In this document: in pieces, positions 1 through 64,000 of the stretch
Layout of the letters: each line of letters opens with the position of its first letter
How positions within the stretch are numbered: position 1 is the stretch's first letter
Notes under the pieces: model-generated
Told to the model about the DNA's origin: nothing
What the model saw: only the letters and a program-made list of their open reading frames with translations
The model's database searches: none
Position numbers and translations under genes: made by a program
NCBI GenBank assembly: GCA_947475005.1
Contig: CANJLI010000002.1
Coordinates: 2,256-66,255, forward strand
Length of the DNA stretch: 64,000 bases
Reading direction: 5' to 3'
Source of the DNA: Deltaproteobacteria bacterium
GTDB taxonomy: Bacteria; Bdellovibrionota_B; Oligoflexia; Oligoflexales; Bog-1112

Positions 1-1
1 C

Positions 2-1855
2 AGAGAAGAGTGGGAGATTTTATCTGACTCCACCAAAGAAGCCACCCCTCCCACGAGGGAAGCCCTCGAAGAATCAGAGACACAGGAAAAATCGAAGAAA
101 AGAAAAACCCTACTCGAAGCCTACACTGTGAATCTGTGTGAAAAAGCCATCGCGGGGAAAATCGACCCCATCATCGGCCGAAAAGATGAGCTCGAGCGCA
201 CCATCCAAGTTCTCTGTCGTAGAAAAAAGAACAACCCACTTTTTGTCGGGGAATCGGGAGTTGGAAAGACAGCCATTGCAGAGGGACTTGCTTCTAAAAT
301 TGTGCAAAAAGAAGTACCCGAAATTCTACGAGGGGCCAAAGTTTACTCTCTCGATTTGGGCTCATTACTTGCAGGCACCAAATTCCGAGGGGATTTTGAA
401 CAACGTTTGAAAGGCCTCATTCAAGAATTAAAAGACATCCCACACTCCATCCTCTTCATTGATGAAATTCATACGATCATTGGAGCAGGGGCTGTAAGCG
501 GAGGTGCCATGGATGCCTCTAACATTTTAAAACCGTTTCTGGCTTCCGGTGAAATTCGATGTATCGGATCGACTACATACAAAGAATACCGTCAGTACAT
601 TGAAAATGACCATGCCCTGTCGCGCCGGTTCCAACGCATCCCTGTAGAAGAGCCAAATCAAGAAGATGCATTGGCAATTTTAAAGGGGCTGAAGAAACAC
701 TACGAGGACTATCACAATGTCCAATATTCGGTAGATGCATTACGAGGGGCTGTGGAACTTTCCTCTCTTCATTTGAAAGATCAACATCTGCCGGACAAAG
801 CCATCGATGTCATCGATGAAGTCGGAGCTCGTTTTTCTCTGAAGAAAAAGCCAGCTGGTGGGAAAATCCAAACCATCGGTTTGCAAGACATCAAAGAAAC
901 CATTGCGAAGATGGCACGCATTCCTGTGCAGCGATTGACTGTCGCTGGGAAAAACACACTACAAGACCTGGGCAACAAAATGCGGGCTGCCGTATTTGGT
1001 CAAGATTCTGCCGTTGAGTCCTTAGAGTCGGTGATCCAACTCTCGCGTTCTGGGCTCGCCCGTCAAGATCGCCCCATCGGATCCTTTCTCTTTGCAGGGC
1101 CCACAGGTGTTGGAAAAACGGAACTTGCAAAAATCCTCGCTCAAACTCTGGGCATTTCGTTTATTCGATTGGATATGAGCGAATACATGGAACGCCACGC
1201 CGTATCTCGATTGATCGGAGCCCCTCCAGGATATGTGGGGTACGAAGAAGGGGGATTACTCACCGATCAGGTGCACAAGCATCCCCATGCAGTTCTGCTA
1301 TTAGATGAAATCGAAAAGGCACATCCTGATGTGCATAACATTCTGCTGCAGATTATGGATCACGGGACATTGACGGATTCCAACGGCAGAAAGACCGATT
1401 TCCAAAGCATCATTCTCATTATGACCACCAACGTTGGGGCTGCAGATCTTGCCAGGGAATCCATCGGATTCACACGCACTCAGATGGAGAGTGGAAAAGA
1501 CAAAGCTGCGCTGACACAGGCTTTCTCCCCTGAATTTCGAAACCGATTGGATCGCATCGTTACCTTTGCTCCATTGGCTGAAGTGACGCTACTTCAAATT
1601 GTGGATAAATTTTTGGGTGAATTGCGTGAGTTACTCGAGAAGAAACGTGTGACGTTGGTGGTGAGTGACGCAGCGAAGCAGTGGCTTGGGAAAAAGGGCT
1701 ACGACCCTGCCTACGGCGCACGTCCGATGCATCGGACCATTCAGGATTGGATTAAAAAACCACTCGCCCAAGAGCTCCTCTTTGGAAAACTATCGAAGGG
1801 TGGCACCGTCTCGATTGATGTGGAACAAGCGGAGCTTGTATTTAGTTATTCTTGA
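2..1855 (+). CDS. clpA: ATP-dependent Clp protease ATP-binding subunit ClpA (5' end off-window)
   Basis: Frame is open from position 2 (..LEAYTVNL.. precedes the listed Met). Two AAA+ modules with Walker A GESGVGKT and GPTGVGKT. Length and C-terminus fit ClpA. Confidence 0.92.
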   Translation, partial: REEWEILSDSTKEATPPTREALEESETQEKSKKRKTLLEAYTVNLCEKAIAGKIDPIIGRKDELERTIQVLCRRKKNNPLFVGESGVGKTAIAEGLASKIVQKEVPEILRGAKVYSLDLGSLLAGTKFRGDFEQRLKGLIQELKDIPHSILFIDEIHTIIGAGAVSGGAMDASNILKPFLASGEIRCIGSTTYKEYRQYIENDHALSRRFQRIPVEEPNQEDALAILKGLKKHYEDYHNVQYSVDALRGAVELSSLHLKDQHLPDKAIDVIDEVGARFSLKKKPAGGKIQTIGLQDIKETIAKMARIPVQRLTVAGKNTLQDLGNKMRAAVFGQDSAVESLESVIQLSRSGLARQDRPIGSFLFAGPTGVGKTELAKILAQTLGISFIRLDMSEYMERHAVSRLIGAPPGYVGYEEGGLLTDQVHKHPHAVLLLDEIEKAHPDVHNILLQIMDHGTLTDSNGRKTDFQSIILIMTTNVGAADLARESIGFTRTQMESGKDKAALTQAFSPEFRNRLDRIVTFAPLAEVTLLQIVDKFLGELRELLEKKRVTLVVSDAAKQWLGKKGYDPAYGARPMHRTIQDWIKKPLAQELLFGKLSKGGTVSIDVEQAELVFSYS

Positions 1856-1862
1856 TTTTTTT

Positions 1863-1900
1863 AACTACCCAGGTAGTTGCCTTTTTCTTTTTATTTTTTT
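1863..1900 (+). terminator. Weak intrinsic terminator after clpA
   Basis: Stem aactac/gtagtt (1863-1878) followed by a long T-rich tract. The same architecture follows tRNA-Gly at 51370-51394. Confidence 0.45.
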
Positions 1901-1907
1901 ATTTTGT

Positions 1908-2372
1908 GGAACCAGCTGCGCAGTTTCCACACCTCCTTGCCTCGCAAGGGGAGAACGGGTTGGATTCCTTTCGGTTACCATTTGAGGGGCCAAGGCCGGC
2001 GCTCGCTCGGGGCCTCCCACCCTCTCAAAATCGCAGACAGAATCTTCGTCATAGAAGTAAGATCTCGGCTGCGATTTGTGACCCGGGTAGGGTCCCCCCA
2101 AGCGGCTGCCCTTGGCCCCTCAAATGGTAACCGAAAGGAATCCGATCGATCTCTCCCGTAGCTGCAAAGATCTGGTAGCAGCGAGAGAACGGAGGGCCAT
2201 TTCTAGAATGGCGCGCCAAAAATGGGATTGGGTCCACCTACCTTTTTAGAATAGGGACACTCGCCAAAGGCGAGTGTCCCTATTCTAAAAAGGTAGGTGG
2301 ACCCAATCCAGGAGGTGGACCCAATCCAGTTGCGAAGCAAGGAAGGCCTGGAAAACTGCGCAGCTGGTTTCC
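1908..2372. repeat. Composite twin-hairpin palindromic element, copy 1 (hybrid right half)
   Basis: Terminal inverted repeat ggaaccagctgcgcagtttcc (1908-1928) vs ggaaaactgcgcagctggtttcc (2350-2372). Long hairpin 1962-2143 has 34-bp perfect arms. Homologous to 51414-51933 and 56272-56789. Confidence 0.85.
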
Positions 2373-2409
2373 AGAAAAAAAAGAAAAAAGAAAAAAGAAA
2401 AAAGAAGTG

Positions 2410-3318
2410 CTACTTAGCACAAAGAGAAACAAAGGCAGGAGAAATAACCCCCATCGCACAAAGCCCATTTGGCACCCCACCGACAGGTACATCCACCGTT
2501 TGAAGAGAGGGGAGATGAAACAAATATTGATAATCCTTTGCAGGATTTTTTTGAATCCCCAAGCTCTCCAATCCTGTTAGTCCTTGAAGAAAAGAAAAAC
2601 TACCAAACCGGTTGTTGGATATATTCAAAGTTTTCAACCCGCTCAAATAGGTCAGCACAGCTCCATCTGAAAGTTGGTTATTCGAAAGATTGATCGCGGT
2701 AAGAGCAGAAAATCCAAACAAAGGCGCAATCTCCACAATGCCTTTGCCAGAAAGATCCAAACTCGTCAAAGCAGCGAGTGCCGTAAAAGAATCCTGACAC
2801 GTGGATTTTCCAACGACACTTTCTAGTACAGTTACTGTTTTTTTACCGGCTGCAGAGAGGCTATGGCTGATGCAATATCGATAATAATTGGGCTGAGAGG
2901 TGGCATCTACACATGCAACACCGTCCCAAGCTTGGTTTTCATCTTTGCAAACACCCGGTTTTTCCTCCGTAGGTAAATAGCACTCTTGATTCCCCCACAC
3001 AAATCCAACCCCTTGCAATAAGCAATTTACTTTTGCCAATTGCAGTTTAGGTACACAAGCCATAGTGCCCGCGTCCCAGGCCTTCTTTGTATCTGTTTTG
3101 CAAGCAGCTTCTTGCTGAACCGCAATCTCTGGGTTGTAACACACTTCATTTTGAAAGACATAACCTGCACCTTTTTGCGTACAAGCTTGCAGCCGATCTT
3201 GCACTGCCGCATTTTTCGCATCCAGAGAATACGCATTCCCTAGAGCAGCTTGTTTCTTACAAGAAAACCCAAAACTGAAAATACCCATCCACAGCATACC
3301 GATATAAAAACGCCCCAT
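2410..3318 (-). CDS. Lipoprotein with C-terminal leucine-rich repeats
   Basis: Signal peptide ending ..FGFSC (lipobox-like). Cys-rich middle region. LxxLxLxxN-type repeats (LTSLDLSGKGI, LTAINLSNNQL, LKTLNISNNRF). Confidence 0.8.
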   Translation of the reverse strand: MGRFYIGMLWMGIFSFGFSCKKQAALGNAYSLDAKNAAVQDRLQACTQKGAGYVFQNEVCYNPEIAVQQEAACKTDTKKAWDAGTMACVPKLQLAKVNCLLQGVGFVWGNQECYLPTEEKPGVCKDENQAWDGVACVDATSQPNYYRYCISHSLSAAGKKTVTVLESVVGKSTCQDSFTALAALTSLDLSGKGIVEIAPLFGFSALTAINLSNNQLSDGAVLTYLSGLKTLNISNNRFGSFSFLQGLTGLESLGIQKNPAKDYQYLFHLPSLQTVDVPVGGVPNGLCAMGVISPAFVSLCAK

Positions 3319-3473
3319 AATATCCCCTCACTTCTTTCATTCTGGGAGGACACCGCGATGGAGTGCCCCCTTGACCCACGAGTATCCCTATACTACCAAA
3401 AAAAGAATAATTGAGCCCTCTAGCAAAACCAGATACAATTCCACACACATCTATATGATTGGAGAGACATACC

Positions 3474-4544
3474 GTGCGCACTCCCTCAAGCGTAAAATCG
3501 ATATCCACATGCCTCAGCTTCCTACTACTGCCGGTGGCATGTATTCCCCAAACGCCCCCCCCACAAGAACCGGTGCATGTATGCCCGAAGCCCAAGGCCC
3601 TACCCTGTGCCTCCAAATCCCCAACCCTGCCTCGGGGAGCCTCTGACAAATGGATTAAACTGCAGCGTGTCGATGCAGAGATTACGGACGAAGAAACTCG
3701 TTCCTTTCAACAAATCTCTAAAAAAGGCTCTGATCTGGACTTACAGATGGCACTTCTTACTGCCGCCACCCTGCAGCTCTGCATCAAACAGTCCAAAATG
3801 CTCGATGTCGTAGCGACCGAATGGGGGATCTCCCTCGTGGAGCAATTTGAACACAACCCATTTCTGCAAAATTATGACGCTCAAGTGTTGCTCCTTACCT
3901 CCCTGGCTCGTTGCGGCATCCAAAATCCAGAGATGGGTACCTTGTTACAAACTGGAGTCCATCAACGCCAAGAAAAATGGAGCCACCTCTCCCAACTCTT
4001 TCCTCAAATTCAACCTGCTGGCATAACCGCACCGGTTCCAGCTTCTCTACCCCCTGTTGCGACACCGGTTACTGCAACCATAACCCCTACACCTGCAGTT
4101 GTAGTACCTCCAACCCCCGCTCTGCCTGCAGCAGCCCCCGCTCCCGCAGCCACCCCTGAGGCACAGACCTTCGATAAAAAACTGGAAGAAGTGGACCACC
4201 TAGCTGACTCAACGGACCCCCAAGAGCGAAAAAAGGCCATCGAAACCCTACGGGCCTTGCAGAGCGAATCCCCTAAAAATCAAGCCACCTATGGCATGCT
4301 AACAGAAAAACTGGCCACCATCTGTGAGCAAGCGGTCCAACAGTTGCGTGCCCTTGCAGCTAAGCAGTTTCAGGATGCACTCCCCCTCCCTGAGGGCACC
4401 ATGCGCACGGAGTACCTACAAGCAGCCGAAAAATCCTTGCAACAAGCGATGACGTACAAAGAAGCAAAACCAAAAACTCTCCAACGTGTAGAGGAAAACC
4501 TGAATATCATTCAGGAAAATATGAAAAAACCCACTCGTCCCTAG
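3474..4544 (+). CDS. Hypothetical exported protein with Pro/Ala/Thr-rich linker
   Basis: Long ORF. GTG at 3474 is preceded by ggagag with a 7-nt spacer. N-terminal hydrophobic segment ..LSFLLLPVAC. No family recognised. The listed start at 3459 is a TTG. Confidence 0.65.
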   Translation: MRTPSSVKSISTCLSFLLLPVACIPQTPPPQEPVHVCPKPKALPCASKSPTLPRGASDKWIKLQRVDAEITDEETRSFQQISKKGSDLDLQMALLTAATLQLCIKQSKMLDVVATEWGISLVEQFEHNPFLQNYDAQVLLLTSLARCGIQNPEMGTLLQTGVHQRQEKWSHLSQLFPQIQPAGITAPVPASLPPVATPVTATITPTPAVVVPPTPALPAAAPAPAATPEAQTFDKKLEEVDHLADSTDPQERKKAIETLRALQSESPKNQATYGMLTEKLATICEQAVQQLRALAAKQFQDALPLPEGTMRTEYLQAAEKSLQQAMTYKEAKPKTLQRVEENLNIIQENMKKPTRP

Positions 4545-4625
4545 GTAAAAAATACCGATAGCCTCCTTCTTCTTTCTTTTTATTCCCTGCCGATAGGATA
4601 CATAGTCCTTTCACAGGGAGTTTCT

Positions 4626-5987
4626 ATGAAATCGATGCCTGCTGCCACCCTGACCTCTCACCGAGCCTTGCTGCACAACCAATCCGGTGCCCATACCCAG
4701 TATTTGGCTGCACTCGAGGCCTATTGGGATGAAAGACCTCTTCGCACCATGAAACTGATCGCAGAAGCCCTGGTATCGAATCAGGGGACAGCGACTCAAT
4801 TTCCTCTCTATCGCTTGTGGATCGAGCAAAGCGCCCAACGAAACGAAATGGATTCCTTACACAGCTTGCTGCAATTTTTGCTCGAAGAGAGCGTAACGGA
4901 TGCAGACATTACCTGGGTAGCCCTTCGCGGCCTGATTCATTTGGAGCTGGAAGAAATTGGGGCCTGCAAATTACTGCTTCCTTTTCTCGCAAAGGAAGCA
5001 AAAAACCCCTACTGCCTTGAATTCCTATGCAAGTACCACAACCGCACCTCTGCAGCTTACTATGGATTTTCCTTACGCAACACCCAACTGCCCAGCTTGG
5101 ATTATTTCCACTGGCTCCCCGTTTTGTCCCATGCACCCGTAGAGGCAGAGACCTTTGCCTTCCTAGCCGAGGCCTTTCCCCACAGCCCCCTGGTAACCTT
5201 CTGCCAATTGCAGCATGCCCTTGCAACCATGCCCAAAAAGACGTTGATTGCGTACACACAGACCGAATTGGAAGCTCTTCACACTCGATACTCCCACAGC
5301 CATACCTGGCAATATTGTGCCAACACCTGGAAAGCCCTCCACACCAAAAAGAGAGCCGACGCCCAAACGGTGGCCCAAGGAGAGCATCGAATGGAACCGC
5401 GTCTCTATCAATTATTTCGTGGATTTGTAGCCGCAGGGGGACTTGCCCCCTTACTACCCAATGAACAAAAGGACAGTCTGGAATCAGCGAATTTGCCCGC
5501 AACTCCATATAAAGCGGAAGAGCCTGAAACTCCAGCACTCCAGCAGCAAAGCTGGCTGTTTTTGCTGTCCCCTCATGCGTATTACGAATGGATGCAAGAT
5601 ACCTCTGATGGCATACGAGAAATTCCAGCTGCCCCTTCCATGCAGCATCGAGACACGATCTGCTGGGGAAGTTCCTTTACAGAATCGAGCAAAACCGGCT
5701 ATCGCATCGGAGGCCTTCTGGAAGTCCTCACCGCACCCAAATTCCACCCCCTGTGGAAACATTCTGTTTCTGTTCGACTCCTGGATCACCAAGGTGAATC
5801 TATTCCCCTGGAGTTGTTTCTGGCAAAGGACCAGCTTCACCAAGTTGAAAGTGCAAATCTCGCTTTTTGTCTTCTAAAAGAGGCCGAATTTATAGCGATA
5901 TTGAGCCAGATGGAGCGACACCAAGGGGAAAAACAGGTGGAAGTAGAAGTGGAAGTTCCGATTCAGCAGTATGCGGAGGTATCTTAG
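4626..5987 (+). CDS. Hypothetical protein (453 aa), no recognisable domain
   Basis: ATG preceded by agggag with a 5-nt spacer. Uninterrupted 453-codon frame. The antisense 209-aa ORF is treated as a shadow. Confidence 0.7.
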   Translation: MKSMPAATLTSHRALLHNQSGAHTQYLAALEAYWDERPLRTMKLIAEALVSNQGTATQFPLYRLWIEQSAQRNEMDSLHSLLQFLLEESVTDADITWVALRGLIHLELEEIGACKLLLPFLAKEAKNPYCLEFLCKYHNRTSAAYYGFSLRNTQLPSLDYFHWLPVLSHAPVEAETFAFLAEAFPHSPLVTFCQLQHALATMPKKTLIAYTQTELEALHTRYSHSHTWQYCANTWKALHTKKRADAQTVAQGEHRMEPRLYQLFRGFVAAGGLAPLLPNEQKDSLESANLPATPYKAEEPETPALQQQSWLFLLSPHAYYEWMQDTSDGIREIPAAPSMQHRDTICWGSSFTESSKTGYRIGGLLEVLTAPKFHPLWKHSVSVRLLDHQGESIPLELFLAKDQLHQVESANLAFCLLKEAEFIAILSQMERHQGEKQVEVEVEVPIQQYAEVS

Positions 5988-6122
5988 AGCATGCCCCCTC
6001 CGTATGCGAAAGTTTCTTAGAGCATGCCCCCTCCGTCATCCCAAGGCTGCGTAGCAGCCGTATGGGATCTCGATAAAAACACAGGGATCCCATACGGTCC
6101 CTTCGGGACCTTGGGATGACGG
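5983..6122. repeat. Palindromic repeat, P module (full copy) plus 21-bp direct repeat
   Basis: cttagagcatgccccctccgt occurs twice (5983-6003, 6016-6036). Then ccgtcatcccaagg..ccttgggatgacgg (6033-6122) with inner hairpins gctgcgtagcagc, ccgtatgggatc/gatcccatacgg and gtcccttcgggac. Lies between convergent genes. Confidence 0.85.
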
Positions 6123-6129
6123 ACTGCGC

Positions 6130-6828
6130 TCAGTATGGCGGAGGGGATTTCAATAGATCAGCCCGATAGGTCCTCGTCACCATTTCGCTCTGTTCTTTTC
6201 TCCACAGCGCAATGGCGGCATGATCGCCTGATCGCAAGACCGCAGGTACTTCGACTCCCTCAAAAACTTCGGGCCGTGTGTACAAGGGATGTTCCAGTCC
6301 GTAGTTCATACCGCTGGCAAAAGAATCCTGCGTAGCGCTATCTGCATGACCGAGAACTCCAGGGTAGCCACGCACAAGGGAATCCACCAGAGCAAGAGCC
6401 GGGATTTCGCCCCCAGAAAGGACAAAGTCCCCGAGGGAAATCTGAGTTTCTACATATCGATCGAGAAAGCGCTGATCGATACCCGCAAACCGACCACAGA
6501 GCAGCAACAAGTCACGCCCCTCCGTTTGGAGCTGGGTCGCCCGAGGCTGAGTCCATACGGAGCCACCGGGACTAAAGGCGATCACATGAACATTCGGAGT
6601 ACGGTGAGCTTCCAGCGCCTTAACCAAAGGCTCAGGGCGGAGCACCATGCCATCTCCACCGCCATAGGGACGGTCGTCTACCGTGCCATGACGGTCGATG
6701 GCAAAATCTCGCAGCTGTACAATGCGCAAATCGATGACACCCAACTGGATGGCACGACGCAACACGCCGAATTGGCTATAAGATTCAAAGACAGGGGGAT
6801 GAAGGGTGATTACTGTGATTCGCTGCAT
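6130..6828 (-). CDS. trmD: tRNA (guanine37-N1)-methyltransferase
   Basis: Translation shows TrmD hallmarks (..DDRPYGGGDGMVL.., ..SLGDFVLSGGE..). Sits in the rpsP-rimM-trmD order. Confidence 0.93.
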   Translation of the reverse strand: MQRITVITLHPPVFESYSQFGVLRRAIQLGVIDLRIVQLRDFAIDRHGTVDDRPYGGGDGMVLRPEPLVKALEAHRTPNVHVIAFSPGGSVWTQPRATQLQTEGRDLLLLCGRFAGIDQRFLDRYVETQISLGDFVLSGGEIPALALVDSLVRGYPGVLGHADSATQDSFASGMNYGLEHPLYTRPEVFEGVEVPAVLRSGDHAAIALWRKEQSEMVTRTYRADLLKSPPPY

Positions 6829-7403
6829 GGCGTCTTTTGTTCCACAGGCGCCACAGGGACTCGGTCCCAGAGATCCTCAAGAATGTCTGCGTTCACCGTC
6901 AGGTGTACGTGCTTTTGCGCCTTCGCGCGCGCCACATCAAAATGGAAGTAGCTTTCCACAAAGGGTACTTCCAACCAGTCGCCCGCTGGGGACTCGATCT
7001 GGGCATTGAGGGTAGCGCCATGGTGCACAAACTCTCGCAGCACACCCAGGGCCTGGCCCTCCGCATCCAGTACAGTGCAGTAACTCCAAGGGGCATGGGG
7101 ATCTGAAAAGAATTTGGCATCCAACCAAAGAGCAATGCCGGTATTCGTTTCTACATCGGTGCGATCTGCGATCTCTTTCACGTGAAGCAAATCACGGCCC
7201 TGCATCACCTGATGGCTCGCAATCGTAACCGCGCGACTATCCGCCAAGCTGGCGCCCAGACGAGCTGGATATGAAGTCGCAGGTTCGAGACAGAGCAAGG
7301 CGCTGCGTCCAGAAAGAAAGAAATCTCCGCGCACACCATGGGGACGGCCCACAGCACCGATGCAGATTATTTCTGGGGTCAGATTTTGCACGGGAGTTTT
7401 CAA
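6810..7403 (-). CDS. rimM: 16S rRNA processing protein RimM
   Basis: ..IGAVGRPHGVRGDFFL.. N-terminal motif. Located between rpsP and trmD. Confidence 0.9.
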   Translation of the reverse strand: MKTPVQNLTPEIICIGAVGRPHGVRGDFFLSGRSALLCLEPATSYPARLGASLADSRAVTIASHQVMQGRDLLHVKEIADRTDVETNTGIALWLDAKFFSDPHAPWSYCTVLDAEGQALGVLREFVHHGATLNAQIESPAGDWLEVPFVESYFHFDVARAKAQKHVHLTVNADILEDLWDRVPVAPVEQKTPCSESQ

Positions 7404-7405
7404 TG

Positions 7406-7669
7406 TTAGACAGAAGGTGTGCGGGTAAGGGAAATCTTTTGGATCTTTACCAAGCTCTTCACAGCGTCAGATAACTGAGCGCCTTTGCTAAACCAGTATT
7501 GAACGCGCTCTCCATTTACTTCCACAACAGACGGCTCGCGGGTAGGATCATAGTGACCCAATTTTTCGATGAAACGACCATCTCGGGCGTTTCGGCTGTC
7601 GGTAGCTACCAAATGGTAGAACGGGCGATGAGTAGAGCCTTTGCGTTGTAGGCGGATGCTTACGGCCAT
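7406..7669 (-). CDS. rpsP: 30S ribosomal protein S16
   Basis: MAVSIRLQRKGSTHRPFYHLVATDSRNARDGRFIEKLGHYDP is a typical S16 N-terminus. Confidence 0.95.
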   Translation of the reverse strand: MAVSIRLQRKGSTHRPFYHLVATDSRNARDGRFIEKLGHYDPTREPSVVEVNGERVQYWFSKGAQLSDAVKSLVKIQKISLTRTPSV

Positions 7670-7829
7670 GGTATAGGGTCCCCTTTCTCAATAGGTACGG
7701 GTCACTTAAATAATGTAAAGAAGGTTCTGCGGTGTAGCAAAACACATTCTACTATTCCCGAAAAGAGGGGCAGTGTAGCATAGAAAATTGCACAGTGCGA
7801 GATCTTTCCAATTGTCAGGAGGTAAGAGG

Positions 7830-9170
7830 GTGGGTAAACGAAGCATAGGTTCTTTTTTCTTTTTTATTGGCACGTTATTGCTGAACGCCCCCTTGGCAGC
7901 CGAGAATGTGAAGATAACGGGGCAGGTCAACAGCGCGTCCATCACCGCGAACATCGTGGTTTCCAATATCGCTGCGACGACGGTGCCCACCCCCAATGAC
8001 CAGAATAGTTTGTTTGCACTATTGAAAATTGCACTTCCATCTACCTCAAACGGAGGGCAAACCCAATCTGACAGCAACCCGGTGCTGAATGACCCCAATC
8101 AGGCTACAACAGGCCTAAACCGCAATTTTTATTGGGATTCTAACAAAACTGCGACGGCTACCACCGATCCCAACTCGGGGCTTGTGACCATCACGTATGC
8201 AATCACCCTCGTTCCCAATACCGGCATAACACCGCCGGGCTCTATTGCAGGCGTCACAGACCAAAATACCAAACAGGTGACGGTATCTGTGTCTTTTAAC
8301 AGCGGGACTGCACAGCTACAAGCCTTAGCTGTCTTGTTCTCCAAGCCTGCCGCTCTGACTACATGCTCGCTACCCGTCGGTATTAACCTAGGTATTCTAC
8401 TCGCATGCCCCACGACAGTTTCCGCTGTAGCCAACACCCAGAGCACGACCCAAGCGGTGAGCAACTATACGATGTTCGTCGTGGACCCTGATTTTTCCGA
8501 TACGGCCACCTTAGATGCCAAAATCGTGGACAATACTGCAGGTATTGATACAGCTACGACTTGTACCGTGGATATGAGTACGGATACTCCCGATTGTGTA
8601 ACCTGTACAGGAACCGGCGATATTTACCTGCTTACCGCACAGAGCAACGCCCTTGTACAAAGCAAATTGTTTCCTATAAGAACAGGCTTACAAGCACTCA
8701 ATGGCTTGAACCCAGATAAAACCTACACTGTGATCTACCAGTATGAGAACTCTACGAAGCGGGCTTGCAAGCAGGTAACCCCCATCGAGACCTACTTGGT
8801 CTCCGATTTGGAAAACCCAGATAACCCGCCTGAATTTGGAGATCCCCGTTGTTTTGTAGTCTCCGCTACCCATGGCAAAAACAGCTCCATTGCGGATACC
8901 TACCGATGGGGACGGGATCGTTTCCTGATGCCCTTTGCTACAGGGCGAGCGCTTATGGACTGGTACTATAAGACGAGTGAGCCCTTCGCCACCTACCTCA
9001 CCACAGCCCCGGTCTTGCGCAATGTGCTGTACGGCGCTCTTTTGCTACCAGCTGGCGGGATTTTGATGCTAAAGAGTGTCATGGGACTGTCCCAGGTTGA
9101 ACTCTCGATCTTGCTACTGATTATGGGCGCGATGGGCTGGGTGTGTTTGAAGCAGAAAAAGAGGCGCTAG
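7830..9170 (+). CDS. Secreted Thr/Ser/Asn-rich surface protein with Cys-containing C-terminal module and TM anchor
   Basis: GTG at 7830 is preceded by aggagg with a 7-nt spacer (the listed start at 7788 is a TTG). Signal peptide ..LLLNAPLAAEN. C-terminus CFVVSATHG..YRWGRDRFL..DWYYKTSEPFA followed by a hydrophobic helix and KQKKRR. Confidence 0.75.
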   Translation: MGKRSIGSFFFFIGTLLLNAPLAAENVKITGQVNSASITANIVVSNIAATTVPTPNDQNSLFALLKIALPSTSNGGQTQSDSNPVLNDPNQATTGLNRNFYWDSNKTATATTDPNSGLVTITYAITLVPNTGITPPGSIAGVTDQNTKQVTVSVSFNSGTAQLQALAVLFSKPAALTTCSLPVGINLGILLACPTTVSAVANTQSTTQAVSNYTMFVVDPDFSDTATLDAKIVDNTAGIDTATTCTVDMSTDTPDCVTCTGTGDIYLLTAQSNALVQSKLFPIRTGLQALNGLNPDKTYTVIYQYENSTKRACKQVTPIETYLVSDLENPDNPPEFGDPRCFVVSATHGKNSSIADTYRWGRDRFLMPFATGRALMDWYYKTSEPFATYLTTAPVLRNVLYGALLLPAGGILMLKSVMGLSQVELSILLLIMGAMGWVCLKQKKRR

Positions 9171-9860
9171 TTGAGTTTGTTACAATATTCTATGTTTCAA
9201 GAGGTTTTCTTCCCTACGGGTGAAGATAAGACGGATGGAAAATCGGGAGGCGGGGAGCTTCAGTTGCAAAAAATTGTGCGCTATTCCCCTGCCTTGCTCA
9301 CAGATATCCGAAGCTCTGTACTGGTCTTCTTCGACTTGGAGACCACGGGGCTGGACGATATACAGGATGAGATTGTGGAAATCGGGGCTCAAAAGTACAT
9401 CGGTGGCAAGCTGGTGGACGAATGGTCGAGCCTCGTATGCCCCAAGCAACAGATCTCGCCACAAGCCACCAAAATCAGCGGCATTACCCAGGAGATGCTC
9501 GATGGCCAGCCTGCCATAGAGAGCGTATTGCCTCACTTTCTGCAATGGATGCAGGGGGGAATCCTGGTCGCTCACAATGCGACCTTCGATATCGGCTTTG
9601 TGCGAGAGGCGGCGCTGCGCATGGGGATCGGAATCGAGTGGCCCGTGCTGTGTACCTTGAAGATGGCCCGCAGCCTCCTCCCCTCCTTAGAGCGCAAGAA
9701 TTTGGATACCTTGGCCCAGTACTATGGGGTGCAATTTGAGGCCCGCCACCGGTCCATCGGAGACGTAAAAGTAACCGCAGAGGTGTTCCATCGCTTGCTG
9801 GAGAAGGAGGCTATGGATATCGATACCTGGCAGGATTTTCAAGAATATCGGGTAGTTTAG
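9171..9860 (+). CDS. DEDDh 3'-5' exonuclease (DNA polymerase III epsilon-like)
   Basis: Exo motifs FFDLETTGL, VAHNATFDIGF and HRSIGDVKV. TTG at 9171 has aagagg 6 nt upstream; the alternative ATG is at 9192. Confidence 0.85.
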   Translation: MSLLQYSMFQEVFFPTGEDKTDGKSGGGELQLQKIVRYSPALLTDIRSSVLVFFDLETTGLDDIQDEIVEIGAQKYIGGKLVDEWSSLVCPKQQISPQATKISGITQEMLDGQPAIESVLPHFLQWMQGGILVAHNATFDIGFVREAALRMGIGIEWPVLCTLKMARSLLPSLERKNLDTLAQYYGVQFEARHRSIGDVKVTAEVFHRLLEKEAMDIDTWQDFQEYRVV

Positions 9861-9868
9861 CGCGTTGC

Positions 9869-10066
9869 GGATGACACACCCTCCGTCATCCCAAGGCTGC
9901 GTAGCAGCCGTAGAGATTGGGGACAGTTACCGAATTATTGAGTAGGAGGGGCTCACGCCCCTCCTACTCAATAATTCGGTAACTGTCCCCAATCTCTACG
10001 GTAACTGTCCCCAATCTCTACGGTAATTCGGTAACTGTCCCCAATCTCTCCCCCCAATCTCTCCCC
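9869..10066. repeat. Repeat cluster: P left half, 94-bp nested palindrome, degenerate tandem right arms
   Basis: ggatgac..gtcatcc hairpin, then P left arm. Palindrome 9908-10001 (ccgtagagattggggacagttaccgaattattg..caataattcggtaactgtccccaatctctacgg). Then partial repeats of taactgtccccaatctct. Confidence 0.85.
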
Positions 10067-10263
10067 TAAAAAAAATGAATTGACGACATACCCTAGAAGA
10101 AAGGACTTGAAAAAGCCTGTGATGTTGATATCCTACCCTTTCCTGCACATGGAAAGAGTGCTTGCATGTAAAATCCGTTGCCATTGCTCGCGGGTTATGA
10201 AATACTGCGCTCTACGTAATGAATGGTTATATTTATCCTCACGTAATTTTTAGGAGATATCAA

Positions 10264-10746
10264 ATGTTGATCAGAAAAAAATCCGCGTCTGTCCTGTGTT
10301 CTGTAACTTTGGGCCTTGGTCTATTGTTCGTTGGATGTTCCGGTGACGAAAACAAGGTAACAGAGCCAGTTTCTGCTTCTGTAACCACCCCATCAGATGC
10401 ACATGTACAAGAGCCATCAGAAGTCGTACTTTTCGGATTCGACATGTCTCAGCTTACTCCTGTTGCAGAAGGCCAAATCCAAAAGGTTGCTGAGTACGTT
10501 CGCGCTAAGTCTTCTGTTGCTGTACAGGTAGAAGGCCACTGCTCAGAAGAAGGTACTGTAGAGTACAACCTTGCATTGGGTAACCGCAGAGCAATGGCTG
10601 TTCGTGACTACATGGTTAACTTGGGTGTAGATGCTGCTAGCGTAACCACCATCAGCTACGGCAAAGAGAAGCCTGCTGACGCTGGACACAGCTCAGAAGC
10701 ACACGTAAAAAACCGTCGTGCTGAATTCAAATTCACCAGCAAATAA
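10264..10746 (+). CDS. pal: Peptidoglycan-associated lipoprotein (OmpA C-terminal domain)
   Basis: ATG at 10264 with aggag 7 nt upstream. Lipobox LLFVGC. OmpA-like domain (..GHCSEEGTVEYNLALGNRRA..NRRAEF). Confidence 0.85.
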   Translation: MLIRKKSASVLCSVTLGLGLLFVGCSGDENKVTEPVSASVTTPSDAHVQEPSEVVLFGFDMSQLTPVAEGQIQKVAEYVRAKSSVAVQVEGHCSEEGTVEYNLALGNRRAMAVRDYMVNLGVDAASVTTISYGKEKPADAGHSSEAHVKNRRAEFKFTSK

Positions 10747-10749
10747 AGA

Positions 10750-10825
10750 AATTGTCTTTCTAGAAAGACAATTCTTATAAAAAGCCCCGGCGATGCTCTT
10801 TTGGCATACCGGGGCTTTTTATTTT
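10750..10825 (+). terminator. Two hairpins after pal; the second is a canonical intrinsic terminator
   Basis: Perfect 24-bp palindrome aattgtctttctagaaagacaatt (10750-10773). Stem agccccgg/ccggggct (10783-10816) followed by tttttatttt. Confidence 0.6.
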
Positions 10826-10833
10826 AGCCCTGC

Positions 10834-10881
10834 GGGGACACTCCAACGGGGATAATAGGGACACTCGCATCGGGTGTCCCC
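10834..10881. repeat. G-module palindromic repeat (one partial and one full copy)
   Basis: ggggacactccaacgggg, then gggacactcgcatcgggtgtcccc. Same module as at 2256, 15228, 44121, 61440 and 61555. Confidence 0.7.
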
Positions 10882-11039
10882 ACAGGATTAAATAAGCCGC
10901 AACGTGCAAGGAGACGTCTATCTGCTTTACTCCCAAGGGTTTTTTGCTTATGTATGGCAGAGACAGAGTTATATGGATCTACAATTATCCAATCTAGATA
11001 TATCAATGGCCAGTATGGAGTGTGCTCAAGGGAGTTACA

Positions 11040-12608
11040 GTGAGTGTAGTTGAAGCGATTTTAGTTATCGCAGTGGGTACGTTGTTGACGATCTTGTTTG
11101 CCGGGTTCTTTCTTCACAAGAAAAAAGTGCTGATGACCTTCGAGAAAGCCCAGAGTGAATCCAAGAAAATATTGGAGGATTCTCGCAGGGAAGCGGATAG
11201 CATCATTAAATCCGCGATAAAAGAAGCCAAAGAAGAGTCGAAACAACGTAGAAAACAGTTTGAGGAAGAAGCCAGAGAACGAAAATCAGAAGCGGCAAAG
11301 TTGGAGAGAAAAATCCAACAACGCGAGCAGTCCATCGACAGCAAGATCACCCTGTTGGACCAACGGGAAGAAAAGATCAAGAAGCGCGACACCAAGCTGG
11401 CTCTCGATGAAAAGCACAAGATCCGTTTGATCGCAGAATATGAACTTTCTCTCGAGAAACATCAAAAGGCACTGGAAAAAGTAGCCAGCATGTCCGCAGA
11501 GGAAGCACGAAAAGAACTGATTACCTCCTTGGAGGAAGAAGCCCGCAAAGAAGCACAGCACTCCATCCGTAAGATCGAGGAAGAAGCCCGCAAAGAAGCA
11601 AACCACAGGGCTCGACATATCGTGAGCCTGTCTGTGCAGCGCCTTGCCAATGAGTACGTGAATGAGGCCACCGTCAGCGTGGTGACCTTACCCAACGAAG
11701 AGATGAAGGGACGTATCATTGGCCGGGAAGGCCGCAACATTCGTGCGTTGGAGCAGGCTACCGGGGTCGACCTGATTATCGACGATACCCCTGAAGCCGT
11801 GATCCTATCTTGCTTCAATCCCTACCGCAGGGAAATCGCCAAGAAGACCATGGAGCGACTCATCTCCGATGGTAGAATTCATCCTGCAAGAATTGAAGAG
11901 ACGGTACAGCGAGTCACCCAAGAGTTTGAAACCATCATCAAAGAATACGGGGAGCAAGCCTCCTTCGATACCGGCGTGGTGGATCTCCATCCTGCAATCG
12001 TTGCGCTGCTCGGGAAATTGCGCTATCGCAGCACCGGCGTGCACTCTGTGCTGCAGCATGCGGTGGAAACCGCACAGATTTGCGGCATGATCGCAGCAGA
12101 ACTGGGCGAAAACATCAAAAAGGCGAAGCGAGCCGGCTTGCTCCATGATATCGGCAAGGCCTTGGATCATGAGGTCGAAGGCAACCATGCGGATCTAGGC
12201 GCCGATTTGTGTGCCAAATACGGGGAATCAGAGGACATTGTGGACGCGGTTCGGATGCATCATGCAGATGACCTGACCAACGCCTCTTCCTTAGCTGTGA
12301 TCTTGGGAGCTGCCAACTCCCTCTCTGAAAATCGACCGGGAGCTCGTAAGGAGCTCATGAAGAATTACATCCAGCGTCTTACCGATATGGAAGACATCGC
12401 CAAATCCTTCCCAGGCATCGATCAAGCCTATGTGCTACAAGCGGGCCGAGAAATACGTGCCTTGGTCTCCCAAGAGGGGATCACCGATGAGGGCGTTCGG
12501 GATTTGGCCAACCAAATTGCAACCAAACTGCGCAAAAATTTGACTTTCCCTGGACAAGTGAGAGTAACGGTACTGCGAGAAAGCAAATATACGGATTATG
12601 CAACCTAA
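11040..12608 (+). CDS. rny: Ribonuclease Y
   Basis: N-terminal TM helix, Lys/Glu-rich coiled coil, KH domain (GRIIGREGRNIRALE), HD domain (LLHDIGKA). GTG at 11040 has agggag 5 nt upstream; the listed start is 11022. Confidence 0.9.
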   Translation: MSVVEAILVIAVGTLLTILFAGFFLHKKKVLMTFEKAQSESKKILEDSRREADSIIKSAIKEAKEESKQRRKQFEEEARERKSEAAKLERKIQQREQSIDSKITLLDQREEKIKKRDTKLALDEKHKIRLIAEYELSLEKHQKALEKVASMSAEEARKELITSLEEEARKEAQHSIRKIEEEARKEANHRARHIVSLSVQRLANEYVNEATVSVVTLPNEEMKGRIIGREGRNIRALEQATGVDLIIDDTPEAVILSCFNPYRREIAKKTMERLISDGRIHPARIEETVQRVTQEFETIIKEYGEQASFDTGVVDLHPAIVALLGKLRYRSTGVHSVLQHAVETAQICGMIAAELGENIKKAKRAGLLHDIGKALDHEVEGNHADLGADLCAKYGESEDIVDAVRMHHADDLTNASSLAVILGAANSLSENRPGARKELMKNYIQRLTDMEDIAKSFPGIDQAYVLQAGREIRALVSQEGITDEGVRDLANQIATKLRKNLTFPGQVRVTVLRESKYTDYAT

Positions 12609-13452
12609 AGGAGAGTCTACCGTCAGGATCCTCGCCATTGGCGATGTGATGGGCCGAGCGGGGCGCGAGTGCCTTGAAAAAGCTTTGCCAGAAGCCAAAC
12701 GCCAATTTTCCCCCGATGTCATTATCGCAAACGGAGAAAATGCTGCAGGTGGCTTTGGCATTACCGAAAAAATCTTGCTTCAATTCTTACAAGAGCAGGG
12801 CATTCACGTCGTCACCACCGGTAACCATTGGGCAGATAAGAAGGAAATCTACGGGTTCAAGAAAAAATATAGCGAGTTGCTTGTACCCGCAAATATGTAT
12901 AACGTGGATGAAGCGCGCGAAGGATTTGTCATCAAGGAATGGCAACCGGGGTACCGATATGCGGTGATCAACCTATTGGGCCGTGTATTTATGAAGGGCG
13001 AGAATCGCTGCCCCTTCATGGCTCTCGATCGCATTTTGAAGCAAATTCCCCCAGCTGTGAAGGTACGGGTGGTGGATTTCCATGCAGAGACTTCGAGTGA
13101 AAAACAGGCCTTGGCGCAGTATGCGGTAGGGCGTGTCTCCTTGTTTTATGGAACCCATACCCACTGCCCCACAGCGGATGAGCGGGTATTTGGAAATAAA
13201 ACGGGATTTGTTACAGACTTGGGTATGACGGGCGCGTACGATTCGGTCATCGGGATTGAAACGGATCACTCGTTGCGCCACTTTCTGCAACAGGACTTCA
13301 AAAAATTTGAGCCCTCTGAGAAAGATCCTTGGTTTTGCTTCTTGCTTGCGGATATAGATCGAGCCACAGGCTATTGCCAACATGTCGCTCGCTACCGATG
13401 GAAGATGTCAGATATGAATCTTGTAGAGGCTGAAAAAGGAGAAAATACGTGA
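12598..13452 (+). CDS. ymdB: YmdB-family metallophosphoesterase (2',3'-cyclic-nucleotide phosphodiesterase-like)
   Basis: RILAIGDVMGRAGR..ANGENAAGGFGIT..TTGNH motifs. Conserved rny-ymdB pairing. Confidence 0.85.
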   Translation: MQPKGESTVRILAIGDVMGRAGRECLEKALPEAKRQFSPDVIIANGENAAGGFGITEKILLQFLQEQGIHVVTTGNHWADKKEIYGFKKKYSELLVPANMYNVDEAREGFVIKEWQPGYRYAVINLLGRVFMKGENRCPFMALDRILKQIPPAVKVRVVDFHAETSSEKQALAQYAVGRVSLFYGTHTHCPTADERVFGNKTGFVTDLGMTGAYDSVIGIETDHSLRHFLQQDFKKFEPSEKDPWFCFLLADIDRATGYCQHVARYRWKMSDMNLVEAEKGENT

Positions 13453-15029
13453 AGAGTGGAAAATATAGCTATGTAGCCGCTGCGTTCTTGTCAGGGGCAC
13501 TTTCGAGTACAGGATCAGCCTTTTTTCTCGATGGGAATGGGTTCTATGGTGCACGAGGGGAATTGCGCACGAATCCAGGCGCCTCCTCCGGGCGTGGTAC
13601 CTACCGCGCCATCGACCAGACCTTTCGATTGGAGATTGAGGGCCGCGCCAGCGAAAAGACCAGCTTCTTTTCTGAACTGCGCATCTTTTCCGACCCTCGA
13701 GCCGCTTATCTCGGCGATACAGCTGAGCCGACCTCTTGTCGGGCCGGTTCGGATGAAAAATGCAAGGATGCCAATCAGGATACCTCGGAGCCCGGGTACA
13801 AAAGATACACGCCTCAGATTTCCAAATTGTATGCCCAGCATGCCTTCGACTATTGCTTGCTCGATGTGGGTCGTCGTGACCGCCAGTGGGGAATGGGTCT
13901 GTTCTTGGATGCAGGACGTACACCATTTGACATCAGCATGAGCACCTTCGATGGGGTAAGCTGCCACATCAATACGCAGAAGGCCCAGAGCCTTGGATTT
14001 ACCGTGGGATATGACCAACTCTCTACAACAGGCATGAGCGTCGTATTGCCAGGCTCTACGGACACCTCTGAAAAGAAGGGGGCGAGTAGTCGCGGGGGCA
14101 AGACCAATCAGATTTATTTCAGCATCGAATACGATGACCGCCAGTCACAGCCACCTCTTTCCAACTTTGCCAAACAAGTGGGCGTCTATGTAGCAAAGGT
14201 GGGATCTGCGGATGTAGATTCAGGTGGAACCAGCACAGATTTGACCTTTGTGGATCTTTATTCTGGGTTCTATATGGGGAGATTTTCCTTACGCTCCGAG
14301 ATCCTCTTTCGATTGGGGAAAACGGGAGATCCAAATGCTTCTCGCCTCGGGGGTGCCATTCAAGATCAAAATGAGGTTGCAATCAACAATATGCAGTCCA
14401 TCGGCGGAACTGCCACGTTGGACTGGGTGCTGTCTCAATCAGGGCGCCAAATCGGTCCTGAAAGCTACCGCCAAGGGGATTTGGTGCGCCACATCTTATT
14501 CACCGGTTTCACCTTTGCACCGGGATCTTCCCAGGGGTATTACACAGGCGCTAATGACAATATCGGGGATCAAAATCGAAGCACTACCACGAAGGCCATG
14601 GGCTTCAACCGCAATTTCCATCCAGCCTTGATTTTGTTTAACGGGCGACCTGATATTGATGATCTAGCGGTAGATGGAATTTTTGACCCCACCCGTGTGA
14701 TGAACGCCACCGTGTACACATTGGGATATCGATATGAAAATCTCCAGTACGGCAATGTGGAAACCCGTGTCGTATATGCATCCTTAAACGAACGCATGCC
14801 AGAATCCGTGCAAACCCACTACAGCACCCAAGGGAAGAAAAAGGTCGGATACTACGGCAACTCATTGGGGTATGAGTGGGATACTACGTATTCGCTTCGC
14901 ATCGACAAGGGCCTTGATGTGGGTCTAAGCGCAGGATACCTGTTTGCGGGAGATGCATGGCGTGTCGATGATGACCATCGTGCGGTGGGTCAGACATTGC
15001 TACAATCGTACATTGTCTTTAACTTCTAA
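13449..15029 (+). CDS. Putative outer-membrane beta-barrel protein
   Basis: GTG with aaggag 7 nt upstream. Signal-like N-terminus, alternating beta-strand-like pattern, C-terminal ..YIVFNF ending in Phe. No family recognised. Confidence 0.7.
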   Translation: MKSGKYSYVAAAFLSGALSSTGSAFFLDGNGFYGARGELRTNPGASSGRGTYRAIDQTFRLEIEGRASEKTSFFSELRIFSDPRAAYLGDTAEPTSCRAGSDEKCKDANQDTSEPGYKRYTPQISKLYAQHAFDYCLLDVGRRDRQWGMGLFLDAGRTPFDISMSTFDGVSCHINTQKAQSLGFTVGYDQLSTTGMSVVLPGSTDTSEKKGASSRGGKTNQIYFSIEYDDRQSQPPLSNFAKQVGVYVAKVGSADVDSGGTSTDLTFVDLYSGFYMGRFSLRSEILFRLGKTGDPNASRLGGAIQDQNEVAINNMQSIGGTATLDWVLSQSGRQIGPESYRQGDLVRHILFTGFTFAPGSSQGYYTGANDNIGDQNRSTTTKAMGFNRNFHPALILFNGRPDIDDLAVDGIFDPTRVMNATVYTLGYRYENLQYGNVETRVVYASLNERMPESVQTHYSTQGKKKVGYYGNSLGYEWDTTYSLRIDKGLDVGLSAGYLFAGDAWRVDDDHRAVGQTLLQSYIVFNF

Positions 15030-15227
15030 GGTTATTTGTTATGCCCGCTCTTTTGGCACTGCTAATGATCGGCTTTTGGGGCTGTGGGGTTAAAACCCTA
15101 CCCAAAAATGATGCCCTTGAGCTACTTCCCGAAATTCCATTTCATTCTGTTCCAGAAAAGGGAGCCCCAACTACTACTAAGGGTGAATGCCTCCATAGCG
15201 GAAAAGGGGAGACCCACAAGTCTTGCA

Positions 15228-15254
15228 GGGACACCCACCAAAGGTGAGTGTCCC
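15228..15254. repeat. G-module palindromic repeat
   Basis: gggacacccaccaaaggtgagtgtccc. Read in frame it gives the spurious GTPTKGECP peptide in the extended dapA ORF. Confidence 0.7.
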
Positions 15255-15281
15255 TATTTTTCAAAAAAGAAGACACCACCG

Positions 15282-16199
15282 ATGACGCAGCCTAAAAAAA
15301 TTTCGATCCCCACTGGCGTTTGGACCGCACTGGTCACTCCCTTTGATGAAACCGGACACATCGACTGGCCCGCTTTGGATGCCTGCCTCGAAAAGCAGGT
15401 AAAGGCGGGAGTCACCGGCGTTGTGGTCATCGGTTCTACGGGGGAGTCCTCCTCCATGAGCATGCAGGAGCGCTTGTCCGTTATTCGCCGTGCCAAAGCT
15501 ACCCTTCAGGGGCGGATTCGATTGATGGCAGGTACCGGTCTGAGCCACACCGGTCAAACCGTGGAGCTTTCCAAGCTGGCTGTGGAAGCTGGGGCTGAAA
15601 GCCTGCTGGTAGTGACTCCTCCGTACGTAAAGCCCAATACCCAGGGGCTGCTGCGACACTATGAAACCGTTGGCGCAGAAGTAGGCGTGCCCATGTGCCT
15701 CTACCACGTCCCCAGTCGTACGGGGCGACGGCTGACGGTAGAGGAGTTTGGGCTACTGGCTCAGATTCCCCAGGTTGTCATGTTCAAAGACTCTAGCGGG
15801 GATATGGTTCTGATGTCCCGCGCTACCCAAGCTTGCTCACTGCCCTTTCTTTCGGGCGATGACCTCACGTACTTGGCAAGCCGTGCGGTAGGCGGCCAGG
15901 GGTGGATCAGCGTAGTCAGCAATGCATTCCCCGAGGCGTGCGTCGAGATGGAGGCGTGCATGGCACGAGGTGACTTGACGAGAGCCTTGGCCTTGCATCG
16001 AGCCCTTTCCCCTCTCGTTGATCTGTTAGAGTGTGACACCAATCCGGGTCCAATCAAGGCAGCCCTTGCAGCCCTAGGCCTCTGTCGCAATGAACTGCGT
16101 TCTCCCTTGGCTCCCGTGCAGCCAGAATGGATGCCTCGCATTGCAGAAATGGTGAAGAAGACCGAGCAGGCCCTCCTTGCGATACGAGCAGTACCATGA
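15282..16199 (+). CDS. dapA: 4-hydroxy-tetrahydrodipicolinate synthase
   Basis: From MTQPKKISIPTGVWTALVTPF: DapA N-terminus, GSTGE motif, YHVPSRTG. The ORF-track start at 15084 runs through a repeat and is rejected. Confidence 0.9.
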   Translation: MTQPKKISIPTGVWTALVTPFDETGHIDWPALDACLEKQVKAGVTGVVVIGSTGESSSMSMQERLSVIRRAKATLQGRIRLMAGTGLSHTGQTVELSKLAVEAGAESLLVVTPPYVKPNTQGLLRHYETVGAEVGVPMCLYHVPSRTGRRLTVEEFGLLAQIPQVVMFKDSSGDMVLMSRATQACSLPFLSGDDLTYLASRAVGGQGWISVVSNAFPEACVEMEACMARGDLTRALALHRALSPLVDLLECDTNPGPIKAALAALGLCRNELRSPLAPVQPEWMPRIAEMVKKTEQALLAIRAVP

Positions 16200-16891
16200 A
16201 AAAAACACCGATTTGGGTCCACGGCTGCGATGGCAAGGTGGGCCGTGTCCTGCAAGAAGCGCTACAGGACCATGCCGCTTATTCTTACGCGGGGGGCAGC
16301 TCCTCGACCCATCCAGTAACACCCGCCTCCTTGGCAGCGGCGCCCGCTCTTATTGATTTTTCCTCAGCTGCTGGCAATGCGGCCTTGCTAGGGGTGGTAG
16401 AACAGACGGAGACCCCCTTGTGGGTCGTGGTGGGGACGACGGGGTTGTCGGCCTCCCAGCTCGATGCCTGGGCCTCCGAGGGGGCTCTTCGACACCGGGT
16501 CTTGTATGCCCCCAATTGCTCCTTGGGGATTTTGGTATTGGCCAAAGCCCTCCAAGAAGCCAAAGTCCTGGGTGCCCTTGGATTTGACATCGAAATCCGA
16601 GAGGTGCATCAACGCAACAAAAAGGATGCGCCGAGCGGCACTTCCTTGTATCTTGCAAATCAAGTTACGCAAGCTCCCAGCTCTATCCATTCCTGCAGAG
16701 GCGGTGAAGGATTGGGCGAGCATACGGTGGATTTCCTAGGGTCTGGAGAACGATTGACCTTGTCTCACCAAACCTTCTCTCGTGGGGTCTATGCACAAGG
16801 GGCATTGCGGCTGATGACCTGGTTGCGAGAGCAGCCGGTTGGATTTTATACATTGGATCAAGTCAAACTGACAGAGAAGGGCCTACGATGA
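16196..16891 (+). CDS. dapB: 4-hydroxy-tetrahydrodipicolinate reductase
   Basis: ATGA overlap with the dapA stop. MKKTPIWVHGCDGKVGR (NAD-binding N-terminus), E.HQRNKKDAPSGT signature. Short form (~231 aa). Confidence 0.85.
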   Translation: MKKTPIWVHGCDGKVGRVLQEALQDHAAYSYAGGSSSTHPVTPASLAAAPALIDFSSAAGNAALLGVVEQTETPLWVVVGTTGLSASQLDAWASEGALRHRVLYAPNCSLGILVLAKALQEAKVLGALGFDIEIREVHQRNKKDAPSGTSLYLANQVTQAPSSIHSCRGGEGLGEHTVDFLGSGERLTLSHQTFSRGVYAQGALRLMTWLREQPVGFYTLDQVKLTEKGLR

Positions 16892-17574
16892 AACAAGAAA
16901 AGAAAATGAACAAATGGGTGAAAGAAGCCATCCATATTGCCCTGATTATCCTTGGGGTATTTGCCTTTAAATCCATCTTTATTGCCAACTATACCGTACC
17001 GACTGGGTCTATGGCGCATAACATTGAGCCAGGCGACCGATTGATCGTCAATAAAATGTCCTATGACTTGCGCGTGCCCTTTACCAACATCCAGTTGAAG
17101 CATTTTGGGGACCCTCAACATGGCGACATCGTGGTGTTTGACTATCCCCTCGATCCTTCGATCAACTACGTCAAGCGATTGATCGGCCTACCGGGCGATC
17201 AAATCGAAGTCACCGACGGATTTATTACGGTAAATGGGGTGCACTTTCAAACTTCGATGCAAGATGCCTATGAGACCATGCGTATCATTACAGAAGGTGG
17301 CACCTACCAAGAGACCGCTTTTGGCAAAACATACACGGTGTTACGTCGTCCTCACCAAGCTGTGACCTTGAGCCAAAAATGGACGGTGCCAGAGGGACAT
17401 TACTTCTTCATGGGTGACAACCGGGATAACAGTGCGGATAGCAGAATTTGGGGATTTGTACCTCGAGAGAACATCAAAGGCAAAGCCCTTTGGGTCTATA
17501 TTTCCCTGGATTCTCAAACAGATAGCTTCCTTCCCAAGCTCCGCATGGACCGCTTTGGTAAGAAGCTCGAGTAG
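16888..17574 (+). CDS. lepB: Signal peptidase I
   Basis: GSMAHNIEPGD (Ser box), YVKRLIGLPGD (Lys box), GDNRDNSADSR. Confidence 0.9.
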   Translation: MKQEKKMNKWVKEAIHIALIILGVFAFKSIFIANYTVPTGSMAHNIEPGDRLIVNKMSYDLRVPFTNIQLKHFGDPQHGDIVVFDYPLDPSINYVKRLIGLPGDQIEVTDGFITVNGVHFQTSMQDAYETMRIITEGGTYQETAFGKTYTVLRRPHQAVTLSQKWTVPEGHYFFMGDNRDNSADSRIWGFVPRENIKGKALWVYISLDSQTDSFLPKLRMDRFGKKLE

Positions 17575-17601
17575 TCTACTTCGGGGTTGTGGTCTTTCAC
17601 C

Positions 17602-17630
17602 TTGACAATTCCGGGTATTGCGTAGATATT
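17602..17630 (+). promoter_or_regulatory. Candidate sigma70 promoter for rplU-rpmA-obg
   Basis: TTGACA (17602-17607), 17-nt spacer, GATATT (17625-17630), about 60 nt upstream of the rplU ATG. Confidence 0.4.
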
Positions 17631-17692
17631 GCCATCTCCAATTTTCTTATTACTCCACCCGAGTATTTCGTTATTTAAGAGGTTTTTGAGCT

Positions 17693-18001
17693 ATGTATGC
17701 AGTGATTCAAGCAGGGGGCCATCAGTACCGTGTTGCACAAGGGGAATCCCTTGTCATCGATCGTCTCGAAGGCAAAGCAGGAGATAAAGTTGTTTTTGAT
17801 CGCGTACTGATGCTCGGTGGTGAGACACCTGTATTTGGTGCACCGACTGTGGCTAACGCTGCGGTACATGCTGTGATCAAAGAGCAAAAGCGCAACGCTA
17901 AAATCTTGGTATTCAAGTACAAGCGTAGAAAAAACCATAAGAAGACACAAGGGCATGCGCAACCCGTTACTGTCATTGAAATTGAAACCATTCAGGCTTA
18001 A
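17693..18001 (+). CDS. rplU: 50S ribosomal protein L21
   Basis: MYAVIQAGGHQYRV.. is a typical L21 N-terminus. Confidence 0.95.
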   Translation: MYAVIQAGGHQYRVAQGESLVIDRLEGKAGDKVVFDRVLMLGGETPVFGAPTVANAAVHAVIKEQKRNAKILVFKYKRRKNHKKTQGHAQPVTVIEIETIQA

Positions 18002-18038
18002 TCAACCTGATCCGAGTTAGATAGAGAAGGGTGTTACG

Positions 18039-18302
18039 ATGGCACACAAAAAAGCAGGGGGTAGTACCAAGAACGGTCGGGATTCCAATTCCCAGCGTCG
18101 CGGTATTAAAGTATATGGCGGACAAGTTGTACAAACCGGTATGATTCTGGTTCGCCAAGTGGGTAGTTCTTTTCATGCAGGCGAGAACGTCGGCACCGGA
18201 AAAGATTATACCTTGTATGCAAAAGCAAACGGTATCGTCGCCTATGAGGCTCTTGGCAAAGACAGACGACGGATACGCGTGATCACTGTCCCAACTCCAT
18301 GA
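18039..18302 (+). CDS. rpmA: 50S ribosomal protein L27
   Basis: [24 protein letters not shown].. is a typical L27 N-terminus. Confidence 0.95.
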
Positions 18303-19342
18303 AATTTATCGACACCATAGAGATTCGAGTTCAATCCGGCGACGGGGGCGATGGAATGCTGTGCTTCAAGCGGGCACGTAACCTCCCCAAGCTCGGACCT
18401 GATGGTGGCAACGGGGGACACGGTGGAGATGTAATTCTCGAAGCCGATCCCCAGCTCAATACCCTCCACGCCTTGCGATTTCGCAAACTATACCAAGCTG
18501 AACATGGCACCAAAGGTGGCACCCAGAACTGTACGGGTCGCTGTGGGGATCCTTGCGTGATTCCAGTTCCACTGGGCACGCTGGTCCTCGATGCGGATAC
18601 CCGGGAGATCTTGGGTGAATTGCTGGAGCCAGGCCAGCGTCAGCTCGTAGCAGAAGGCGGCAGACGTGGGTATGGCAACTTGCACTTCGTGACGTCTACA
18701 CGCCAGGCACCCCATCTCATGTTGCCTGGGAAAAAGGGCGTGACCCGGATGCTGCATATGGAGCTGAAAGTGCTCGCAGATGTGGGTCTTGCTGGGTTTC
18801 CTAACGCTGGTAAGTCCACCTTGCTCAGTCAAATGAGTGCGGCACGTCCCCAGATTGCTGATTATCCGTTTACCACCCTCACCCCGAACTTGGGTGTGAT
18901 CCAGGTACGCGATGATGAGCCCTATGGGCCCACGTACGTGATGGCAGATATTCCAGGGTTGGTCGAGGGGGCCAGTGAAGGCAAGGGGCTTGGATTCCAG
19001 TTTCTTAAGCATCTCGAGCGCACACGACTCATCGTCTACTTGTTGGGAGCCATGGATTTTGTCCATGCACCGGAGGAGGCGCTGCCGATCTTGGAGAAAG
19101 AACTGCAGACGTATTCCCCTGAATTGGCTAGCAAAGAGAAGGTCGTGGTACTGAACAAGATCGATCTACTCTCTGACGAAGAGCATGCGATCCAGGTCGA
19201 GGTACTCGAGAAAATGGGCTATGAGGTGATCAGCATCTCGGGAGCCACAGGCAAAGGGGTTGCGGCTCTAAAAGTTCGATTGTACGAGCGCTTGCAGGCA
19301 CAAATCCAACCATTTGACCCAAGCACCATAATCGAACACTAA
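18299..19342 (+). CDS. obg: GTPase Obg/CgtA
   Basis: [19 protein letters not shown] (Obg fold), G1 [10 protein letters not shown]3 DIPGL, G4 NKID. ATGA overlap with rpmA. Confidence 0.93.
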
Positions 19343-19414
19343 ACAGGCGCAAGCCACTGGCCACTTGGGAAGCCATTTCTCCCAGCTGGTATATTTTACG
19401 TAAGGACCTCTATC

Positions 19415-19750
19415 ATGAGTCTCATTCTAGCCAAAATCGCAGCTGAAGCCGCCAAAACCAAAAAAGCAAGTGACATCATCTTGCAAGAGTTGGGTGGAAA
19501 ATCGGATATGTGTGATTTTCAACTGATTTGCTCCGGCGATAACGATCGCCAAACCCGTGCTATTGCAGAAAGCATCGCAGATGCTTGCAAGGTTCAAGCC
19601 CAGATTCGCCCTGCTGCCATCGAGGGTGCCCAAACCGGGCAGTGGATCCTTATGGACTACGGCAACCTGTTGGTGCATGTCTTTTTGCGCGATGTCCGCA
19701 ACTACTATGCCATCGAGAGCCTATGGCCCGATGCACAAGTAGAATTCTAA
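19415..19750 (+). CDS. rsfS: Ribosomal silencing factor RsfS (iojap-like)
   Basis: ~110 aa with ..WILMDYGNLLVHVF..R.YY.IE.LW motif. Located downstream of obg. Confidence 0.88.
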   Translation: MSLILAKIAAEAAKTKKASDIILQELGGKSDMCDFQLICSGDNDRQTRAIAESIADACKVQAQIRPAAIEGAQTGQWILMDYGNLLVHVFLRDVRNYYAIESLWPDAQVEF

Positions 19751-19786
19751 AGTTTTGGGAAAAAGGGGACAGAAAAAGGATTCTAT

Positions 19787-20800
19787 ATGTTTCGATTATC
19801 CCTGCTTTTGCTGATTTGCCTTGCACCTAGCTCTGTGATTGGAGCTGAAGGGGCTACTCCCAGCAAAGATCTAACTCTGATCCTCGGAAACGTGCGAGCC
19901 GCTGGCGCGACTGATCCTTCTCTTGCTGAACTCGTAGGACAATCCTCTGCAAGCTTTGAGCATAGAAAAAGTTTTCCAGGCGACACTGTCAGTGTGGATG
20001 TCGCTCCCCAGAGAGGGAGTGGAAAAAAACAGCCCCATATTCAGGGAGATTGGCTTGCCCTCGATTTATCCCAAGAACTTTCCAAGTTGGGATTTTCTAA
20101 AGAGAAGCAACCACAGCGCATATTCTTTGAATGGTTTCCTTCTTGCAGGCTACAATTTCAACCTCTCCTGCTACCTGCAATCAAAAAAGCGTTCGTTGAA
20201 CTTGCGCCTGGAGGTGAGCTGATTATCGAAAATATGCCTTATGTGGTTTCGTTACGGGGAACGATATATGAAGCGATGACAGGCGTACCAGACTCTGATT
20301 TTTTTGGAAAGATCTTATCCAAACTTCCAAACAAACTAGAAGAGTGTTATCCAGGTATTCTGTCGCATAGATGGCAACTCCTTGATCCATTTACATTACA
20401 TATTAGTGGCCGCGAGCGTGTTGATTTGCAACAACACCTTCAGGTTCGAATGCTACAATTCGAAGGGCAAGAGGCTACAACTATTTTTTCCGATAAGCAA
20501 ACAAACGTAAGGGCAGCAGATCAAGCCATTCATGAGTTATCTACTATTTTCAAGAAGAAGGAATCCGAAATTGTTGCAGCGCTTTCCAAGGTGATCACCA
20601 CAGTAGAGAAAGAAAAAGACAAACTCCGAATTATGTTTGAATACTTGTATCATTTGCATGCTCGGAAAAGAATAATATCGACTACATTGACTGACATTGG
20701 CTTTGAAGTTGATGAAGAAGCTTCCTTCCAATTTTTCCCTGAAAATCCCTATAACAAGCGAAAACATGCTTGGCTCATTAAGGTCCACAAGCCAAAATAA
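19787..20800 (+). CDS. Hypothetical secreted protein
   Basis: Signal peptide MFRLSLLLLICLAPSSVIGAEG. AT-richer 3' half. No family recognised; ELAPGGELII weakly recalls a methyltransferase motif but is unsupported. Confidence 0.7.
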   Translation: MFRLSLLLLICLAPSSVIGAEGATPSKDLTLILGNVRAAGATDPSLAELVGQSSASFEHRKSFPGDTVSVDVAPQRGSGKKQPHIQGDWLALDLSQELSKLGFSKEKQPQRIFFEWFPSCRLQFQPLLLPAIKKAFVELAPGGELIIENMPYVVSLRGTIYEAMTGVPDSDFFGKILSKLPNKLEECYPGILSHRWQLLDPFTLHISGRERVDLQQHLQVRMLQFEGQEATTIFSDKQTNVRAADQAIHELSTIFKKKESEIVAALSKVITTVEKEKDKLRIMFEYLYHLHARKRIISTTLTDIGFEVDEEASFQFFPENPYNKRKHAWLIKVHKPK

Positions 20801-21150
20801 TTAAGGGACACCCGACTGCCGCTTCTTTTCCTTACATTCAAGATGGCAACCCATCCGTCATCCCAAGGCTGCGCAGCAGCCGTATGGGATCTCGATAAAA
20901 ACGCAGGGATCCCATACGGTCCCTTCGGGACCTTGGGATGACGGATTTCCAAGGAGTTAGGCAAATCGTACGCTTGCTTACATTCAAGATGGCAACCCAT
21001 CCGTCATCCCAAAGAATAATTAAAGGGACAATAATTAAAGGGACACCCGACTGGACCCGAATTGTCTATATTTTCATCAATTCGGGTCCAGTCGGGGGTG
21101 TCCCTTAATTCCTAAATTCATGGGATCCCTTCGGGACCTTGGGATGACGG
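20798..21150. repeat. Repeat cluster: intact P module, duplicated flank, and a second P module interrupted by another palindrome
   Basis: Intact P at 20855-20944. 24-bp flank cttacattcaagatggcaacccat at 20831-20854 and 20977-21000. Second P arms at 21001-21012 and 21122-21150 are separated by palindrome 21033-21110. Confidence 0.85.
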
Positions 21151-21170
21151 AAGTCACACTGGGGAAGCAC

Positions 21171-21392
21171 TTACTCTCTAGCAGTAGCGCCTGACGCCTC
21201 GCCCTCCGGTTTTGCGATCTCATAGTTTCCGATTATTTTGTATGGTAAAAGAGAGAGCCGGTTTTTCCCGGCTTCGGGGCTCTGGGTTGAGGCGGTGGGG
21301 GGAGAAAGAGCCTTTTTCACCCCCCAGCTGACCGCACCGACGAGGCCGCAGAGCATACAACCGGCACATATCCATGGTACATAAGATCGCAT
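21171..21392 (-). CDS. Possible small membrane protein (73 aa)
   Basis: ATG with aagga 8 nt upstream and one hydrophobic helix. No homology recognised, so this may be non-coding. Confidence 0.35.
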   Translation of the reverse strand: MRSYVPWICAGCMLCGLVGAVSWGVKKALSPPTASTQSPEAGKNRLSLLPYKIIGNYEIAKPEGEASGATARE

Positions 21393-21441
21393 CGGATTTG
21401 TCCTTATTCAAAAAATCAATGGTCCACGAAGCAGTATCTAT

Positions 21442-24210
21442 ATGAAAACAAACAAAAAATCGCAAGAAACCCAGAGCATCTCCCTCAAGGGGGTCTGTAC
21501 CCACAATCTACAAAGCATAGATGTAAGTTTTCCACTTGGCCAGATTACCACAGTTACGGGCCGCTCGGGTTCTGGAAAGAGCTCCCTGGTCTTTGACACG
21601 CTCTATGCGGAATCCTATCGCCGCTATGTCGACAGCCTTTCGAGTTACGCCCGTCAGTATATGAAAGCTTTGCCCCGCGCCCCTGTCAAGGAAATCCACA
21701 ACCTCCCCGCTGCCATCGCTTTGCAGCAAGTGAGCGCAACAGGAAATCGCAGGTCCACGGTAGCGACCCTGACCGAGCTCGATACTCTGCTCCAAAATCT
21801 CTATACCCATGTGAGTATCCCTCACTGCCCCTCTTGTGAGACACCCTTACACCCAGATTCTCTGGCAAGCATCTATGCCCAGCTTCTTAGCAAATTTGTG
21901 GGACACCCTCTGCTCTTTCTCTGCTCTTTCGAGCTGTGGAAGGAGGTACCCTGGCAGGAGTTGAAAGGATTTTTGCAAGAACAAGGCTATAGCCGCTACT
22001 GGGGTTCTGCTGGGGTGGCTGCCATCGAAGCTGCTACGGCTAAATCCTTTGACGGCGCATGGCTCATCCTCGATCGCATCTCCATTGTAGAAGCGAAGGA
22101 AAAGCGCATTATCGAAACCATCGAAAAGGCACTTCGATTGGGACGAGGGCTCTTTCGGATCTTGGATACGTCCAATCAATTCACAGAGTTTTCCAATCGT
22201 TGCTGGTGCAGCACCTGCCGCATCGAAGTGGAAAAACCCAAATTTGCCTTCTTCTCGTTTCAACATCCTCTGGGGGCTTGTCCTACATGCCAAGGCTTTG
22301 GTCGAGAAGCTATCCTCGACTGGGATAAAATCATCCCAGATCTCACAGCTTCTATCCAGACAAAAGGCATTGCCTGCCTCAACTTTGGCAGTCACGATGA
22401 ATACTATGTGACGATGCGCAAATCGGCCAAGCAAGTGGGCCTCGATATCAAAAAGCCGTTTACTCAGTACACCCCCAAAGAATGGAAATGGCTCAAGTCC
22501 GGGAAAGACGACGGCACAGGTCATGAGTTCTCAGGCATTACTGGATATTTCATTTGGCTGGATAGTAAGAAATACAAACCCCACTATCGCATGCACGCAG
22601 CCAAGTTTCGCACCTACAATACTTGCCCCACTTGCTCTGGTATGCGGTTTCATCCCGATACCCATCGCTATAAGATCCAAGGATGCAGCTTAGGGGAGCT
22701 CTATCACAAGCCCATCGAAGAACTACATACCTGGCTCGAAACCCTACATGAGGCACAGAAGAAAACATCTGCCTATGAGGCCATTTCGGAGCTCTTTACC
22801 GAGATGCATCATCGTACCCTCTACCTACAAAAGATTGGGGTAGGCTACTTGTCCCTGCATCGCAGTGCACGTACGCTATCAGGGGGAGAACTGCAGCGCA
22901 TTCACATGGCTCGTTGTCTCGGAAGTGCGCTTACGGATACTCTGTTCTGCTTGGATGAGCCCACAGCTGGGTTGCATGCCAAGGACAGTACCAACTTGCT
23001 CGAGGTCATCCGAGAGTTGCAACGACAGGGCAACACCATCGTTATGATCGAGCATGACCCTACGTTGATTCGAGGGAGCGATACCCTTATTGAAATCGGA
23101 CCGGAAGCAGGGCACTTGGGGGGACAGGTGACCTACAGTGGACCTACACGCAACTATTTGATGCCACAGTCAGAGTTGCCCCTGCGCAACACCCCGTTGG
23201 CAAAGCGTTGGATCACGCTCAAGGGGGTAAGAACCCACAACCTCCAAGATATCACCGTGCAAATTCCCTTGGGCAAGCTCACCACGGTTTGTGGGGTGAG
23301 CGGGAGTGGCAAGACCAGTCTCATCCGACATACACTCTATGAAGCCCTAAGTGCCACACGAGGTGAAAAGGTCGAGGGCACGGATAAAGAAACTGTGGCT
23401 CTCTATCGCTCCCTCACGCCCAAAGCCCACGTGGATAGCTTTGCAGATGTGCTATGGGTGCAGCAGCAATCCCTGAGTCGCAGCTCCCGCTCCTGCATTG
23501 GAACCTATCTCGGAATTCTCGATCGCATTCGTAAGATTTATGCAGATCAACCGATGGCAATCAAACTCGGGCTCACTGCCAGTTCGTTTAGCTTCAACCG
23601 ACCAGGGGGGCGATGCGAGCAATGCCAAGGACTCGGCACCGTGGTAGAAGATCTTTCTTTCTTAGGGGATGTCACCATCACCTGCCCCCAATGTGAGGGG
23701 CGACGATTCTCCGATGCGGTGCTGCAAGTACGATATAAGAACCACTCCTTGCGAGAGTTACTCGCCCTCACCCTCGCACAGGTCGGCGCTCTCTTTCGCG
23801 AGGACAAGGCGACACGCACGCTCTGTGATGCTGTGGTGGCGATTGGATTGGGGTATCTCACCTTGGGACAAGCTACCAGTGCCTTCTCGGGTGGGGAAGC
23901 CCAACGGCTCAAGCTTCTCAGTCTACTCACCCAAACAGCAGGACTTGCACCCTCTCTGTTGATTTTTGATGAGCCCACCGTGGGACTTGCACCCTATGAT
24001 GTGAATCAACTCTTGCAACAATTGCAAGGTCTCTGCGAAGCAGGGCATACGGTAGTCGTGGTGGAACACAATTTTACGTTCATCCAACAGGCTGATTGGC
24101 TCATCGAGTTGGGCCCTGGCGCAGGTCCTCATGGGGGTTCTTTGTTGTTTCAGGGAACACCGAAGAATATGGCTGAGGCAGAGGCGTCTGTAACCCGGCT
24201 GTTTTTTTGA
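21442..24210 (+). CDS. uvrA: Excinuclease ABC subunit A family protein (divergent UvrA)
   Basis: Two ABC ATPase modules (GRSGSGKSS, GVSGSGKTS, LSGGELQR, FSGGEAQR). Zinc modules CPSC, CSTC..CPTC and CEQC..CPQC. Colinear with E. coli UvrA but clearly divergent. Confidence 0.8.
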   Translation: MKTNKKSQETQSISLKGVCTHNLQSIDVSFPLGQITTVTGRSGSGKSSLVFDTLYAESYRRYVDSLSSYARQYMKALPRAPVKEIHNLPAAIALQQVSATGNRRSTVATLTELDTLLQNLYTHVSIPHCPSCETPLHPDSLASIYAQLLSKFVGHPLLFLCSFELWKEVPWQELKGFLQEQGYSRYWGSAGVAAIEAATAKSFDGAWLILDRISIVEAKEKRIIETIEKALRLGRGLFRILDTSNQFTEFSNRCWCSTCRIEVEKPKFAFFSFQHPLGACPTCQGFGREAILDWDKIIPDLTASIQTKGIACLNFGSHDEYYVTMRKSAKQVGLDIKKPFTQYTPKEWKWLKSGKDDGTGHEFSGITGYFIWLDSKKYKPHYRMHAAKFRTYNTCPTCSGMRFHPDTHRYKIQGCSLGELYHKPIEELHTWLETLHEAQKKTSAYEAISELFTEMHHRTLYLQKIGVGYLSLHRSARTLSGGELQRIHMARCLGSALTDTLFCLDEPTAGLHAKDSTNLLEVIRELQRQGNTIVMIEHDPTLIRGSDTLIEIGPEAGHLGGQVTYSGPTRNYLMPQSELPLRNTPLAKRWITLKGVRTHNLQDITVQIPLGKLTTVCGVSGSGKTSLIRHTLYEALSATRGEKVEGTDKETVALYRSLTPKAHVDSFADVLWVQQQSLSRSSRSCIGTYLGILDRIRKIYADQPMAIKLGLTASSFSFNRPGGRCEQCQGLGTVVEDLSFLGDVTITCPQCEGRRFSDAVLQVRYKNHSLRELLALTLAQVGALFREDKATRTLCDAVVAIGLGYLTLGQATSAFSGGEAQRLKLLSLLTQTAGLAPSLLIFDEPTVGLAPYDVNQLLQQLQGLCEAGHTVVVVEHNFTFIQQADWLIELGPGAGPHGGSLLFQGTPKNMAEAEASVTRLFF

Positions 24211-24212
24211 TT
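24181..24212 (+). repeat. Direct repeat copy 1 (includes uvrA stop codon)
   Basis: gaggcgtctgtaacccggctgtttttttgatt. Matches 25248-25279 at 30 of 32 positions. Confidence 0.8.
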
Positions 24213-24290
24213 TTTTTTGCATCACCAAAATCGTGAAAAAAGAAAAAGAAAAGTATACTATATGTAACCATAATTTTAGGAGGTATGTAG

Positions 24291-25124
24291 ATGTCGAGAA
24301 AATTTTTACTTAAAATGGTCGGTCTCTTGTTTTTTGGGGTCACCCTAGGTGGTGACTTACTTGCAGCCACGAAGGTGCATATTGTCGATGATGCGATAGG
24401 TTCATACATCGCAGGAGGATTTACAGTTGATGCAAATCACGTAACCCTCGTTACAAAGTCACAAGACCCCAAGGTGATTACCTTGACGGTACAGCCTGCT
24501 GCAGATGGCTCTATTACATTGCACTCTACTGTATCAGGCGTAACTCCCCTCAAATGCCCTAAAGGGCAAGAAATCGGGTTAGATCATTTTATCCACACAA
24601 TTCAAGAGAATCTTGCGGCACAGAACGCACCGAAACCTGCTGCTGTGCCTGCAGCTCAAGCAGCTGCAGCTGCGGGGATCCCGATGGAGCAGCGACCCAT
24701 CGCGTACATAGTCAATCTGGAAAAAGCACATAGAAATGAGTTTGGAAATGCACCGACTTTTACAAGCACGACCCACCAATGTGTTTATTTACCACTAGAT
24801 AAAGCAAAGGGCCTTAAGTTGAAGGAAAATGAGGTTATCTTGCTTGCAGATCGAGCGAGAAATCCATCTCGAAGAGCGAATGATTATGGTGTTTTTAAGA
24901 ATATGGTTCAGGAGAATTTTTCCAGCATCGAAAACAAGCTGGGTTTCTTGGTATATATCCAAACACAAAACCCAGACTTATACGCTGAGGCCGAACCAAG
25001 AGAACTCGCAGAGGCCCCATACTCCTTAGTTGCTCGGGACATATACCCGAACCGGATGAATACAAATTTGGACTCTTTTATTCAACGAGTTCTGAAACAT
25101 GATCTTTCTCCGTTCCCGAATTAA
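24291..25124 (+). CDS. Hypothetical secreted protein (277 aa)
   Basis: Strong aggagg 7 nt upstream. Signal peptide ..LLFFGVTLGGDLLAA. Ala/Pro linker. AT-richer than its neighbours. No family recognised. Confidence 0.75.
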   Translation: MSRKFLLKMVGLLFFGVTLGGDLLAATKVHIVDDAIGSYIAGGFTVDANHVTLVTKSQDPKVITLTVQPAADGSITLHSTVSGVTPLKCPKGQEIGLDHFIHTIQENLAAQNAPKPAAVPAAQAAAAAGIPMEQRPIAYIVNLEKAHRNEFGNAPTFTSTTHQCVYLPLDKAKGLKLKENEVILLADRARNPSRRANDYGVFKNMVQENFSSIENKLGFLVYIQTQNPDLYAEAEPRELAEAPYSLVARDIYPNRMNTNLDSFIQRVLKHDLSPFPN

Positions 25125-25247
25125 AGGCCATCACCCACCGAAGGTGGGCTAAAAGTAACTTACAAAGTTGGGAAATCCTTCGCTACAGCGAGGGATGACG
25201 GAAGCTGCGCCAGGAGACGGAAGCTGCGCCAGGATGAGCCCCCCTCT

Positions 25248-25279
25248 GAGGGGTCTGTAACCCGGCTATTTTTTTGATT
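25248..25279 (+). repeat. Direct repeat copy 2 (pseudo 3' end of uvrA)
   Basis: gaggggtctgtaacccggctatttttttgatt. Would encode ..VTRLFF-stop, like the true uvrA end. Confidence 0.8.
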
Positions 25280-25349
25280 GAGGCTTGACGTGGGTTTCAC
25301 TCTCTCTTATTTTTGATACTATATCAATTTTATTGGAGATGAGAAAAGC

Positions 25350-26777
25350 ATGTTAACCTCTGCCATTTTCATTGGTTTTATTCTCCTCCAATTGCTTGTT
25401 GGTGTAGTCATCTCTCGTTTTATCAAGACTGGAGATGACTATTTCGTTGCGGGCCGCAAACAAGGTCCCTTAATCGTAACCTTTTCTATTTTTGCTACCT
25501 GGTTTGGGTCTGAATCTTGTTTGGGAACTGCAGGTCGGGTGTATGAGAATGGATTGTTGGGCTCAAGGGCTGACCCTTTTGGATATACAATCTGTCTTCT
25601 CATTTACGGGTTTCTTTTGGTCCGCCATCTCTGGAGCAAAGAAATCGTTACCATTGGAGATGTCATTGGAAAACGATTCGGCCCTACTGCTGAAACTCTC
25701 GCAGGGTTGATCCTTGCAATCACCTCTTTACTCTGGGCATCCGGTCAAGTTCGAGCTTTTGGACATATTCTCTCCCTGCATTTGAGTATGAATTTGACGC
25801 TAGCAGTCGTGCTTGCCACATCTGTTGCCGTGATCTATACCGCATTCGGAGGATTGCTCGCAGATGCTTACACAGACCTATTACAAGGGATCATTTTGAT
25901 TATTGGATTGATCGTCTTGTTCTATGTCGTTGTTTTTCAAGAGTCCGATGAAAGTACCCTTTCTATTTTAAAAAATTTGCCTATGAATCGTACGCGGCTA
26001 TTCGCTTCCCAATCGTCGTTGTTAGAAAATATAGATGCATGGTTGGTGCCAATTGCGGGTGCACTGGTCTCTCAAGAATTGGTAGCGAGGGTAAGTGGAG
26101 CCAGAACTCAAAAAATAGCCACCACCAGCGCAATCATTGCTGGCATTCTCTACCTCATTGTAGGTTTGATTCCTTTGGTCTTGGGATTACTCGCTCCCTC
26201 CTTGCTGGGCCATGTTGCCAACAGTGACGAAACATTGATTTTGCTTGCCAACAAGTACCTGCCAACTACATTGAATTTGTTGTTCTCCGCAGGATTGGTT
26301 TCTGCAATTTTATCGACCGTAGACAGTGCATTTCTTGCAGGCAGTGCCTCACTGACACGAAACGTGGCAAGCAGATTTGTCACCTTGACCAGCGAGCGTC
26401 AACTAAAATTAGGCCGACTCTTTGTTGTACTGATGGGTATAGCTGCTTGTATCTTGGGGCTTTCTTCAGAAAACATCTATAATCTTGTCATTGCTGCAGC
26501 CTCTTTTGGAACCGCAGGTGTTTTGATCCTTTTCTTAATCGGCCTCTTTACCAAAATCGGGCATTCGCTAACAGGTGTCCTTACTTTACTCACCGGTCTC
26601 ATAACGACGATCATTTTTGATCATCTCCACCCGATTCCAGCCCCCTACGTCTGGTCGATGCTGTCCTCCCTCTTCTGCTTTTGCTCGGTCGAAGCGATGA
26701 TGCAGTCTCGCGTTTATTTTCGAAAACGCCGTATGGTCACTGCCTATGACTCTCTTTCAGAAAATCGTGTCGAATAA
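25350..26777 (+). CDS. Sodium:solute symporter family transporter
   Basis: 475 aa with about 12-13 hydrophobic helices. N-terminal ..DYFVAGRK.. and ..ATWFGSES.. are typical of the SSF family. Confidence 0.85.
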   Translation: MLTSAIFIGFILLQLLVGVVISRFIKTGDDYFVAGRKQGPLIVTFSIFATWFGSESCLGTAGRVYENGLLGSRADPFGYTICLLIYGFLLVRHLWSKEIVTIGDVIGKRFGPTAETLAGLILAITSLLWASGQVRAFGHILSLHLSMNLTLAVVLATSVAVIYTAFGGLLADAYTDLLQGIILIIGLIVLFYVVVFQESDESTLSILKNLPMNRTRLFASQSSLLENIDAWLVPIAGALVSQELVARVSGARTQKIATTSAIIAGILYLIVGLIPLVLGLLAPSLLGHVANSDETLILLANKYLPTTLNLLFSAGLVSAILSTVDSAFLAGSASLTRNVASRFVTLTSERQLKLGRLFVVLMGIAACILGLSSENIYNLVIAAASFGTAGVLILFLIGLFTKIGHSLTGVLTLLTGLITTIIFDHLHPIPAPYVWSMLSSLFCFCSVEAMMQSRVYFRKRRMVTAYDSLSENRVE

Positions 26778-26858
26778 TGGGATTTTGGATGGAGATCAGA
26801 ATTCTTTTGAAAGGAGATATAATAGAAAGATCAAGACCCTCTTTCAAAAGGAAACAAC

Positions 26859-28595
26859 ATGAGGAAAAAGAGTCTACTTTTATTCTGGCTACTGGCTTGT
26901 AGTTTTTTTGCCAAGGCAGCTGCAAAAGATCAATTTAAGCGGCTAGTTGCGGATCAGCTTAGTTGCGATTTTTTGTTAAAAATAGATGCTCCAGACTATA
27001 AAACTGTTGAGCATTTGAAAAGAATCACCGCTACCTATCTCACACTCCCACCTGCAAGACGCTATGTTTTTCGCAGCTGTCTTTTCGAGAAAAAAGAATT
27101 ATTTGATGCCATTGACCAATGGTTTGATTCTCAATTTTCAGGGTATTACAAAGCTTCCGATCCCGAGGTAATAAAATTGATGGGTGAGTACGATGCACTC
27201 ATAACGAACACAACCGATCACAACCAAAACGCTGTGATTTTTATTGCCAATGATGACCACAACCAAGCCTTTCAACTCAAAAGTTTGGCAGGAAAACTTG
27301 TAAAATGGCGCCTCGCTGCAATGGCTTCCCATTATAATATCTTTATTTCCTCTAAAATAAAAAGCCAAATTGGGATGGCCAATACCTTTATCAGAACCTC
27401 TGAAGATCCTACTTTCAAAACAGGCTTTGACTTCGTAGAGATTCTCGCCCATGGAAACCACGAATGTATTGGCTTAGATGATGCCTACCCATTTGGGCGC
27501 ATGGAAGTCTATGCTCCCATGCAATCTACCTTAGCAGAATGGTTTCGGCATGGCTTACGTCAGAATGCAGAGGTTTTTTTCACATCTTGTATGCTGGGAA
27601 GGAAACTGACAGGCGGAGCCATGAACTTTCTCAATTCTTTCGCAAATCGATATACCAGACCTGATGTTAGCGTACGAGGTTCTACAAAATCTGTAATGAT
27701 CCTAAATGAAGATTGGACCATTCAGGATGAAAAAATCGTAATCAATCATTATATAGAGCATAAAAATAGCACTGAGACTGTTTTCAAAAACACCATAATC
27801 CGAAGCGAATCTCCTACGGCGAATTTGGCTCAATCAGAGAGCCATTATAAAAAAACCGAATTACAAAAAGAAAAAGAGGCAGATCCGGATGCATATGCAG
27901 GAAGGCTAAAAAAAGCCGTTACCCTTTTAGCAAAAGTAAGTTTACTCACAGCAAACAATGCTTACCTGAGCTCCCTCGACAAAAAAATCTGGGTGGCTTT
28001 CCCATCCGGGAATCCTCTGTTCGCGGCAGGTTCCCAAAAAGTAATCCGCACCACACCCGGTATGCTAGTAACAAAAGATGATTCTTTATTAGTTCCATTG
28101 AAATCATATTCTTTTTTACTCAACCTCCTTTTAGCCACTACGATCGAATCCGGTCTTTTTGGATTTGGCCTTGAAAAATATAGCAAAGAAACCGTGGAAG
28201 AAATTGCAAAACTCGGAAATCTTCGAATCTATGATCGGAGAGATCCACAGGAAAAAGCTGAGAAGGGAATCCGAATCATCTTTGGGTTACAAGAGTCCGA
28301 CCAACCGGTTCACCAAAGTTTACATGATATTTCCGATAAACTTCTGCTTGAAACCCTGCTTATTAACATCGTTTCGTATTTGAACTTTAACCTTGAAGAA
28401 TCCGAATATGCCTGGATGGTGGCTGGTCAATATGTAACGAGAGAGGGAGATCGCTTCGTTCCAGTGACTCTTTCAGGCCATCTTCCTCAAATTTATGCAG
28501 AATCAGACGAATTTTTCTCTCCCTTTTTATTAAACCCTTACGAGGTTGGAAACACTTTCAAAGAACAGTTTAAAAAACCGGCATTAAAAAAATAG
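26859..28595 (+). CDS. Hypothetical secreted protein with CHAT/caspase-like His-Cys pattern
   Basis: Signal peptide LLLFWLLACSFFAKAAA. FVEILAHG (His198, nt 27450-27452) and VFFTSCMLG (Cys244, nt 27588-27590). Visibly AT-richer than the flanks. Confidence 0.75.
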   Translation: MRKKSLLLFWLLACSFFAKAAAKDQFKRLVADQLSCDFLLKIDAPDYKTVEHLKRITATYLTLPPARRYVFRSCLFEKKELFDAIDQWFDSQFSGYYKASDPEVIKLMGEYDALITNTTDHNQNAVIFIANDDHNQAFQLKSLAGKLVKWRLAAMASHYNIFISSKIKSQIGMANTFIRTSEDPTFKTGFDFVEILAHGNHECIGLDDAYPFGRMEVYAPMQSTLAEWFRHGLRQNAEVFFTSCMLGRKLTGGAMNFLNSFANRYTRPDVSVRGSTKSVMILNEDWTIQDEKIVINHYIEHKNSTETVFKNTIIRSESPTANLAQSESHYKKTELQKEKEADPDAYAGRLKKAVTLLAKVSLLTANNAYLSSLDKKIWVAFPSGNPLFAAGSQKVIRTTPGMLVTKDDSLLVPLKSYSFLLNLLLATTIESGLFGFGLEKYSKETVEEIAKLGNLRIYDRRDPQEKAEKGIRIIFGLQESDQPVHQSLHDISDKLLLETLLINIVSYLNFNLEESEYAWMVAGQYVTREGDRFVPVTLSGHLPQIYAESDEFFSPFLLNPYEVGNTFKEQFKKPALKK

Positions 28596-28611
28596 TCTCC
28601 CAAGCCAACGC

Positions 28612-30162
28612 TTACTCCCACTCAATCGTAGCGGGAGGTTTTCCCGAAACATCATAGACAACCCGAGACACATGGGAGACTTCGTTGAGAATGCGATTGG
28701 TCACATGCCCCAAGAACTCATAGGGCAGCTGACTAATGCGGGCAGTCATAAAGTCCACAGTTTCCACGGAACGAAGCGAAATTACATACTCATATTGACG
28801 ATTGTCCCCTACAACACCTACGGATTTTACCGGTAAAAATACAGCAAAAGCTTGACTCACCTTGTCGTACCAGCCAGCCGCTCGCAGTTCTTCTATAAAA
28901 ATAGAATCTGCGTGTCGCAAGATTTCTACATATTCACGTTTTATTTCCCCTAAAATTCGAACCCCCAATCCAGGCCCTGGAAAGGGATGCCTGAAAATCA
29001 TCTCTGGTGCCAAGCCAAGTGCAAGGCCCAACTTTCGAACTTCATCTTTGAAAAGGGTTCGAAGGGGCTCGAGTAAACTAAGTTGCATATGAGCAGGAAG
29101 ACCACCCACATTGTGGTGGGATTTAATCACCTTCGATTTGTTTCCATGACCCGCAGACTCGATCACATCGGAATAAATGGTGCCTTGAGCGAGCCATTTG
29201 GCTCCCTTCATCAGAGTGGCCTGTTGCTCAAAAACCGTAACAAATTCTCTTCCGATGATCTTTCTTTTCGCCTCGGGATCACTCACCCCTTCTAAGGCTT
29301 GAAGGAAGGTTTGCTCCGCATCCACTCGGATCACGCGAATTCCCATGTGATCCGAAAAGGTTTTCATCACCTGCTCAGATTCGTTTAACCGCAACAAACC
29401 GGTGTCTACAAAGATACACGTCAGCTGGTCTCCGATACTTTTATGGAGCAAGGCTGCCAATACGGAAGAATCTACACCACCGGAAAGCCCGAGTATGACC
29501 TGGTCGGAGCCGACCTTTTTTTGAATATCTTCTATTAACTCTTCAATGATGTTGCGCGAGGTCCAAGTAGAGACCCCTCCACAAATATCATGGATAAAAT
29601 GATCGAGAATTTCTTTGCCCTGATGGGTATGGGTCACTTCGGGATGAAATTGCACCCCGTAGATTTTCTTGCCCTCGTGAGCCATGGCCACAACGGGAGT
29701 ATTCTCGGAGGATGCCAGCACAACAAAGCCCTCTGGCACTTCCACCACTTGGTCACAATGGCTCATCCAGACCCCAAGGGCTCTGTCGATGGAGGCAAAC
29801 AAAGGAGAGGCGCCTTGGAGTTCGATTTGCATCGGACCAAATTCTTTTTTAGAGACCGATGCAACTTTTCCACCCAAGTGAGCTGCGATCGCTTGCATGC
29901 CGTAGCAAATCCCAAGAATGGGGATTTGCCCTTGCAAGAGGAACCCCGAAAGAGGCAGCGCATCTTCACCTGTGACTGATTCTGGGCCACCTGATAAGAT
30001 CACTCCCTTGGGAGCAAATTCTCGAAATTTTGCCTCGCTCATATCATAGGGATGCAACTCACAATAAACCCCCAGCTCTCGCACGCGGCGTGCAATTAGT
30101 TGGCTATACTGAGACCCGAAATCGAGAACGAGGATTTTGTCTTTGTGCATATTTTTATTCAT
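28612..30162 (-). CDS. guaA: GMP synthase (glutamine-hydrolysing)
   Basis: GATase domain (GICYGMQ, HPEV), ATP-PPase SGGVDSS, C-terminal ..KPPATIEWE. Confidence 0.95.
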
Positions 30163-30204
30163 CAGTGGAACTTTCTTGGATGAACTCTGGTCCAGGGGCT
30201 CAGG

Positions 30205-30284
30205 GGATCGGGTCCACCTACCGAATTATTGGAGATGGAGGCATATGCCTCCATCTCCAATAATTCGGTAGGTGGACCCGATCC
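30205..30284. repeat. 80-bp perfect nested palindrome
   Basis: ggatcgggtccacctaccgaattattggagatggaggcatatgcctccatctccaataattcggtaggtggacccgatcc. Shares layers with 2225-2309 and 9908-10001. Confidence 0.9.
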
Positions 30285-30290
30285 AATTTT

Positions 30291-30394
30291 TTATCGAGAT
30301 CCCATACGGCTGCTGCGCAGCCTTGGGATGACAGGACGGCTGCTGCGCAGCCTTGGGATGACAGGACGGCTGCTGCGCAGCCTTGGGATGACGG
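30291..30394. repeat. P-module right half with the 30-bp arm unit in three tandem copies
   Basis: ttatcgagatcccatacgg followed by cggctgctgcgcagccttgggatgacagga three times (30307, 30337, 30367; last copy ends ..gatgacgg). Abuts the guaB stop. Confidence 0.85.
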
Positions 30395-30406
30395 AGATTT
30401 TGTCTT

Positions 30407-31870
30407 CTATTCATTCAACCAATAGTTGGGGGATTCTTTGGTTATGCTTACATCATGCACATGGCTCTCTTTAACCCCTGCGCTGGTTACCTGCACAAAT
30501 TCGGCTTTGGTGCGAAGATCTTCAATGGTAGCACATCCCGTGTATCCCATACCGGAGCGAAGGCCGCCCATCAATTGGTGTACAATGTCAACGATGCGGC
30601 CCTTGTAAGGCACACGCCCTTCGATGCCTTCAGGTACAAATTTTTGTGTGCCCTCTTTCTCATCTTGGAAGTAACGATCGCTTGATCCTTGACGCATCGC
30701 CCCTAAGGACCCCATCCCTCGATAGGACTTATAGGAACGACCCTTGTAGAGTTCGATATCCCCCGGAGATTCTTCAGTCCCTGCAAACATGGAACCCAAC
30801 ATCACAGAGTTAGCTCCTGCTGCAATGGCTTTTACCAGGTCCCCGGAGTAGCGAATACCTCCATCTGCAATAACCGTCACTCCACTACCTTGTACCGCTT
30901 GGGCCACATTGGAAATCGCAGTAATTTGGGGTACCCCAACGCCAGAAACAATACGCGTGGTACAAATGGATCCTGGCCCTATTCCCACCTTGACACCATC
31001 TACGCCAGCTTCCATCAAAGCCCGAGCCGCATCTGCTGTAACGATGTTCCCCCCGATTACTTGCACATCGGGAAACTGTTGCTTAAGCCATCGGATCTGC
31101 TCCAACACACCCCTTGAATGTCCGTGGGCAGTGTCTACTACGAGGATATCCACACAGGATTGAATGAGCGCCTGAGCCCGCTCTTTGCTTGTATCATCGG
31201 TACCGATAGCAGCTCCCACGCGCAGGCGCTGCTGACTGTCTTTGCAGGTATATGGCTTTTCTTCGGCTTTTCGAATATCGGTTGCGGTGATCATCCCTCG
31301 CAATTCAAAGTACTCATTTACAATCAACACTTTTTCAATGCGATGTTTGTGTAAAAGCTGGATCACGTCCTCTCGATCGGTTCCCTCTCGTACGGTAACG
31401 AGGCGATCTTTGGGTGTCATGACAAGAGATACCGGCTTGTCCAAATTGGTTTCAAATCGAATGTCACGACTGGTTACAATACCGAGTAGGGATTTTCCCT
31501 CCACCACCGGCATACCCGAAACCCGATGAAATTTGGAGAGAGCAAGGAGCTCACCTACAGTCGTATTGGGTGTCACCGTAAGGGGATCTTTTACAACCCC
31601 ACTTTTAAATTTCTTTACTTTCCGAACTTGTTCCGCTTGGGCTTCCACGCTCATATTTTTGTGAATGATCCCAATTCCTCCCTCTTGCGCGAGAGAAATT
31701 GCCAACCGCGCCTCGGTAACCGTATCCATGGCTGCAGATAGCAACGGAATCTGTAACATGATGTCACGAGTCAAATAGGTCTGTAAGGCTACATCTCGAG
31801 GTAAAGTTGAAGATGCAGCTGGAAGCAACAACACATCGTCAAAAGTAAAAGCTGGTTCTTTCATGCGCAT
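30407..31870 (-). CDS. guaB: IMP dehydrogenase
   Basis: [11 protein letters not shown]-terminus, tandem CBS insert, catalytic [11 protein letters not shown] loop, GGIRYSGD. Confidence 0.95.
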
Positions 31871-32003
31871 AATTTTTTCCCTACAAAGCTGTATAGGTGG
31901 ACTGGCTATCGTTGTGTACTATGGAAAATTTGAAAAATAAACCATAGTTTCCCTCTTTTTTTTTCGGTACACTTCCCTATACTCCCCTCTTGCAAGGTGC
32001 TAT

Positions 32004-33212
32004 ATGGAACCCTCTGCCTCTTTGGCCGAAGACAAATCGACAGCTTATGGCGCTCCGCTCGCCTTACTTACGGTACTCTTCTTTGCCTTCGGATTTATCA
32101 CCGCACTCAATGACATCCTTGCTCCCCATCTCAAGGAACAATTTGCCCTGGACTATACTCAAACCATGTGGGTGCAGTTCACCTTTTTCTTTGCCTATGG
32201 CGTTGTTTCCATTCCCGCAGGTACTTTGATTACGCGAATTGGCCACCAAAAAAGCATCGCCCTGGCGCTCCTCATCTCTGGCTGCGGTTGCCTGCTCTTC
32301 TACCCAGCTGCGGCCTACCACCGCTACGAACTTTTTCTCCTCGCTCTCTTTTGCCTGGCCTCTGGCATTACGCTGTTACAGGTGGCCAGCAACCCGTATG
32401 TTGCGGCTTTGGGCTCTGAGGCAACTGCTTCAAGTCGCTTGACTCTCACCCAGGCGTTTAATTCCTTGGGCACCACGCTGGCTCCTTATATAGGTGCTAC
32501 CTTAATTCTGGCAACTGCCATACCGAGTCATGCCACCATCCAACGGTTGTATCTTGTACTTGCCGCTTGCTTTTTCGCCCTCGGGATCCTGATCTTCCTA
32601 AGCGCACTGCCCACCCTCACTACGGCAGCAGAGTTGGATACAAGACGCATCACCAAAAATCCGCTCTGGAAAAATCGCACTCTCCTAGGGGGCATCCTCG
32701 GGATCTTTGTATATGTGGGCGCCGAAGTTTCCATCGGCAGTTTTTTAGTAAACTATCTCTCGCACCCTACCATCGGCAACTTACCCGTGGCAGAAGCGGG
32801 CAAGTGGGTCTCCTTTTATTGGGGCGGTGCCATGATCGGGCGATTCTTGGGCGCCTACGTACAGCGCATCGTACAACCGGCTCGTGTGCTCAGCCTCTAT
32901 GCGCTATGCGCCATCGCGCTGATCTTGGTTTCAATGTCGACGCAAGGCCTGGTAGCAGCCATCGCCATTTTATCCGTGGGATTTTTTAACTCCATCATGT
33001 TCCCTACGATTTTTACCTTGGCCCTATCCGGCTTAGGCCCACAGGCCGCAAAAGGCTCTGGATGGCTCTGCACCGCTATTGTCGGCGGGGCTATCATCCC
33101 TCTACTTCAAGGCATGGCTGCAGATCAGCTCGGTCTTCAACACGCCTTTTTTATTCCTGTACTCTGCTACGGTTACATCGCCTACTACGGTTTTAAAAGG
33201 ATGGCACGATGA
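32004..33212 (+). CDS. MFS sugar transporter, glucose/galactose (FucP/GluP-like) family
   Basis: 402 aa with 12 predicted helices. FFAFGFITALNDILAPHLK motif is typical of the FucP/GluP subfamily. Confidence 0.82.
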   Translation: MEPSASLAEDKSTAYGAPLALLTVLFFAFGFITALNDILAPHLKEQFALDYTQTMWVQFTFFFAYGVVSIPAGTLITRIGHQKSIALALLISGCGCLLFYPAAAYHRYELFLLALFCLASGITLLQVASNPYVAALGSEATASSRLTLTQAFNSLGTTLAPYIGATLILATAIPSHATIQRLYLVLAACFFALGILIFLSALPTLTTAAELDTRRITKNPLWKNRTLLGGILGIFVYVGAEVSIGSFLVNYLSHPTIGNLPVAEAGKWVSFYWGGAMIGRFLGAYVQRIVQPARVLSLYALCAIALILVSMSTQGLVAAIAILSVGFFNSIMFPTIFTLALSGLGPQAAKGSGWLCTAIVGGAIIPLLQGMAADQLGLQHAFFIPVLCYGYIAYYGFKRMAR

Positions 33213-34255
33213 CGATTCGCACGCTCACTGACGCAATACTGGGGATCGATATTGGCGGAACTAAAACCGCATTTGGATTTGTTTCTCTAAAGGGAGACCT
33301 GCTCGGATCGGCTCGCATGCTCACAGAAGCGAGTCAATCCTCGGGCCCTTTTTTTACCCGTCTTCATGCTGCGGTGGAGCAGTTACAAGCAGAACTTCCC
33401 ACGCCTATTCACCTGCAAGGCGTCGGCGTAGGGGCTCCAAATGCCAATTTTTTTACGGGTGAGATGGTCAATCCCCCCAATCTGCCTTGGGGTGTCGTAC
33501 CGGTAACAAAGATTTTATCCGACTCTTTCCAAGTCCCTTGCTGGTTAACCAACGATGCAAAAGCTGCGGCCTTGGGAGAATTTATCTTTGGTGATGCCAA
33601 AGGGTTGCAAAATTTTATCGTGATCACCATCGGAACGGGACTGGGCAGTGGCATCATATCCAATGGGCAACTGGTGTACGGGCACGATGGATTTGCAGGA
33701 GAAATCGGACATACGATCTACGATCGTCAAGGACGAGAGTGTGGATGTGGACGTCGAGGTTGTCTCGAAACCTATGTATCGGGACCCGGCTTAAAGCGAA
33801 CGGCATTTGAATTGCTGGCCACCAAACGGACCGCTTCCTCCCTCCGCAACCAGGCTTTTGAAAGTCTTACGGCAAAAAATATTTATGAAGCAGCTCAAAA
33901 GGGAGACCCTATCGCACTAGAAGCTTTTGATTATACGGCACATGTACTTGCCGCCAAACTTGCAGACACCATCGCCCACGTAAGCCCCAGCCATATCTTC
34001 TTCTGCGGGGGATTGACCCAAGCGGGCGAGCTTCTATTTGATCCTTTGCGACGATATACAGAAACGTGTCTTTTGGATGTATATCAAGGTAAGGTGCACT
34101 TATTGCCTTCCGCCTTGCCACCGGGGCATGCGGCCATTTTAGGGGCTGCCGCCTTGTTTGTATCAAAAGGAGAGACTCGATCATGCAATCCTCCATTGAA
34201 CACCTCCTCACACTCGACTACATCCAACTCGCAACGCCTATCTTCCTCCTTTTAA
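33209..34255 (+). CDS. ROK-family sugar kinase (glucokinase-like)
   Basis: GIDIGGTK, ROK zinc motif CGCGRRGCLETYVSG. ATGA overlap with the transporter. The C-terminal ~25 aa look like read-through overlapping the next gene. Confidence 0.85.
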   Translation: MTIRTLTDAILGIDIGGTKTAFGFVSLKGDLLGSARMLTEASQSSGPFFTRLHAAVEQLQAELPTPIHLQGVGVGAPNANFFTGEMVNPPNLPWGVVPVTKILSDSFQVPCWLTNDAKAAALGEFIFGDAKGLQNFIVITIGTGLGSGIISNGQLVYGHDGFAGEIGHTIYDRQGRECGCGRRGCLETYVSGPGLKRTAFELLATKRTASSLRNQAFESLTAKNIYEAAQKGDPIALEAFDYTAHVLAAKLADTIAHVSPSHIFFCGGLTQAGELLFDPLRRYTETCLLDVYQGKVHLLPSALPPGHAAILGAAALFVSKGETRSCNPPLNTSSHSTTSNSQRLSSSF

Positions 34256-35247
34256 TCGGTATCGAAGTTGCGTACTGCTATCTGTATAATCTCCCGTATT
34301 ACCGATTCAACGATTCCATTTCGAGCTTGAGTTGTGGCATGTCTCAACAGCTGTGCGTCCACTTTACCTATGCCACTACACTGGGGAGTTATCGATGGAT
34401 TCAAGACCACCACGGGCTCTTGCGCTTTTCTTCCCTCTCTACTTTTCAAACTTTACTAGCAGGGATCACGCTACTTCTCGGGGTTGATTTTTGTTACTAC
34501 TGGTTTCACCGAATCGCACATCATAGCAATCTCGGATGGGCCACACACATCGTGCACCACTCCAGTGAAGAGTACAATCTCACCACGGCATTGCGACAAG
34601 GGGCTCTCCAGCATTTTTTCTCTTTCATTTTCTATCTCCCTCTCGCTTGGATTGGATATCCTCCTATTTGGTTTGCTTCTATGGTAGCGTTCAACACCGT
34701 CTTTCAATTCTGGGTGCACACTCGCACCATTGATAAGCTACCCGCTTGGATCGAGTATATTTTTAATACACCCTCCCACCATCGGGTCCATCACGGACAA
34801 AATCCAGAGTACTTAGATAAGAATCATGCAGGGATTTTAATTATTTGGGACCGATGGTTTGGTACTTTTGTTCCTGAAAAGGCACCCGTTCAATATGGAA
34901 TTACCACCCCGCTTCACAGCTGGCATCCTATCTGGAGCCAAGTACATTACTTTTCTTCTCTATGGGAGCAGATGCAAGGTGTACCTCGATTGCAAGACAA
35001 GCTACGGGTTTGGTACAAAAACCCAGGATGGACCCCACAGGGAACTCCCACGCCTACAGCGAGTTATGCAGAGAAATTTAACCCTATTGTGCCAATGACA
35101 AATCTAAAATGGGCACTGGGGTGGTTTGCCATTGCTCTACTTTTTTATTTGCCCTTTCAAAGCGTATCTCCATTTTTACAGCTTCTCTTTACACCGGTGG
35201 TGGTCGTGTGTTTGATTAAAAGTGCCTCACGGCTTACCCATATTTGA
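34183..35247 (+). CDS. Fatty acid hydroxylase / sterol desaturase superfamily membrane protein
   Basis: Three His boxes: HRIAHH, HIVHHSSEEYN, HHRVHHG. aaggagag 8 nt upstream of the ATG. Confidence 0.8.
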   Translation: MQSSIEHLLTLDYIQLATPIFLLLIGIEVAYCYLYNLPYYRFNDSISSLSCGMSQQLCVHFTYATTLGSYRWIQDHHGLLRFSSLSTFQTLLAGITLLLGVDFCYYWFHRIAHHSNLGWATHIVHHSSEEYNLTTALRQGALQHFFSFIFYLPLAWIGYPPIWFASMVAFNTVFQFWVHTRTIDKLPAWIEYIFNTPSHHRVHHGQNPEYLDKNHAGILIIWDRWFGTFVPEKAPVQYGITTPLHSWHPIWSQVHYFSSLWEQMQGVPRLQDKLRVWYKNPGWTPQGTPTPTASYAEKFNPIVPMTNLKWALGWFAIALLFYLPFQSVSPFLQLLFTPVVVVCLIKSASRLTHI

Positions 35248-36423
35248 CTCTTTCACTTGAGTCAATAAAGTGGCTGCATGGGACCAACTCAGCACACGTC
35301 CTGTCTTTCGGTTTTGATCTTCCTCACCTCCATAAATCACATACCCAAGGCTTGGGTCTACCGAGGCAATATCGGACCATCTAGTAAGGTTTTTGAAAAA
35401 ATCCTTGTTGATAGTTTCTCCCGATTTTATTTCGATGGGGATCAGCTTTACACCAAGATCGATAAGTCCATCGATTTCTAATGTGCCATTTTGATCCCTC
35501 CAAAAATAAAGAGAAGGACGTAATCCTTGGTTGTAATATTGCTTGTACAAATCCGATATAATCAAACATTCAAAAAGGGCACCTCGGAAAGAACTCAGTA
35601 ACAAATCCTTCGCAGAGGAAATTTCTAACAAGGAACATACAAGACCAGTATCATAAAAATATAGCTTTGCATTTTTCGTAATTCTTTTATTGAAATTATT
35701 GAAATAGGGTTTTAATAGAAAAATAATATAGCTGGCTTCTAGCACAGATAGCCATTTATCGATGGTACGTCGATCGACTCCACAATTTGTCGCAAGATCT
35801 GTTACATTAATCTGTTGTCCCACTCGAGCTGCACATAATTGCATAAACTTCTGAAAGACATGAATATCTCCAATATTGGCAAATTGTCGAACATCCCGTT
35901 CGATATAAGAATGAATATAAGAAGGCAGCAGCTCTACGGGAGAAAAAGATTCTGCGTACAATCGTGGATACCCACCGTTAAAAATAGCCTCATGGGGGGT
36001 TTTGACTAGGGTGTGCTGAAGAAGTTCATGCAACGACAAAGGCAGCAAGGTCAAAATCCCAACGCGTCCAGCCAAAGATTGTGTAATTGCTTGATTCATC
36101 AAGAAATTATGGGATCCTGTGAGAACAAAATATCCAGGTCTTTTCTTTTCATCAGAATCCACTTGTATGTAGGAAAGAAGTTCTGGAACATACTGAAATT
36201 CATCAATAATAATACCGATTGGATTTTCAAGTTGTTTTAAAAACCCTTGGGGATCGTTGGCAGCAAACGCCCTCTGCTGCGGATTTTCCAAAGAAACGAA
36301 GCGATGGGCATGGAAAACCGTTTTTACGAGAGTCGTTTTTCCCGATTGACGAGGCCCCAACAAGGCCACAACCGGGAATTTTGCGAATCGTAACAGGGAC
36401 TTCTCTAGATCTCTTTGGAACAT
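35227..36423 (-). CDS. AAA+ ATPase with DUF4143-type C-terminal domain
   Basis: Walker A GPRQSGKTT, Walker B IIIDEFQ. The overall 398-aa layout matches the COG1373 family as I recall it. AT-rich gene. Confidence 0.82.
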   Translation of the reverse strand: MFQRDLEKSLLRFAKFPVVALLGPRQSGKTTLVKTVFHAHRFVSLENPQQRAFAANDPQGFLKQLENPIGIIIDEFQYVPELLSYIQVDSDEKKRPGYFVLTGSHNFLMNQAITQSLAGRVGILTLLPLSLHELLQHTLVKTPHEAIFNGGYPRLYAESFSPVELLPSYIHSYIERDVRQFANIGDIHVFQKFMQLCAARVGQQINVTDLATNCGVDRRTIDKWLSVLEASYIIFLLKPYFNNFNKRITKNAKLYFYDTGLVCSLLEISSAKDLLLSSFRGALFECLIISDLYKQYYNQGLRPSLYFWRDQNGTLEIDGLIDLGVKLIPIEIKSGETINKDFFKNLTRWSDIASVDPSLGYVIYGGEEDQNRKTGRVLSWSHAATLLTQVKESNMGKP

Positions 36424-36438
36424 CTGCTGGCCCCCTTC

Positions 36439-36483
36439 AAATCCGTGCTAAATTCACATTTATTGATAAATTAGCACGGATTT
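36439..36483 (-). promoter_or_regulatory. 13-bp inverted repeat in the leader of the AAA+ ATPase gene
   Basis: aaatccgtgctaa (36439-36451) and ttagcacggattt (36471-36483) with a 19-nt spacer, 16 nt upstream of the start codon. Operator or 5'-UTR hairpin. Confidence 0.3.
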
Positions 36484-36547
36484 ATAAAAAGGGCTACCAA
36501 ATGTATAAAGTTATCTGGGGACGCCCGGCGCGGGCATCCCCTCTTGT

Positions 36548-37279
36548 TTATCCCTTCTGCCATTTTTTGCGGGCTTCGGTTGCATAATCGAAGACCTTCT
36601 GATCAACGCCCCAGTTTTTCAAGGCACCGGTTTGATTTTGTTCGTAGGCCTTGTCAAGATTTGATTCAATCCCCTTGTCACCTCCCGTAAACAAGTCGAT
36701 GTACCTTTGCGCCTCTTCAGCTAGGAGTTTCACTTTTTTGTCAGAAGTAGACAGGCCCTGATTCATTGCATCTTCAAATTTTTTGAAAAGCACGGGCCAT
36801 GCCGCTTCGACCTTTTTGATTTCTGCAGGATCGGACTGTTCAAGGCGAGATTTCAATTTCTTCAATTGATCGGGTGTATACATAGTTTCCATTTCTTTTA
36901 CCTCTTTCATACATAAAAACAGTTCTTGGATCGGTACGCTTTTGTCTTGCGTAAGTTTCATCAACAGAAAGTGAAGCCTCTGATCGATCTCTTGAAATTG
37001 TTGGATCTTCGCTACAATGGCAGACTTATGCAGAACCAGTGTTTTTTGAAGGTCGTACGCCTCTTCATCCAAACACCGAGCGATTTCGGGTAGTGACATC
37101 CCCATGCTCTTTAACGAAATCACTTGCTGCAATCGTTCCACATCCTGTCGATTGTAAAGCCGATGACCAGACTCCCGCCCTGGGCTAGGGGTAAGAAGCC
37201 CAATCGCGTCATAATGATGGAGACTCCGCACAGTAACGCCAGTCGCCTTTGCCAATTCCCCAATTTTCAACAGTTTCAT
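36548..37279 (-). CDS. MerR-family regulator with TipAS-like C-terminal domain
   Basis: MKLLKIGELAKATGVTVRSLHHYDAIGLL (MerR HTH). Long helical C-terminal half as in TipAL-type regulators. Confidence 0.85.
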   Translation of the reverse strand: MKLLKIGELAKATGVTVRSLHHYDAIGLLTPSPGRESGHRLYNRQDVERLQQVISLKSMGMSLPEIARCLDEEAYDLQKTLVLHKSAIVAKIQQFQEIDQRLHFLLMKLTQDKSVPIQELFLCMKEVKEMETMYTPDQLKKLKSRLEQSDPAEIKKVEAAWPVLFKKFEDAMNQGLSTSDKKVKLLAEEAQRYIDLFTGGDKGIESNLDKAYEQNQTGALKNWGVDQKVFDYATEARKKWQKG

Positions 37280-37382
37280 CGATTCACCTCTTGTCGATAT
37301 CTTCAGTTCTAAATCCTGACGTTACGGTAGGTGCAAGCAAAAAATTACATTTTTATAATGCCGTATGTATTTCAAGTCTTGT

Positions 37383-37421
37383 GTCATCCCAAGGCTGCAT
37401 AGCAGCCGTATGGGATGACGG
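37383..37421. repeat. Minimal P-module hairpin
   Basis: gtcatcccaaggctgcatagcagccgtatgggatgacgg. Confidence 0.8.
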
Positions 37422-37477
37422 AAATTACACCAGGGGACCTAGGGAGGCAACGCGAAGCAATCTGAAGCCCCTCGCTT

Positions 37478-38746
37478 CTACTGGATCCCACCGGCCATAT
37501 CGAAAATTGGTAGATACATAGCAAGTAAGATAAAGGCGACGATGCCACCGATGCTCACGATCATAATGGGCTCGATCATGGACAGCATGGCTTGCACAGC
37601 AAGGTCTACCTCTTCTTCGTAGAATTCACTTACCTTCTCGAGCATTTCATCCAAAGCACCTGTAGTTTCTCCCACAGCCACCATGGACACCACCATCTCT
37701 GGAAATATATGCCCCTGCCCCAAGGGTTCTGAAAATTTCTGTCCTTTTTCGACTCCAATGCGTACGTTCAACACGAATTGTTCAATGACCAAATTCCCGG
37801 CAGAAGCCGCACAGATGGTGAGCGCCTCCAAGAGGTTCACCCCGGAAGTCAACATGCTTGCCATGGTGGAACAGAAGCGCCCCACGGCAATTTTACGCAA
37901 CAACAACCCAATCCCAGGCACCCACAGGATGAAACGGTCAAACAACAAGCGTCCTCGAGGCGTTTGGATCCCACGACGCAGGAGCAAAATACCCGCACAC
38001 AATCCACCCGTGAGCGACGTCCAGTTTGTACCCAACCAGTTGGAGACCGAAATCACCATCTGCGTTAAAAAAGGCAGCTCTCTGCCATTCTCTGCGTACT
38101 GTTGTGCAAAGGTTGGCACCACAAAGACCAACAAACCGATTACCACCGCGATGGCTACCATCACCACCATCACCGGATAGATCAAGGCAGCTTTCACCTG
38201 GCTTTTTACCTTGGTCGAACGTTCGATATAACTCACCAGCTTCAGCAAAATGGTATCCAAATGTCCACTTACCTCACCAGCCCCCACCATAGCCACATAG
38301 AGGGAGTCAAAGATGGTAGGGAAAGAAGCGAATGCCTCGGAAAGCTTGGATCCGTTTTCTACAATTTTTTGAATCTTGAGCAAGGTATGTTGAAAGGTAG
38401 AGTTGGACTGCTGGCGCGCCAATATGCCCAGAGCCTGAATCATGGGAACCCCGCTCTTCATCATCACAGCCATTTGCTTGGTAAATACAGATATTTCCTT
38501 GGCTGAAGGGGCTTGCTGTGTCAATCGAATCTGAATGTTGTCGTTTCGATCGCGATAAATCCAACGCCCGACAATGGGAGTTTCTTCCATGTCCACATCA
38601 TCTTCTGCTGTGAATAACTTGATCGAGATGGGTTGCATTTTCATACGAAGCAAATTAGCTCGTACATTGGATCGATCTTTGGCTTTGATCTTCCCCTCTC
38701 GCGTGGTGCCATTTTTGAGTTGGGCTTTGTAGACAAAGATAGCCAT
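37478..38746 (-). CDS. pilC: Type IV pilus / T2SS platform protein (GspF/PilC family)
   Basis: 422 aa, duplicated GspF domain, three TM segments. Immediately downstream of pilB. Confidence 0.9.
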   Translation of the reverse strand: MAIFVYKAQLKNGTTREGKIKAKDRSNVRANLLRMKMQPISIKLFTAEDDVDMEETPIVGRWIYRDRNDNIQIRLTQQAPSAKEISVFTKQMAVMMKSGVPMIQALGILARQQSNSTFQHTLLKIQKIVENGSKLSEAFASFPTIFDSLYVAMVGAGEVSGHLDTILLKLVSYIERSTKVKSQVKAALIYPVMVVMVAIAVVIGLLVFVVPTFAQQYAENGRELPFLTQMVISVSNWLGTNWTSLTGGLCAGILLLRRGIQTPRGRLLFDRFILWVPGIGLLLRKIAVGRFCSTMASMLTSGVNLLEALTICAASAGNLVIEQFVLNVRIGVEKGQKFSEPLGQGHIFPEMVVSMVAVGETTGALDEMLEKVSEFYEEEVDLAVQAMLSMIEPIMIVSIGGIVAFILLAMYLPIFDMAGGIQ

Positions 38747-38749
38747 GGC

Positions 38750-40462
38750 TTATGCACCCTTCTCTTCCACATGCTCTTCTCCAGCTGTGGTGGCAAATAC
38801 CTCCGATAAGGAAATTACCCCTTGAGCCATTTGGTTCAAGGCAGATTGACGCAAGGTACGAATACCCGCTTGCAAAGCAATGTCTCGCATATCAGCAGCA
38901 GACTTTCCTTCAAGAATGGCTTTCTTCATCACTTCAGAAATGGGCAACACTTCATGCACAGCAATACGACCCCGAGTACCCAAATTGTTGCATGCGATGC
39001 ATCCAGCTCCCTTGTAGGCAACTACCTTCTCTACCAAATTGGCAGGGATACCTGCTTTTTGCAAAATCGCAGGGGTAACATCCGGATCCACAATGCGGCA
39101 ACGGGTGCAAATTCTACGAGCCAAACGTTGTGCCGTAACACAAGTCAAGGCTGCAACGAGGTTATACGCCTCTACACCCATATTGAGCAACCGAGAGACC
39201 GTATCCACCGCACTGTTGGTGTGCAGAGTCGATAGCACAAGGTGACCGGTGAGAGAGGCTTTAATCGCAATCTCTGCCGTCTCCACATCTCGAATCTCTC
39301 CCACCAAGATGATGTCTGGATCTTGTCGCAAAAAGGCCCGTAGGGCTGCAGCAAAGTCAAATCCGATCTCCGGCTTCACTTGCACCTGGTTCACCCCCGT
39401 CAAGCTATACTCCACCGGGTCCTCTGCAGTCATAAGGTTCACGTCTTCTTTATTGAGCTCTTGAAGAGCCGAGTAAAGGGTGGTGGTTTTTCCAGACCCT
39501 GTTGGACCGGTAACGAGCACCATACCGTGAGGATTATGAATGGCCTGGGTAAAGGTCGCAAACTGCTCGGGGGTAAAACCCAACTGGGTCATATCCACGT
39601 GAAGGTTGGATTTATCCAAGAGCCGCATTACGATTTTTTCCCCGTGGGTCGAAGGCAAACTGTTTACCCGAAAATCGATAGGCTTTTCTCCCACAGTCAG
39701 GTTAATGGCTCCGTCTTGTGGCAATCTACTTTCTGCAATATCAAGCCCTGCAAGGATTTTAACCCGAGAGGTCAGCGCGGCACGCTGGGACAAGGGAGGA
39801 TGTGCAATGTCTCGCAATGTACCATCCACACGCAATCGAACGCGCAAGGCATTCTCGTAGGATTCAAAGTGAATATCGGAGGCACCCTGATTGACGCACT
39901 GAATCATCACATCGTTAACCAATTGAATGATAGGACCATCGTCCTTTTCTCCAATGCCGGTACCGATGGTTTTACGTGCCTGGGCTGCTGCTGCACTGGC
40001 TTGAGCTTGATGATCTACTACATTGAAACGAGTGACATCCACAGTCCCGTAGTATTTCTCCAACGCAGTGGTAATTTGCAGCTCAGAGGCCAAAACCGGA
40101 CGCGCAAACAAACCAGCTTTGAATCCCACCGTGTCCAATGCCTTCACATTGCGAGGATCTCCCATAGCAATTACGAGGGACGTACCTGACTGTTCAATGG
40201 GCAAGACCCGAAGCTTGCATGCGATGGCTTTGGGTAAGAGAGCCAACACTTCCAAGGGGATTTCTTTTTGGGACAAGTTAATAGAAGGGATTTCATAGAA
40301 CGCAGAAAAGACAGCTAAGATCGCCTCTTCCTTACCAGGGTGCAACAGCTCCAAGGCATGTAGCAAAGAAATGGACTTCTCCTGGGCATGGGCTGTGGCA
40401 GCCTGATACTCAGCTTTGGAGAGAGAAAGGGTCTCTGCGAGCATTTGTTCCAGCGTATTCAC
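38750..40462 (-). CDS. pilB: Type IV pilus assembly ATPase (GspE/PilB family)
   Basis: Walker A GPTGSGKTT, Asp box, Walker B, His box, tetracysteine CTRC..CIAC. N-terminal T2SS-E N domains. Confidence 0.92.
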   Translation of the reverse strand: MNTLEQMLAETLSLSKAEYQAATAHAQEKSISLLHALELLHPGKEEAILAVFSAFYEIPSINLSQKEIPLEVLALLPKAIACKLRVLPIEQSGTSLVIAMGDPRNVKALDTVGFKAGLFARPVLASELQITTALEKYYGTVDVTRFNVVDHQAQASAAAAQARKTIGTGIGEKDDGPIIQLVNDVMIQCVNQGASDIHFESYENALRVRLRVDGTLRDIAHPPLSQRAALTSRVKILAGLDIAESRLPQDGAINLTVGEKPIDFRVNSLPSTHGEKIVMRLLDKSNLHVDMTQLGFTPEQFATFTQAIHNPHGMVLVTGPTGSGKTTTLYSALQELNKEDVNLMTAEDPVEYSLTGVNQVQVKPEIGFDFAAALRAFLRQDPDIILVGEIRDVETAEIAIKASLTGHLVLSTLHTNSAVDTVSRLLNMGVEAYNLVAALTCVTAQRLARRICTRCRIVDPDVTPAILQKAGIPANLVEKVVAYKGAGCIACNNLGTRGRIAVHEVLPISEVMKKAILEGKSAADMRDIALQAGIRTLRQSALNQMAQGVISLSEVFATTAGEEHVEEKGA

Positions 40463-40666
40463 CTGGTACCTCGATAAAAAGGGATCTAGTCCCCCGCCTT
40501 ATCGGTACCTCCTGAATTTTATGTAGGGGAACAACTGCATTTGCGAAAAAGGTAAAATTATTGGTGAGATCTATTTCTAATTTGCATAAGTGAGGCGCAG
40601 CAAAGAAAAAAGATCCGTTTTTCTTGGGGTAGGGATTCAAAACAATATACACTTATTAAACACATG

Positions 40667-40675
40667 TGTTACAAT
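40667..40675 (+). promoter_or_regulatory. Extended -10 promoter element upstream of the 40708 gene
   Basis: TGTTACAAT (TGn + TACAAT) 33 nt upstream of the GTG start. gaggggg RBS at ~40694. Confidence 0.4.
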
Positions 40676-40707
40676 ATTGCATATCTACCAGATAGAGGGG
40701 GCTTTGC

Positions 40708-41067
40708 GTGTCCGAAACTGAGCTGATCATCCAACAAAAGAAAATATCTGGAAATTTCGGATACGAGGTGAAAGTCAGAAAGGTGCCACCATCGCCAATA
40801 TATCCAGATGGATATAAAATCAACTGTGCCCTATGGTTAATAGAAGAAAAAAGGAAAATCTTGATCTTAGACGCACATGAACCATTTGGAACTCATCTAC
40901 ACCCAGAACCTGAAACCAACCATGATCTTCGCATTTCGGTTCCTCTTAAAGACCCGATCGAAGTGGTTGAATATTTTTCGGTGATTGTGAATCGAATCCT
41001 GTCCTCTGCAGACTATAAAAAAGTAATTCAAGAGGTTGTAAATGAAGCCAATCAATATCAAATTTAA
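40708..41067 (+). CDS. Small protein resembling DUF6516 / TumE-like putative toxin
   Basis: 119 aa with central His-rich patch LDAHEPFGTHLHPEP. Overlaps a downstream wHTH gene. The family assignment is from memory only. Confidence 0.6.
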   Translation: MSETELIIQQKKISGNFGYEVKVRKVPPSPIYPDGYKINCALWLIEEKRKILILDAHEPFGTHLHPEPETNHDLRISVPLKDPIEVVEYFSVIVNRILSSADYKKVIQEVVNEANQYQI

Positions 41068-41449
41068 ATCAAATGAAGATTTCTTTGGCGATATAAAGAA
41101 TGCCATTAAATCAAACAAAAGCCTCCTGCAAAAAAGTGATACCATCTATTTCGATGATTATAAAGGCTTTCAGGATTTCATGTTTCCTACCCGCTTTGAT
41201 GTGCTTGCTGCGATCCGGGCTTTTAAGCCAACTTCTATTTATTTCTTGGCAAAGTTATTGCAACGGCATTACCAAAGCGTTCTAAAAGACTGCAATGCCC
41301 TAGAGGTTGCTGGATTCATCCTCACGGAGAAAAAGACGGGCGAAAGAAACCAAACTGTACCCAGCCTTGCATTCGATTATGACACCATTATTGTTCACAA
41401 TCTGGAGATGGGAAAAATGAGCCACTCTTTACCATCAAAAGCGGCTTAA
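41042..41449 (+). CDS. Winged-HTH protein, putative antitoxin/regulator (HVO_A0114-like layout)
   Basis: N-terminal ..EDFFGDIKNAIK.., then ..RFDVLAAIRAFKPTSIYFLAKLLQRHYQSVLKDCNALEVAGFI.. (wHTH). 26-nt overlap with the upstream gene. Confidence 0.65.
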   Translation: MKPINIKFKSNEDFFGDIKNAIKSNKSLLQKSDTIYFDDYKGFQDFMFPTRFDVLAAIRAFKPTSIYFLAKLLQRHYQSVLKDCNALEVAGFILTEKKTGERNQTVPSLAFDYDTIIVHNLEMGKMSHSLPSKAA

Positions 41450-42177
41450 GACGCAATACCTTGCAGCAAACGGGCGTCTTCAAGCTGCTTTTTGCGGTAG
41501 TAGCGACTGAGGTGGCTGCGCAGGCGCTTGGCCTCCCCCAACTTGCGACCTCCATTTACCACCGGGAGGGTATTGCCATATTTTTCCACCAACCCCTCGA
41601 TAAATTGGAGTTTTGCATAGGCCCCTGGCCAGCTACGGTATTCCCTCTTCCAATCTACAGCCGGGTTGAGCCACACGGCAAAGGTTTCCGCAAAGTCCTC
41701 ATCCGGGTGGGCCTGAGCATAGCAATCGCGCAAGTTAGAGACAAAATCCGTACTGTGCTCCTCTATCTCGTAGAGGGAGGGCGTATACTTGCGGCTTGGG
41801 TTGCCAAACAGGGCCTGCCACTCACGCCCCTTCTTAATGGAGTAGGCGTGCTCAAAGGAGTGCCCCGCTTCATGACGCAGTAACTGCATGAATTCCTTGC
41901 GGGTATCCCCCTCTACCATACCCATCGTACGCTTCTCCAGCGCCATAAGCTTCGGATGTGCCAGATAAAAAGGGATAGAGATTGCAGGTACACCGGAAGG
42001 GGAAAACCACTCATCCCCTAAATAGACCTCGGGCCGAAAGAATCGCAGGCCTTTTCGCTGTAATTCTCGGTACAACTGGTTCACACAAGCTTGCAGCGGT
42101 GAGGTCTCCAGCTTGAGAGGCAACTCACAAATTCGTTTTTGTAACAGGGCAGTATAGGAAAGTCTGGCAATCGACAT
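41446..42177 (-). CDS. Putative zinc metallopeptidase (Peptidase_Mx-like)
   Basis: HEXXH in LRHEAGHSFEH and downstream DEDFAETFA. ~240 aa cytosolic protein. Confidence 0.75.
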   Translation of the reverse strand: MSIARLSYTALLQKRICELPLKLETSPLQACVNQLYRELQRKGLRFFRPEVYLGDEWFSPSGVPAISIPFYLAHPKLMALEKRTMGMVEGDTRKEFMQLLRHEAGHSFEHAYSIKKGREWQALFGNPSRKYTPSLYEIEEHSTDFVSNLRDCYAQAHPDEDFAETFAVWLNPAVDWKREYRSWPGAYAKLQFIEGLVEKYGNTLPVVNGGRKLGEAKRLRSHLSRYYRKKQLEDARLLQGIAS

Positions 42178-42417
42178 CGGGTTCTTCTCATAAATTCAAC
42201 AAGTCAAGACCCACGAATACTATGCCCACAAAGGCTTTGAAAGGGGTTTCTTCGTAAGAGAGATGGTGGGGAGAAATTCACTATAACATCAGCATCAAAG
42301 AAAGGACGCTTAACAAAAGTCAGTCGCCCCATAGGAAGGAAGATGAATGTCCCTCTATTTGACACAAATATGTTTTTATGTTTTTATGTTAATAAGAGGT
42401 AACAAAAAAGGAACAAG

Positions 42418-42648
42418 ATGAAAAAGACATATCCAACTAGAATCACAGCTGACTTAGGAAATCCACTGTTGATGCAAATGCTGAAATTAGAGGCCCAACA
42501 AAAAAATATCACCCTCAGAGAAGTGCTGGTCACAGCCCTCGAATGCTATTTTGGGCACCGTCTTGAGCAACAACTGATATACAAAGCCGCCCAAGACACT
42601 ATGCACGAATGGAAAGACCCCAAGGAGGATGCATATGACAAGCTCTGA
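42418..42648 (+). CDS. Ribbon-helix-helix antitoxin-like protein
   Basis: 76 aa. ..TRITADL..LL..LKLEAQQKNITLREVLVTALECYF is a CopG/RHH pattern. Overlaps the downstream MazF-like gene. Confidence 0.7.
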   Translation: MKKTYPTRITADLGNPLLMQMLKLEAQQKNITLREVLVTALECYFGHRLEQQLIYKAAQDTMHEWKDPKEDAYDKL

Positions 42649-43000
42649 TTTGTCTTCCATACCTGTCGGAGCAATTGTTTTGGTTCAATTTCCATTTTCA
42701 GATTTAACATCGCACAAAAAACGACCGGCCTTAGTGCTCTGCCATGTAGAGTTTTCTAAGACCATCCAACTAATTACTGTGGCCATGATCACAAGCAAAA
42801 TCGACACACATGGATTGCCTGGAGATGTCTACCTCGAAGATTGGCAGACATCAGGCCTTCTATTTCCAAGCCTCGTCCGGCTATCTAAATCTGTAACCCT
42901 TGAGACAGAGCTTATCCTTGGAATACGAGGTGTACTGACGAAGAAGGACCACGGGAAAGTGAGAGAACAATTCCAGATACTTTTTGCACCTTGGGTTTAG
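42629..43000 (+). CDS. MazF/PemK-family toxin (mRNA interferase-like)
   Basis: GAIVLVQFPFSDLTSHKKRPALVL is the PemK N-terminal signature. ~120 aa. Alternative ATG at 42635. Confidence 0.8.
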   Translation: MHMTSSDLSSIPVGAIVLVQFPFSDLTSHKKRPALVLCHVEFSKTIQLITVAMITSKIDTHGLPGDVYLEDWQTSGLLFPSLVRLSKSVTLETELILGIRGVLTKKDHGKVREQFQILFAPWV

Positions 43001-44106
43001 CGACAGTAGCCGTACTTGTTCACTCGCTCCACAATGGCACGCACCTGGTCCAGGGGAATAGCGGGAGCCACATGCCCCGAATGCCCATGCATAGTCTCCG
43101 CTGCGAACAAGGCATTGAGCACAGCCTCCTCCGTAGCCTCGATCACCGCTCGGTACAACGGATCGATGGCAGATTCCAGCATCACCTCCATTCGATAAGT
43201 CTTATCCTTGCTGTCACGAGGAATTACGTTGCCATTCGAGAATCCGATGATGATTTCGCCAGAGCCGTGGGCTGCAATGGAACCGGTACGACCGATCCCC
43301 AAAGCAGAGCGACGACACAATCGCATCACCTGATGGGAGGACATGGGTGCATCTGTGGCCACCACTGCAATAATGCTACCGTAGGTTTTTTTGCGACGAT
43401 GCTCATTGGGAAAAGTAGGCGCAAGTAGCATACCCATGGGAATGCCATCCACACGCAAATCTTCCACGATCCCAAAGTTGGACATCACCAATACTCCCAC
43501 CACATACCCCCCAGCTTCTTTTGGGATACGCCGAGAGGAGGTACCGATGCCTCCTTTAAAATCACAGGTGATCATGCCGGTACCGCCTCCGACACACCCT
43601 TCTACCACCGGCCCCGTTGCAGCAGAATCCAAGGCTTCGAAGACATGACGCTCTTGCACATGGTGCCCACTGCTGTCATTGAGCCACGAGTCATCACACT
43701 CTCCCACAACGGGAATCACTACATCTTGCACGGAACCGATGCCCGGGTATTTTTTCAGCATGTACTTAACCAACGACTCTGAACAGGTGCCAACGGACAT
43801 GGTATTGGTGAGCAAAATTGGTGTTTCAATCTGCCCCCACTCCATCACCTGGGTAAGCCCCGAAATCTCACCGGCTCCGTTCAACACGTAGCCAGAACCT
43901 ACTACACGATCCTCAAAAATGTTTCGGTTGTTCGGCAAAATTGCGGTGACACCGGTACGAATGGGACCCGTACCTGGACAAAGCTTGCCTGCCTCGCCTT
44001 GGATAATCGTCGAATGCCCCACTTGCACCCCAGGCACATCGGTAATGGCATTGTATTTGCCAGTAGGATACATACCGATGCGAATCCCTAAATCTCGGGC
44101 ACGCAC
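42997..44106 (-). CDS. DmpA/BapA-family (S58) aminopeptidase
   Basis: RARDLGIRIG..NAITDVPGVQVGH N-terminus. Self-processing Gly-Ser in ..KTYGSIIAVVATDAP. Start uncertain: GTG at 44106 is just below the G-module hairpin, while ATG at 44166 forms an ATGA overlap with the upstream stop but would translate the repeat. Confidence 0.82.
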   Translation of the reverse strand: MRARDLGIRIGMYPTGKYNAITDVPGVQVGHSTIIQGEAGKLCPGTGPIRTGVTAILPNNRNIFEDRVVGSGYVLNGAGEISGLTQVMEWGQIETPILLTNTMSVGTCSESLVKYMLKKYPGIGSVQDVVIPVVGECDDSWLNDSSGHHVQERHVFEALDSAATGPVVEGCVGGGTGMITCDFKGGIGTSSRRIPKEAGGYVVGVLVMSNFGIVEDLRVDGIPMGMLLAPTFPNEHRRKKTYGSIIAVVATDAPMSSHQVMRLCRRSALGIGRTGSIAAHGSGEIIIGFSNGNVIPRDSKDKTYRMEVMLESAIDPLYRAVIEATEEAVLNALFAAETMHGHSGHVAPAIPLDQVRAIVERVNKYGYCR

Positions 44107-44120
44107 ACGCTTAACAAAGT

Positions 44121-44149
44121 GGGGACACTCACCTTTGGTGGGTGTCCCC
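44121..44149. repeat. G-module palindromic repeat
   Basis: ggggacactcacctttggtgggtgtcccc between the ATP-grasp stop and the conserved DmpA N-terminus. Confidence 0.7.
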
Positions 44150-44162
44150 GAAGGCTTTTCAT

Positions 44163-45194
44163 TCATAGGGCTCTTTCTCCTGGAGAAATGTTGCAACGAG
44201 CCAGAGGAGCACCCGCTTCTGCTAGCCTACGCAAAGCGGGTGCAAGAATTTCGGCTAGCAATGCCTCATAGCGCATACCCTCTGCAGCTGCCATCACACT
44301 CAAATCTGAAAAATTCGGGACAATACCCGGCAGAGGATTGCACTCGATAAAATACACATCCCCCTTTGCATTCAATCGAAAGTCCATACGCGACACATCT
44401 CGACAGCCCAAGGCTGCAAATGCAGCACAAGCCGTGCGCTTAAGACGCTGCGCAAGCTCATCCGAGATCTGAGCAGGGACATCGAGGCGCACATCGGTTG
44501 CATCGATTTTACTCAAAAACGAATATACAGGAAACTTCTGTCCTCGGTTGGTAAAAACAATTTCCATAATGGGAAGTACACGAGGATTCGACTCCCCCAA
44601 CATCCCCACCGTGAACTCACGGCCCGGTAAAAACTCTTCTACCAACACCGCCTGATCGTATTTGGCAATATAGGCCTTCGCCCGTATCCGCAGATCCGCC
44701 TCATTCTCCACCACACTCGCAGGATGAATCCCCTTCGAGCTGCCTTCTGCAGATGGCTTCACCATAAGCGGATAGCAAATATCCGTCGGCACCGGCTCAT
44801 CGCCTGTGGCAAACGTAAAAAACTTAGCGGTCAGAATGCCCGCTTGGCTCACCACTTTTTTCGCAAGGGACTTGTCATGACAAATGGAGAGAGTAGCTGG
44901 ATCGGAACCGGAATAGGGAATACCCATGAGTTCTAACAATGCAGGAACCTGACTCTCCCGAGAGCGCCCTCGGGTCCCCTCAGCAATGTTAAAGACCACA
45001 TCCACCGAGGTGCAAGAAATTTTGCCTGGTAACGTTTCATCAGCCTCCAACTCCACCACTTCATGTCCGAGAGATTCAAGGGCCGACTTGATGGAAGCAA
45101 TGGTCGAAGGTCGATCATACTCCGCATGGCAGTCAACTTGGTTCTCTACCGAATTTTCTACACGCCGACAATTGAATGTGAGACCGAGTTTCAT
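44163..45194 (-). CDS. ATP-grasp ligase, D-alanine--D-alanine ligase-like family (not canonical Ddl)
   Basis: 343 aa. ..CHDKSLAKKVVSQAGILTAKF.., ..LMVKPSAEGSSKGI.., ..VLVEEFLPGREFTV.., ..RMDFRL..G.VYFIECNPLPG. The N-terminus differs from housekeeping Ddl. Confidence 0.82.
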   Translation of the reverse strand: MKLGLTFNCRRVENSVENQVDCHAEYDRPSTIASIKSALESLGHEVVELEADETLPGKISCTSVDVVFNIAEGTRGRSRESQVPALLELMGIPYSGSDPATLSICHDKSLAKKVVSQAGILTAKFFTFATGDEPVPTDICYPLMVKPSAEGSSKGIHPASVVENEADLRIRAKAYIAKYDQAVLVEEFLPGREFTVGMLGESNPRVLPIMEIVFTNRGQKFPVYSFLSKIDATDVRLDVPAQISDELAQRLKRTACAAFAALGCRDVSRMDFRLNAKGDVYFIECNPLPGIVPNFSDLSVMAAAEGMRYEALLAEILAPALRRLAEAGAPLARCNISPGERAL

Positions 45195-45206
45195 CGCTTG
45201 CCTCTC

Positions 45207-46625
45207 TTAGAGATGTAAGTGCGATAGAGCATTTTCAAACATGACATTCTGTGCAGCTGGATCCGACCACTGGGCCTGAACCTCAGGTTCCAATGTATGC
45301 AAAGGATCAAAATAGAAGAAATGTTTTCCAGGTTTCACGCTCGGCGCACTAAAAATACTGATCCCTGTGGGGCGATCATAATAATCATAAGACCACGCCA
45401 CACGCTTACCGCCTCCCCCGGGGGCATCCACAACAAACGTCGGCGTGTTAAATCCTGCAGTAACTCCCCGCAGCTGTTTTTCGAGTTGCAACGTTGTAGC
45501 CAAGGAAGTACGCAAGTCTTCCACCCCTTGTACCAAATCGTGTTGGTATACATAGTAGGGCTGAATGCTACAGGCGCCGAGTCGCTTGACCAACATCGAC
45601 ATCGCCTCGAAGGTATCGTTTACCCCTCGCAAGAGAACCGACTGGTTTCGCACCACGACCCCATTTTCTGCAAAGACCTTCAGGGCATCTCGAGTCACCC
45701 ACGTCATTTCCTGAGCCGAGTTAATGTGGGTATGAATAAACACTTGTTTGAAACGACTGCGCGCTTGATTCGCAACATTGATAACCGCCTGCGTCCACGC
45801 AGGGTCATAAAGGATGCGAGACGGATTTACCGCAAGACCCTTGGTGGCAATACGAATTCTTTTTACATGTTCAATATTGAGAAGGGCTTCCCCGATATAT
45901 TGCACATGAGGAGGGGCTACGTTGTAAAAATCCCCCCCGCTCAAGACCACATCTTCCACTTCGGGATGTTCGGCAATATAAGCAAAAGCCTTCTTCCATG
46001 CGGCAGGCGTCGCCTCCAGCTTATATTTTACAACCTGTTGGGTATCTTGCCCAATAGCATAACTTCTCGTACAAAACCGGCAATATACAGGACAGGTAGA
46101 CTGGGGCAAAAAGAGAACACGGTCATAGTAGCGATGCACCAAACCAGGCACGGGAGAATCCGCTTTTTCCCCTAAGGAGTCCAAGGTAAGCATAGGGTGG
46201 TCCACATGCAAGCGAGAGCCCAAGGGTAAAAATTGCGTGCGCACTGGGCACGTATAGGGATTTTTCCAATCCATACGAGACAAGGTATAGGGGGTAATCT
46301 GCACCGACATGGGAGCTCTTGCCAGCCCCAAGAGGACATCTTGTGCAAACGCATCTCCCGCATTTTCCCTCACGAAGTCGAGCAGCTTTTGGGTAGCAAT
46401 AGGCGTGCTGTTGGACAGGGTATTTTTAATCTGAAATCGGTAGGACAGGAATTCATCGGCAGAAAGTTGCCCATAGGCAGGGAGAGCTTGCCAGAACAAT
46501 CCCTCCTCGAAGCTGCGATGGGCATTTCCATCTAAGTGAGCCACAGGTGAGGGTTGCACACGATTGTCATACGCCAAACGACTGGGAGGTTCTTCTTCCC
46601 CCACCTTCAAGAAAGCGGTAACCAT
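45207..46625 (-). CDS. KamA-family radical SAM 2,3-aminomutase (lysine 2,3-aminomutase-like)
   Basis: CPVYCRFC cluster motif, SGGD, QSVLLRGVND, PYYVYQHDL, FVVDAPGGGGK. 472 aa. Confidence 0.88.
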   Translation of the reverse strand: MVTAFLKVGEEEPPSRLAYDNRVQPSPVAHLDGNAHRSFEEGLFWQALPAYGQLSADEFLSYRFQIKNTLSNSTPIATQKLLDFVRENAGDAFAQDVLLGLARAPMSVQITPYTLSRMDWKNPYTCPVRTQFLPLGSRLHVDHPMLTLDSLGEKADSPVPGLVHRYYDRVLFLPQSTCPVYCRFCTRSYAIGQDTQQVVKYKLEATPAAWKKAFAYIAEHPEVEDVVLSGGDFYNVAPPHVQYIGEALLNIEHVKRIRIATKGLAVNPSRILYDPAWTQAVINVANQARSRFKQVFIHTHINSAQEMTWVTRDALKVFAENGVVVRNQSVLLRGVNDTFEAMSMLVKRLGACSIQPYYVYQHDLVQGVEDLRTSLATTLQLEKQLRGVTAGFNTPTFVVDAPGGGGKRVAWSYDYYDRPTGISIFSAPSVKPGKHFFYFDPLHTLEPEVQAQWSDPAAQNVMFENALSHLHL

Positions 46626-46737
46626 GATGACATCCTTTTTATTTGGATACTATACGATGAGTGTAATCATGGTTTTGAAATAAGGGAAATTTTTCTTATT
46701 TATTTAAGGGGGGGGATGAAATCGGGGGCACCCACCA

Positions 46738-46916
46738 GTCATCCCAAGGCTGCGTAGCAGCCGTATGGGATCTCGATAAAAATGCAGGGATCCCATACGG
46801 CCCCTTCGGGACCTTGGGATGACGCAACGGTCCAAAAGGGACCTTGGGATGACGCAACGGTCCAAAAGGGACCTTGGGATGACCGGAACGGTCCCAAAGG
46901 GACCTTGGGATGACGG
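46738..46916. repeat. P module with right-arm unit repeated in tandem
   Basis: Full P at 46738-46823. Then gcaacggtccaaaagggaccttgggatgac twice (46824, 46854) and a variant (46884-46916). Confidence 0.85.
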
Positions 46917-46926
46917 AAAAAGAATA

Positions 46927-46952
46927 GGGTGACACACATACGGGTGTCACCC
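46927..46952 (-). terminator. Intrinsic terminator of the GDH gene
   Basis: gggtgacac/gtgtcaccc stem. On the minus strand it is followed by tattcttttt, 5 nt after the stop codon. Confidence 0.6.
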
Positions 46953-46956
46953 TTCC

Positions 46957-49923
46957 CTAAGCCAAAAGAGCAAACAGAGTCAGATCCTTCGCAGCACTTT
47001 TTTTCAAAATAGCCACAATTTCCTCACGATTACCTAAGGCCGACTCTTCCACTTGTTGGATCAACTGATCGGCAAATCGATCTCGTTGCATGTAAGTCAA
47101 CACCGTCTGATACTGCTCCTTCTTGTCGATGCTTTCAAGCCACCCTAAGCCCTCTCGATACACAATATAGCTCGCAATCGACGCAGCTAAAATGGCTACA
47201 ATATGAGAGTGCGGTAGAGTAAAGAGACGCGCCTCATATTTCTCTCGCAACACAGGGGGGCAATACAATACCAACAGTCTTCGAAATAGCTCTCCCTCAA
47301 GCAGTTTTTCTCGCTCTTGCGTGAAGGCCTCCAGCAACAAATCCGTCACTTGGTTGATTTCCTCGGAAATTTCTTTGGATAACTGCACCAAGGTTTTACG
47401 CCCCCCACCCTGTTTATATTCCGAAAATAATAGATTGGCTTCGAGTGCTGCCTTTTCCCGCAAGCGCTCGAGAACTTCCTTCACATATTGATCTTTAATC
47501 GCATAAAATTCTTCACTGGTGAGTAGCAAAGAAGCGATGATCTCAAAGGAAGAACAGATCACTCCCGTCTTATTGGCACTCGAATCCTTAATGATCAGTA
47601 TGCCCTGCTCTTGCAATTTTTCCCGAGCCTGGGTGGTAAAGAAAATATTGGCACCTTCGATGATGGCCTTGCAAGTCGGGCGCCCCTCCACCAAAAATTC
47701 AGCCCAATTTACATCATTCACTGTATAAGGCCTTCCACCAGCGGGAATAAAAATATCCGCATCTACTGTGGCATGCAGGTGATTGCGCAATTGAATATTT
47801 TCAGGCGTATCCATTTGAATCACAAAAGCTCGTTGGGAACGGCTGAGTTTCTCCTTGCGGAAACATCCAATGGATTTCTCCTCCCGCACCAAGGTTAACA
47901 GCTCACTCCAATCCAGCCCCTCCGGATCATAGGCTGCCCCCATGCCATCCGATATGGCAACCACACGCGCATTCTCTCCATACTCTCGATGCAAGATATT
48001 GAGCTCATTTCCTGCAACATCTCCATCGGGACCTCCCGTCATTTTGATCGTGAACGGTTTTTTTCGAGGTTCAAAGTCCAAGTACTGCAACACATGATCC
48101 ACAAACACATGGAGCCCCTCTGAGGTCACCCCATACTCCTTGTGGTTGATGCCATCTCCCGGTTTAGAGGACATGAATGCCTTTGCATAGCGATAGTTCC
48201 TACGCTCTGCTTGCTCGGGTACCCATACGATCAAATCGTTGGTCATGTTTTCATCGGGCCCCAAGAACAGAATCTCTTCTTCTTTGTAGTAACTAATCAG
48301 CCCCGATTTTCCTTCGTGTGCCTCATCCTCGGACACCAAGAGATCGAGGAGTGCATTGATGGCCCCTCGAACTGCACGGGCTTTATTGCCTTGGGGTTTT
48401 AACACCAAGACTCCCTTTGAACCGCCTTCAGGGATGTCCTTGTTTTTCATCTGTTGGGCTTGGCTTAACCCATAAGCCTCATCAAACAAGCCCGCGATGG
48501 CACATCCGTGCTCCACCATATTTTTGGGCATCACTACACGCAAGCCCCCTCGTGCCACATCTCTCCAACGAATGTGGAAAAATCGATAATCACGACCTGT
48601 GATGAAAAAAATCCCAAACGGTCGCTCCGGATAATAGGTCACATCCAACACACTAGGATCCAGACGAAAAGCCAGCCCCGTTTTGGTGGGCAAAAAATAA
48701 TTGGTTTTAAGAAGATGATCGATAAATTTTACCCCCTCTTGAAAGATTCGCTTCTCGATGGGGTCATTACATTTTCCGATCTGTTGAACCAGTACCTCTC
48801 GTCTCTTTTCGTATCCATCCCCTTGCCGTTCTTTTTCATAGAGAGGATCGAACTTATAGCGAAAGAGCTCCACCAAACTTTCGGTGTACGCCTGATTTTG
48901 TAAAAAAGTAGATTCAATTTTATAATTGGAATAATAGTAGGTATTCACCTTCCCCAATAAAATATGCACCCACGAAGCAAGAGAACGAATCAGGTTAGCA
49001 GCCCCAATGGAAAATCGGTATGGGAGTTTGGTAAACTGTGCATAGCCATCTGAATCCACCCATGCCAACGTGCGCAGGGATTTAATCAATCGACGCAGGG
49101 ACGTGCTGGTTTCAATAGCCCCCCCCCAATCCTTGCTATGTAACGTAAAATTCATTACGTTGATGGGTTCTGCATACCCTTCTTGAAATTGCACCATAAA
49201 GGATCGCAACAAATCCACATTGTATTGAGGGAAAAGATGGAAAATGCTCTCCAGCACATCTGTCATGCGGATCCCTTTCAGACCCAGCATAAGCTCCACC
49301 GTGGAAGAACTCCCATCAATTTCAACAAAGGTATGAGCACCCTCATGGGTCAACATGTGATGACACATACGAAAGATGGCCTGAATACGAACCGGTGTCG
49401 CATAGGTAACGAAATCATGATCCAAATGCTGAAAGTACTGCTCGATTTCTTCGGTTAAAGTTGGATACTCTGCCCGTAAGAGTGCCTTTGCCTCTGCGAT
49501 TTTATTTTCTACATGAGAGTTGGAAAGATCCAGCTTGCTGTACGTTTTTCCCCAGAAATTAGCGAGGAACAGTTGTTTATCGGTAGAAAAATATAACGCC
49601 CCCATCTTGATATCTATCGAGGACAGCTTACTTGCCACATTCAACAAAATCGTAGGTTCTTCACCTGGGCCAATGTAGGTAACCTTTGTTTGCTCAGGAT
49701 CCCACAGCTCAACGGTTTGCTTGGCTTCAAAAATAAGCCCCGTTAAAATACTCGATAAGTGCCGCACTTTTTCGATACGCGGCGTCGTTTGGTAGTAGAT
49801 ATCAGGCATGCTGGTGAAAAACCAAGGCGTCAACATCGCAATGCGGTCATGGATCTGCATCCGTACCGTTTCCGAAATATCGTCAATATACGAACCTAAG
49901 TTTGCATCGAATTTTTCATCCAT
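46957..49923 (-). CDS. NAD-specific glutamate dehydrogenase, large (~110 kDa) class
   Basis: 988 aa. ARGGLRVV, EGGSKGVL, GPDENM, MTGGPDGDVAGN (dinucleotide fold). Layout matches large bacterial GDHs. Confidence 0.78.
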   Translation of the reverse strand: MDEKFDANLGSYIDDISETVRMQIHDRIAMLTPWFFTSMPDIYYQTTPRIEKVRHLSSILTGLIFEAKQTVELWDPEQTKVTYIGPGEEPTILLNVASKLSSIDIKMGALYFSTDKQLFLANFWGKTYSKLDLSNSHVENKIAEAKALLRAEYPTLTEEIEQYFQHLDHDFVTYATPVRIQAIFRMCHHMLTHEGAHTFVEIDGSSSTVELMLGLKGIRMTDVLESIFHLFPQYNVDLLRSFMVQFQEGYAEPINVMNFTLHSKDWGGAIETSTSLRRLIKSLRTLAWVDSDGYAQFTKLPYRFSIGAANLIRSLASWVHILLGKVNTYYYSNYKIESTFLQNQAYTESLVELFRYKFDPLYEKERQGDGYEKRREVLVQQIGKCNDPIEKRIFQEGVKFIDHLLKTNYFLPTKTGLAFRLDPSVLDVTYYPERPFGIFFITGRDYRFFHIRWRDVARGGLRVVMPKNMVEHGCAIAGLFDEAYGLSQAQQMKNKDIPEGGSKGVLVLKPQGNKARAVRGAINALLDLLVSEDEAHEGKSGLISYYKEEEILFLGPDENMTNDLIVWVPEQAERRNYRYAKAFMSSKPGDGINHKEYGVTSEGLHVFVDHVLQYLDFEPRKKPFTIKMTGGPDGDVAGNELNILHREYGENARVVAISDGMGAAYDPEGLDWSELLTLVREEKSIGCFRKEKLSRSQRAFVIQMDTPENIQLRNHLHATVDADIFIPAGGRPYTVNDVNWAEFLVEGRPTCKAIIEGANIFFTTQAREKLQEQGILIIKDSSANKTGVICSSFEIIASLLLTSEEFYAIKDQYVKEVLERLREKAALEANLLFSEYKQGGGRKTLVQLSKEISEEINQVTDLLLEAFTQEREKLLEGELFRRLLVLYCPPVLREKYEARLFTLPHSHIVAILAASIASYIVYREGLGWLESIDKKEQYQTVLTYMQRDRFADQLIQQVEESALGNREEIVAILKKSAAKDLTLFALLA

Positions 49924-50002
49924 GGCAGATGCTCCAAACGAAGAGGCCCCCTCTCTTACCGCGGAGCGAAAGAGATCAGGACGCGTAACCAGCTAGAATT
50001 CT

Positions 50003-50443
50003 CTATTCTTTGGTTGTAGCAGGTCTAGCGGGGGCTTCAACATTTATCGCGAATTCAGAAATGCCGTTCTTCTTTACTTGATCAATCAAACGGATCACAT
50101 CTCCGTGTGGCGTCTTTTGATCTGCACTGATGAGCGCTTGCAGTTTGGAGGGATCTTTTGCCTGCTTTTTAGCTAGGGCGATTTGGGCGGGCAGGTCCGA
50201 AAAGGAGATGGGTTTTCCGTCTAAAAACAGATGGGAGTTACTATCAAGAACAAAAGCCATATTTTGAGTCTGCGCGCGGGTCGTACCGCTCTCTGCTTTT
50301 GGCAGATTCACTTCAATAGAGTGATTCACGATATAAGTGGTGGTGACCATGAAAATGATCAATAGTACCAACATCACATCGACCAAAGGCGTTACGTTAA
50401 TGCCGGTAATCTCATCGTCTTGATCTTGAAAATGACCTGCCAT
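50003..50443 (-). CDS. ExbD/TolR-family protein
   Basis: 146 aa. ..INVTPLVDVMLVLLIIFM.. is the signature TM segment. Confidence 0.88.
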   Translation of the reverse strand: MAGHFQDQDDEITGINVTPLVDVMLVLLIIFMVTTTYIVNHSIEVNLPKAESGTTRAQTQNMAFVLDSNSHLFLDGKPISFSDLPAQIALAKKQAKDPSKLQALISADQKTPHGDVIRLIDQVKKNGISEFAINVEAPARPATTKE

Positions 50444-50454
50444 GGATACGTCTC

Positions 50455-51078
50455 CTAGTGATAGGTCAGGATAGTTTGGGAGATGGCTTGGGCATTGGAA
50501 AGTTTTATTTTCACCAGACGGGTGAATGCATTAAATGCAATCACAGCTGGAATGGCCACCATCAAGCCCACAGCAGTCGCCACCAAGGCTTCAGAAATAC
50601 CAGCCATTACCACGGAAGGGCCTCCCTCTGGGTGAGAGGAGAGATCGTGGAACGCTTTGATAATCCCGATCACAGTTCCAAACAATCCGATAAAAGGCGC
50701 ATTGTTTCCTAGGGTACCCAAGACAACCAGACCTCGATCGAGCTTATACTTATACCCGATCATGTACCCTGCCATGCTGCCTTCCATAGCCGCAAGGCCT
50801 CGGCTTCGATTTTGCAGCCCGGTGAGCGCAACTTCCGTCTCAAACGTCGCTTTTTCTTTGCAAAGACTCTCTGCCTTTTCGTACTCTTTCTTGGATAAGA
50901 GCTCCCCAAGTTCCTGGATAAAAGAAGAAAAAGACAGTCGAGCTCGAACAAAGTAAATCGTACGCTCCAGAATCAAGGCAAAGGACAGGACGCTTAACGC
51001 CAAGAGCAGCCACAATACCCATTGTGCGCCAAACAATGTAATTCCCAACAATTCCTTCACGATGTCGATACCCATCAA
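50455..51078 (-). CDS. MotA/TolQ/ExbB proton-channel family protein
   Basis: 207 aa with three TM helices. ..LGTLGNNAPFIGLFGTVIGI.. signature. Confidence 0.88.
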   Translation of the reverse strand: MMGIDIVKELLGITLFGAQWVLWLLLALSVLSFALILERTIYFVRARLSFSSFIQELGELLSKKEYEKAESLCKEKATFETEVALTGLQNRSRGLAAMEGSMAGYMIGYKYKLDRGLVVLGTLGNNAPFIGLFGTVIGIIKAFHDLSSHPEGGPSVVMAGISEALVATAVGLMVAIPAVIAFNAFTRLVKIKLSNAQAISQTILTYH

Positions 51079-51282
51079 AATGCCCTCCTAGAAATAATCT
51101 GTCAAAGCTGATTGTGCCTTACCTGGAGCAAATTTCCCAATTTCAGCCTTTTTTTTCTTCGCCAGCCACCTTTTTGCCAAAAAGAAGGCTCCATCGGCCT
51201 CTCTTTTTGGCTTTTCTCGTTTCCCCTTGACTATTTTTCCAAATCACATTACCTAGTTCAAGTTCCTTTTCCATTCTCCTAA

Positions 51283-51359
51283 GCGGGAGTAGCTCAGTTG
51301 GCTAGAGCGTCGCGTTGCCATCGCGAAGGTCGAGGGTTCGAGTCCCTTTTCCCGCTCCA
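51283..51359 (+). tRNA. tRNA-Gly (anticodon GCC), CCA encoded
   Basis: Hand-folded cloverleaf: acceptor gcgggag/ttcccgc, D arm gctc..gagc, anticodon stem tcgcg/cgcga with loop ttGCCat, T arm gaggg ttcgagt ccctt. Close to E. coli tRNA-Gly(GCC). Confidence 0.93.
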
Positions 51360-51369
51360 CTTTTCTTTT

Positions 51370-51394
51370 ACCACCGTAGGTGGTGCCTTTTTTT
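51370..51394 (+). terminator. Small terminator hairpin after tRNA-Gly
   Basis: accacc gta ggtggt, then gcc and a T7 run. Confidence 0.5.
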
Positions 51395-51413
51395 AATTTT
51401 TACTTTTTTATTT

Positions 51414-51933
51414 GGGAACCAGCTGCGCAGTTTCCCAAACCCTCCTTGCCACGCACTTGGGAAGCAGTAGCTTTTCTTTTGGTTAACACCTTAGAAGCCA
51501 AGGCCGGCGCTCGCTCGGGGCCTCCCACCCTCTCAAAATCGCAGAGCAAGCTCCCGTCATGGACAGTAATAACCAGGCTGCGATTTGTGACCCGGGTAGG
51601 TCCCCCCAAGCGGCTGCCCTTGGCTCCTCTTATGTTAACCGAAAGAAATCCTACCCCGTTCTCTCGATGCTACCGAGAATCTTTGCAGCGGCGGGAGAGC
51701 TGTGAATGAATCCAAAGAAGACATAGGGAAGGGCAGCCAGGTAGAGGGATCCCGACGGGTTGTAAATCGCAGCCTGGTTATTACTGTCCATGACGGAGGC
51801 CCTGTCTGCGATTTCAAGAGTCGGGAAGAATCTGCCTGAGCGCCGGCCTTCCCTCTGCCGTCTTTGGATTCATCCACCGCTCTCTCAATGCGAGGCAAGG
51901 AAGGGTCTGGGAAAACTGCGCAGCTGGTTTCCC
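51414..51933. repeat. Composite twin-hairpin palindromic element, copy 2 (inverted relative to copy 3)
   Basis: TIR gggaaccagctgcgcagtttccc (51414-51436) vs gggaaaactgcgcagctggtttccc (51909-51933). Long hairpins at ~51470-51651 and ~51708-51871. Confidence 0.85.
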
Positions 51934-52047
51934 AGAAATAGAAAAAAATAAAAAATAACCCGCCAGACAGGTAATTTTTTTTCCTTTCTTTTGTTCACCA
52001 TACATTTATAATTGGCCAAACGGTCAAAATTATAAATGGAGTGCGTC

Positions 52048-53934
52048 ATGGCGAGTTGCAGCCCACAAAATCTGGGGAAATTGCTACTCTGTGGTCTTCT
52101 GGCAAGTGCCTGCGGAGAGAATCCAACGAGTACCCTGCAGCATGATGTCCGCCAACCTACCCGCGTTACGACGGATTGGAATTGGGTCACCGTGTCTCGC
52201 GATGATTTCATGAGTCATTCTCTCAATATGGGCCCTGTACCGGGTCGCTTTCCCATTGCAGACCAATTCAAAGCGCTAGAGGAACGGGCCACATTTTGGG
52301 TCAATTTGCTCGACAAGAAACTGCGCGCTCAATACCCCCAGAAAATGAAGCAAGTCCCAGTACCTCAAGTGCAAGTAATTACAGATGACTCCCCCAATGC
52401 GTTTATTACAGCTGGATTTAGCTGCTATGAAGTGCCCCTTCAACTTGCAGACTCAGGTACCACGGTGGGAAAAGTGCTTTGGAGGCCCATAGATGGGGGC
52501 GGGGAATTCCTACACTGGCCAGACGAATTTGCTTGTCTACCCGCAGAGCCCAGCTCTCTTTTTGCAGCCATCCAAGTATTTAATGCTGCAGAAGGCAGCT
52601 GTAAACTTCATGTAACAAATGGAGCGATAGCCCTTGAAGGCAAATGCGACACCGGCTCCAGCTTACAAGGCGTAGGGAATGCGAAATCCATCGTGCTGCC
52701 CCGCACAGCAAACTGGGTCACCATTCATGCAGGATTGTTTCCGTTTATGCCAACAGAGGATGCTTTCGTCGGCGTTCTCATGCATGAGCTGACCCATTAC
52801 TATCGCTCCCACATGACTCAACTGCCGGGTGAATATAATTTTTTCTACCAACGAGGAGAAGAAAATGAAAATCACCGCCCAGAACCTCGCCCAGATCTAT
52901 TGGCTGAAGGTCAAAAAGCCATTATCGCCAGTCATATTTTGGGCCAGGAGCGCATGCCCCTCCTCCCAGGGCAAGAACTCGCCCCTGAGCTTTATTTAGC
53001 CGCCGGTTCTCTTGCAGAGGCACAATGCGCGGGTAATCCAAATTGTGCCAGCAGTTGCCAGGAAATCGTAAAACTGGCTACCACTAGAGAGTTTATCGTA
53101 AAGATGGGTCTATATCCCTTCTCTCCTGCAGATCAAAGCACCTATACGCGCTTTGAAGCCACCATGATGCGCTGCTTGCGTACAATCCCTGCAGCAGGTG
53201 CATACGACAGCCTTAAAGAGTTCATACTGGCCCCCACATGGATTCCATTTCGCAAGAAGCTATCTCCCGATACCCTGGCCATGCTCGGTGCGATACTGGG
53301 GCGCGTGATCCCAAGATTGCCAGCGACGCTTCCGCGACCGTCCTATCCCAGCGCAAAAGAAATCACGATGGATATCAGTGCCATTTTGAACCTACAGATC
53401 AAGATGGCGATGGACATCCTCACGGAAGCTCATGAAAAAAAGATTGGCTTCTACACCGACGAACAAGAGGCAGATGAAGCATCTATCGAATGGCTATCCC
53501 TACTCGGCCTGAAACCAAGCGCAGGTGTAGATACCTATCTCACATTGGCCGGAAACTCTACAGAGGCGAGCTTCGGAGGGTTCATCTGGGGCGGCAAAAC
53601 CTGTCAGGATCTATACCGCAATCACTGGAGAGATCAGAACGGCAATGCAGTGATTGTTCCCATAGGCAATTTTACAGACACCCATCACAGCTCTTGCTTC
53701 CGAGCTTACAATGCGGATTTGGAGATTCAAGCGCACCAATATCCGTTGACACCCTCTGAATCTGTTGTCGCTATTGGCTTATCTTGGGAAGAAATCCAAA
53801 GAATCGCCACTCGTGCCACAAGCCCGCTACGCAAGGGCACTGAAGAAAAGATGCCCCCCGCGGTTAGCGCTGCAAAAAAGCGGGTAATCGCCCTGAACAA
53901 ACACTGGCACGAATGCCCATGGGCACCTAAGTAA
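52048..53934 (+). CDS. Putative zinc metalloprotease lipoprotein (HEXXH)
   Basis: ATG at 52048 with ggag 6 nt upstream. Lipobox LLASAC. VLMHELTHYY (HEXXH) and distal EQEADEASIEWL recall the M48 family but with a very long insert. Confidence 0.72.
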   Translation: MASCSPQNLGKLLLCGLLASACGENPTSTLQHDVRQPTRVTTDWNWVTVSRDDFMSHSLNMGPVPGRFPIADQFKALEERATFWVNLLDKKLRAQYPQKMKQVPVPQVQVITDDSPNAFITAGFSCYEVPLQLADSGTTVGKVLWRPIDGGGEFLHWPDEFACLPAEPSSLFAAIQVFNAAEGSCKLHVTNGAIALEGKCDTGSSLQGVGNAKSIVLPRTANWVTIHAGLFPFMPTEDAFVGVLMHELTHYYRSHMTQLPGEYNFFYQRGEENENHRPEPRPDLLAEGQKAIIASHILGQERMPLLPGQELAPELYLAAGSLAEAQCAGNPNCASSCQEIVKLATTREFIVKMGLYPFSPADQSTYTRFEATMMRCLRTIPAAGAYDSLKEFILAPTWIPFRKKLSPDTLAMLGAILGRVIPRLPATLPRPSYPSAKEITMDISAILNLQIKMAMDILTEAHEKKIGFYTDEQEADEASIEWLSLLGLKPSAGVDTYLTLAGNSTEASFGGFIWGGKTCQDLYRNHWRDQNGNAVIVPIGNFTDTHHSSCFRAYNADLEIQAHQYPLTPSESVVAIGLSWEEIQRIATRATSPLRKGTEEKMPPAVSAAKKRVIALNKHWHECPWAPK

Positions 53935-54116
53935 GGCGAATCCTGCGCCCTTACCCCCTCGCTACCTACCCATTTTACGATGAAAATGCCGCTCATTTTT
54001 GCAGAGAATGAGGAAAGGGCACCCACATTGTGATTGCTCATCTTGCCAAGGCAAGCTAGAACTTTCTTTGTAAAAATTGAGTGTTGCGATCACGCGCTTT
54101 TTTATGGGGTAGCGAT

Positions 54117-54428
54117 ATGAACGAAGAAATGTTGAATTCCACTCTGTCCGCCACTGTCCATCCTATTGCTGGCGCCCAAGAGGAAAAATTAAAAAAGCGG
54201 CGCCGATCCTCTAGCAATTATCTAAGCTATGAAGAAGCCCAACTTTTTGCCCAAACCTTGGGCGTACAATCTCGCAAGGAATGGCGAGAATACGTGAAAG
54301 GGCTACGAGCGGAATATGCAGCCAAGCCAGAGAGCATCCCCTCCCATCCAGATGGAATCTACAAAACCAAAGGCTGGCAAGGCTGGCGACAATGGCTCGG
54401 CACTGATAAGCCCAAAGACCTGAACTAA
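54117..54428 (+). CDS. Small hypothetical protein with a KGW..W..WLG repeat unit
   Basis: ..LSYEEAQLFAQTLGVQSRKEWREYVKG....PESIPSHPDGIYKTKGWQGWRQWLGT. Recalls units annotated as integrase-repeat in other genomes (from memory only). The start is uncertain between 54081 and 54117. Confidence 0.5.
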   Translation: MNEEMLNSTLSATVHPIAGAQEEKLKKRRRSSSNYLSYEEAQLFAQTLGVQSRKEWREYVKGLRAEYAAKPESIPSHPDGIYKTKGWQGWRQWLGTDKPKDLN

Positions 54429-54548
54429 CCCTTTCCTACATCCAAACGCAGCCTTCAATGCCTTGATTTAAATAGATAAATCGACATTATTCCGTTTCCT
54501 TCTCATTCCTGACGATAAGACCAGCGTTATGGAAAAAGGAGGTGGAAA

Positions 54549-54926
54549 ATGGGTTGGCCTATACAACTTTTATTCGCAATTTCTTTGGGGTTATTCGGCG
54601 CATCTATAAACGGAAAAGCTCCAGCCTCCAAGCATTACATGGACGGCGTGGCTCAAAAGCTTCAAGACACCTACTGGACCCGGTGGTATCGAACTCACAC
54701 CAGCAAATCCCATAGAGATATAGAAGGGGAACTGCAGACCTGGCAGCACTTCGATCAAATTTTTCGTCATGATGCTAACGATCCCCTCACCCTTGAAGAA
54801 AGGGAAAAGCAGAGATGGGAGGGGGAAAATAGACCTGAAGGCACTATTTTTACACAGCCCACTGCAGAAGTGTGGCAAGTTCTGCCTCTTCATAGCGAAT
54901 CCACAGGGTCTCCGATTTCTCAATAA
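54549..54926 (+). CDS. Hypothetical small secreted protein
   Basis: Strong aaggagg 6 nt upstream and a signal-like N-terminus. The 3' end overlaps the convergent NFACT gene by 77 nt. Confidence 0.5.
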   Translation: MGWPIQLLFAISLGLFGASINGKAPASKHYMDGVAQKLQDTYWTRWYRTHTSKSHRDIEGELQTWQHFDQIFRHDANDPLTLEEREKQRWEGENRPEGTIFTQPTAEVWQVLPLHSESTGSPISQ

Positions 54927-56238
54927 GCCAGAGCCCAGCCGGCAACCCCTTTTTCTTTCGTAAATAGCGTCGCTGGGTACAATACACCTCTGCCTCCCGC
55001 CCCCGTCGCACTTTGGAGTAATGCACGGCATAAATGCCAGCCTGTCTTTTGAGATCTTCCGTCATTTGCCGCCCTGGCAAGGTTCGAAGGGGCACAATTA
55101 CATGAGAGCCAGTTGTTCCCACCACGTGAAACCAATAATCATTGGCCTGTGCTGCTTTCGTCATCACATCGTTTTCCGATGGACTCTTACCGATGAGAAA
55201 AGAAACCTGGTGTTCGTTTTCAAACACACGATAGGGAAGGCTTTCCTTCTCCACAGCAGCACTCACCGAACGAGGTTGAGGTGGAGTCAACTGGTAGCGA
55301 GTTAAGATGCGCTCCACAGCCTCCCAGGGGAGAGGATCCCCCTTTAGCGTTGCCAGAGCGGCCTCCAAACCCTGGGCTTCCTTTTCTGCAGAGTCAAGAT
55401 ACCGCGTGGCAACTTCTGTGGCTCGCTTGCCCTTCTTTACCGCCTTAAAGCGCCCTTCAATTTGAGCACCCAAGGATTTGTCAGGGTCCAACGTGATCAC
55501 GCGATTACTTTCCTCTCCCGTTTCTTCAGGCAAAAGTACGATCTCTGCTGCCTCCGCAGGAATGCGAGCTCCGTACATTTGCAGCCATTTGGCCTCGGCA
55601 AGAAGCTGGACTGGATCCTCGGGTAGCTGATGGTGTAGACGTGCAATGGACTTACGTACCGTACGCAATTTTCGCTTGAGTTGATCTTTGGCGCTGCGCT
55701 GGTACCCAGGGATGTTGGTTTCGAGCCCTGAGGGTTGCTCCTCTTCTGAGGCTTTCTCTTCCTTCTCCTCTGGAGTCTGCAAGGCAGCTTCGATCCATTG
55801 GGCATACACGTTTTGGAAATGGCTCTCAGACGGTTCAGGAAAGACACCCTCGTAGGCTTTCTTTTTCGTGAAGGTACCTTTTTCACCGAAACGAAGTAAA
55901 TCCATACGATCTGGTGACAACAAATGCACTTGTCGATCTTTACCGGCACCTTCTACCCAGAGATACCACGTGCCTTGTAAGTTGGAGAGCGGTAGCCACG
56001 TTTCATGGGTACGCGGATCCCACCAAATTTTTTCGATACGGGCTGTAGGGATATGCTTGCGCAACAAGCCCACCAGGGGGTGTGCTGTGCTGGTGGATTC
56101 TGGTTTTTCTGCTAGCCAGCGTACTGGCTGTACCTCTTGGGGGTTAAGCGCTAGGTAGCGCTTTTTTCTTTCGACAGATACTTGCCAGACTAGTTGGGTT
56201 TGACAGAACCAATGTTTTTGGATTTGGATATATTTCAT
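54850..56238 (-). CDS. NFACT-R (DUF814) domain protein, RqcH/FbpA-like
   Basis: C-terminal ..NDYWFHVVGTTGSHVIV..AGIYAVHYSKVR..EVYCTQRRYLRKKKG..G (DUF814). Central Glu/Lys coiled coil. The start is taken at MKYIQIQ (56238) because the upstream 42 codons lie in repeat copy 3. Confidence 0.78.
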   Translation of the reverse strand: MKYIQIQKHWFCQTQLVWQVSVERKKRYLALNPQEVQPVRWLAEKPESTSTAHPLVGLLRKHIPTARIEKIWWDPRTHETWLPLSNLQGTWYLWVEGAGKDRQVHLLSPDRMDLLRFGEKGTFTKKKAYEGVFPEPSESHFQNVYAQWIEAALQTPEEKEEKASEEEQPSGLETNIPGYQRSAKDQLKRKLRTVRKSIARLHHQLPEDPVQLLAEAKWLQMYGARIPAEAAEIVLLPEETGEESNRVITLDPDKSLGAQIEGRFKAVKKGKRATEVATRYLDSAEKEAQGLEAALATLKGDPLPWEAVERILTRYQLTPPQPRSVSAAVEKESLPYRVFENEHQVSFLIGKSPSENDVMTKAAQANDYWFHVVGTTGSHVIVPLRTLPGRQMTEDLKRQAGIYAVHYSKVRRGREAEVYCTQRRYLRKKKGLPAGLWLIEKSETLWIRYEEAELATLLQWAV

Positions 56239-56271
56239 TTTTTTTCTCTCTTTTTTTCTTTTTTTTTCTAA

Positions 56272-56789
56272 GGGAAACCAGCTGCGCAGTTTTCCCTTAA
56301 ACCCTTCCTTGCCTCGCAAGGGGAGAGTTGTGAGATCCCTTTCAATTACCATGTTAGATGCCAAGGCCGGCGCTCAGGCAGATTCTTCCCGACTCTTGAA
56401 ATCGCAGACAAGACCTCCGTCATGGACAGTAAAAACCAGGCTGCGATTTACAACCCGTCGGGATCCCTCTACCTGGCTGCCCTTGGCCCCTCAAATGGTA
56501 ACCGAAAGGAATCCGACTGCTCTCCCGTAGCTGCAAAGATCTGGTAGCAGCGAGAGAGTGGAGATACATTTCCAGAATGGCGCGCCAAGGGCAGCCGCTT
56601 GGGGGGACCTACCCGGGTCACAAATCGCAGCCGAGAGCTTACTTCCATGACGAGAATACTGTCTGCGATTTTGAGAGGGTGGGAGGCCCCGAGCGAGCGC
56701 CGGCCTTGACGTGTCATTCTGGAAATACATCTCCATTTTCCCCTTGCTAGGCAAGGAAGGGTCTGGGAAAACTGCGCAGCTGGTTTCCC
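56272..56789. repeat. Composite twin-hairpin palindromic element, copy 3
   Basis: TIR gggaaaccagctgcgcagttttccc (56272-56296) vs gggaaaactgcgcagctggtttccc (56765-56789). Long hairpins at ~56334-56513 and ~56568-56726. T-rich and A-rich tracts reach the flanking start and stop codons. Confidence 0.85.
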
Positions 56790-56804
56790 AGAAAGAAAAA
56801 AAAA

Positions 56805-59800
56805 CTAAGAAGGCTCGTTCCATCTATTCGCAAGGTTTCCAACCTCTCTATCGTAGGTAAAAAACCGAATGATCAAGGCAGCAAAATAGGTCCCTGCCCA
56901 CGTAGGATCTTCGTACTCTTTCAACCACGAAAATTTGAGTCCCCAACATTTGGAAGGAGACGAATACTGCATCGCAGCAGACACCCTCTCTTCACGAGCA
57001 GCATCCACCTCGTACAACGTACGATTTCCATACTCAAATAAAGTCTCAATGTGCGGTATCAAAGTCGAACGAAGCCCATAGGTTTTCGTAAGGGTCTTTC
57101 GCGCAATAAACCCACCATTTACTGGGTCTGCAGTCAGGTTATTCTCCAAGCCAAGACCCAATGTTAGAGTGGTATCAAATACCGTAGGTGGCGTTAAGGT
57201 GTAAATCGACTCAACAGCTGTATGGGAATAAAGATTGAAACGACTGCGCAGTGCTAGAGTCCAATTCCTCCATGCACTAGACACGTTGCTTCGTAACTCA
57301 GACCAGGGTTGCGGCAACGCATTCTCCGGTATTTGAGGATCTTTCTGCAATTCTTTTCGCTGTCTGGCTTTCACCCAGTCATAATCGATATCAGCCTGTG
57401 CACTGAGAGGCGCTTGTTGATTCGAACGCTGCAGTGAATATCGATTGATATTCCACTCACCGATTTTTGGATTATACAAAGATCGCGTATTATGAATGGA
57501 CTCATCAAGACCCAACGTTAACTCTTGTTGCGCTTGCTCACGCACCGAAAGAGAGGCAGCGCCTGCCTTCGATACAGATTTGGGTGTAAGGTTCCAACCC
57601 TCATCAAATAAAAACCAATCGTGATTGGTGGATAAAATAATTTTCTGATGGGGAAACATAAAATCTTGTTCAGGCAAATAATCGGTTCCAATATTGTTTT
57701 TTAAATCACTGGGGAAATAAGTCAAATAGGGATCACGTGGCTTGAGATTGCCATTTGCATCCGGTGTATATTCACTGGCTATTTCCCCATATTGCCCACG
57801 TCGAACCACGAAGGGACGCATGGAAAGCGTTACCTTCCAGGTCATGCGATGCTCCAACCAAGACTGGACGTCAGGATTTTCCCCTGCAAGCAAGGGCATT
57901 TTCCCCTCCATGGGCAACGAAAGATTGAGTCCAAATCGAACCGTACGCATGGAGGAGAGAGAGCTACCTTCCCGATTCAAATCAGGCTCTTTTGCAGGAG
58001 AAGCGGCGGAGGCAGTTTTGTACTCCTGCAGCTGACTGGAAATCGAACGCAACTCACCCACAGAAAAAGCATCCAAGAGAAAAATTTTATCGGTCAAAAT
58101 AGGGGTCATCAACTGCAAGCGAAAACGACGCCATCCTCCGTTGGAAAGCGCAAAAGTTTGGCTCCCAGGAGGCGCATTCTGCTGAAAAGCAGGGTCCGAG
58201 GCATACGAAAGTTGACGCATCGTAAAATCAGCCTGCCCATAGATGGGATGAGGCAAATACGAACGACCGAAGGAGAAAAAACGCGATTGCAACTTTACCG
58301 CAAGTGGATTTTGGTAGCCAGAAAATCGAGAGTTAAGCAACATCTGATCGCCCCAATGGCTCCCAACCCCGAGATAAAAATTTTCTGCATCGAGATGGGA
58401 CTGCACATGAACTTTAGAAAAAGTTTGAGGCAAAAGTGGATCAAATACATCGAGTAAGTTGGTGAAATACAAATCTTGGGTATATCGATGGTCCGTCACC
58501 ACATTCCCTTGACTCATAAAAGACCATCGAGGGGCAAGAAAGGTTTGCCCTTTCCACTGGACCTTACCACGCCCCCCTCCGGAATATCCCTGCAAAGACT
58601 CTAGGACAGATGCAATACAAGCGTCCGGATCCGAACTGTCCAAACAATTTTTGCCTTGTGGCATCGAAGCCCACCAGCCTGGGTCCTGAATCGTGGGGGC
58701 TTGAAGATTTAAATTGGCACGTTCGGTGGGTGTCATGGCATCATAACGGGTTTTTGCGGTTTTAAAACCAGCTTCATACTGATAGCTCACCGTTTGCCTC
58801 GTGGCTTTTTGGCCGAGCTGGAGACGATCTTGAAGACCTTCTACCTGCGTCTCCCACCCCGAGTAAGTGCCCCTCTCATGTCGATACTGTGCCCCCAATC
58901 GAAATCCTCTTTTTTCGATATAATCGGTAGTAATCGTCGCATCCTGATCTTTACCGATATCCAAAAAGAGAGATTCTGAAAAAATATTTCCATTCAAGCT
59001 GTCATAAGTAATCGAGGGTAGTAAAAAACCGGATTGCCGTTCGCTTTTTGCCGGTATCCGCAAATAGGGCAGATATAAAACTGGAACCCCTTTAATTTCC
59101 AAGACCGGATTATACAAATCCGCATACCCCTCGACTTGAGCATTGATTTTCTCCGCTTGAAAAGCCCAAGCAGGGCTTTCATCAGCCGCACAAAAACAAG
59201 GCGTTAGGTATCCATTGGTGGTTCTCACCTCATATTGGTGAATGCGCTCGATGACTTTTCCCTGCAAACGAAAATATCCCAAATGCAACACATTCTGATT
59301 GTTCATCAATGCTTTTTCTTGGCTATCCTTCCAGAACTGACGCCGTCGTTGCAGCTGCTTGTAGCGTTCAGATTGAATTCCAAAGTGAGCAATATTTTCT
59401 TGCCCCTTGATATGAGCTTCCTCTCGCAACAAAATTTCGTACTGTGCCTCTCGTTCTTTTTTTTCGGAAGAGGAAAGATTCGGATACTGTTTCAAATATT
59501 GTGCACGAGCCGCATTTTTTTTGCCCTCAATTTCCTGCAACCATCTTTGCCGGTTGACTTCAAATTCAATCTCCTGAGGACTAACCCCCAACACAGATTC
59601 TACAATTTTTTTGACTTCGGCTTCTGAGTTAGCTGTAAGAAGAGCTTTGGTGAGGCTAAAATCTCCCGTATCCAAATCGTAGTGCAGTTCATCTCCGGTA
59701 AAAACCTGCTGGGAACTAATCAACAGGATGTTACCTCTTGCCTCGAAGGTTTTTTTGATCCGATCGAGCTCAATATGATCCGCAAGGATCAGAGTGCCTG

Positions 59801-59954
59801 CTGCAATTGCTACCACGTCCCCTTCAAAAACTTGCCGATCTCCTTTTCGATCAAAGCCTACCCGTTGCGCATCAAAAAAGACCTCCAATTCTTTTGGAAC
59901 AGTCTGTCCTTGACAAAGCGCTGCAGATAGAAAAAATAGAACGATGAGGCGCAC
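56805..59954 (-). CDS. lptD: LPS-assembly outer-membrane protein LptD
   Basis: 1049 aa. Signal peptide, N-terminal OstA-like beta-jellyroll (..FEGDVVAIAAGTLILADHIELD..), long beta-barrel region. Confidence 0.85.
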   Translation of the reverse strand: MRLIVLFFLSAALCQGQTVPKELEVFFDAQRVGFDRKGDRQVFEGDVVAIAAGTLILADHIELDRIKKTFEARGNILLISSQQVFTGDELHYDLDTGDFSLTKALLTANSEAEVKKIVESVLGVSPQEIEFEVNRQRWLQEIEGKKNAARAQYLKQYPNLSSSEKKEREAQYEILLREEAHIKGQENIAHFGIQSERYKQLQRRRQFWKDSQEKALMNNQNVLHLGYFRLQGKVIERIHQYEVRTTNGYLTPCFCAADESPAWAFQAEKINAQVEGYADLYNPVLEIKGVPVLYLPYLRIPAKSERQSGFLLPSITYDSLNGNIFSESLFLDIGKDQDATITTDYIEKRGFRLGAQYRHERGTYSGWETQVEGLQDRLQLGQKATRQTVSYQYEAGFKTAKTRYDAMTPTERANLNLQAPTIQDPGWWASMPQGKNCLDSSDPDACIASVLESLQGYSGGGRGKVQWKGQTFLAPRWSFMSQGNVVTDHRYTQDLYFTNLLDVFDPLLPQTFSKVHVQSHLDAENFYLGVGSHWGDQMLLNSRFSGYQNPLAVKLQSRFFSFGRSYLPHPIYGQADFTMRQLSYASDPAFQQNAPPGSQTFALSNGGWRRFRLQLMTPILTDKIFLLDAFSVGELRSISSQLQEYKTASAASPAKEPDLNREGSSLSSMRTVRFGLNLSLPMEGKMPLLAGENPDVQSWLEHRMTWKVTLSMRPFVVRRGQYGEIASEYTPDANGNLKPRDPYLTYFPSDLKNNIGTDYLPEQDFMFPHQKIILSTNHDWFLFDEGWNLTPKSVSKAGAASLSVREQAQQELTLGLDESIHNTRSLYNPKIGEWNINRYSLQRSNQQAPLSAQADIDYDWVKARQRKELQKDPQIPENALPQPWSELRSNVSSAWRNWTLALRSRFNLYSHTAVESIYTLTPPTVFDTTLTLGLGLENNLTADPVNGGFIARKTLTKTYGLRSTLIPHIETLFEYGNRTLYEVDAAREERVSAAMQYSSPSKCWGLKFSWLKEYEDPTWAGTYFAALIIRFFTYDREVGNLANRWNEPS

Positions 59955-59956
59955 AA

Positions 59957-60811
59957 TCAGAATACAGGACTCCTTCGAGTAAGGATTTGCAATAACTCGG
60001 CCACACGATCACGAAGTACATTGCGATGGCAGATCATATCTAGCATGCCATGCTGCAGCAAAAATTCCGAGGTTTGAAAGCCCTGCGGTAATTTTTCTTT
60101 GATGGTCTGCTCAATAACCCGTGGCCCTGCAAATCCGATAAGAGCTCCTGGCTCTCCAATATTGATATCCCCCAATAAGGAATAACTAGCAGCCACGCCC
60201 CCGGTAGTAGGATCTGTGAGGATCGATAGAAACGGAACCCCAGCCTCTTTTACCTTTGCAAGAGCCGCACAGGTTTTGCCCATCTGCATGAGACTAAGCA
60301 GCCCCTCCTGCATACGCGCCCCCCCTGAGGAGGAGAAAACAATAGCAGGCTCTTTTTGTTGGGCAGCACGTAAGAACAAACGAGTCAGCTTTTCTCCCAC
60401 CACAGAGCCCATGCTACCGCCCATAAATAGAAAATCCATCACGCCCAATTGGATGGGAATCCCATGGAGTTTTGCATGTCCACTTAAGATGGCATCGTGG
60501 CCCCAGCCTCTTTTCTCAGACTCGTCAATACGATCTCGATAGGCTTTGGTATCTGTAAATTGCAAAGGATCGTTACTCATGAGGTCTCCATCCAACTGGA
60601 CAAAGGACTCTGGATCCACAAACCCTTTCACACGAAGAGTAGCAGACAACATGAAATGATGATCACATTTGGGGCACACATTCTGATTGGCAATAAAATC
60701 GCGTTTGTAGATGATGCTCTGACACTTGCGACACTTTTGCCACAATCCATCTGGAGGATCCAATCTTTCACTTTTATGAAGTGGGGCTTTTTCTATTTTG
60801 GCCCAAGCCAT
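59957..60811 (-). CDS. accD: Acetyl-CoA carboxylase carboxyltransferase beta subunit
   Basis: Zn ribbon CRKC..CPKC. ..MDFLFMGGSMGSVVGEK.. and ..SGGARMQEG.. motifs. Confidence 0.93.
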   Translation of the reverse strand: MAWAKIEKAPLHKSERLDPPDGLWQKCRKCQSIIYKRDFIANQNVCPKCDHHFMLSATLRVKGFVDPESFVQLDGDLMSNDPLQFTDTKAYRDRIDESEKRGWGHDAILSGHAKLHGIPIQLGVMDFLFMGGSMGSVVGEKLTRLFLRAAQQKEPAIVFSSSGGARMQEGLLSLMQMGKTCAALAKVKEAGVPFLSILTDPTTGGVAASYSLLGDINIGEPGALIGFAGPRVIEQTIKEKLPQGFQTSEFLLQHGMLDMICHRNVLRDRVAELLQILTRRSPVF

Positions 60812-61060
60812 CGGACACCTCCTGCAAAAATAGATAAATCATGAAAACTACGTATGAAATAAAACAAAATCAAGTAATCGTCAAAAATAAAACAAAAAAC
60901 TTTTCTCTCTGCACCATGCTTTATGATTGCGTCTGGAGATTTTCTTGTTACTATAAATGAAAATTACATAAGCCTGACATCAAAGTGTAAGTTTTTTACT
61001 CCGAGTAGGAAACTTGAAAGTATGTATAAGAAGCTGTCTGATCTTCTCTAAAGGAAGCCT

Positions 61061-61429
61061 ATGACTTGCCGGAAGTGTCCTCATCATGTACGTCACGGTC
61101 AAGTTGCCTCCGACGGATCTAGCATTCTCTTCAAAGATTTATGCGGATTACGTCACAAACAGGCTCAAGACACGGAGGCGCCTCTTAAAAAAGGCATGCG
61201 AGGACGTGGACGACCGGTAGATGTAGTAAAAAGAAAGCCTCTCCCTGACGGCGCGACAATGGAATGCCTCCACTATCCCTTCCCAGATCCCTTCGAGTAC
61301 CTAAGTTGTTCGATTTATCAGGAGAACTTCTCGGCTACAGAGCATCGCAACGATGTTCTGCTCTCGAGAGAGTTGCACTATACCGAGCAGCTCTCGGACT
61401 TTGCAGTGACGGATTTGGAGCTTTTGTAG
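61061..61429 (+). CDS. Hypothetical small Cys/His-containing protein
   Basis: 122-aa ORF with N-terminal CRKCPHH. Weak RBS and no homology recognised. Confidence 0.4.
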   Translation: MTCRKCPHHVRHGQVASDGSSILFKDLCGLRHKQAQDTEAPLKKGMRGRGRPVDVVKRKPLPDGATMECLHYPFPDPFEYLSCSIYQENFSATEHRNDVLLSRELHYTEQLSDFAVTDLELL

Positions 61430-61439
61430 AGAGTTACGC

Positions 61440-61579
61440 GGGGACACCCGATGCGAGTGTCCCCAGAGGGATCCCAAGGTCCCGCATGGGATCCCTGGGT
61501 TTTTATCGAGATCCCATACGGTCCCTGCGGGACCTTGGGATGACGAAAGAGGAAGGGGACACCCCGTTGGAGTGTCCCC
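61440..61579. repeat. Repeat cluster: G module, degenerate P module, G module
   Basis: ggggacacccgatgcgagtgtcccc (61440-61464). gggatcccaagg..tatcgagatcccatacggtccctgcgggaccttgggatgacg (61468-61545). ggggacaccccgttggagtgtcccc (61555-61579). Confidence 0.8.
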
Positions 61580-61594
61580 ATGGGCCGAGAAGGA

Positions 61595-64000
61595 TTACCC
61601 CTTCGCAACCAAAGGCTTATTTAGCAGCCGGCGGTTTCTCCAACGCTCAAACCAAACTACAAATGAACTGGCAACCAAAATAGAGGTTAGAGTCGCCGTA
61701 ATAATCCCGATGGTCAAAGCCATGGCAAAATCCCAAACTTGGCCTTTTGCCACGAACAAGATTCCCAAGAGAGAGACTCCGGTAGCAACGGAAGTGTTGA
61801 TCGAACGCCCGAAGGTCTCGTTCACAGAGATATTGACGTTGTCCTCCAGGGAGCGCCTTGGAAACAACTGCAAATTCTCTCGAATTCGGTCATAGATCAC
61901 AATCGTATCGTTTACGGAGTACCCCACTACCGTAAGGAACGCAGCTACAGAAACCAGGTCAAAGGTAATCCCAAAGAAGGCATAGAACCCAAACATGATC
62001 ACCGTATCCAAAATCATCTTGGCAAAGGCACTCGGAGCAAAACGCATATCGAATCGGAAGGCAATATAAAGAGCCACTGCCATAATGGCATATAGAACCG
62101 AAAGAATCCCTTGGCTTCGCAGATCGCTTCCCACTTGAGGGCCAACAAAGTCAATCTTCAAGATCTCAGGCCCGTGCACTTTCAACTTCTCCAACAACGT
62201 GGATTTGAAAGAAAGGAATGTATGAGAATCCTCTGCCTTGGTCTCTGCAGCACCCTCGAGTTGTACTCTCTCGTGCTTAGAAGCATCATAACGAAGCAGG
62301 TATTGTTTCTTACCCCCTTCGAGAGCTTGAAGGGTCACTCCTTCCAAACCAGATTTTTCTGCCAACTCCCGAATTTGACCTGGTTCGACATCCGTAGTAA
62401 AGCCCAAGGTCATTTCGGTTCCACCGGCAAAATCCACACCGAAGTTGATGCCCTTAATAGCGGTAGCCCCGATCACAGCAAAGGCCAGTAGCATAGCGAG
62501 CGCGGTAGAAAAAGAACCTGCCCGTAGGAAGTTGATGTTGCGTACTTTGTGCTCTGTGCCACTCACACCCAACCAAGATTTCAGATTGCGCTCTGGAATC
62601 CACGTCATTGCCAGGTCAAATAGAAGACGGGTTCCGTAAAGAGCCACGAATACAGAGACCAAAAGTCCGATAATCAAAGTAACTGCAAATCCACGAATCG
62701 GCCCGGAGGTATTGGTTTCTAGCAAAACAAAAGCAGCAATTAAGGTCGTAACGTTAGCATCGACAATGGTACGGAAAACCTTGGAGAAAGCCATTGGTAC
62801 GGCTTTACGCGGGTGGCGACCCTCTCGAAGCTCTTGACGAATTCGCTCGTTGATCAACACGTTGGCATCCACCGCCATACCCAGCGTCAAAATAAAACCC
62901 GCAATCCCTGGCAAGGTAAAGGAAAGACCAAAACCAGCCATAATCGCCAAGTGGAAGACCGCGTTCAAAATCAACGCCACACAAGCGATCACCCCAGGAC
63001 GACGGTAGTAAAGAAGCATGAACAGGAGCACACAGAACAGACCAATGACAATGCCTTGAATCCCTTGATTCGCCAATTCAGGCCCAAGGCTCGCACCCAC
63101 TTCAGATTGCTGCAATACCTTGATTTCAGCAGGAATGGAACCGGACTTGAGGATCAAAGAAAGCTGCTTGCCCTCTTCCATAATGTCGTTGTAGCTACGC
63201 CCCCCGCCCAAACTGATGCTCGCGCGGCCCCCGGTAATTTTGGTTTGGATAACAGGCGCAGACTCCACCACATCATCAAGGATGATGGCAAGGCGCTTCT
63301 TAATGTTCGCACCGGTAACCTCTGCAAAACGACGTCCCCCAGGACCAGAGAAGGTCAAGGCTACGGCAGGGCGGTGATCCAAGCTATCGCCTTGGGCCAA
63401 TACCGCATCTTGGACATCCTCACCGGTAATTTGGGTAGCCGCATGAACAACAAAGGAGGTCCAGCGATTCTTCGCGTGGGTACCGTCCCCTAAAACTTGA
63501 CGATGAAACAATAGCTCGCGGTCTTGAGGCACATGAGGTTGCAAGAAGGCTGCCAACTTATCGCGGTCTTCAGAAGAGAACGCGATCTGTCCGCCATTTT
63601 CAGAAACTTCAACGCCAGCTGGGACCTTATCGCGCAAGCTGTCCAAACCGGTAAACTGATCATCTACGATTTTAAATTTTAGCTGTGCGGTACGGCCGAG
63701 CAATTCCTTGGCACGTTCTGGATCTTTAAACCCAGGCAATTGCACCAGAATGGAACCATCCGCGCGGCGGAAAATCATGGGTTCTGCAACGCCCCATTTG
63801 TCCACACGAGATCGCACGACGCGCTCGGCTTGCTCTACAGCACTTTTCCCGATGCGCTCCATTTCGGTTTTACTATAGCCATAGCTAAGAGCGCCATCTT
63901 TGTGGGCATTTGCTTCTAGAAGCGGGAACTCTTTCTTCACAGCTAGTTTAAACTTGGCAATATCGTCGTCTTGTTTGCTGGTTAGCTGAACAACAACCTC
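61595..64000 (-). CDS. secDF: Fused protein-export membrane protein SecDF (5' end off-window)
   Basis: SecD periplasmic P1 head and TM bundle, followed without a stop by a SecF domain. The frame stays open upstream of the listed GTG through position 64000. Confidence 0.9.
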   Translation of the reverse strand, partial: EVVVQLTSKQDDDIAKFKLAVKKEFPLLEANAHKDGALSYGYSKTEMERIGKSAVEQAERVVRSRVDKWGVAEPMIFRRADGSILVQLPGFKDPERAKELLGRTAQLKFKIVDDQFTGLDSLRDKVPAGVEVSENGGQIAFSSEDRDKLAAFLQPHVPQDRELLFHRQVLGDGTHAKNRWTSFVVHAATQITGEDVQDAVLAQGDSLDHRPAVALTFSGPGGRRFAEVTGANIKKRLAIILDDVVESAPVIQTKITGGRASISLGGGRSYNDIMEEGKQLSLILKSGSIPAEIKVLQQSEVGASLGPELANQGIQGIVIGLFCVLLFMLLYYRRPGVIACVALILNAVFHLAIMAGFGLSFTLPGIAGFILTLGMAVDANVLINERIRQELREGRHPRKAVPMAFSKVFRTIVDANVTTLIAAFVLLETNTSGPIRGFAVTLIIGLLVSVFVALYGTRLLFDLAMTWIPERNLKSWLGVSGTEHKVRNINFLRAGSFSTALAMLLAFAVIGATAIKGINFGVDFAGGTEMTLGFTTDVEPGQIRELAEKSGLEGVTLQALEGGKKQYLLRYDASKHERVQLEGAAETKAEDSHTFLSFKSTLLEKLKVHGPEILKIDFVGPQVGSDLRSQGILSVLYAIMAVALYIAFRFDMRFAPSAFAKMILDTVIMFGFYAFFGITFDLVSVAAFLTVVGYSVNDTIVIYDRIRENLQLFPRRSLEDNVNISVNETFGRSINTSVATGVSLLGILFVAKGQVWDFAMALTIGIITATLTSILVASSFVVWFERWRNRRLLNKPLVAKG

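Follow-up and report, generated by a model that had tools for sequence, protein, structure and literature searches.

Beta-lysine formation by a KamA-family enzyme is the first step in the beta-lysylation of EF-P by EpmB/EpmA and in the AblA/AblB route to N-epsilon-acetyl-beta-lysine, and it would likewise open the pathway proposed here. In clostridial lysine 2,3-aminomutase (LAM) the epsilon-amino group of lysine is held by what we take to be Asp293 and Asp330, which are presumably replaced in glutamate 2,3-aminomutase. In carnosine synthase with beta-aminopeptidase/carnosinase, and in glutathionylspermidine synthetase/amidase, an ATP-grasp ligase that couples a beta-amino acid or a polyamine to a second compound is accompanied by a hydrolase that cleaves the bond so formed; carnosine synthase links beta-alanine to histidine. 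S58 peptidases related to BapA and DmpA hydrolyse N-terminal beta- and D-aminoacyl peptides, as is also reflected in the names given by the depositors of the BapA and DmpA structures. An arrangement of an aminomutase with a Pls-type synthetase was reported for epsilon-poly-beta-lysine (Yamanaka 2022, as cited in PMC10522769). No description of a system composed of KamA, an ATP-grasp ligase and an S58 enzyme was found in the literature searched.

We have examined such a locus in a window of 64 kb, the whole stretch of DNA that was analysed, from what is probably a bacterium of the Bdellovibrionota/Oligoflexia type. The three packed, co-directional genes of the original prediction are all present on the minus strand and encode a 472-aa KamA-family radical SAM/PLP 2,3-aminomutase (45207..46625, assigned from profile matches and the 2A5H alignment), a 343-aa Ddl-like ATP-grasp amide ligase (44163..45194, Dala_Dala_lig_C match) and a 389-aa S58 DmpA/BapA-type self-processing N-terminal-nucleophile aminopeptidase (42997..44166, Peptidase_S58 match). 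They form one translationally coupled operon, within which a hairpin search found no internal terminator. The gap of 12 nt predicted between the KamA stop and the ATP-grasp gene is confirmed to the nucleotide and includes AGAGAGG. The second junction, given earlier as a 0-nt gap or overlap, is by contrast a 4-base ATGA start/stop overlap, since the S58 gene starts at the ATG at 44166 (MNEKPSG...), with AGGAG upstream; the open reading frame list offers a TTG at 44196 as an alternative start, and the 389-aa product from the ATG is the version in the protein collection.

The upstream intergenic region (46626..46956, minus strand) holds an AT-rich leader in which a Shine-Dalgarno-like AAGGA precedes the ATG of the KamA-like gene, a long hairpin at about 46743..46818, a 30-bp tandem repeat in 3.6 copies (46808..46915) and, at 46953..46926, the terminator-like hairpin that belongs to the GDH gene. 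As had been anticipated, this last hairpin and the repeat set the 988-aa GDH gene apart from the operon. No Rfam family reached threshold in this region and no riboswitch was found there. At the other end, the S58 gene is convergent with a PemK/MazF toxin gene (42629..43000, plus strand, PemK_toxin 47.8 bits), which overlaps the S58 stop by 4 nt and is paired with a 76-aa antitoxin-like reading frame (42418..42648, plus strand, from the open reading frame list). This MazEF-like pair (42418..43000) was rejected as a member of the system and is regarded as an insertion, being absent at this position in the related loci L008, L010 and L178. A putative zinc metallopeptidase, Peptidase_Mx (PF15887; 41446..42177, minus strand, Pfam 40 bits), was also rejected as a conserved core member; only the closest relatives have it as a neighbour on the same strand, downstream in L008 and L010, and L178 and each of the 80 ATP-grasp loci lack it.

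The KamA-like protein carries the motifs CPVYCRFC, QSVLLRGVND, YQHDL and VVDAPGGGGK, and clears only the subfamily cut-off of TIGR00238 "KamA family" (241 bits vs 199). It falls below every equivalog cut-off, including those of AblA (252 vs 525), arginine 2,3-aminomutase (201 vs 600), glutamate 2,3-aminomutase (193 vs 650) and EpmB (173 vs 369). It therefore does not group with EpmB, and identity with the EpmB/EF-P system was rejected, as neither efp nor epmA was found in the 64-kb window; identity with AblA/AblB was likewise rejected on the AblA score and on finding no GNAT gene beside the operon. Aligned to clostridial LAM 2A5H (200 bits), the protein keeps the CxxxCxxC motif, and its R187, D363, D400 and K407 correspond to R134, D293, D330 and K337; YQHD-L and VVD-APGGGGK thus supply the matches to Asp293, Asp330 and Lys337, and the lysine-binding Asp pair named in the original prediction is in place. 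It lacks the Zn-ligand C268 and nearly all of LAM_C of that enzyme, and its clade is a distinct one with an HD[LM] signature where canonical LAMs have CDL. The four equivalents are invariant throughout the clade, the conservation of the second Asp in the retrieved aminomutases being partly built in because these loci were all picked by a pattern that includes it. From its conserved residues and the contexts of its clade, the enzyme is predicted to convert L-lysine to beta-lysine by KamA-like [4Fe-4S]/SAM/PLP chemistry.

The ATP-grasp protein matches Pfam Dala_Dala_lig_C with 133 bits, has DdlA 3I12 as its best PDB match (118 bits) and lies under all NCBIfam Ddl cut-offs (best 185 vs 243). In 80 metagenome loci with related, mostly fused two-module ligases, it is 52-58% identical to the second module (M2) and 33-38% identical to the first (M1) and is, as judged from these identities, the orthologue of M2. 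When the pocket was mapped by sequence alignment only to an approximate E. coli DdlB sequence, the ATP, Mg and catalytic residues were kept (equivalents of K97, K144, K215, R255, D257, E270 and N272, DdlB numbering), and the apparent substitutions were H63 to E, E68 to R, Y216 to I and L282 to D. The first of these is invariant, and the last is invariant in M2 only; an AE[YF]D motif takes the place of the N-terminal GGxSxE of Ddl. A housekeeping Ddl was rejected on the scores, on the replaced His63, Tyr216 and Leu282 and on the orthology to M2.

The S58 protein matches Peptidase_S58 with 378 bits, and with these scores all three family assignments first made for the operon stand. Its PDB matches are P. 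horikoshii 2DRH (332 bits), BapA 3N2W (253) and DmpA 1B65 (242). The expected Gly-Ser self-cleavage site is present between G263 and S264 (TYG-SIIAVVATDAP), the GSGE motif is retained, and a GECDDSW motif, in which E133 of BapA is kept and L135 is replaced by D, is family-invariant. No signal peptide is visible in the protein, which is therefore probably cytosolic. The acidic pocket positions of the two enzymes (H63 to E and L282 to D in the ligase, L135 to D in the S58 protein) hint at a cationic substrate. S58 enzymes also carry out aminolysis and peptide synthesis, for example of carnosine, and share their fold with ornithine acetyltransferase, and ATP-grasp enzymes such as RimK act on proteins. 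The S58 enzyme might accordingly be biosynthetic, an acyl-enzyme transpeptidase that moves or oligomerises beta-lysyl groups, or the ligase might beta-lysylate a protein in an EF-P- or RimK-like manner, with S58 trimming the product. We consider this improbable, as no conserved acceptor-protein or precursor gene adjoins the ligase-S58 pair, efp and epmA are missing nearby, and small molecules are the known substrates of the Ddl-like subfamily.

The ligase-S58 pair is widespread and uncharacterised in other bacteria, and is a more broadly conserved unit than the three genes together. M1 lies upstream of M2 in 64 of 65 loci drawn from the 80, and a same-strand S58 gene follows the ligase within 2.5 kb in 31 of 40; M2 sequences have a median identity of 72%, and the GC content of the loci ranges from 0.43 to 0.74. 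The window lineage is without the M1 module that nearly all relatives have, and may therefore make a product unlike theirs. The fused ligase is typically encoded among unrelated housekeeping genes, and the carriers named at the strongest matches are Stigmatella, Anaeromyxobacter and Archangium. At one locus, L175, the ligase and S58 genes adjoin an S66 LD-carboxypeptidase/beta-lactamase fusion and a Mur ligase.

It could be argued from this last context that the system serves the cell envelope: the Ddl-like ligase would supply peptidoglycan or murein-peptide recycling with an atypical dipeptide, D-aminoacyl or beta-lysyl, and the DmpA-like enzyme would act as a D-aminopeptidase on wall peptides. 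The closest solved relatives of the ligase are Ddl/VanA enzymes, 2DRH and 5TZB were deposited as "D-aminopeptidase", and no other ddl-like gene lies within the 64-kb window. Such a function is nonetheless very improbable given the Ddl scores and pocket replacements described above, the housekeeping surroundings of the typical fused protein, and a murein context seen once in about 90 loci; moreover, the carriers named are free-living myxobacteria in which an ordinary ddl is expected.

All three genes recur, their order unchanged, on independent contigs (L008, L010 and L178/L095), as well as in L007, where the contig is cut after the ligase, and KamA is 74-92% identical among the trio-bearing contigs of related organisms. 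The trio is flanked by GDH and Peptidase_Mx in the window and in L008, by PTPS and ArgR with a Lys/Arg/Orn-type ABC importer in L010, and by a LOG-family gene and NuoB-like and EamA genes in L178. Since the genes and their order persist on independent contigs while the flanks change, the arrangement is not a chance one, and the co-localisation sought elsewhere does exist. In L005 a KamA gene (64% identical) is followed by the fused ligase. Aminomutases of a second clade adjoin the same ligase/peptidase family: in L131 a canonical-type LAM (YQCD, CsLAM-like C-terminus) immediately precedes a single M2 ligase, and in L129 an AblA-type LAM (515 bits, partial sequence) abuts the M1M2 gene, with the S58 gene 3 kb off. 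In L044 a KamA clade member lies 7.5 kb from an M1M2-S58 pair. The aminomutase-linked loci occupy at least three places in the M2 tree; two lysine 2,3-aminomutase clades have thus been recruited independently beside the ligase-S58 family in at least three separate lineages.

In about 75 of the 80 ligase loci, no aminomutase is found within 8 kb, which means that the pair may in general act on something other than beta-lysine. The KamA clade, for its part, is within 10 kb of a ligase-S58 pair in one of about 55 genomes that carry it, and is mostly stand-alone or found with Kdd, a Pls-type NRPS or an M24 peptidase. Some members are 48 nt downstream of an L-erythro-3,5-diaminohexanoate dehydrogenase (Kdd) equivalog (248 bits vs 200), with no recognisable KamDE, Kce or Kal genes near these loci; others, 58-59% identical to that of the window, adjoin Pls/PosA-family synthetases (578-583 bits vs 423). 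With the pair mostly lacking an adjacent KamA and the clade usually encoded elsewhere, KamA is a recurrent accessory and not an obligatory partner. The original view of the trio as a unit is therefore upheld for the relatives of the window lineage, whereas the wider conserved core is the ATP-grasp module, usually doubled, with S58. These counts, and pocket residues that do not differ between KamA-linked and unlinked ligases and peptidases, would suit a general peptide module for alpha- or D-amino acids (e.g. Lys, Orn, Arg or D-Ala) with no intrinsic link to beta-lysine; KamA would then be adjacent through a common lysine pool or by genomic accident, and would act in lysine catabolism or supply a product made elsewhere. 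We hold this to be unlikely, though credible: the genes of the window lineage are translationally coupled and move together as their flanks change, two aminomutase clades were recruited beside one ligase family in separate lineages, and the lysine-fermentation genes KamDE, Kdd and Kce are absent from the window.

We lean, with some reserve, towards an operon for the synthesis and trimming of a small, cationic peptide that contains beta-lysine. The Ddl-like ligase would convert a carboxylate into an activated acyl phosphate and couple it to an amine, giving a beta-lysyl (iso)peptide: a dipeptide of beta-lysine with itself or another basic amino acid or, should the ligase act iteratively, a short oligomer. 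The S58 hydrolase, self-processed and cytosolic, may then cleave off the N-terminal beta-aminoacyl residue, which would permit turnover of the compound, limitation of its length or recovery of lysine nitrogen. This chemistry is a proposal, and the compound might serve equally as an osmolyte, a storage compound or a signal.

Like the LAM of C. subterminale (KamA/AblA, 2A5H), the window enzyme has the cluster motif, the PLP-binding Lys, the carboxylate-binding Arg and both Asp residues; it is about 36-44% identical to canonical LAMs and differs in having its own N-terminal extension of ~100 aa and C-terminal tail of ~60 aa. The ligase shares the fold and C-terminal domain of Ddl/VanA, but scores below all cut-offs for Ddl, VanA and VanG. 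The peptidase keeps the Gly-Ser site, the Ser and Glu of GSGE and the Glu133 equivalent of BapA/DmpA (MEROPS S58), while it is nearest to the uncharacterised P. horikoshii 2DRH, has the GECDDSW motif and no signal peptide, and is paired with a ligase. To the carnosine and glutathionylspermidine pairs the trio is alike in logic only. As in the KamA and Pls clusters, an aminomutase would feed beta-lysine to an adjacent amide-bond-forming enzyme to yield a cationic (iso)peptide; the window, in which no Pls homologue was found, has a soluble ATP-grasp ligase in place of a membrane-bound NRPS-like synthetase, together with a dedicated S58 enzyme.

The three genes of the trio lie close together on the minus strand of the window. 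The KamA-like gene (46625..45207, minus strand, 472 aa) is followed, after a 12-nt spacer containing AGAGAGG, by the ATP-grasp ligase gene (45194..44163, minus strand, 343 aa), and the TGA of the ligase forms an ATGA overlap with the ATG at 44166, the most likely start of the S58 peptidase gene (minus strand, 389 aa), which has an AGGAG upstream. An in-frame TTG at 44196 was the mechanical start in the ORF listing, and in a public protein collection the S58 product is present as the 389-aa form beginning at the ATG. Every motif quoted in the original prediction was found in the sequence, and the three families that it had named were confirmed with NCBIfam and Pfam models, with none of the three proteins being a textbook member of its family. 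Matches of the trio to solved Ddl, lysine 2,3-aminomutase (LAM) and S58 structures were unambiguous.

The first protein carries CPVYCRFC and VVDAPGGGGK and scores 241 against a cut-off of 199 with TIGR00238, the broad KamA-family model and the only one that it passes, and is thus a member of the KamA family. It reached 252 bits with the lysine 2,3-aminomutase equivalog TIGR03820 (cut-off 525), 201 bits with the arginine equivalog (cut-off 600), 193 bits with the glutamate 2,3-aminomutase model TIGR04368 (cut-off 650) and 173 bits with EpmB, TIGR03821 (cut-off 369). The grouping with EpmB that the original prediction had held against itself was therefore not borne out, and a role in EF-P modification was rejected on the low EpmB score and on the lack of efp, for which tblastn across the 64-kb window gave no match. 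The LAM_C domain was matched over only 24 of its 127 positions, and the equivalent of the zinc ligand Cys268 is a threonine. Alignment with the LAM of C. subterminale (2A5H, 200 bits) placed R187 at Arg134, D363 of YQHD at Asp293, D400 of VVDAPGGGGK at Asp330 and K407 at the PLP lysine Lys337, so that the earlier assignment of the acidic residues in YQHDL and VVDAPGGGGK to the two lysine-binding Asp was correct. The equivalents of Arg134, Asp293 and Asp330, the lysine-binding residues of 2A5H, are invariant within the clade of 'HD[LM]' relatives, whose loci were picked with a pattern that includes the second Asp. According to what Ruzicka and Frey are said to have found, the two Asp are replaced in glutamate 2,3-aminomutase; both are kept here.

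The ligase matched Dala_Dala_lig_C (133 bits) and, among solved structures, DdlA and VanA (118 and 116 bits), and fell below the cut-off of all 48 Ddl/Van models (best NF002378, 185 against 243). Equivalents of K97, K144, K215, R255, D257, E270 and N272 (catalytic and Mg/ATP residues) are kept. Relative to DdlB, Glu68 is replaced by Arg, and the D-Ala-site residues His63, Tyr216 and Leu282 are replaced by Glu, Ile and Asp. The S58 protein scored 378 bits with Pfam S58 (cut-off 23.9) and aligned over its full length with P. horikoshii 2DRH (332 bits), BapA 3N2W (253 bits) and DmpA 1B65 (242 bits); BapA is only the second-best solved match, and specificity for N-terminal beta-amino acids is putative. 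Its Gly|Ser cleavage site (G263|S264) and the Ser and Glu of GSGE are retained and align to the BapA and DmpA sites, and the equivalent of Glu133 is kept as well. A different role, in which S58 and ligase would act as a biosynthetic transferase or a protein-modification system, is quite unlikely in our estimate.

The original prediction made co-localisation in other genomes one of its tests, and the trio did recur, with varying flanks, in three related genomes (L008, L010 and L178/L095). L008 has GDH, KamA, ligase (83% identical by tblastn), S58, Peptidase_Mx and T2SS-E/F in the order of the window, whereas flanks vary in L010 (PTPS, KamA, ligase, S58 and ArgR, followed by an ABC importer of Lys/Arg/Orn-like type) and in L178/L095 (divergent LOG-family gene, KamA at 75%, ligase at 67% and S58, followed on the opposite strand by NuoB-like and EamA genes). 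KamA (74%) and ligase are also adjacent in L007, where the contig ends after the ligase, and in L005 a KamA gene (64%) is followed by a fused two-module ligase. The trio is conserved within its own lineage, and that it stays intact while its flanks vary is the signature of a functional unit.

None of the flanking genes was retained as a member of this unit. The large bacterial-type NAD-glutamate dehydrogenase (GDH; 46957..49923, minus strand, 988 aa, Bac_GDH_CD and ELFV_dehydrog) lies upstream in the window and in L008; it was rejected because it is not upstream in L010 (PTPS) or L178 (LOG-family gene) and because a terminator-like hairpin intervenes. As had been noted from the sequence, that hairpin comes right after GDH and is followed by a tandem repeat and a further hairpin. 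The intergenic region (46743..46953) thus holds a strong terminator-like hairpin, 3.6 copies of a 30-bp unit (GGGACCTTGGGATGACGCAACGGTCCAAAA, 94% matches) and a second long hairpin, and is a candidate repeat element or regulatory leader. At the gathering threshold Rfam returned only a tRNA in the whole window and nothing in the KamA leader, and when 46500..47100 was scanned permissively, only hairpin-type matches below threshold appeared; a riboswitch or other known RNA upstream of KamA was rejected for want of an above-threshold match in the leader. Downstream, a gene for a putative zinc metallopeptidase (Peptidase_Mx, PF15887; window 41446..42177, minus strand; L008 7058..7786; L010 7770..8501) is kept in the three closest genomes despite insertions of MazEF or of ArgR and the ABC importer. 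It was rejected as a fourth core member, being found neither in L178 nor in any of 80 ligase loci, and may have a lineage-specific functional tie to the trio. Between S58 and Peptidase_Mx the window carries, as an insertion, a MazEF-like toxin-antitoxin pair (42418..43000, plus strand), in which a PemK/MazF toxin gene and an antitoxin-like ORF of 76 aa overlap. The pair converges on S58, with a 4-nt overlap at the S58 stop codon, and the corresponding position in L008, L010 and L178 lacks it. Elsewhere in the window five large ORFs of 453-1049 aa (4626..5987, 13449..15029, 26859..28595, 52036..53934 and 56805..59954) had no Pfam match at E<=1e-5, which fits a poorly sampled lineage. ClpA of the window shares no more than 66-67% identity with its closest named matches, proteins from Oligoflexales/Bdellovibrionota MAGs, and the host probably belongs to that group.

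Metagenome contigs were scanned with the ligase, and 80 loci were then re-screened by tblastn. In these, the counterpart of the window ligase is the second of two modules (M2, 52-58% identity) in a fused ATP-grasp protein of ~700 aa, whose first module (M1) is 33-38% identical to the window ligase; M1 and M2 formed separate clades in a neighbour-joining tree. M1 was present in 64 of the 65 loci that include upstream sequence. A same-strand S58 gene, 58-69% identical and at a median distance of ~260 nt, followed in 31 of the 40 loci that extend 2.5 kb or more downstream, and S58 lay further away in three more of these. A typical locus (L122) reads Sua5, DUF1015, HemB, M1M2 (731 aa), S58 (453 aa) and an RsmB-like gene. 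M2 sequences had a median pairwise identity of 72% (minimum 51%) and came from loci with a GC of 0.43-0.74; source names at the strongest ligase matches were mainly Myxococcota (Stigmatella, Anaeromyxobacter, Archangium), with Bdellovibrionota and Elusimicrobia also present. This recurrence across diverse loci argues that the conserved core is a ligase(x2)-S58 pair, which is uncharacterised and whose members are annotated as 'D-alanine--D-alanine ligase' and 'D-aminopeptidase'. The window has the M2-type ligase and its same-strand S58 partner but not M1, whose upstream position is taken by KamA; tblastn found no second ATP-grasp of M1/M2 type in the window.

Three exchanges are fixed in this family. 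The change of H63 to E is invariant in both ligase modules, that of L282 to D is invariant in M2 only, within a '[WF]SDL' motif, and in the S58 partner L135 (BapA numbering) is invariantly D within 'GECDDSW'. As judged from alignment, these acidic substitutions would add carboxylates where Ddl and BapA line their substrate sites, and such carboxylates would suit a cationic substrate, for example (beta-)lysine. A role of ligase and S58 in the cell wall is in our view very improbable; it draws on one locus (L175), the sole murein-recycling-like context observed for the ligase family, where the neighbours are an LD-carboxypeptidase/beta-lactamase and a Mur ligase. That locus (7564..15863) comprises a single-module ligase, a TANGO2-family protein, a 144-aa ORF, S58, an S66 LD-carboxypeptidase/beta-lactamase fusion and the Mur ligase. 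In L177 an ABC exporter follows S58. The ligase family also occurs in L012 (Myxococcales bacterium 68-20, 9256..16542), together with a GNAT, a GT1 glycosyltransferase, a second ATP-grasp gene, a methyltransferase, a gene of unknown function and a MatE exporter; its M2-like ligase is 57% identical, S58 and KamA are missing, and the whole looks like a small-molecule biosynthetic cluster.

The KamA clade has its own distribution. A generic KamA-pattern scan of genome contigs yielded, among the matches listed, ~55 species genomes with clade members (43-57% full-length identity, 'HD[LM]' signature), the window's own lineage not being among them. Carriers belong to Myxococcota, Eremiobacterota/Vulcanimicrobiota, Latescibacterota and Bacteriovoracaceae and include Chthoniobacter flavus and Thermithiobacillus tepidarius, and in 54 of the ~55 genomes among the matches listed no ligase or S58 gene was found within 10 kb. 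Clustering of six-frame ORFs from 63 loci revealed no universal neighbour; lineage-specific ones were an AsnC-type regulator (11 loci), 3,5-diaminohexanoate dehydrogenase (Kdd, 8) and a Pls-type NRPS (4). Clade members of Eremiobacterota lie 48 nt downstream of an L-erythro-3,5-diaminohexanoate dehydrogenase equivalog (248 bits against 200); Kdd is upstream of the KamA-clade gene in L025 (8980..10007) and in seven other Eremiobacterota/Vulcanimicrobiota loci. Since no obvious KamDE, Kce or Kal genes were seen near Kdd, this context is supportive rather than conclusive, and it may reflect a shortened or different route of beta-lysine catabolism. The closest relatives outside the trio (L004 and L006, 58-59% identical) and L066 adjoin synthetases of the Pls/PosA family (578-583 bits against 423). 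These are single-module proteins of 1334-1410 aa (L004 3901..7929, L006 1324..5328, L066 2821..7050), with a phosphopantetheinyl transferase also present in L006, and the three loci are candidate poly-beta-lysine-type clusters outside actinomycetes. It was a lysine 2,3-aminomutase adjoining a Pls homologue that led the way to epsilon-poly-beta-lysine (PMC10522769). Together, the retained residues and the Kdd and Pls-type contexts point to beta-lysine as the product of the KamA clade. Within the window a lysine fermentation operon or Pls-type synthetase was rejected, as tblastn found neither Kdd nor Pls. Two unrelated contexts have LOG-family genes ('Lysine_decarbox', PF03641) close to a KamA-clade gene (L178 15..2123, minus strand; L025 13004..13975, plus strand), and such genes form a 6-locus cluster among the six-frame ORF clusters; this proximity may be coincidental.

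Outside the window lineage, aminomutases of a different, canonical clade were also found beside this ligase family, in L131 and L129. ORF calls were noisy at high-GC loci, and GC3 filtering helped for L129 and L044 and not for Eremiobacterota loci. In L131 (GC 0.69) ~180 nt separate the end of a LAM, marked by YQCD and a C-terminus like that of CsLAM, from the single M2-type ligase that follows it. In L129 the 3' end of M1M2 meets a convergent AblA-type LAM, of which a 282-aa fragment scored 515 bits and LAM_C is complete; 3 kb beyond, on the strand of the LAM, comes an S58 gene (69% identical), and gene calls in the intervening 2.7 kb were noisy. A window-type KamA-clade member is found 7.5 kb from the M1M2-S58 pair in L044. 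Aminomutase-linked M2 sequences occupy at least three places in the neighbour-joining tree: the window lineage, L129 with L131, and L044. The main rival to a beta-lysine pathway is a ligase-S58 pair acting on ordinary basic or D-amino acids, with KamA only loosely associated; we regard it as rather unlikely. Unless a metabolite were shared, it would be hard to see why separate lineages recruited two aminomutase clades to one ligase family. These loci are evidence that the link between this ligase family and lysine 2,3-aminomutase is real, despite the rarity of direct adjacency.

We therefore predict that the trio is a beta-amino-acid peptide pathway with an ATP-grasp ligase, behind which stands a broader, uncharacterised gene pair. 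In the most likely mechanism, towards which we lean, the KamA-like enzyme would convert lysine to beta-lysine, the ATP-grasp enzyme would ligate it in an ATP-dependent reaction to give a beta-lysyl (iso)peptide, and S58 would take off the N-terminal beta-aminoacyl residue. With no signal peptide visible in S58 and no exporter adjoining the window trio, synthesis and hydrolysis would both be cytosolic; a secreted antibiotic would fit this less well than a metabolite that is turned over, be it a solute, a nitrogen store or a buffer. Only tentatively do we extend this to the ATP-grasp(x2)-S58 pair at large, which could possibly be a widespread and hitherto unrecognised way, independent of NRPS, of making cationic beta-lysine (iso)peptides or oligomers in Myxococcota and Bdellovibrionota, a soluble counterpart of the Pls type with its own beta-aminopeptidase, fed with beta-lysine by an adjacent or distal KamA. 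Many predatory bacteria belong to these two phyla.

Neither the combination of KamA, an ATP-grasp ligase and S58 nor the fused ligase-S58 pair was found described in the literature searched. If the pathway is as proposed, it would provide a natural substrate and physiological role for S58 'beta-peptidyl aminopeptidases' and a function for the fused two-module Ddl-like family, which is common in soil and freshwater metagenomes and now annotated as D-alanine--D-alanine ligase; a new small cationic metabolite would probably follow too. Cultured carriers exist for the ligase family (Stigmatella aurantiaca) and for the KamA clade (Lujinxingia litoralis, Chthoniobacter flavus, Thermithiobacillus tepidarius), so the hypothesis is directly testable. 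With the respective model cut-offs unreached and with neither efp nor Pls in the window, the trio differs from EpmB/EpmA, AblA/AblB, the Pls-type cluster and a bona fide Ddl. To our knowledge, beta-lysine serves as a building block in few settings, namely an archaeal osmolyte, EF-P modification, streptothricin-type antibiotics and epsilon-poly-beta-lysine, and in each of those known to us it is coupled by an acetyltransferase, a tRNA-synthetase paralogue or an NRPS-type enzyme; a dedicated beta-lysine ligase of the ATP-grasp type, paired with a beta-aminopeptidase-type hydrolase, would be a new enzymatic route beside these.

Follow-up and report, generated by a model that had tools for sequence, protein, structure and literature searches.

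A composite palindromic repeat with nested, covarying hairpins from an uncultured Oligoflexia-like bacterium

Architecture of the locus

The window analysed here, a stretch of 64,000 nucleotides, contains three copies of a non-coding repeat of ~520 bases with nested hairpins, located at 1909-2373 (copy 1), 51414-51933 (copy 2) and 56274-56790 (copy 3). While the copies differ in detail, they follow the same general plan: inverted hairpin units of ~40 nt form the termini, and between them lie two long arms with a small central hairpin in the middle. Each long arm consists of an outer stem and a 128-nt module of type A or type B, the second module of a copy being in reverse orientation. The two module types are ~74% complementary when inverted. 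The parts of copy 2, its immediate surroundings and the landmarks of the other two copies are listed below.

51283-51359, + strand: tRNA-Gly(GCC) gene (ARAGORN; Rfam tRNA, 65.9 bits), context outside the element
51369-51385, + strand: terminator-like hairpin of the tRNA gene, with a T-rich tract behind it that reaches the element
51414-51933, strand undefined: copy 2, the entire composite element of nested hairpins; the orthologous site is empty in the related loci L062 and L115
51414-51452, - strand: left terminal unit of copy 2, with hairpin GGGAAC/GTTTCCC, core AACCAGCTGCGCAGTTT, then inner arm AAACCCTCCTTGCC
51453-51496: left arm of outer stem 1 of copy 2, pairing with 51625-51655
51497-51624, + strand: module A of copy 2, forward, 128 nt; covariance model R1, 140.9 bits
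51625-51655: right arm of outer stem 1 of copy 2
51656-51700, - strand: small central hairpin of copy 2, flipped relative to copies 1 and 3
51701-51725: left arm of outer stem 2 of copy 2, pairing with 51854-51888
51726-51853, - strand: module B of copy 2, reverse; covariance model R1, 141 bits; closing helix GGGAAGG/CCTTCCC
51854-51888: right arm of outer stem 2 of copy 2
51889-51933, + strand: right terminal unit of copy 2, with GGCAAGGAAGGGTCT, then hairpin GGGAAAAC/GGTTTCCC around the core
51958-51972, - strand: mirror-image terminator-like site, immediately right of copy 2
56274-56790: copy 3, with module B forward at 56360-56487, central hairpin forward, and module A reverse at 56584-56710
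1909-2373: copy 1, with module A forward at 1989-2116 and central hairpin forward
2225-2309: perfect palindrome inside copy 1, with 41-nt arms and a 3-nt spacer, a member of a separate repeat family also present in the window

Module B of copy 2 is 98% complementary to 56363-56484 in copy 3. In copy 1, the second module is broken off after GCCAA, and the unrelated perfect palindrome at 2225-2309 stands in its place; several other perfect palindromes, with spacers of 0-4 nt, are found in the window. All three copies are flanked by T-rich sequence on the left and A-rich sequence on the right, with no direct repeat. The two flanks might be an inverted duplication, but they are ~71% complementary, about as much as low complexity alone predicts. 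One solo unit, in locus L029, has a perfect 19-bp stem that extends into its T/A-rich flanks. The neighbours of the copies are housekeeping genes. A protein-coding reading of the element was rejected, since the open reading frames inside it correspond to the module translated from one strand or the other and lack a conserved ATG (module A of copy 1 has ATA).

The pairing within copy 2 far exceeds chance, with fold z-scores of -16.0 for the + strand as RNA, -16.6 for the - strand as RNA and -15.1 for DNA. The minimum-energy fold takes one of two shapes. In copy 2 (both strands) and copy 3 (+ strand) it is a long single rod, in which module pairs with module; in copy 1, the copy in locus L090 and copy 3 (- strand) each arm folds on itself, giving three arms with the paired ends as the closing stem.

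Copy 2 follows tRNA-Gly and its terminator, which a preliminary description made from the letters alone had taken for a typical landing zone of mobile DNA. The order of the features is as described, with the tRNA gene at 51283-51359 and then the terminator. However, the neighbourhood is incidental: copy 2 starts 55 nt past the tRNA, on the far side of the terminator, and neither of the other copies is beside a tRNA. Integration targeted to the tRNA was rejected on the same grounds.

Segment exchange among the copies

Copy 2 had been described as the same element in inverted orientation, an account that holds for some of its segments and not for others. As a whole, copies 2 and 3 match at 81% over 476 nt on opposite strands and at 73% over 576 nt on the same strand. 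The modules have been swapped: the first module of copy 2 is the reverse complement of the second module of copy 3 (90%), and its second module that of the first (95%). The central hairpin has been flipped relative to copies 1 and 3, with 76-80% identity on the opposite strand (76% in the comparison with copy 3) versus 61% on the same strand. However, the right end is co-linear in the two copies (93% same-strand versus 83% opposite-strand), as is the first outer stem (same-strand identity of 75% for the right arm and 61% for the left arm). The left end matches at 84% on either strand and is therefore uninformative.

Copy 1 combines segments in yet another way, carrying module A forward as in copy 2, but with an outer stem and a central hairpin that match copy 3. 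Since the outer-stem arms did not travel with the modules, no single inversion explains the copies; one inversion of the whole element, or of its whole interior, was rejected given that the arms beside the modules stayed co-linear. Judged by these alignments, the three copies are mosaics with segments exchanged between copies, and not one element in two orientations.

Paired changes in the arms

The closing helix of module B reads GCCAAGG/CCTTGGC in copy 3 (56360-56366/56481-56487) and GGGAAGG/CCTTCCC in copy 2 (51726-51732/51847-51853), so that the swaps reported earlier are confirmed at exactly those coordinates. Over all 128 positions, the B modules of copies 2 and 3 differ at 7; four of the differences are the compensated swaps of the closing helix and the other three are in the apical loop, with zero stem changes left uncompensated. 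In copy 1 the outer-stem arms of the A-bearing hairpin are exact reverse complements, as had been stated (1962-1995/2110-2143; 34/34 complementary). The left arm of copy 2 carries 10 changes relative to copy 1, of which 3 are compensated (C:G>T:A, C:G>A:T and G:C>A:T), 1 gives T:G and 6 are broken, again in agreement with the first count. With 10 left and 5 right changes over 34 positions, chance would produce ~1.5 coincident and ~0.5 complementary changes, against the 3 seen.

The proposal that pairing rather than primary sequence is kept is supported, also beyond the window. Nine module copies from three genomes, amounting to ~six independent lineages, share a hairpin whose 4 helices comprise 35 pairs and whose asymmetric internal loops are conserved. 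In their alignment 94.8% of the cells are paired, and 19 of the 35 pairs have changed on both sides; 0 of 500 shuffles attain this or any other of the measures, and the score is 0.406, compared with <=0.12 in slid controls. The outer stems pair in every copy despite unrelated sequences between genomes.

Some features of the module do not vary at all. All nine modules have the same G.T at alignment columns 10/122, the same bulges and identical CCTCTC and ACCCG motifs, and the differences among A copies lie nearly all within the apical loop. The covariance model R1 scores ~135-143 bits on one strand and 25-28 bits on the other, and an R1 search of 685 kb of loci returned no modules besides the ten already known. 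Asymmetric features that never vary, the G.T among them, would suit one functional strand, RNA included, and in this respect count against the explanation preferred below.

RNA or DNA as the paired molecule

One explanation for this conservation is a function as RNA: the modules, or the 0.5-kb element in its entirety, would be non-coding or cis-regulatory structured RNAs whose fold is selected, the repeats being gene copies or passengers. It would account for the strong covariation of the module across three genomes, for the invariance of unpaired and asymmetric nucleotides and for the strand specificity of R1, and the elements are located where read-through transcription is likely. However, the evidence on strand use points the other way. 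The ratio of G:U to A:C, which the preliminary description had proposed as a guide to the transcribed strand, gives no strand signal, with 4 cells of each among the non-Watson-Crick cells of the module alignment, and cells changed on both sides number 47 versus 4 with one-sided wobble changes. In five elements, fold energies and G:U counts are alike on both strands. No sigma-70-like promoter is found in or near copy 2. Rfam 15, searched around copy 2 at the gathering score or at E up to 5, matches the tRNA only, and Rfam searches of the window and six related loci give nothing over the unit or the module, the matches obtained being off-target (a fragment of an unrelated group II intron and a chance match to an sRNA). 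Furthermore, the orthologous sites in relatives lack the element, and although the three copies are co-linear on the + strand, two of them have the same sense as the neighbouring genes and one is antisense to them. We consider an origin as selected RNAs distinctly unlikely.

A DNA-level reading is favoured over RNA because G:U and A:C are equally rare, both strands fold equally well and there is no promoter-like site. Two mechanisms had been put forward for the preserved pairing, selection on a fold and arm-to-arm templated repair. The evidence leans towards copying between DNA arms together with selection on a fold available to both strands, and not towards an RNA made from one strand.

Read from the alignments, two tracts record arm-to-arm conversion directly. 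In copy 2, modules A and B are identical over 33 nt, a stretch with a private T that module B of copy 3 lacks, and the apex of module A in copies 1 and 3 differs from that in copy 2. The second tract is the outer stem of copy 1, where the left arm perfectly complements the right arm, and this right arm recurs unchanged in copy 3. Copies 2 and 3 have a different left-arm state, 'TTAGA', in common, and the perfection of the copy 1 stem thus appears to be derived. Changes of this kind can come from template switching at quasipalindromes, which is documented in E. coli: one arm templates the other, and 'compensated' changes arise without selection (PMC7202029).

A recent conversion within the palindrome had been named as a finding that would undermine the case for preserved pairing. 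Such a conversion is what copy 1 appears to record, but it leaves unexplained the asymmetric features that are invariant across genomes. As invariant asymmetries would vanish under homogenisation alone, selection on the module also seems to be needed.

The same consideration bears on the possibility that the element is a functionless quasipalindrome, its symmetry produced by replication template switching, fold-back priming and gene conversion alone in a palindrome-tolerant genome. The visible conversion tracts, the perfect palindromes elsewhere in the window and the outer stems, which are unique to each copy or genome and nonetheless pair, would all fit this possibility. However, the bulges, the G.T, CCTCTC and ACCCG have stayed invariant though the flanking genes differ by ~30% at the nucleotide level, the A copies differ almost exclusively in the apical loop, and the dispersal of near-identical modules requires a copying mechanism. 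Symmetry arising without any function is in our judgement decidedly improbable.

The terminal unit and its relatives

In the terminal unit, a short hairpin enclosing the 17-mer core AAACTGCGCAGCTGGTT comes after a GGCAAGGAGG-like sequence. This core occurs 6 times in the window versus 0.16 expected, and in the genome collection it is found in >100 stretches among the matches listed. Most of the listed stretches belong to the uncultured assemblies JACPKR01, CANIBL01, JAGNWK01 and CALBMD01 (labelled Deltaproteobacteria, Oligoflexales or proteobacterium), and a few to Clostridia assemblies. Scattered matches inside genes of unrelated bacteria were dismissed as chance, as were 5 matches in viral contigs, none of which has the hairpin or the GCAAGG context. 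A blastn search of plasmid and phage collections gave no match, and metagenome pattern scans for the module and for the full-length element gave 0 matches each. A literature search on the core sequence gave only an unrelated human primer, and one on Oligoflexia repeats gave nothing relevant.

The exact 17-mer was the search key, and its invariance is partly an ascertainment effect. The search had not demanded the GCAAGGAGG motif upstream of the unit, which is conserved, Clostridia assemblies included. The stem of the unit covaries over 20 variants, with a score of 0.615 compared with 0.209 in shuffles and <=0.255 when slid.

Units and modules are carried in different settings. Inverted unit pairs (left -, right +), separated by 349-438 nt, are present in the window (3) and in loci L090 and L084. 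CANIBL01 has the same composite architecture, with a full copy at L090 5447-5950 and copies in L010 and L023 truncated at the ends of their contigs; its outer stems have no sequence relationship with those of the window, yet they are paired. JAGNWK01 contains one module in a perfect 20-bp outer stem, within a different inverted-repeat pair. JACPKR01 carries the unit within a 144-nt element whose terminal inverted repeats measure 25 nt, and the 8-bp flanks of this element match at 7/8 in two of its seven complete copies. Given that the terminal inverted repeats of this carrier are different from the unit, the unit may be cargo rather than a transposition end.

In three genomes, then, the module is nested within palindromic carriers of different kinds. 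It could be a new structured motif of Oligoflexia-like bacteria in its own right, either an ssDNA recognition structure of hairpin-dependent mobilisation or a functional RNA, in which case the GCAAGGAGG-plus-hairpin unit would be a cross-phylum signal and not a lineage-specific selfish repeat. We regard this combination as unlikely.

The placement of the units raises the question of a role for the host. In JACPKR01 they lie 12-48 nt past stop codons in either orientation, copy 2 is flanked by two facing terminator-like sites, and the GCAAGGAGG beside the unit is conserved even in Clostridia assemblies. This would suit a host-domesticated DNA or RNA site, comparable to the secondary roles of REP/BIME, ERIC and Correia repeats: an RNase III or 3'-end stabiliser hairpin, an insulator separating transcription units or a protein-binding site. 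However, the unit is not an intrinsic terminator, a candidate function rejected given that a T-run lies ahead of the hairpin and an A-run behind it on both strands. Moreover, relatives without elements at the same sites make no site-specific need evident, and domestication of this kind seems very unlikely.

Occupancy in relatives and the search for an enzyme

Locus L062 of CANIBL01 is syntenic with window positions 51150-58715, with ~70% nucleotide identity. A comparison of the region downstream of tRNA-Gly in related genomes had been suggested at the outset; in L062 this region measures 119 nt and has no element, versus 627 nt in the window. The copy-3 site of L062 contains only a lone unit hairpin, between the LptD stop and the start of the next gene. 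L115, a more distant relative, has the same gene order with both sites empty, the two genes at the copy-3 site being 12 nt apart. The element is present in the window species and absent from the copy-2 and copy-3 sites in these relatives, with one solo unit kept. At ~70% nucleotide identity the relatives are too diverged to fix the exact element ends, and the window copies themselves show no clean insertion boundary. Short-read contigs of the window's own species end inside elements.

The search for an enzyme covered the 64-kb window and about 0.7 Mb of genome fragments. Pfam identified no transposase or integrase, and no Y1_Tnp, among the 38 window proteins and 10 open reading frames beside units. 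Similarly, phmmer with a single valid probe (IS200 TnpA) gave no match among the 4,239 open reading frames of the window and loci. Of the segments in the loci that are bounded by units or by inverted repeats, none encodes a transposase, and no long element bounded by the JACPKR01 terminal inverted repeats was found. The segments between units hold ordinary genes, which are aldehyde dehydrogenase-like, Lgt-like and protein kinase-like as judged from their translations, and include GAPDH and an ABC ATPase according to Pfam.

These results also bear on site-specific recombination sites, whether integron attC-like or of another kind, and on IS200/IS605-type palindrome-associated elements. As in such systems, structure rather than sequence is conserved, and the bulged bases of the module hairpin are conserved as well. 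However, RYYYAAC/GTTRRRY boxes are absent: the module, closed by GCCAAGG/CCTTGGC, is devoid of AAC/GTT cores, and the modules come in inverted pairs instead of same-orientation arrays. No integrase or Y1 transposase was found nearby. Unlike the ends of IS200/IS605 elements, which have subterminal hairpins on the same strand and no terminal inverted repeats, each end unit is the reverse complement of the other (loops CAGCTGCGCA and TGCGCAGCTG). Membership in either group is exceedingly improbable.

Comparison with known repeat families

MITEs, Correia, ERIC and BOX elements and the BIMEs of E. coli are small intergenic palindromic repeats, some of modular build (A-B-C in BOX, mixes of REP orientations in BIMEs). 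The element described here resembles all of them in being small, non-coding, intergenic and strongly folding, with terminal inverted repeats in the form of the ~40-nt unit. A mosaic or modular build and the nested insertion of other repeats, seen here in copy 1, are further points in common with this group. However, its sequences are unrelated to those of any of these families. The window copies also differ from them in having no target-site duplication and no matching autonomous IS in the fragments searched, and MITE hallmarks, namely terminal inverted repeats and near-matching 8-bp flanks, are confined to the related 144-nt element of JACPKR01.

Parvoviral terminal repeats exist as flip/flop hairpin isomers, and the present copies are similar in that the outer stem is retained while the inner hairpins stand in swapped order. 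The module swap nevertheless leaves the adjacent outer-stem arms behind, and a single interior flip is insufficient to convert copy 2 into copy 3. Flip/flop and template switching are in any case mechanisms and not element families.

The closest likeness is to REPINs, inverted doublets of REP sequences that form hairpins and are mobilised by RAYT transposases; compensatory changes are common in them, an alternative clover fold exists, and singlets are read as remnants (Bertels & Rainey 2011, PMC3116915). Like REP sequences, the unit is short, palindromic, abundant and extragenic, being intergenic and near stop codons, and its stem covaries. As in REPINs, an inverted doublet of units surrounds a spacer, here with paired ends and a folded interior, and the alternative of a long hairpin or a clover-like form exists here too. 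Compensatory hairpin changes occur in both, and the solo unit at the copy-3 site of L062 resembles a singlet remnant. There are also clear differences. The spacer, at 390-440 nt, is ~ten times longer than the tens of nucleotides found in REPINs and contains two 128-nt modules and a central hairpin. REP stems have a conserved GTAG on the 5' side, whereas no GTAG lies beside the stem of the terminal unit; the motif is present only within the central hairpin (CCGTAGCTGC...GGTAGCAGC) of copies 1 and 3. REP systems have a cognate single-copy RAYT gene (Y1/HUH) with units on both sides; no RAYT was found here, although a single IS200 probe against the fragments searched is a weak test. Finally, the unit also occurs singly, inside other carriers. 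The element is not classed as a REPIN, but it probably works like one.

Weighing these lines of evidence, we judge it somewhat probable that copy 2 is a multi-copy, non-coding, non-autonomous REPIN/MITE-like palindromic repeat of an uncultured Oligoflexia/Bdellovibrionota-like bacterium, its hairpins kept by DNA-level conversion together with selection on the module. In the two tracts, one arm has overwritten its partner, through intra-element gene conversion or hairpin-templated strand switching at the quasipalindrome. Purifying selection would maintain the module hairpin, to which both the invariant asymmetric features and the 19 covarying pairs point. The fold may matter as ssDNA exposed in replication or transposition, where it would be the target of a putative trans-acting enzyme, by analogy with REPINs and RAYT transposases.

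Implications

A practical effect of the elements is that they break short-read assemblies of the window organism. The element is also a clear natural case in which 'compensatory' hairpin changes come at least partly from DNA arm-to-arm copying and not from RNA selection, a caution for covariation-based RNA discovery in repeat-rich genomes. A hairpin unit and an SD-like motif are shared across phyla. For the poorly studied Oligoflexia/Bdellovibrionota-like lineage, the finding would extend the range of REPIN-like repeats to a form with an unusually long, modular and structured spacer.

The terminal unit in other genomes

The terminal unit, a hairpin of ~40 nt with a 17-nt core, an inverted pair of which closes each of copies 1 to 3 of the nested-hairpin element, carries the sequence GCAAGGAGG(TG), which is conserved in all units, for example at window 51889-51903 (right unit of copy 2) and in the consensus from the related uncultured assembly JACPKR01. 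The motif is a perfect Shine-Dalgarno-like sequence, and its complement in JACPKR01, CACCTCCTT, agrees with the anti-Shine-Dalgarno terminus of 16S rRNA. At one locus (L019), the unit stops just short of the following gene's ribosome-binding site.

The combination of GCAAGGAGG and hairpin also occurs in a different phylum, inside long palindromic elements of Clostridia genome assemblies:

L084, 260-700: palindromic element containing the unit
L045, 760-1240: palindromic element containing the unit
L042, 2400-2530: palindromic element containing the unit

The placement of the unit differs, being at the outer ends of the element in L084 and close to the centre in L045, and the elements have an additional motif, GAGCGCAAGTCG, in common. 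In JACPKR01, a 144-nt element bounded by 25-nt terminal inverted repeats (GTAATGCGTAAGCCACTTGGGGCAA) contains a single unit hairpin together with another hairpin rich in G/C, exemplified by the following loci:

L083, 5388-5533: 144-nt element
L087, 5411-5553: 144-nt element
L026, 5648-5793: 144-nt element

Two of the seven complete copies have 8-bp flanks matching at 7/8 positions, as would be consistent with a target duplication of 8 bp.

The unit can also stand alone. The solo unit at ~6941 of L029 has a fully complementary 19-bp stem that extends into T-rich and A-rich flanks (TTTTTTACTGGG ... CCCAGTAAAAAA), suggesting that flanking T- and A-runs can belong to the palindrome. Immediately to the right of copy 1 lies an A-rich tract (window 2374-2407, GAAAAAA x4) followed by a small hairpin, GTGCTACTTAGCAC; on the minus strand this would read as a hairpin and then a T-run. 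In the Oligoflexales locus L037 (JAGNWK01), a single module, the type of hairpin carried inside the copies, is found at 1106-1228 within a perfect 20-bp outer stem. Both are enclosed by another inverted-repeat pair (889-913/1273-1297), and the whole (889-1297) adjoins a tandem duplication of ~60 nt; a group II intron fragment occupies 1-42 of the same locus.

Other palindromic repeats of the window

Repeats of the nested-palindrome or tandem type are unusually abundant in the window. A second nested palindromic family (GTCATCCCAAGGCTGCGTAGCAGCCGTATGGGATC...), unrelated to the element of copies 1 to 3, contains small inner hairpins, the loop of one of which includes GTAG, and also forms short tandem arrays:

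6028-6123, 20850-20945, 46731-46826 and 61452-61547: second nested palindromic family
30288-30392 and 46793-46918: short tandem arrays of 30-nt units of this family

In bacteria, a long perfect palindrome is not normally stable. Three perfect palindromes occur in the window:

9908-10001: arms of 45 nt, spacer of 4 nt
2225-2309: arms of 41 nt, spacer of 3 nt
30205-30284: arms of 40 nt, spacer of 0 nt

Two of the three share the outer arms GGATYGGGTCCACCTACC and differ in inner content.

Gene neighbourhood and assembly

Near copy 2, window 52036-53934 encodes a 632-aa protein that gave no match in Pfam and for which just four homologues were found among 5.8 billion proteins; those whose surroundings were checked all lie in this one conserved gene neighbourhood. 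Other samples yielded three contigs that belong to the same species as the window (L103, L113, L114); they end within copy 2 or copy 3, and these repeats thus break short-read assemblies of this organism.

Follow-up and report, generated by a model that had tools for sequence, protein, structure and literature searches.

What is the 0.5 kb of DNA at 56239–56804 that separates an LptD-like gene from the gene for an NFACT (RqcH/YloA-like) protein in the 64,000-nt stretch analysed here (the window)? The first-pass annotation had described a ~0.5 kb palindromic element occupying this entire spacer, and had offered two readings of it, a non-autonomous, MITE-like element that lands in A/T tracts beside terminators or a ~0.5 kb structured-RNA locus. 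We found that the spacer is a genuine, non-coding, strongly self-folding palindromic repeat, one of three copies in the window, that it does fill the space between the two genes, and that its outer layout and interior parts are where they had been placed (Table 1). On balance, we favor the view that it is a non-autonomous, mosaic palindromic DNA repeat like the REP/BIME/REPIN repeats, with different sequences and a much larger size. The sequences of this element family are unlike those of described repeats; its kind (a REP/BIME/MITE-like repeat) is already known.

Table 1. Positions in the window of the parts of the element at 56239–56804 (copy 3), of copies 1 and 2, and of the flanking genes.
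Feature	Position	Strand	Remarks
NFACT (RqcH/YloA-like) gene	54850–56238	−	Pfam NFACT-R_1 and NFACT_N; immediately downstream of the element
T-run, left terminal module	56239–56271		on the − strand, A-rich leader ending at the NFACT ATG (56236–56238)
Left terminal hairpin TAAGGGAAA-CCAGCTGCGCAGT-TTTCCCTTA	56269–56299, core 56272–56296		covarying stem and invariant apex in 191 instances
Left box CCTTCCTTGC	56303–56312, within 56303–56321		box present in 180/191 modules
Left mini-hairpin CCTTGCCTCGCAAGG	56307–56321
Long hairpin type A	56334–56513		core 56362–56487; inner helix 56399–56407/56441–56449; apex with CGTCATGGA
Central small hairpin ctctcccgta-GCTGC-aaagatctggta-GCAGC-gagaga	56520–56557		91% match to copy 1; inverted in copy 2
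Long hairpin type B, inverted orientation	about 56560–56734		core 56584–56708; inner helix 56622–56630/56663–56671
Right mini-hairpin	56742–56756
Right box GCAAGGAAGG	56751–56760		reverse complement of CCTTCCTTGC
Right terminal hairpin TCTGGGAAA-ACTGCGCAGCTGG-TTTCCCAGA	56762–56804, core 56765–56789		includes A-run 56790–56804
LptD-like gene, 1049 aa	56805–59954	−	immediately upstream of the element
Copy 1	1882–2404		T-run, left hairpin 1905–1931, box, long hairpin B, centre, palindrome 2224–2309, right hairpin 2349–2373, A-run
Copy 2, interior inverted	51386–51957		T-run, left hairpin core 51415–51435, box 51440–51449, long hairpin B, inverted centre, long hairpin A inverted, box 51895–51904, right hairpin 51909–51933, A-run

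The two arms of the terminal inverted repeat (56272–56296 and 56765–56789) are exact reverse complements, and the repeat extends to 38 nt at 89% complementarity. The inner 9-bp helices of both long hairpins are AAATCGCAG/CTGCGATTT, and both the termini and the apex helix recur far more often than chance would allow (shuffled sequence gives an expectation of 0 matches). The predicted fold of the 566 nt reaches −312.6 kcal/mol on the + strand and −310.7 kcal/mol on the − strand (z = −19.5 and −18.0). The right terminus is the "consensus" end, common to all three window copies and 91% identical over 67 nt between copies 3 and 2, and its A-rich tract reaches the stop codon of the LptD-like gene (56805–56807).

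Two further copies had been reported, and both exist (1908–2372 and 51415–51932). The three lie within 64 kb in unrelated contexts (copy 2 is located between a tRNA at 51283–51356 and a gene at 52036) and are 78–83% identical, with modules swapped or inverted. Their long hairpins fall by sequence into types A and B, and the types are themselves swapped or inverted between copies. That all copies have the same parts is right for copies 2 and 3 and wrong for copy 1, in which a nested, perfect palindrome of 86 nt (2224–2309) takes the place of the right (second) long hairpin. In general, the interior consists of one or two ~180-nt long hairpins and is lineage-specific; the right termini in the window belong to one subfamily, and the left termini are each different. 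We also confirmed that no reading frame is kept, as the ORFs that cross the element change frame from copy to copy, and we rejected a protein-coding reading because of these differences.

The LptD-like and NFACT genes are co-directional members of one operon. The gene order accD / 1023–1047-aa gene / NFACT is kept in three related loci (L171, L174 and L175), and the relatives keep the LptD-like and NFACT genes adjacent and co-directional. The original label lptD is backed by a partial NCBIfam LptD match (E 3.8e-27), but this match has 94.8 bits against a cut-off of 683 and there is no Pfam match. Since copy 3 lies inside this operon, it must be transcribed as part of the mRNA. The NFACT gene had been thought to be expressed from within or through the element; we conclude that it must be expressed through it, because the gene is downstream in the operon and the element contains no sigma-70-type promoter (nor did we find an outward promoter). 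The true start of the NFACT gene is the ATG at 56238, the codon at which its orthologues begin (MKYIQI), and the element leaves an A-rich leader before it; the public gene call (P0001, 500 aa) is over-extended into the element and should be 462 aa. The sole terminator-like site in the element is weak, on the − strand (56457–56437) and within the range of shuffles. Moreover, a T-run precedes and an A-run follows each terminal hairpin in either orientation, and thus the element never shows the hairpin and U-tract of a terminator.

The terminal hairpin belongs to a basic module of ~45–50 nt, which consists of a T-run, a 7–9 bp hairpin whose outer pairs vary around the fixed apex CCAGCTGCGCAGT, 2–8 nt and a YCCTTGC box. 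The 5′ flank is either the T-run or "gatttc", and on the 3′ side similarity between modules stops sharply at the box. We collected 191 distinct instances of the solo module from Oligoflexales-like MAGs and freshwater metagenomes, with more than 100 matches in one MAG among the matches listed. In these instances, stem positions 1–7 are 94–99% Watson-Crick paired, positions 3, 5, 6, 7 and 8 each accept several kinds of pair, the apex is invariant, and the box, where present, lies 10–18 nt past the apex; some variants carry a UUCG-type mini-hairpin inserted in the apex. Because the stem covaries while the apex stays fixed, recognition of a folded structure is suggested. Most modules (163/203) lie outside rough ORF calls and are thus intergenic, and their orientation is unbiased relative to gene direction (35, 34, 31 and 19 over four flanking-gene arrangements). 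Adjacent modules on the JACPKR01 contigs have the same orientation in 41 of 81 cases; this lack of a replication-strand bias counts against a strictly lagging-strand ssDNA mechanism, since such a mechanism predicts runs.

Modules also occur as inverted doublets or composites with no, one or two long hairpins, which range from 88 to 509 bp (88 bp in L115, 288 bp in L100, 401 bp in L084 and 486 bp in L065; apices are mutated in L100 and L065). In partial and tandemly reiterated copies, junctions cluster at the centre of the apex (CTGC/GCAG), and the number of tandem units differs between the near-identical strains L103 and L116. The same 13-nt apex and box are found in two Clostridia MAGs; this signature crosses phylum boundaries and hints at a hairpin-recognizing enzyme. 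Plasmid, phage and E. coli collections, queried with the module and the whole element, yielded no real match, 5,426 E. coli genomes had no match to either, none of the viral contigs carried the element, a metagenome scan with the long-hairpin core gave no matches, and a literature search for the apex sequence returned only unrelated primers.

Three other leads on the module were discarded. Marine loci with the same 21-mer (L114, L125, L133, L135, L140, L149 and others) were set aside as probably unrelated; their stem is weak, they lack the box, they lie on contigs with few ORFs, and their inverted repeats run ~50 nt past the motif. In some lineages the box resembles an anti-Shine-Dalgarno sequence, a resemblance that is not conserved. 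We compared the module with the E. coli 16S rRNA 3′ end (GGGGAACC..TGCG..CACCTCCTT) and rejected mimicry of it or an anti-Shine-Dalgarno function, as the hairpin is in another register and TCCTTGC alone holds from lineage to lineage. We also rejected the TTGC as part of a sigma-54 promoter, for lack of a GG at the required spacing.

We compared the orthologous spacers in relatives. The NFACT spacer is 12 nt without a module in one relative (L175) and 57–59 nt with a solo hairpin in others (L171, L174 = MAG CANIBL01), compared to 566 nt in the window. Similarly, the ClpB/LRR spacer at the site of copy 1 holds a 51-nt solo module in L180, compared to 554 nt in the window, and similarity between this solo and copy 1 ends right after CCTTGCC. 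At the site of copy 2, the tRNA-Gly spacer, the module is absent in L171 and L175. Thus, a solo hairpin module is already resident in relatives at two of the three orthologous sites (p ~0.03 for such co-occupancy, a rough estimate from ~10% spacer occupancy in the relatives' loci), although the solo modules could equally be collapsed composites. The series from empty spacer to solo hairpin to composite is a natural one that could show how such repeats are seeded, grow and decay. Individual copies do decay: the solos of L171 and L174 differ at ~7/62 positions, including the apex, with flanks 92% identical, such that solo drift is at about the neutral rate. For the family consensus to persist, it must therefore be replenished with copies made from active sources.

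These comparisons bear on the mobile-element claim of the first-pass annotation, of which one half stands. The element is MITE-like in being multi-copy, non-coding and missing from relatives' orthologous spacers, with no transposase in the window, and in breaking assemblies; independent assemblies break at it, and three loci (L176, L178 and L179) end in or beside such elements. Elements of this kind inside operons thus both break metagenome assemblies and cause over-extended gene calls. In contrast, landing in A/T tracts beside terminators does not describe it. The T and A tracts are part of the element rather than a target, because a T-run precedes the solo modules in relatives (the solos of L171 and L180 carry it along) and the A-run mirrors it. 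Nor does a terminator adjoin copy 3.

We examined whether the pairing is of DNA or RNA type. The long-hairpin stems are 92.3% paired (71.4% in shuffles), and in an alignment of the long hairpins (A1) 36 of 57 pairs have compensatory double changes, with almost no one-sided (G-U) changes. The outer stems are unrelated between units. Stem complementarity is of DNA type, nearly purely Watson-Crick with hardly any G-U intermediates. The Rfam check that had been proposed gave no matching family: at the gathering threshold Rfam 15 returned only a tRNA for the window and no family beyond tRNAs for ten related loci, and the element alone, searched with E up to 10, gave a best E of about 1–8 with scores far below gathering.

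The terminal hairpins probably serve movement by a putative trans-acting enzyme. As had been stated, no transposase is nearby; a Pfam search of the 46 window ORFs found no transposase, recombinase or HUH domain. The suggested search for RAYT or IS200-type transposases likewise gave no candidate in the window or in ~1.3 Mb of related loci, whether with E. coli RayT in tblastn or with a profile of 119 RayT proteins, an enterobacterial profile applied here to partial genomes. One weak match in the RAYT/Y1 search (L152:216-716) has a translation that, judged by eye, is unlike a transposase. Nor did ~1.3 Mb of loci hold an ORF-bearing element between inverted termini that could be an autonomous element with the same ends; genes found between inverted termini 1–3.5 kb apart were considered for this role and are ordinary cellular genes. 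The multi-copy ORF clusters in these loci are ABC ATPases and AAA_14-DUF4143 proteins. As a lead, 7 of 8 AAA_14-DUF4143 paralogues in JACPKR01 lie within ~200 nt of a module or remnant, an enrichment that is uncertain because the loci were chosen for having modules; the AAA_14-DUF4143 gene in the window (35227–36423) has no module nearby.

In the REP/BIME-like reading that we favor, the module is dispersed alone through the intergenic DNA of an uncultured Oligoflexales-like lineage, and two modules in inverted orientation cap a linker that may be nearly absent (88 bp for the whole composite) or hold one or two ~180-nt long hairpins, as in the window. A trans-acting enzyme, most likely a hairpin-specific transposase of the HUH/Y1 type, would recognize the module once it has folded into a hairpin, in single-stranded or extruded DNA, and would cut near the apex and/or at the CC/TTGC box. 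Composites would form, expand and contract through recombination with modules already in place, unit addition and palindrome-driven deletion, and individual copies would decay afterwards. Several points count against this reading: no cognate enzyme was found in the ~1.3 Mb of loci or the window, there is no replication-strand bias, co-occupancy of spacers is only modestly significant, and the element departs from known REPs in its tags and its linker, as described below.

We considered that no dedicated enzyme might be needed, such that a host-maintained or passively spreading motif is shaped into composites by template-switching at hairpins, gene conversion and SbcCD-type cleavage and repair. 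This would fit the DNA-type complementarity of the arms, the unrelated outer stems that fold-back copying predicts, the junctions of partial copies at the apex, a point of polymerase stalling and of cutting by hairpin nucleases, the variation in tandem units between L103 and L116, and the empty result of the RAYT searches. We nevertheless think it unlikely, since it explains neither arrival at previously empty spacers, nor the apex and box common to two Clostridia MAGs, nor the sharp 3′ boundary after CCTTGC, and since decaying copies need renewal of the consensus from active sources.

A more specific proposal, which we hold to be quite unlikely, is that the apex hairpin and the CC/TTGC box are the substrate of an undescribed hairpin-specific ssDNA enzyme across phyla (Oligoflexales-like and Clostridia), and that composites grow by one-sided, hairpin-targeted "copy-in", in which a solo module already in place would receive the long hairpins and one consensus terminus precisely at its box. 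If so, this would be a transposition mode not yet described, and the long hairpins would be functional cargo, for instance single-strand replication or priming signals.

The element could instead be a MITE in the classical sense, derived by internal deletion from a DDE-type insertion sequence and moved in a cut-and-paste manner by a full-length copy elsewhere that acts on 25–38 bp double-stranded terminal inverted repeats. Such repeats are present, the element is small, non-coding, multi-copy and missing from orthologous sites, and an autonomous partner could sit elsewhere, as the window covers 64 kb of the host genome. However, there is no direct target-site duplication (on either side lie the element's own T and A runs, which mirror each other), one element often carries ends from two subfamilies, the terminus also stands alone in abundance as a one-ended unit, the covarying stem and fixed apex point to recognition of a folded structure, and no ORF-bearing element with these ends lies in ~1.3 Mb; we regard this origin as distinctly improbable. 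Finally, a structured RNA, be it a cis-acting part of the LptD-like/NFACT mRNA (in stabilization, processing or translational control) or a stand-alone ncRNA, is highly improbable, and the corresponding half of the first-pass annotation is not borne out, since no Rfam family matches even with the E limit raised to 10, orientation relative to genes is unbiased, the three window contexts are unrelated, covariation runs almost entirely from one Watson-Crick pair to another, copy 1 has lost a long hairpin to a nested insertion, there is no promoter and only a background-level terminator-like site, solos diverge at a roughly neutral pace and the anti-Shine-Dalgarno resemblance is not conserved, even though both strands fold with extreme stability (z about −18 to −19.5), the long hairpins covary strongly, the element is necessarily transcribed in the operon, some apices carry a UUCG-type mini-hairpin and the box is like an anti-Shine-Dalgarno sequence in some lineages.

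How does the element compare with known systems? Like the Correia elements of Neisseria, ERIC/IRU, RUP and Nezha MITEs, it is non-coding, shorter than 600 bp and bounded by terminal inverted repeats; as they are, it is also multi-copy, able to fold as one long hairpin, inserted near or between genes and co-transcribed with them, and apt to break assemblies and mislead gene calls. Unlike these, it has no target-site duplication and no identified parental insertion sequence, and its termini are hairpins that are also abundant as one-ended solos and often differ in subfamily between the two ends. The IS200/IS605-derived PATEs likewise have hairpins near their ends, a short conserved motif a few nt past the hairpin foot, no target duplication and plausible single-strand hairpin recognition; in contrast, the end hairpins here are inverted rather than in the same orientation on one strand, there is no strand bias along contigs and no Y1 transposase was found in the window or the ~1.3 Mb of loci.

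The closest comparison is with the REP/BIME/REPIN repeats and their RAYT (TnpA_REP) in E. coli and Pseudomonas. The first-pass annotation was correct to set the element apart, by sequence, from REP/BIME, ERIC and Correia; it has no sequence similarity to REP/BIME. A REP palindrome carries an unpaired GTAG or CGTC tag at one end (PMC3733652), whereas the tag is absent here (GTAG precedes the hairpin in a single copy only, from L171); the conserved part is the apex and the downstream YCCTTGC box rather than the stem; the unit lies between T and A runs; the linker reaches ~470 nt of conserved long hairpins, far more than any BIME linker; the host is an uncultured Oligoflexales-like lineage; and no RAYT was found in the window or the ~1.3 Mb of loci. 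TnpA_REP cleaves at CC/T, and insertion sequences are known to target REPs (PMC1525189). REPs cluster as inverted pairs with variable linkers, and both systems consist of many intergenic copies of a short, imperfectly palindromic unit, located between convergent as well as co-directional genes, with inverted units around variable linkers, mosaics, and solos beside doublets. A published model has the excised BIME recombine into a target already bearing a REP or BIME, with rolling-circle-like addition of units (PMC3333891), and such integration beside resident units and stepwise addition (PMC3333891, PMC3116915, PMC3733652) fits both the solo/composite sites and the tandem reiterations described here. 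REP/BIME-style repeat systems would thereby extend to an uncultured lineage related to predatory bacteria, in the form of unusually large, structured mosaics.

Terminus and apex helix were each confined to three window sites (1908-2372, 51415-51932 and 56273-56788; copies 1 to 3), with 0 expected from shuffles, and all parts that the first-pass annotation had listed for the element around copy 3 (56239-56804) were present (see table). Each terminus is a hairpin in its own right (inverted-repeat scan, rows I13/I14). The element's 566 nt fold at ~-311 kcal/mol on both strands (z = -19.5 and -18.0), and the self-complementarity of copy 3 is 68%. The copies are 78-83% identical over their shared parts, and no reading frame is common to them, as had been noted, since spanning ORFs lie in a different frame in each. 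The annotation was right that there are three copies, but not that all have the same parts: the long hairpins fall into types A and B by sequence, and each copy has its own arrangement of them (copy 2 is in essence copy 3 with the interior inverted), and the second long hairpin of copy 1 is gone, with a nested 86-nt perfect palindrome in its stead.

Features of the element, related loci and other hairpin families (L-numbers are loci from MAGs and metagenomes)
Feature	Position or locus	Observation
T-rich tract	56239-56271	sequence reading (56100-56950), inverted-repeat scan
25-nt termini	56272-56296 and 56765-56789	reverse complements without mismatch; 89% complementarity when extended to 38 nt
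Mini-hairpins		present as first listed; sequence reading, inverted-repeat scan
Two long imperfect hairpins		closed by GCCAAGG/CCTTGG(C); sequence reading, inverted-repeat scan
9-bp inner helices of long hairpins		AAATCGCAG/CTGCGATTT, enclosing ~32-nt apices
Central hairpin		present; sequence reading, inverted-repeat scan
A-rich tract	up to stop codon 56805-56807	
NFACT spacer	window	566 nt, composite element
NFACT spacer	L171 / L174	NFACT identity 71%; 57-59 nt, one solo hairpin
NFACT spacer	L177	NFACT identity 70%; variant, perfectly paired hairpin
NFACT spacer	L175	NFACT identity 52%; 12 nt, no hairpin
Module composite/doublet	L115	88 bp
Module-capped long hairpins	L076, L100, L084, L065 (CANIBL01)	one or two long hairpins
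Module-capped other interiors	JACPKR01; Clostridia MAG	different ~135-nt element; 390-bp element
Mini-hairpin module variant	L106, L109, L118, L132	freshwater metagenome Ga0114970/Ga0209190
Second hairpin family	6028-6123, 20850-20945, 46731-46826, 61452-61547; also 9885-9932, 37383-37430	
Second family, 30-nt tandem arrays	30288-30392, 46793-46918	
Third hairpin family	2224-2309, 15227-15265, 61460-61485, 61575-61600	first is nested in copy 1

The terminal unit, or module, has a T-rich stretch 5' of its stem and a fixed apex (CCAGCTGCGCAGT), followed after 10-18 nt by a YCCTTGC box in 180/191 instances; copy-to-copy similarity ends directly after this box. Scanning one genome per species, we found the motif >100 times among the matches listed, most of them in the MAG JACPKR01 ('Deltaproteobacteria bacterium NC_groundwater_500'), with further matches in CANIBL01 (RE-9nov16-152), JAGNWK01 (Oligoflexales), one uncultured proteobacterium and two Clostridia MAGs. 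JGI metagenomes, mostly freshwater samples, yielded 68 additional loci; plasmids, phages, viral contigs and E. coli genomes had no match to element or module. Across 191 distinct instances, stem positions 1-7 are 94-99% Watson-Crick and positions 3, 5, 6, 7 and 8 show several pair types, with G-T pairs in <=1% of cells at positions 1-7 and 3-5% at 8-9. Modules are intergenic and stand alone (solo) at most sites, but also form inverted doublets or cap other interiors. They have no favoured orientation relative to adjacent genes (co-directional 35 and 31; convergent 34; divergent 19) and form no orientation runs along contigs (41/81 adjacent pairs in the same orientation).

The JACPKR01 ~135-nt element (e.g. 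L004:6900-7040, L013, L017, L028) is highly repeated, runs from cttggggcaaatagggagaggggggtttgggggggcgagtgaagcgtcgcctcccccggatttcttgga through the module hairpin to tccaaaccacctccttgccccaagtggcttacgcattac, and has both a second hairpin of its own and an outer helix that appears by eye to co-vary in some copies; it had no Rfam match. Two gut Clostridia MAGs carry the module apex and an CCTCCTTGC box (L060:284-681, Flemingiibacterium; L034:2440-2520, RGIG4141), capping or within a different repeat that adjoins housekeeping genes and has GAGCGCAAGTCGGGC and GTATTACGC motifs common to both. Long-hairpin-like units lie beside modules in L124, L150 and L152 (JACCDV01 metagenome), beginning GGCCGGCGCT (in L124 GGCCGGTGCT, also with AATCGCAG); thus, the long-hairpin family extends somewhat beyond the window organism and CANIBL01. 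A ~590-bp repeat of ORF-poor contigs (L114, L125, L133, L135, L140, L149, L151, L153, L156, L157, L161, L163, L164, L167, L168) has a 21-mer identical to the module's (GGAACCAGCTGCGCAGTTTCC) sub-terminally in both arms; its stem is weak and the CCTTGC box absent, and the shared 21-mer is probably chance, amplified by copy number.

We reached syntenic contigs through NFACT homologues and compared orthologous spacers. Relatives conserve the co-directional order accD, LptD-like gene (1023-1047 aa) and NFACT; thus, the element lies within an operon, is certainly transcribed as part of it, and the NFACT gene must be expressed through it, one of the two routes suggested before. The L171/L174 spacer reads TAG..TTTTTT..GGGAAACCAGCTGCGCAGTTTCC..AAAAAAATG (L171 is identical to a contig of CANIBL01). 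The L180 counterpart of copy 1's ClpB/LRR spacer is 51 nt, one solo module (T-run, hairpin, CACCTCCTTGCC) wedged between the two genes' stop codons, and the tRNA-Gly spacers of L171 and L175, orthologous to that of copy 2, hold no module. Set against other lineages, the element has therefore been gained or has expanded, and its T and A runs are part of the module, contrary to the suggestion that A/T tracts are its landing site. Relatives thus carry a solo module in 2/3 of the spacers that hold composites in the window; since their module density is only 3-4 per ~40 kb, we estimate a rough p ~0.03 for chance co-occupancy. The L171 and L174 spacers differ at ~7/62 positions, apex included (flanks 92% identical), so individual copies drift, and the family consensus must be renewed through copying.

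The public gene call P0001 (54850-56364, -) starts the NFACT protein (500 aa) inside the repeat; orthologue starts place the true start at the ATG at 56238 (462 aa). Metagenome assemblies made independently from this organism (L176:1 and the ends of L178 and L179) stop in or directly beside the element, which acts as an assembly-breaking repeat.

A structured-RNA locus was one of the two readings offered earlier. Aligning nine long-hairpin units (five window, four CANIBL01) on one structure of 57 pairs, we found 92.3% of cells paired, compared to 71.4% in shuffles and 33-47% with partners slid; both sides had changed in 36/57 pairs, and the covariation score was 0.559 vs 0.164 (reached by 0/500 shuffles). 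One-sided, G-U type changes were nearly absent, and outer stems were replaced wholesale with complementarity still perfect. Since helices in RNA usually change by way of wobble pairs, this pattern, as read from the alignment, is that of DNA palindromes. The modules' lack of gene-strand bias, the loss of a hairpin in copy 1, the absence of any Rfam match, and the lack, in the element, of a sigma-70-type promoter or a convincing terminator likewise argue against both an RNA gene and an orientation-dependent cis-regulatory RNA. In either orientation a T-run lies 5' and an A-run 3' of each terminal hairpin, so the element never forms a hairpin-then-U-tract; the NFACT ATG is left with an A-rich leader, and the element may affect expression.

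Intergenic palindromic repeats are unusually abundant in the window genome. A second, unrelated hairpin family (GTCATCCCAAGGCTGCGTAGCAGCCGTATGGGATC..GGTCCCTTCGGGACCTTGGGATGAC) is represented by four or more full copies, several partial ones and short tandem arrays, and a third is built on GGGACAC(T/C)C..G(A/G)GTGTCCC; behind its palindrome in copy 1 comes an 18-nt partial duplicate. The window also has an AAA_14 + DUF4143 ATPase gene (35227-36423, -); JACPKR01 has divergent paralogues (23-56% identity; L048, L055, L062, L069, L074, L077, L093, L098), and 7/8 have a module or remnant within ~200 nt, an association that could be a locus-selection artefact. A PemK/MazF-type toxin gene (42629-43000, +) and a small ORF matching the HVO_A0114 family (41042-41449) are unconnected with the element.

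As first reported, no transposase was nearby: the 46 window ORFs contain no transposase, recombinase or HUH domain, and only ordinary genes lie between inverted termini in the ~1.3 Mb of loci covered. Partial and tandemly reiterated module copies are common, and their junctions cluster at the palindromic apex centre, between CTGC and GCAG: 3' halves begin GCAG, CGCAG or GCGCAG, and 5' halves finish ..CTGCGC. In one variant, exactly this point is occupied by an 18-nt TTCG-loop mini-hairpin (TACCCCTTCGGGGCACAG), inserted between CTGCG and GCAG. Tandem unit number is unequal in L103 and L116, although these are near-identical strains. The three right termini in the window form one subfamily and the three left termini all differ (direct-repeat scan, D6/D7); the right ends of copies 2 and 3 share 91% identity across 67 nt, start of the A-run included, and the L180 solo ceases to resemble copy 1 directly after CCTTGCC. 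Such patterns would be compatible with DNA being cut and joined at the apex of the hairpin and at the box, and added on one side, next to a resident module. We consider it doubtful that a putative hairpin-specific enzyme, cross-phylum and new to science, adds structured cargo between CC and TTGC of the box of resident hairpins.

Among known systems, the element fails the layout of IS200/IS605 PATEs. The proposed MITE-like character held for its terminal inverted repeats, but target duplication is absent and the two ends of the element are heterogeneous. Nor is it a REP/BIME/REPIN member by sequence, in line with the first-pass annotation: it lacks the GTAG/CGTC tag of REP units (PMC3733652), and no RAYT turned up in ~1.3 Mb, either by tblastn or with a 119-sequence profile. 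Like REP/BIME/REPIN, it nevertheless consists of a palindromic unit that occurs solo or in inverted doublets, has mosaic linkers, and sits both between genes and within operons. On balance, we lean toward regarding it as a mosaic palindromic DNA repeat capped by hairpins, belonging to an uncultured Oligoflexales-like lineage and working like REP/BIME/REPIN. Insertion sequences are known to land in REPs (PMC1525189). The published model for E. coli TnpA_REP, with cleavage between CC and T, integration by recombination with a target already holding REP/BIME, and addition of units (PMC3333891), is matched by the apex and box cleavage and one-sided addition that we suggest here.
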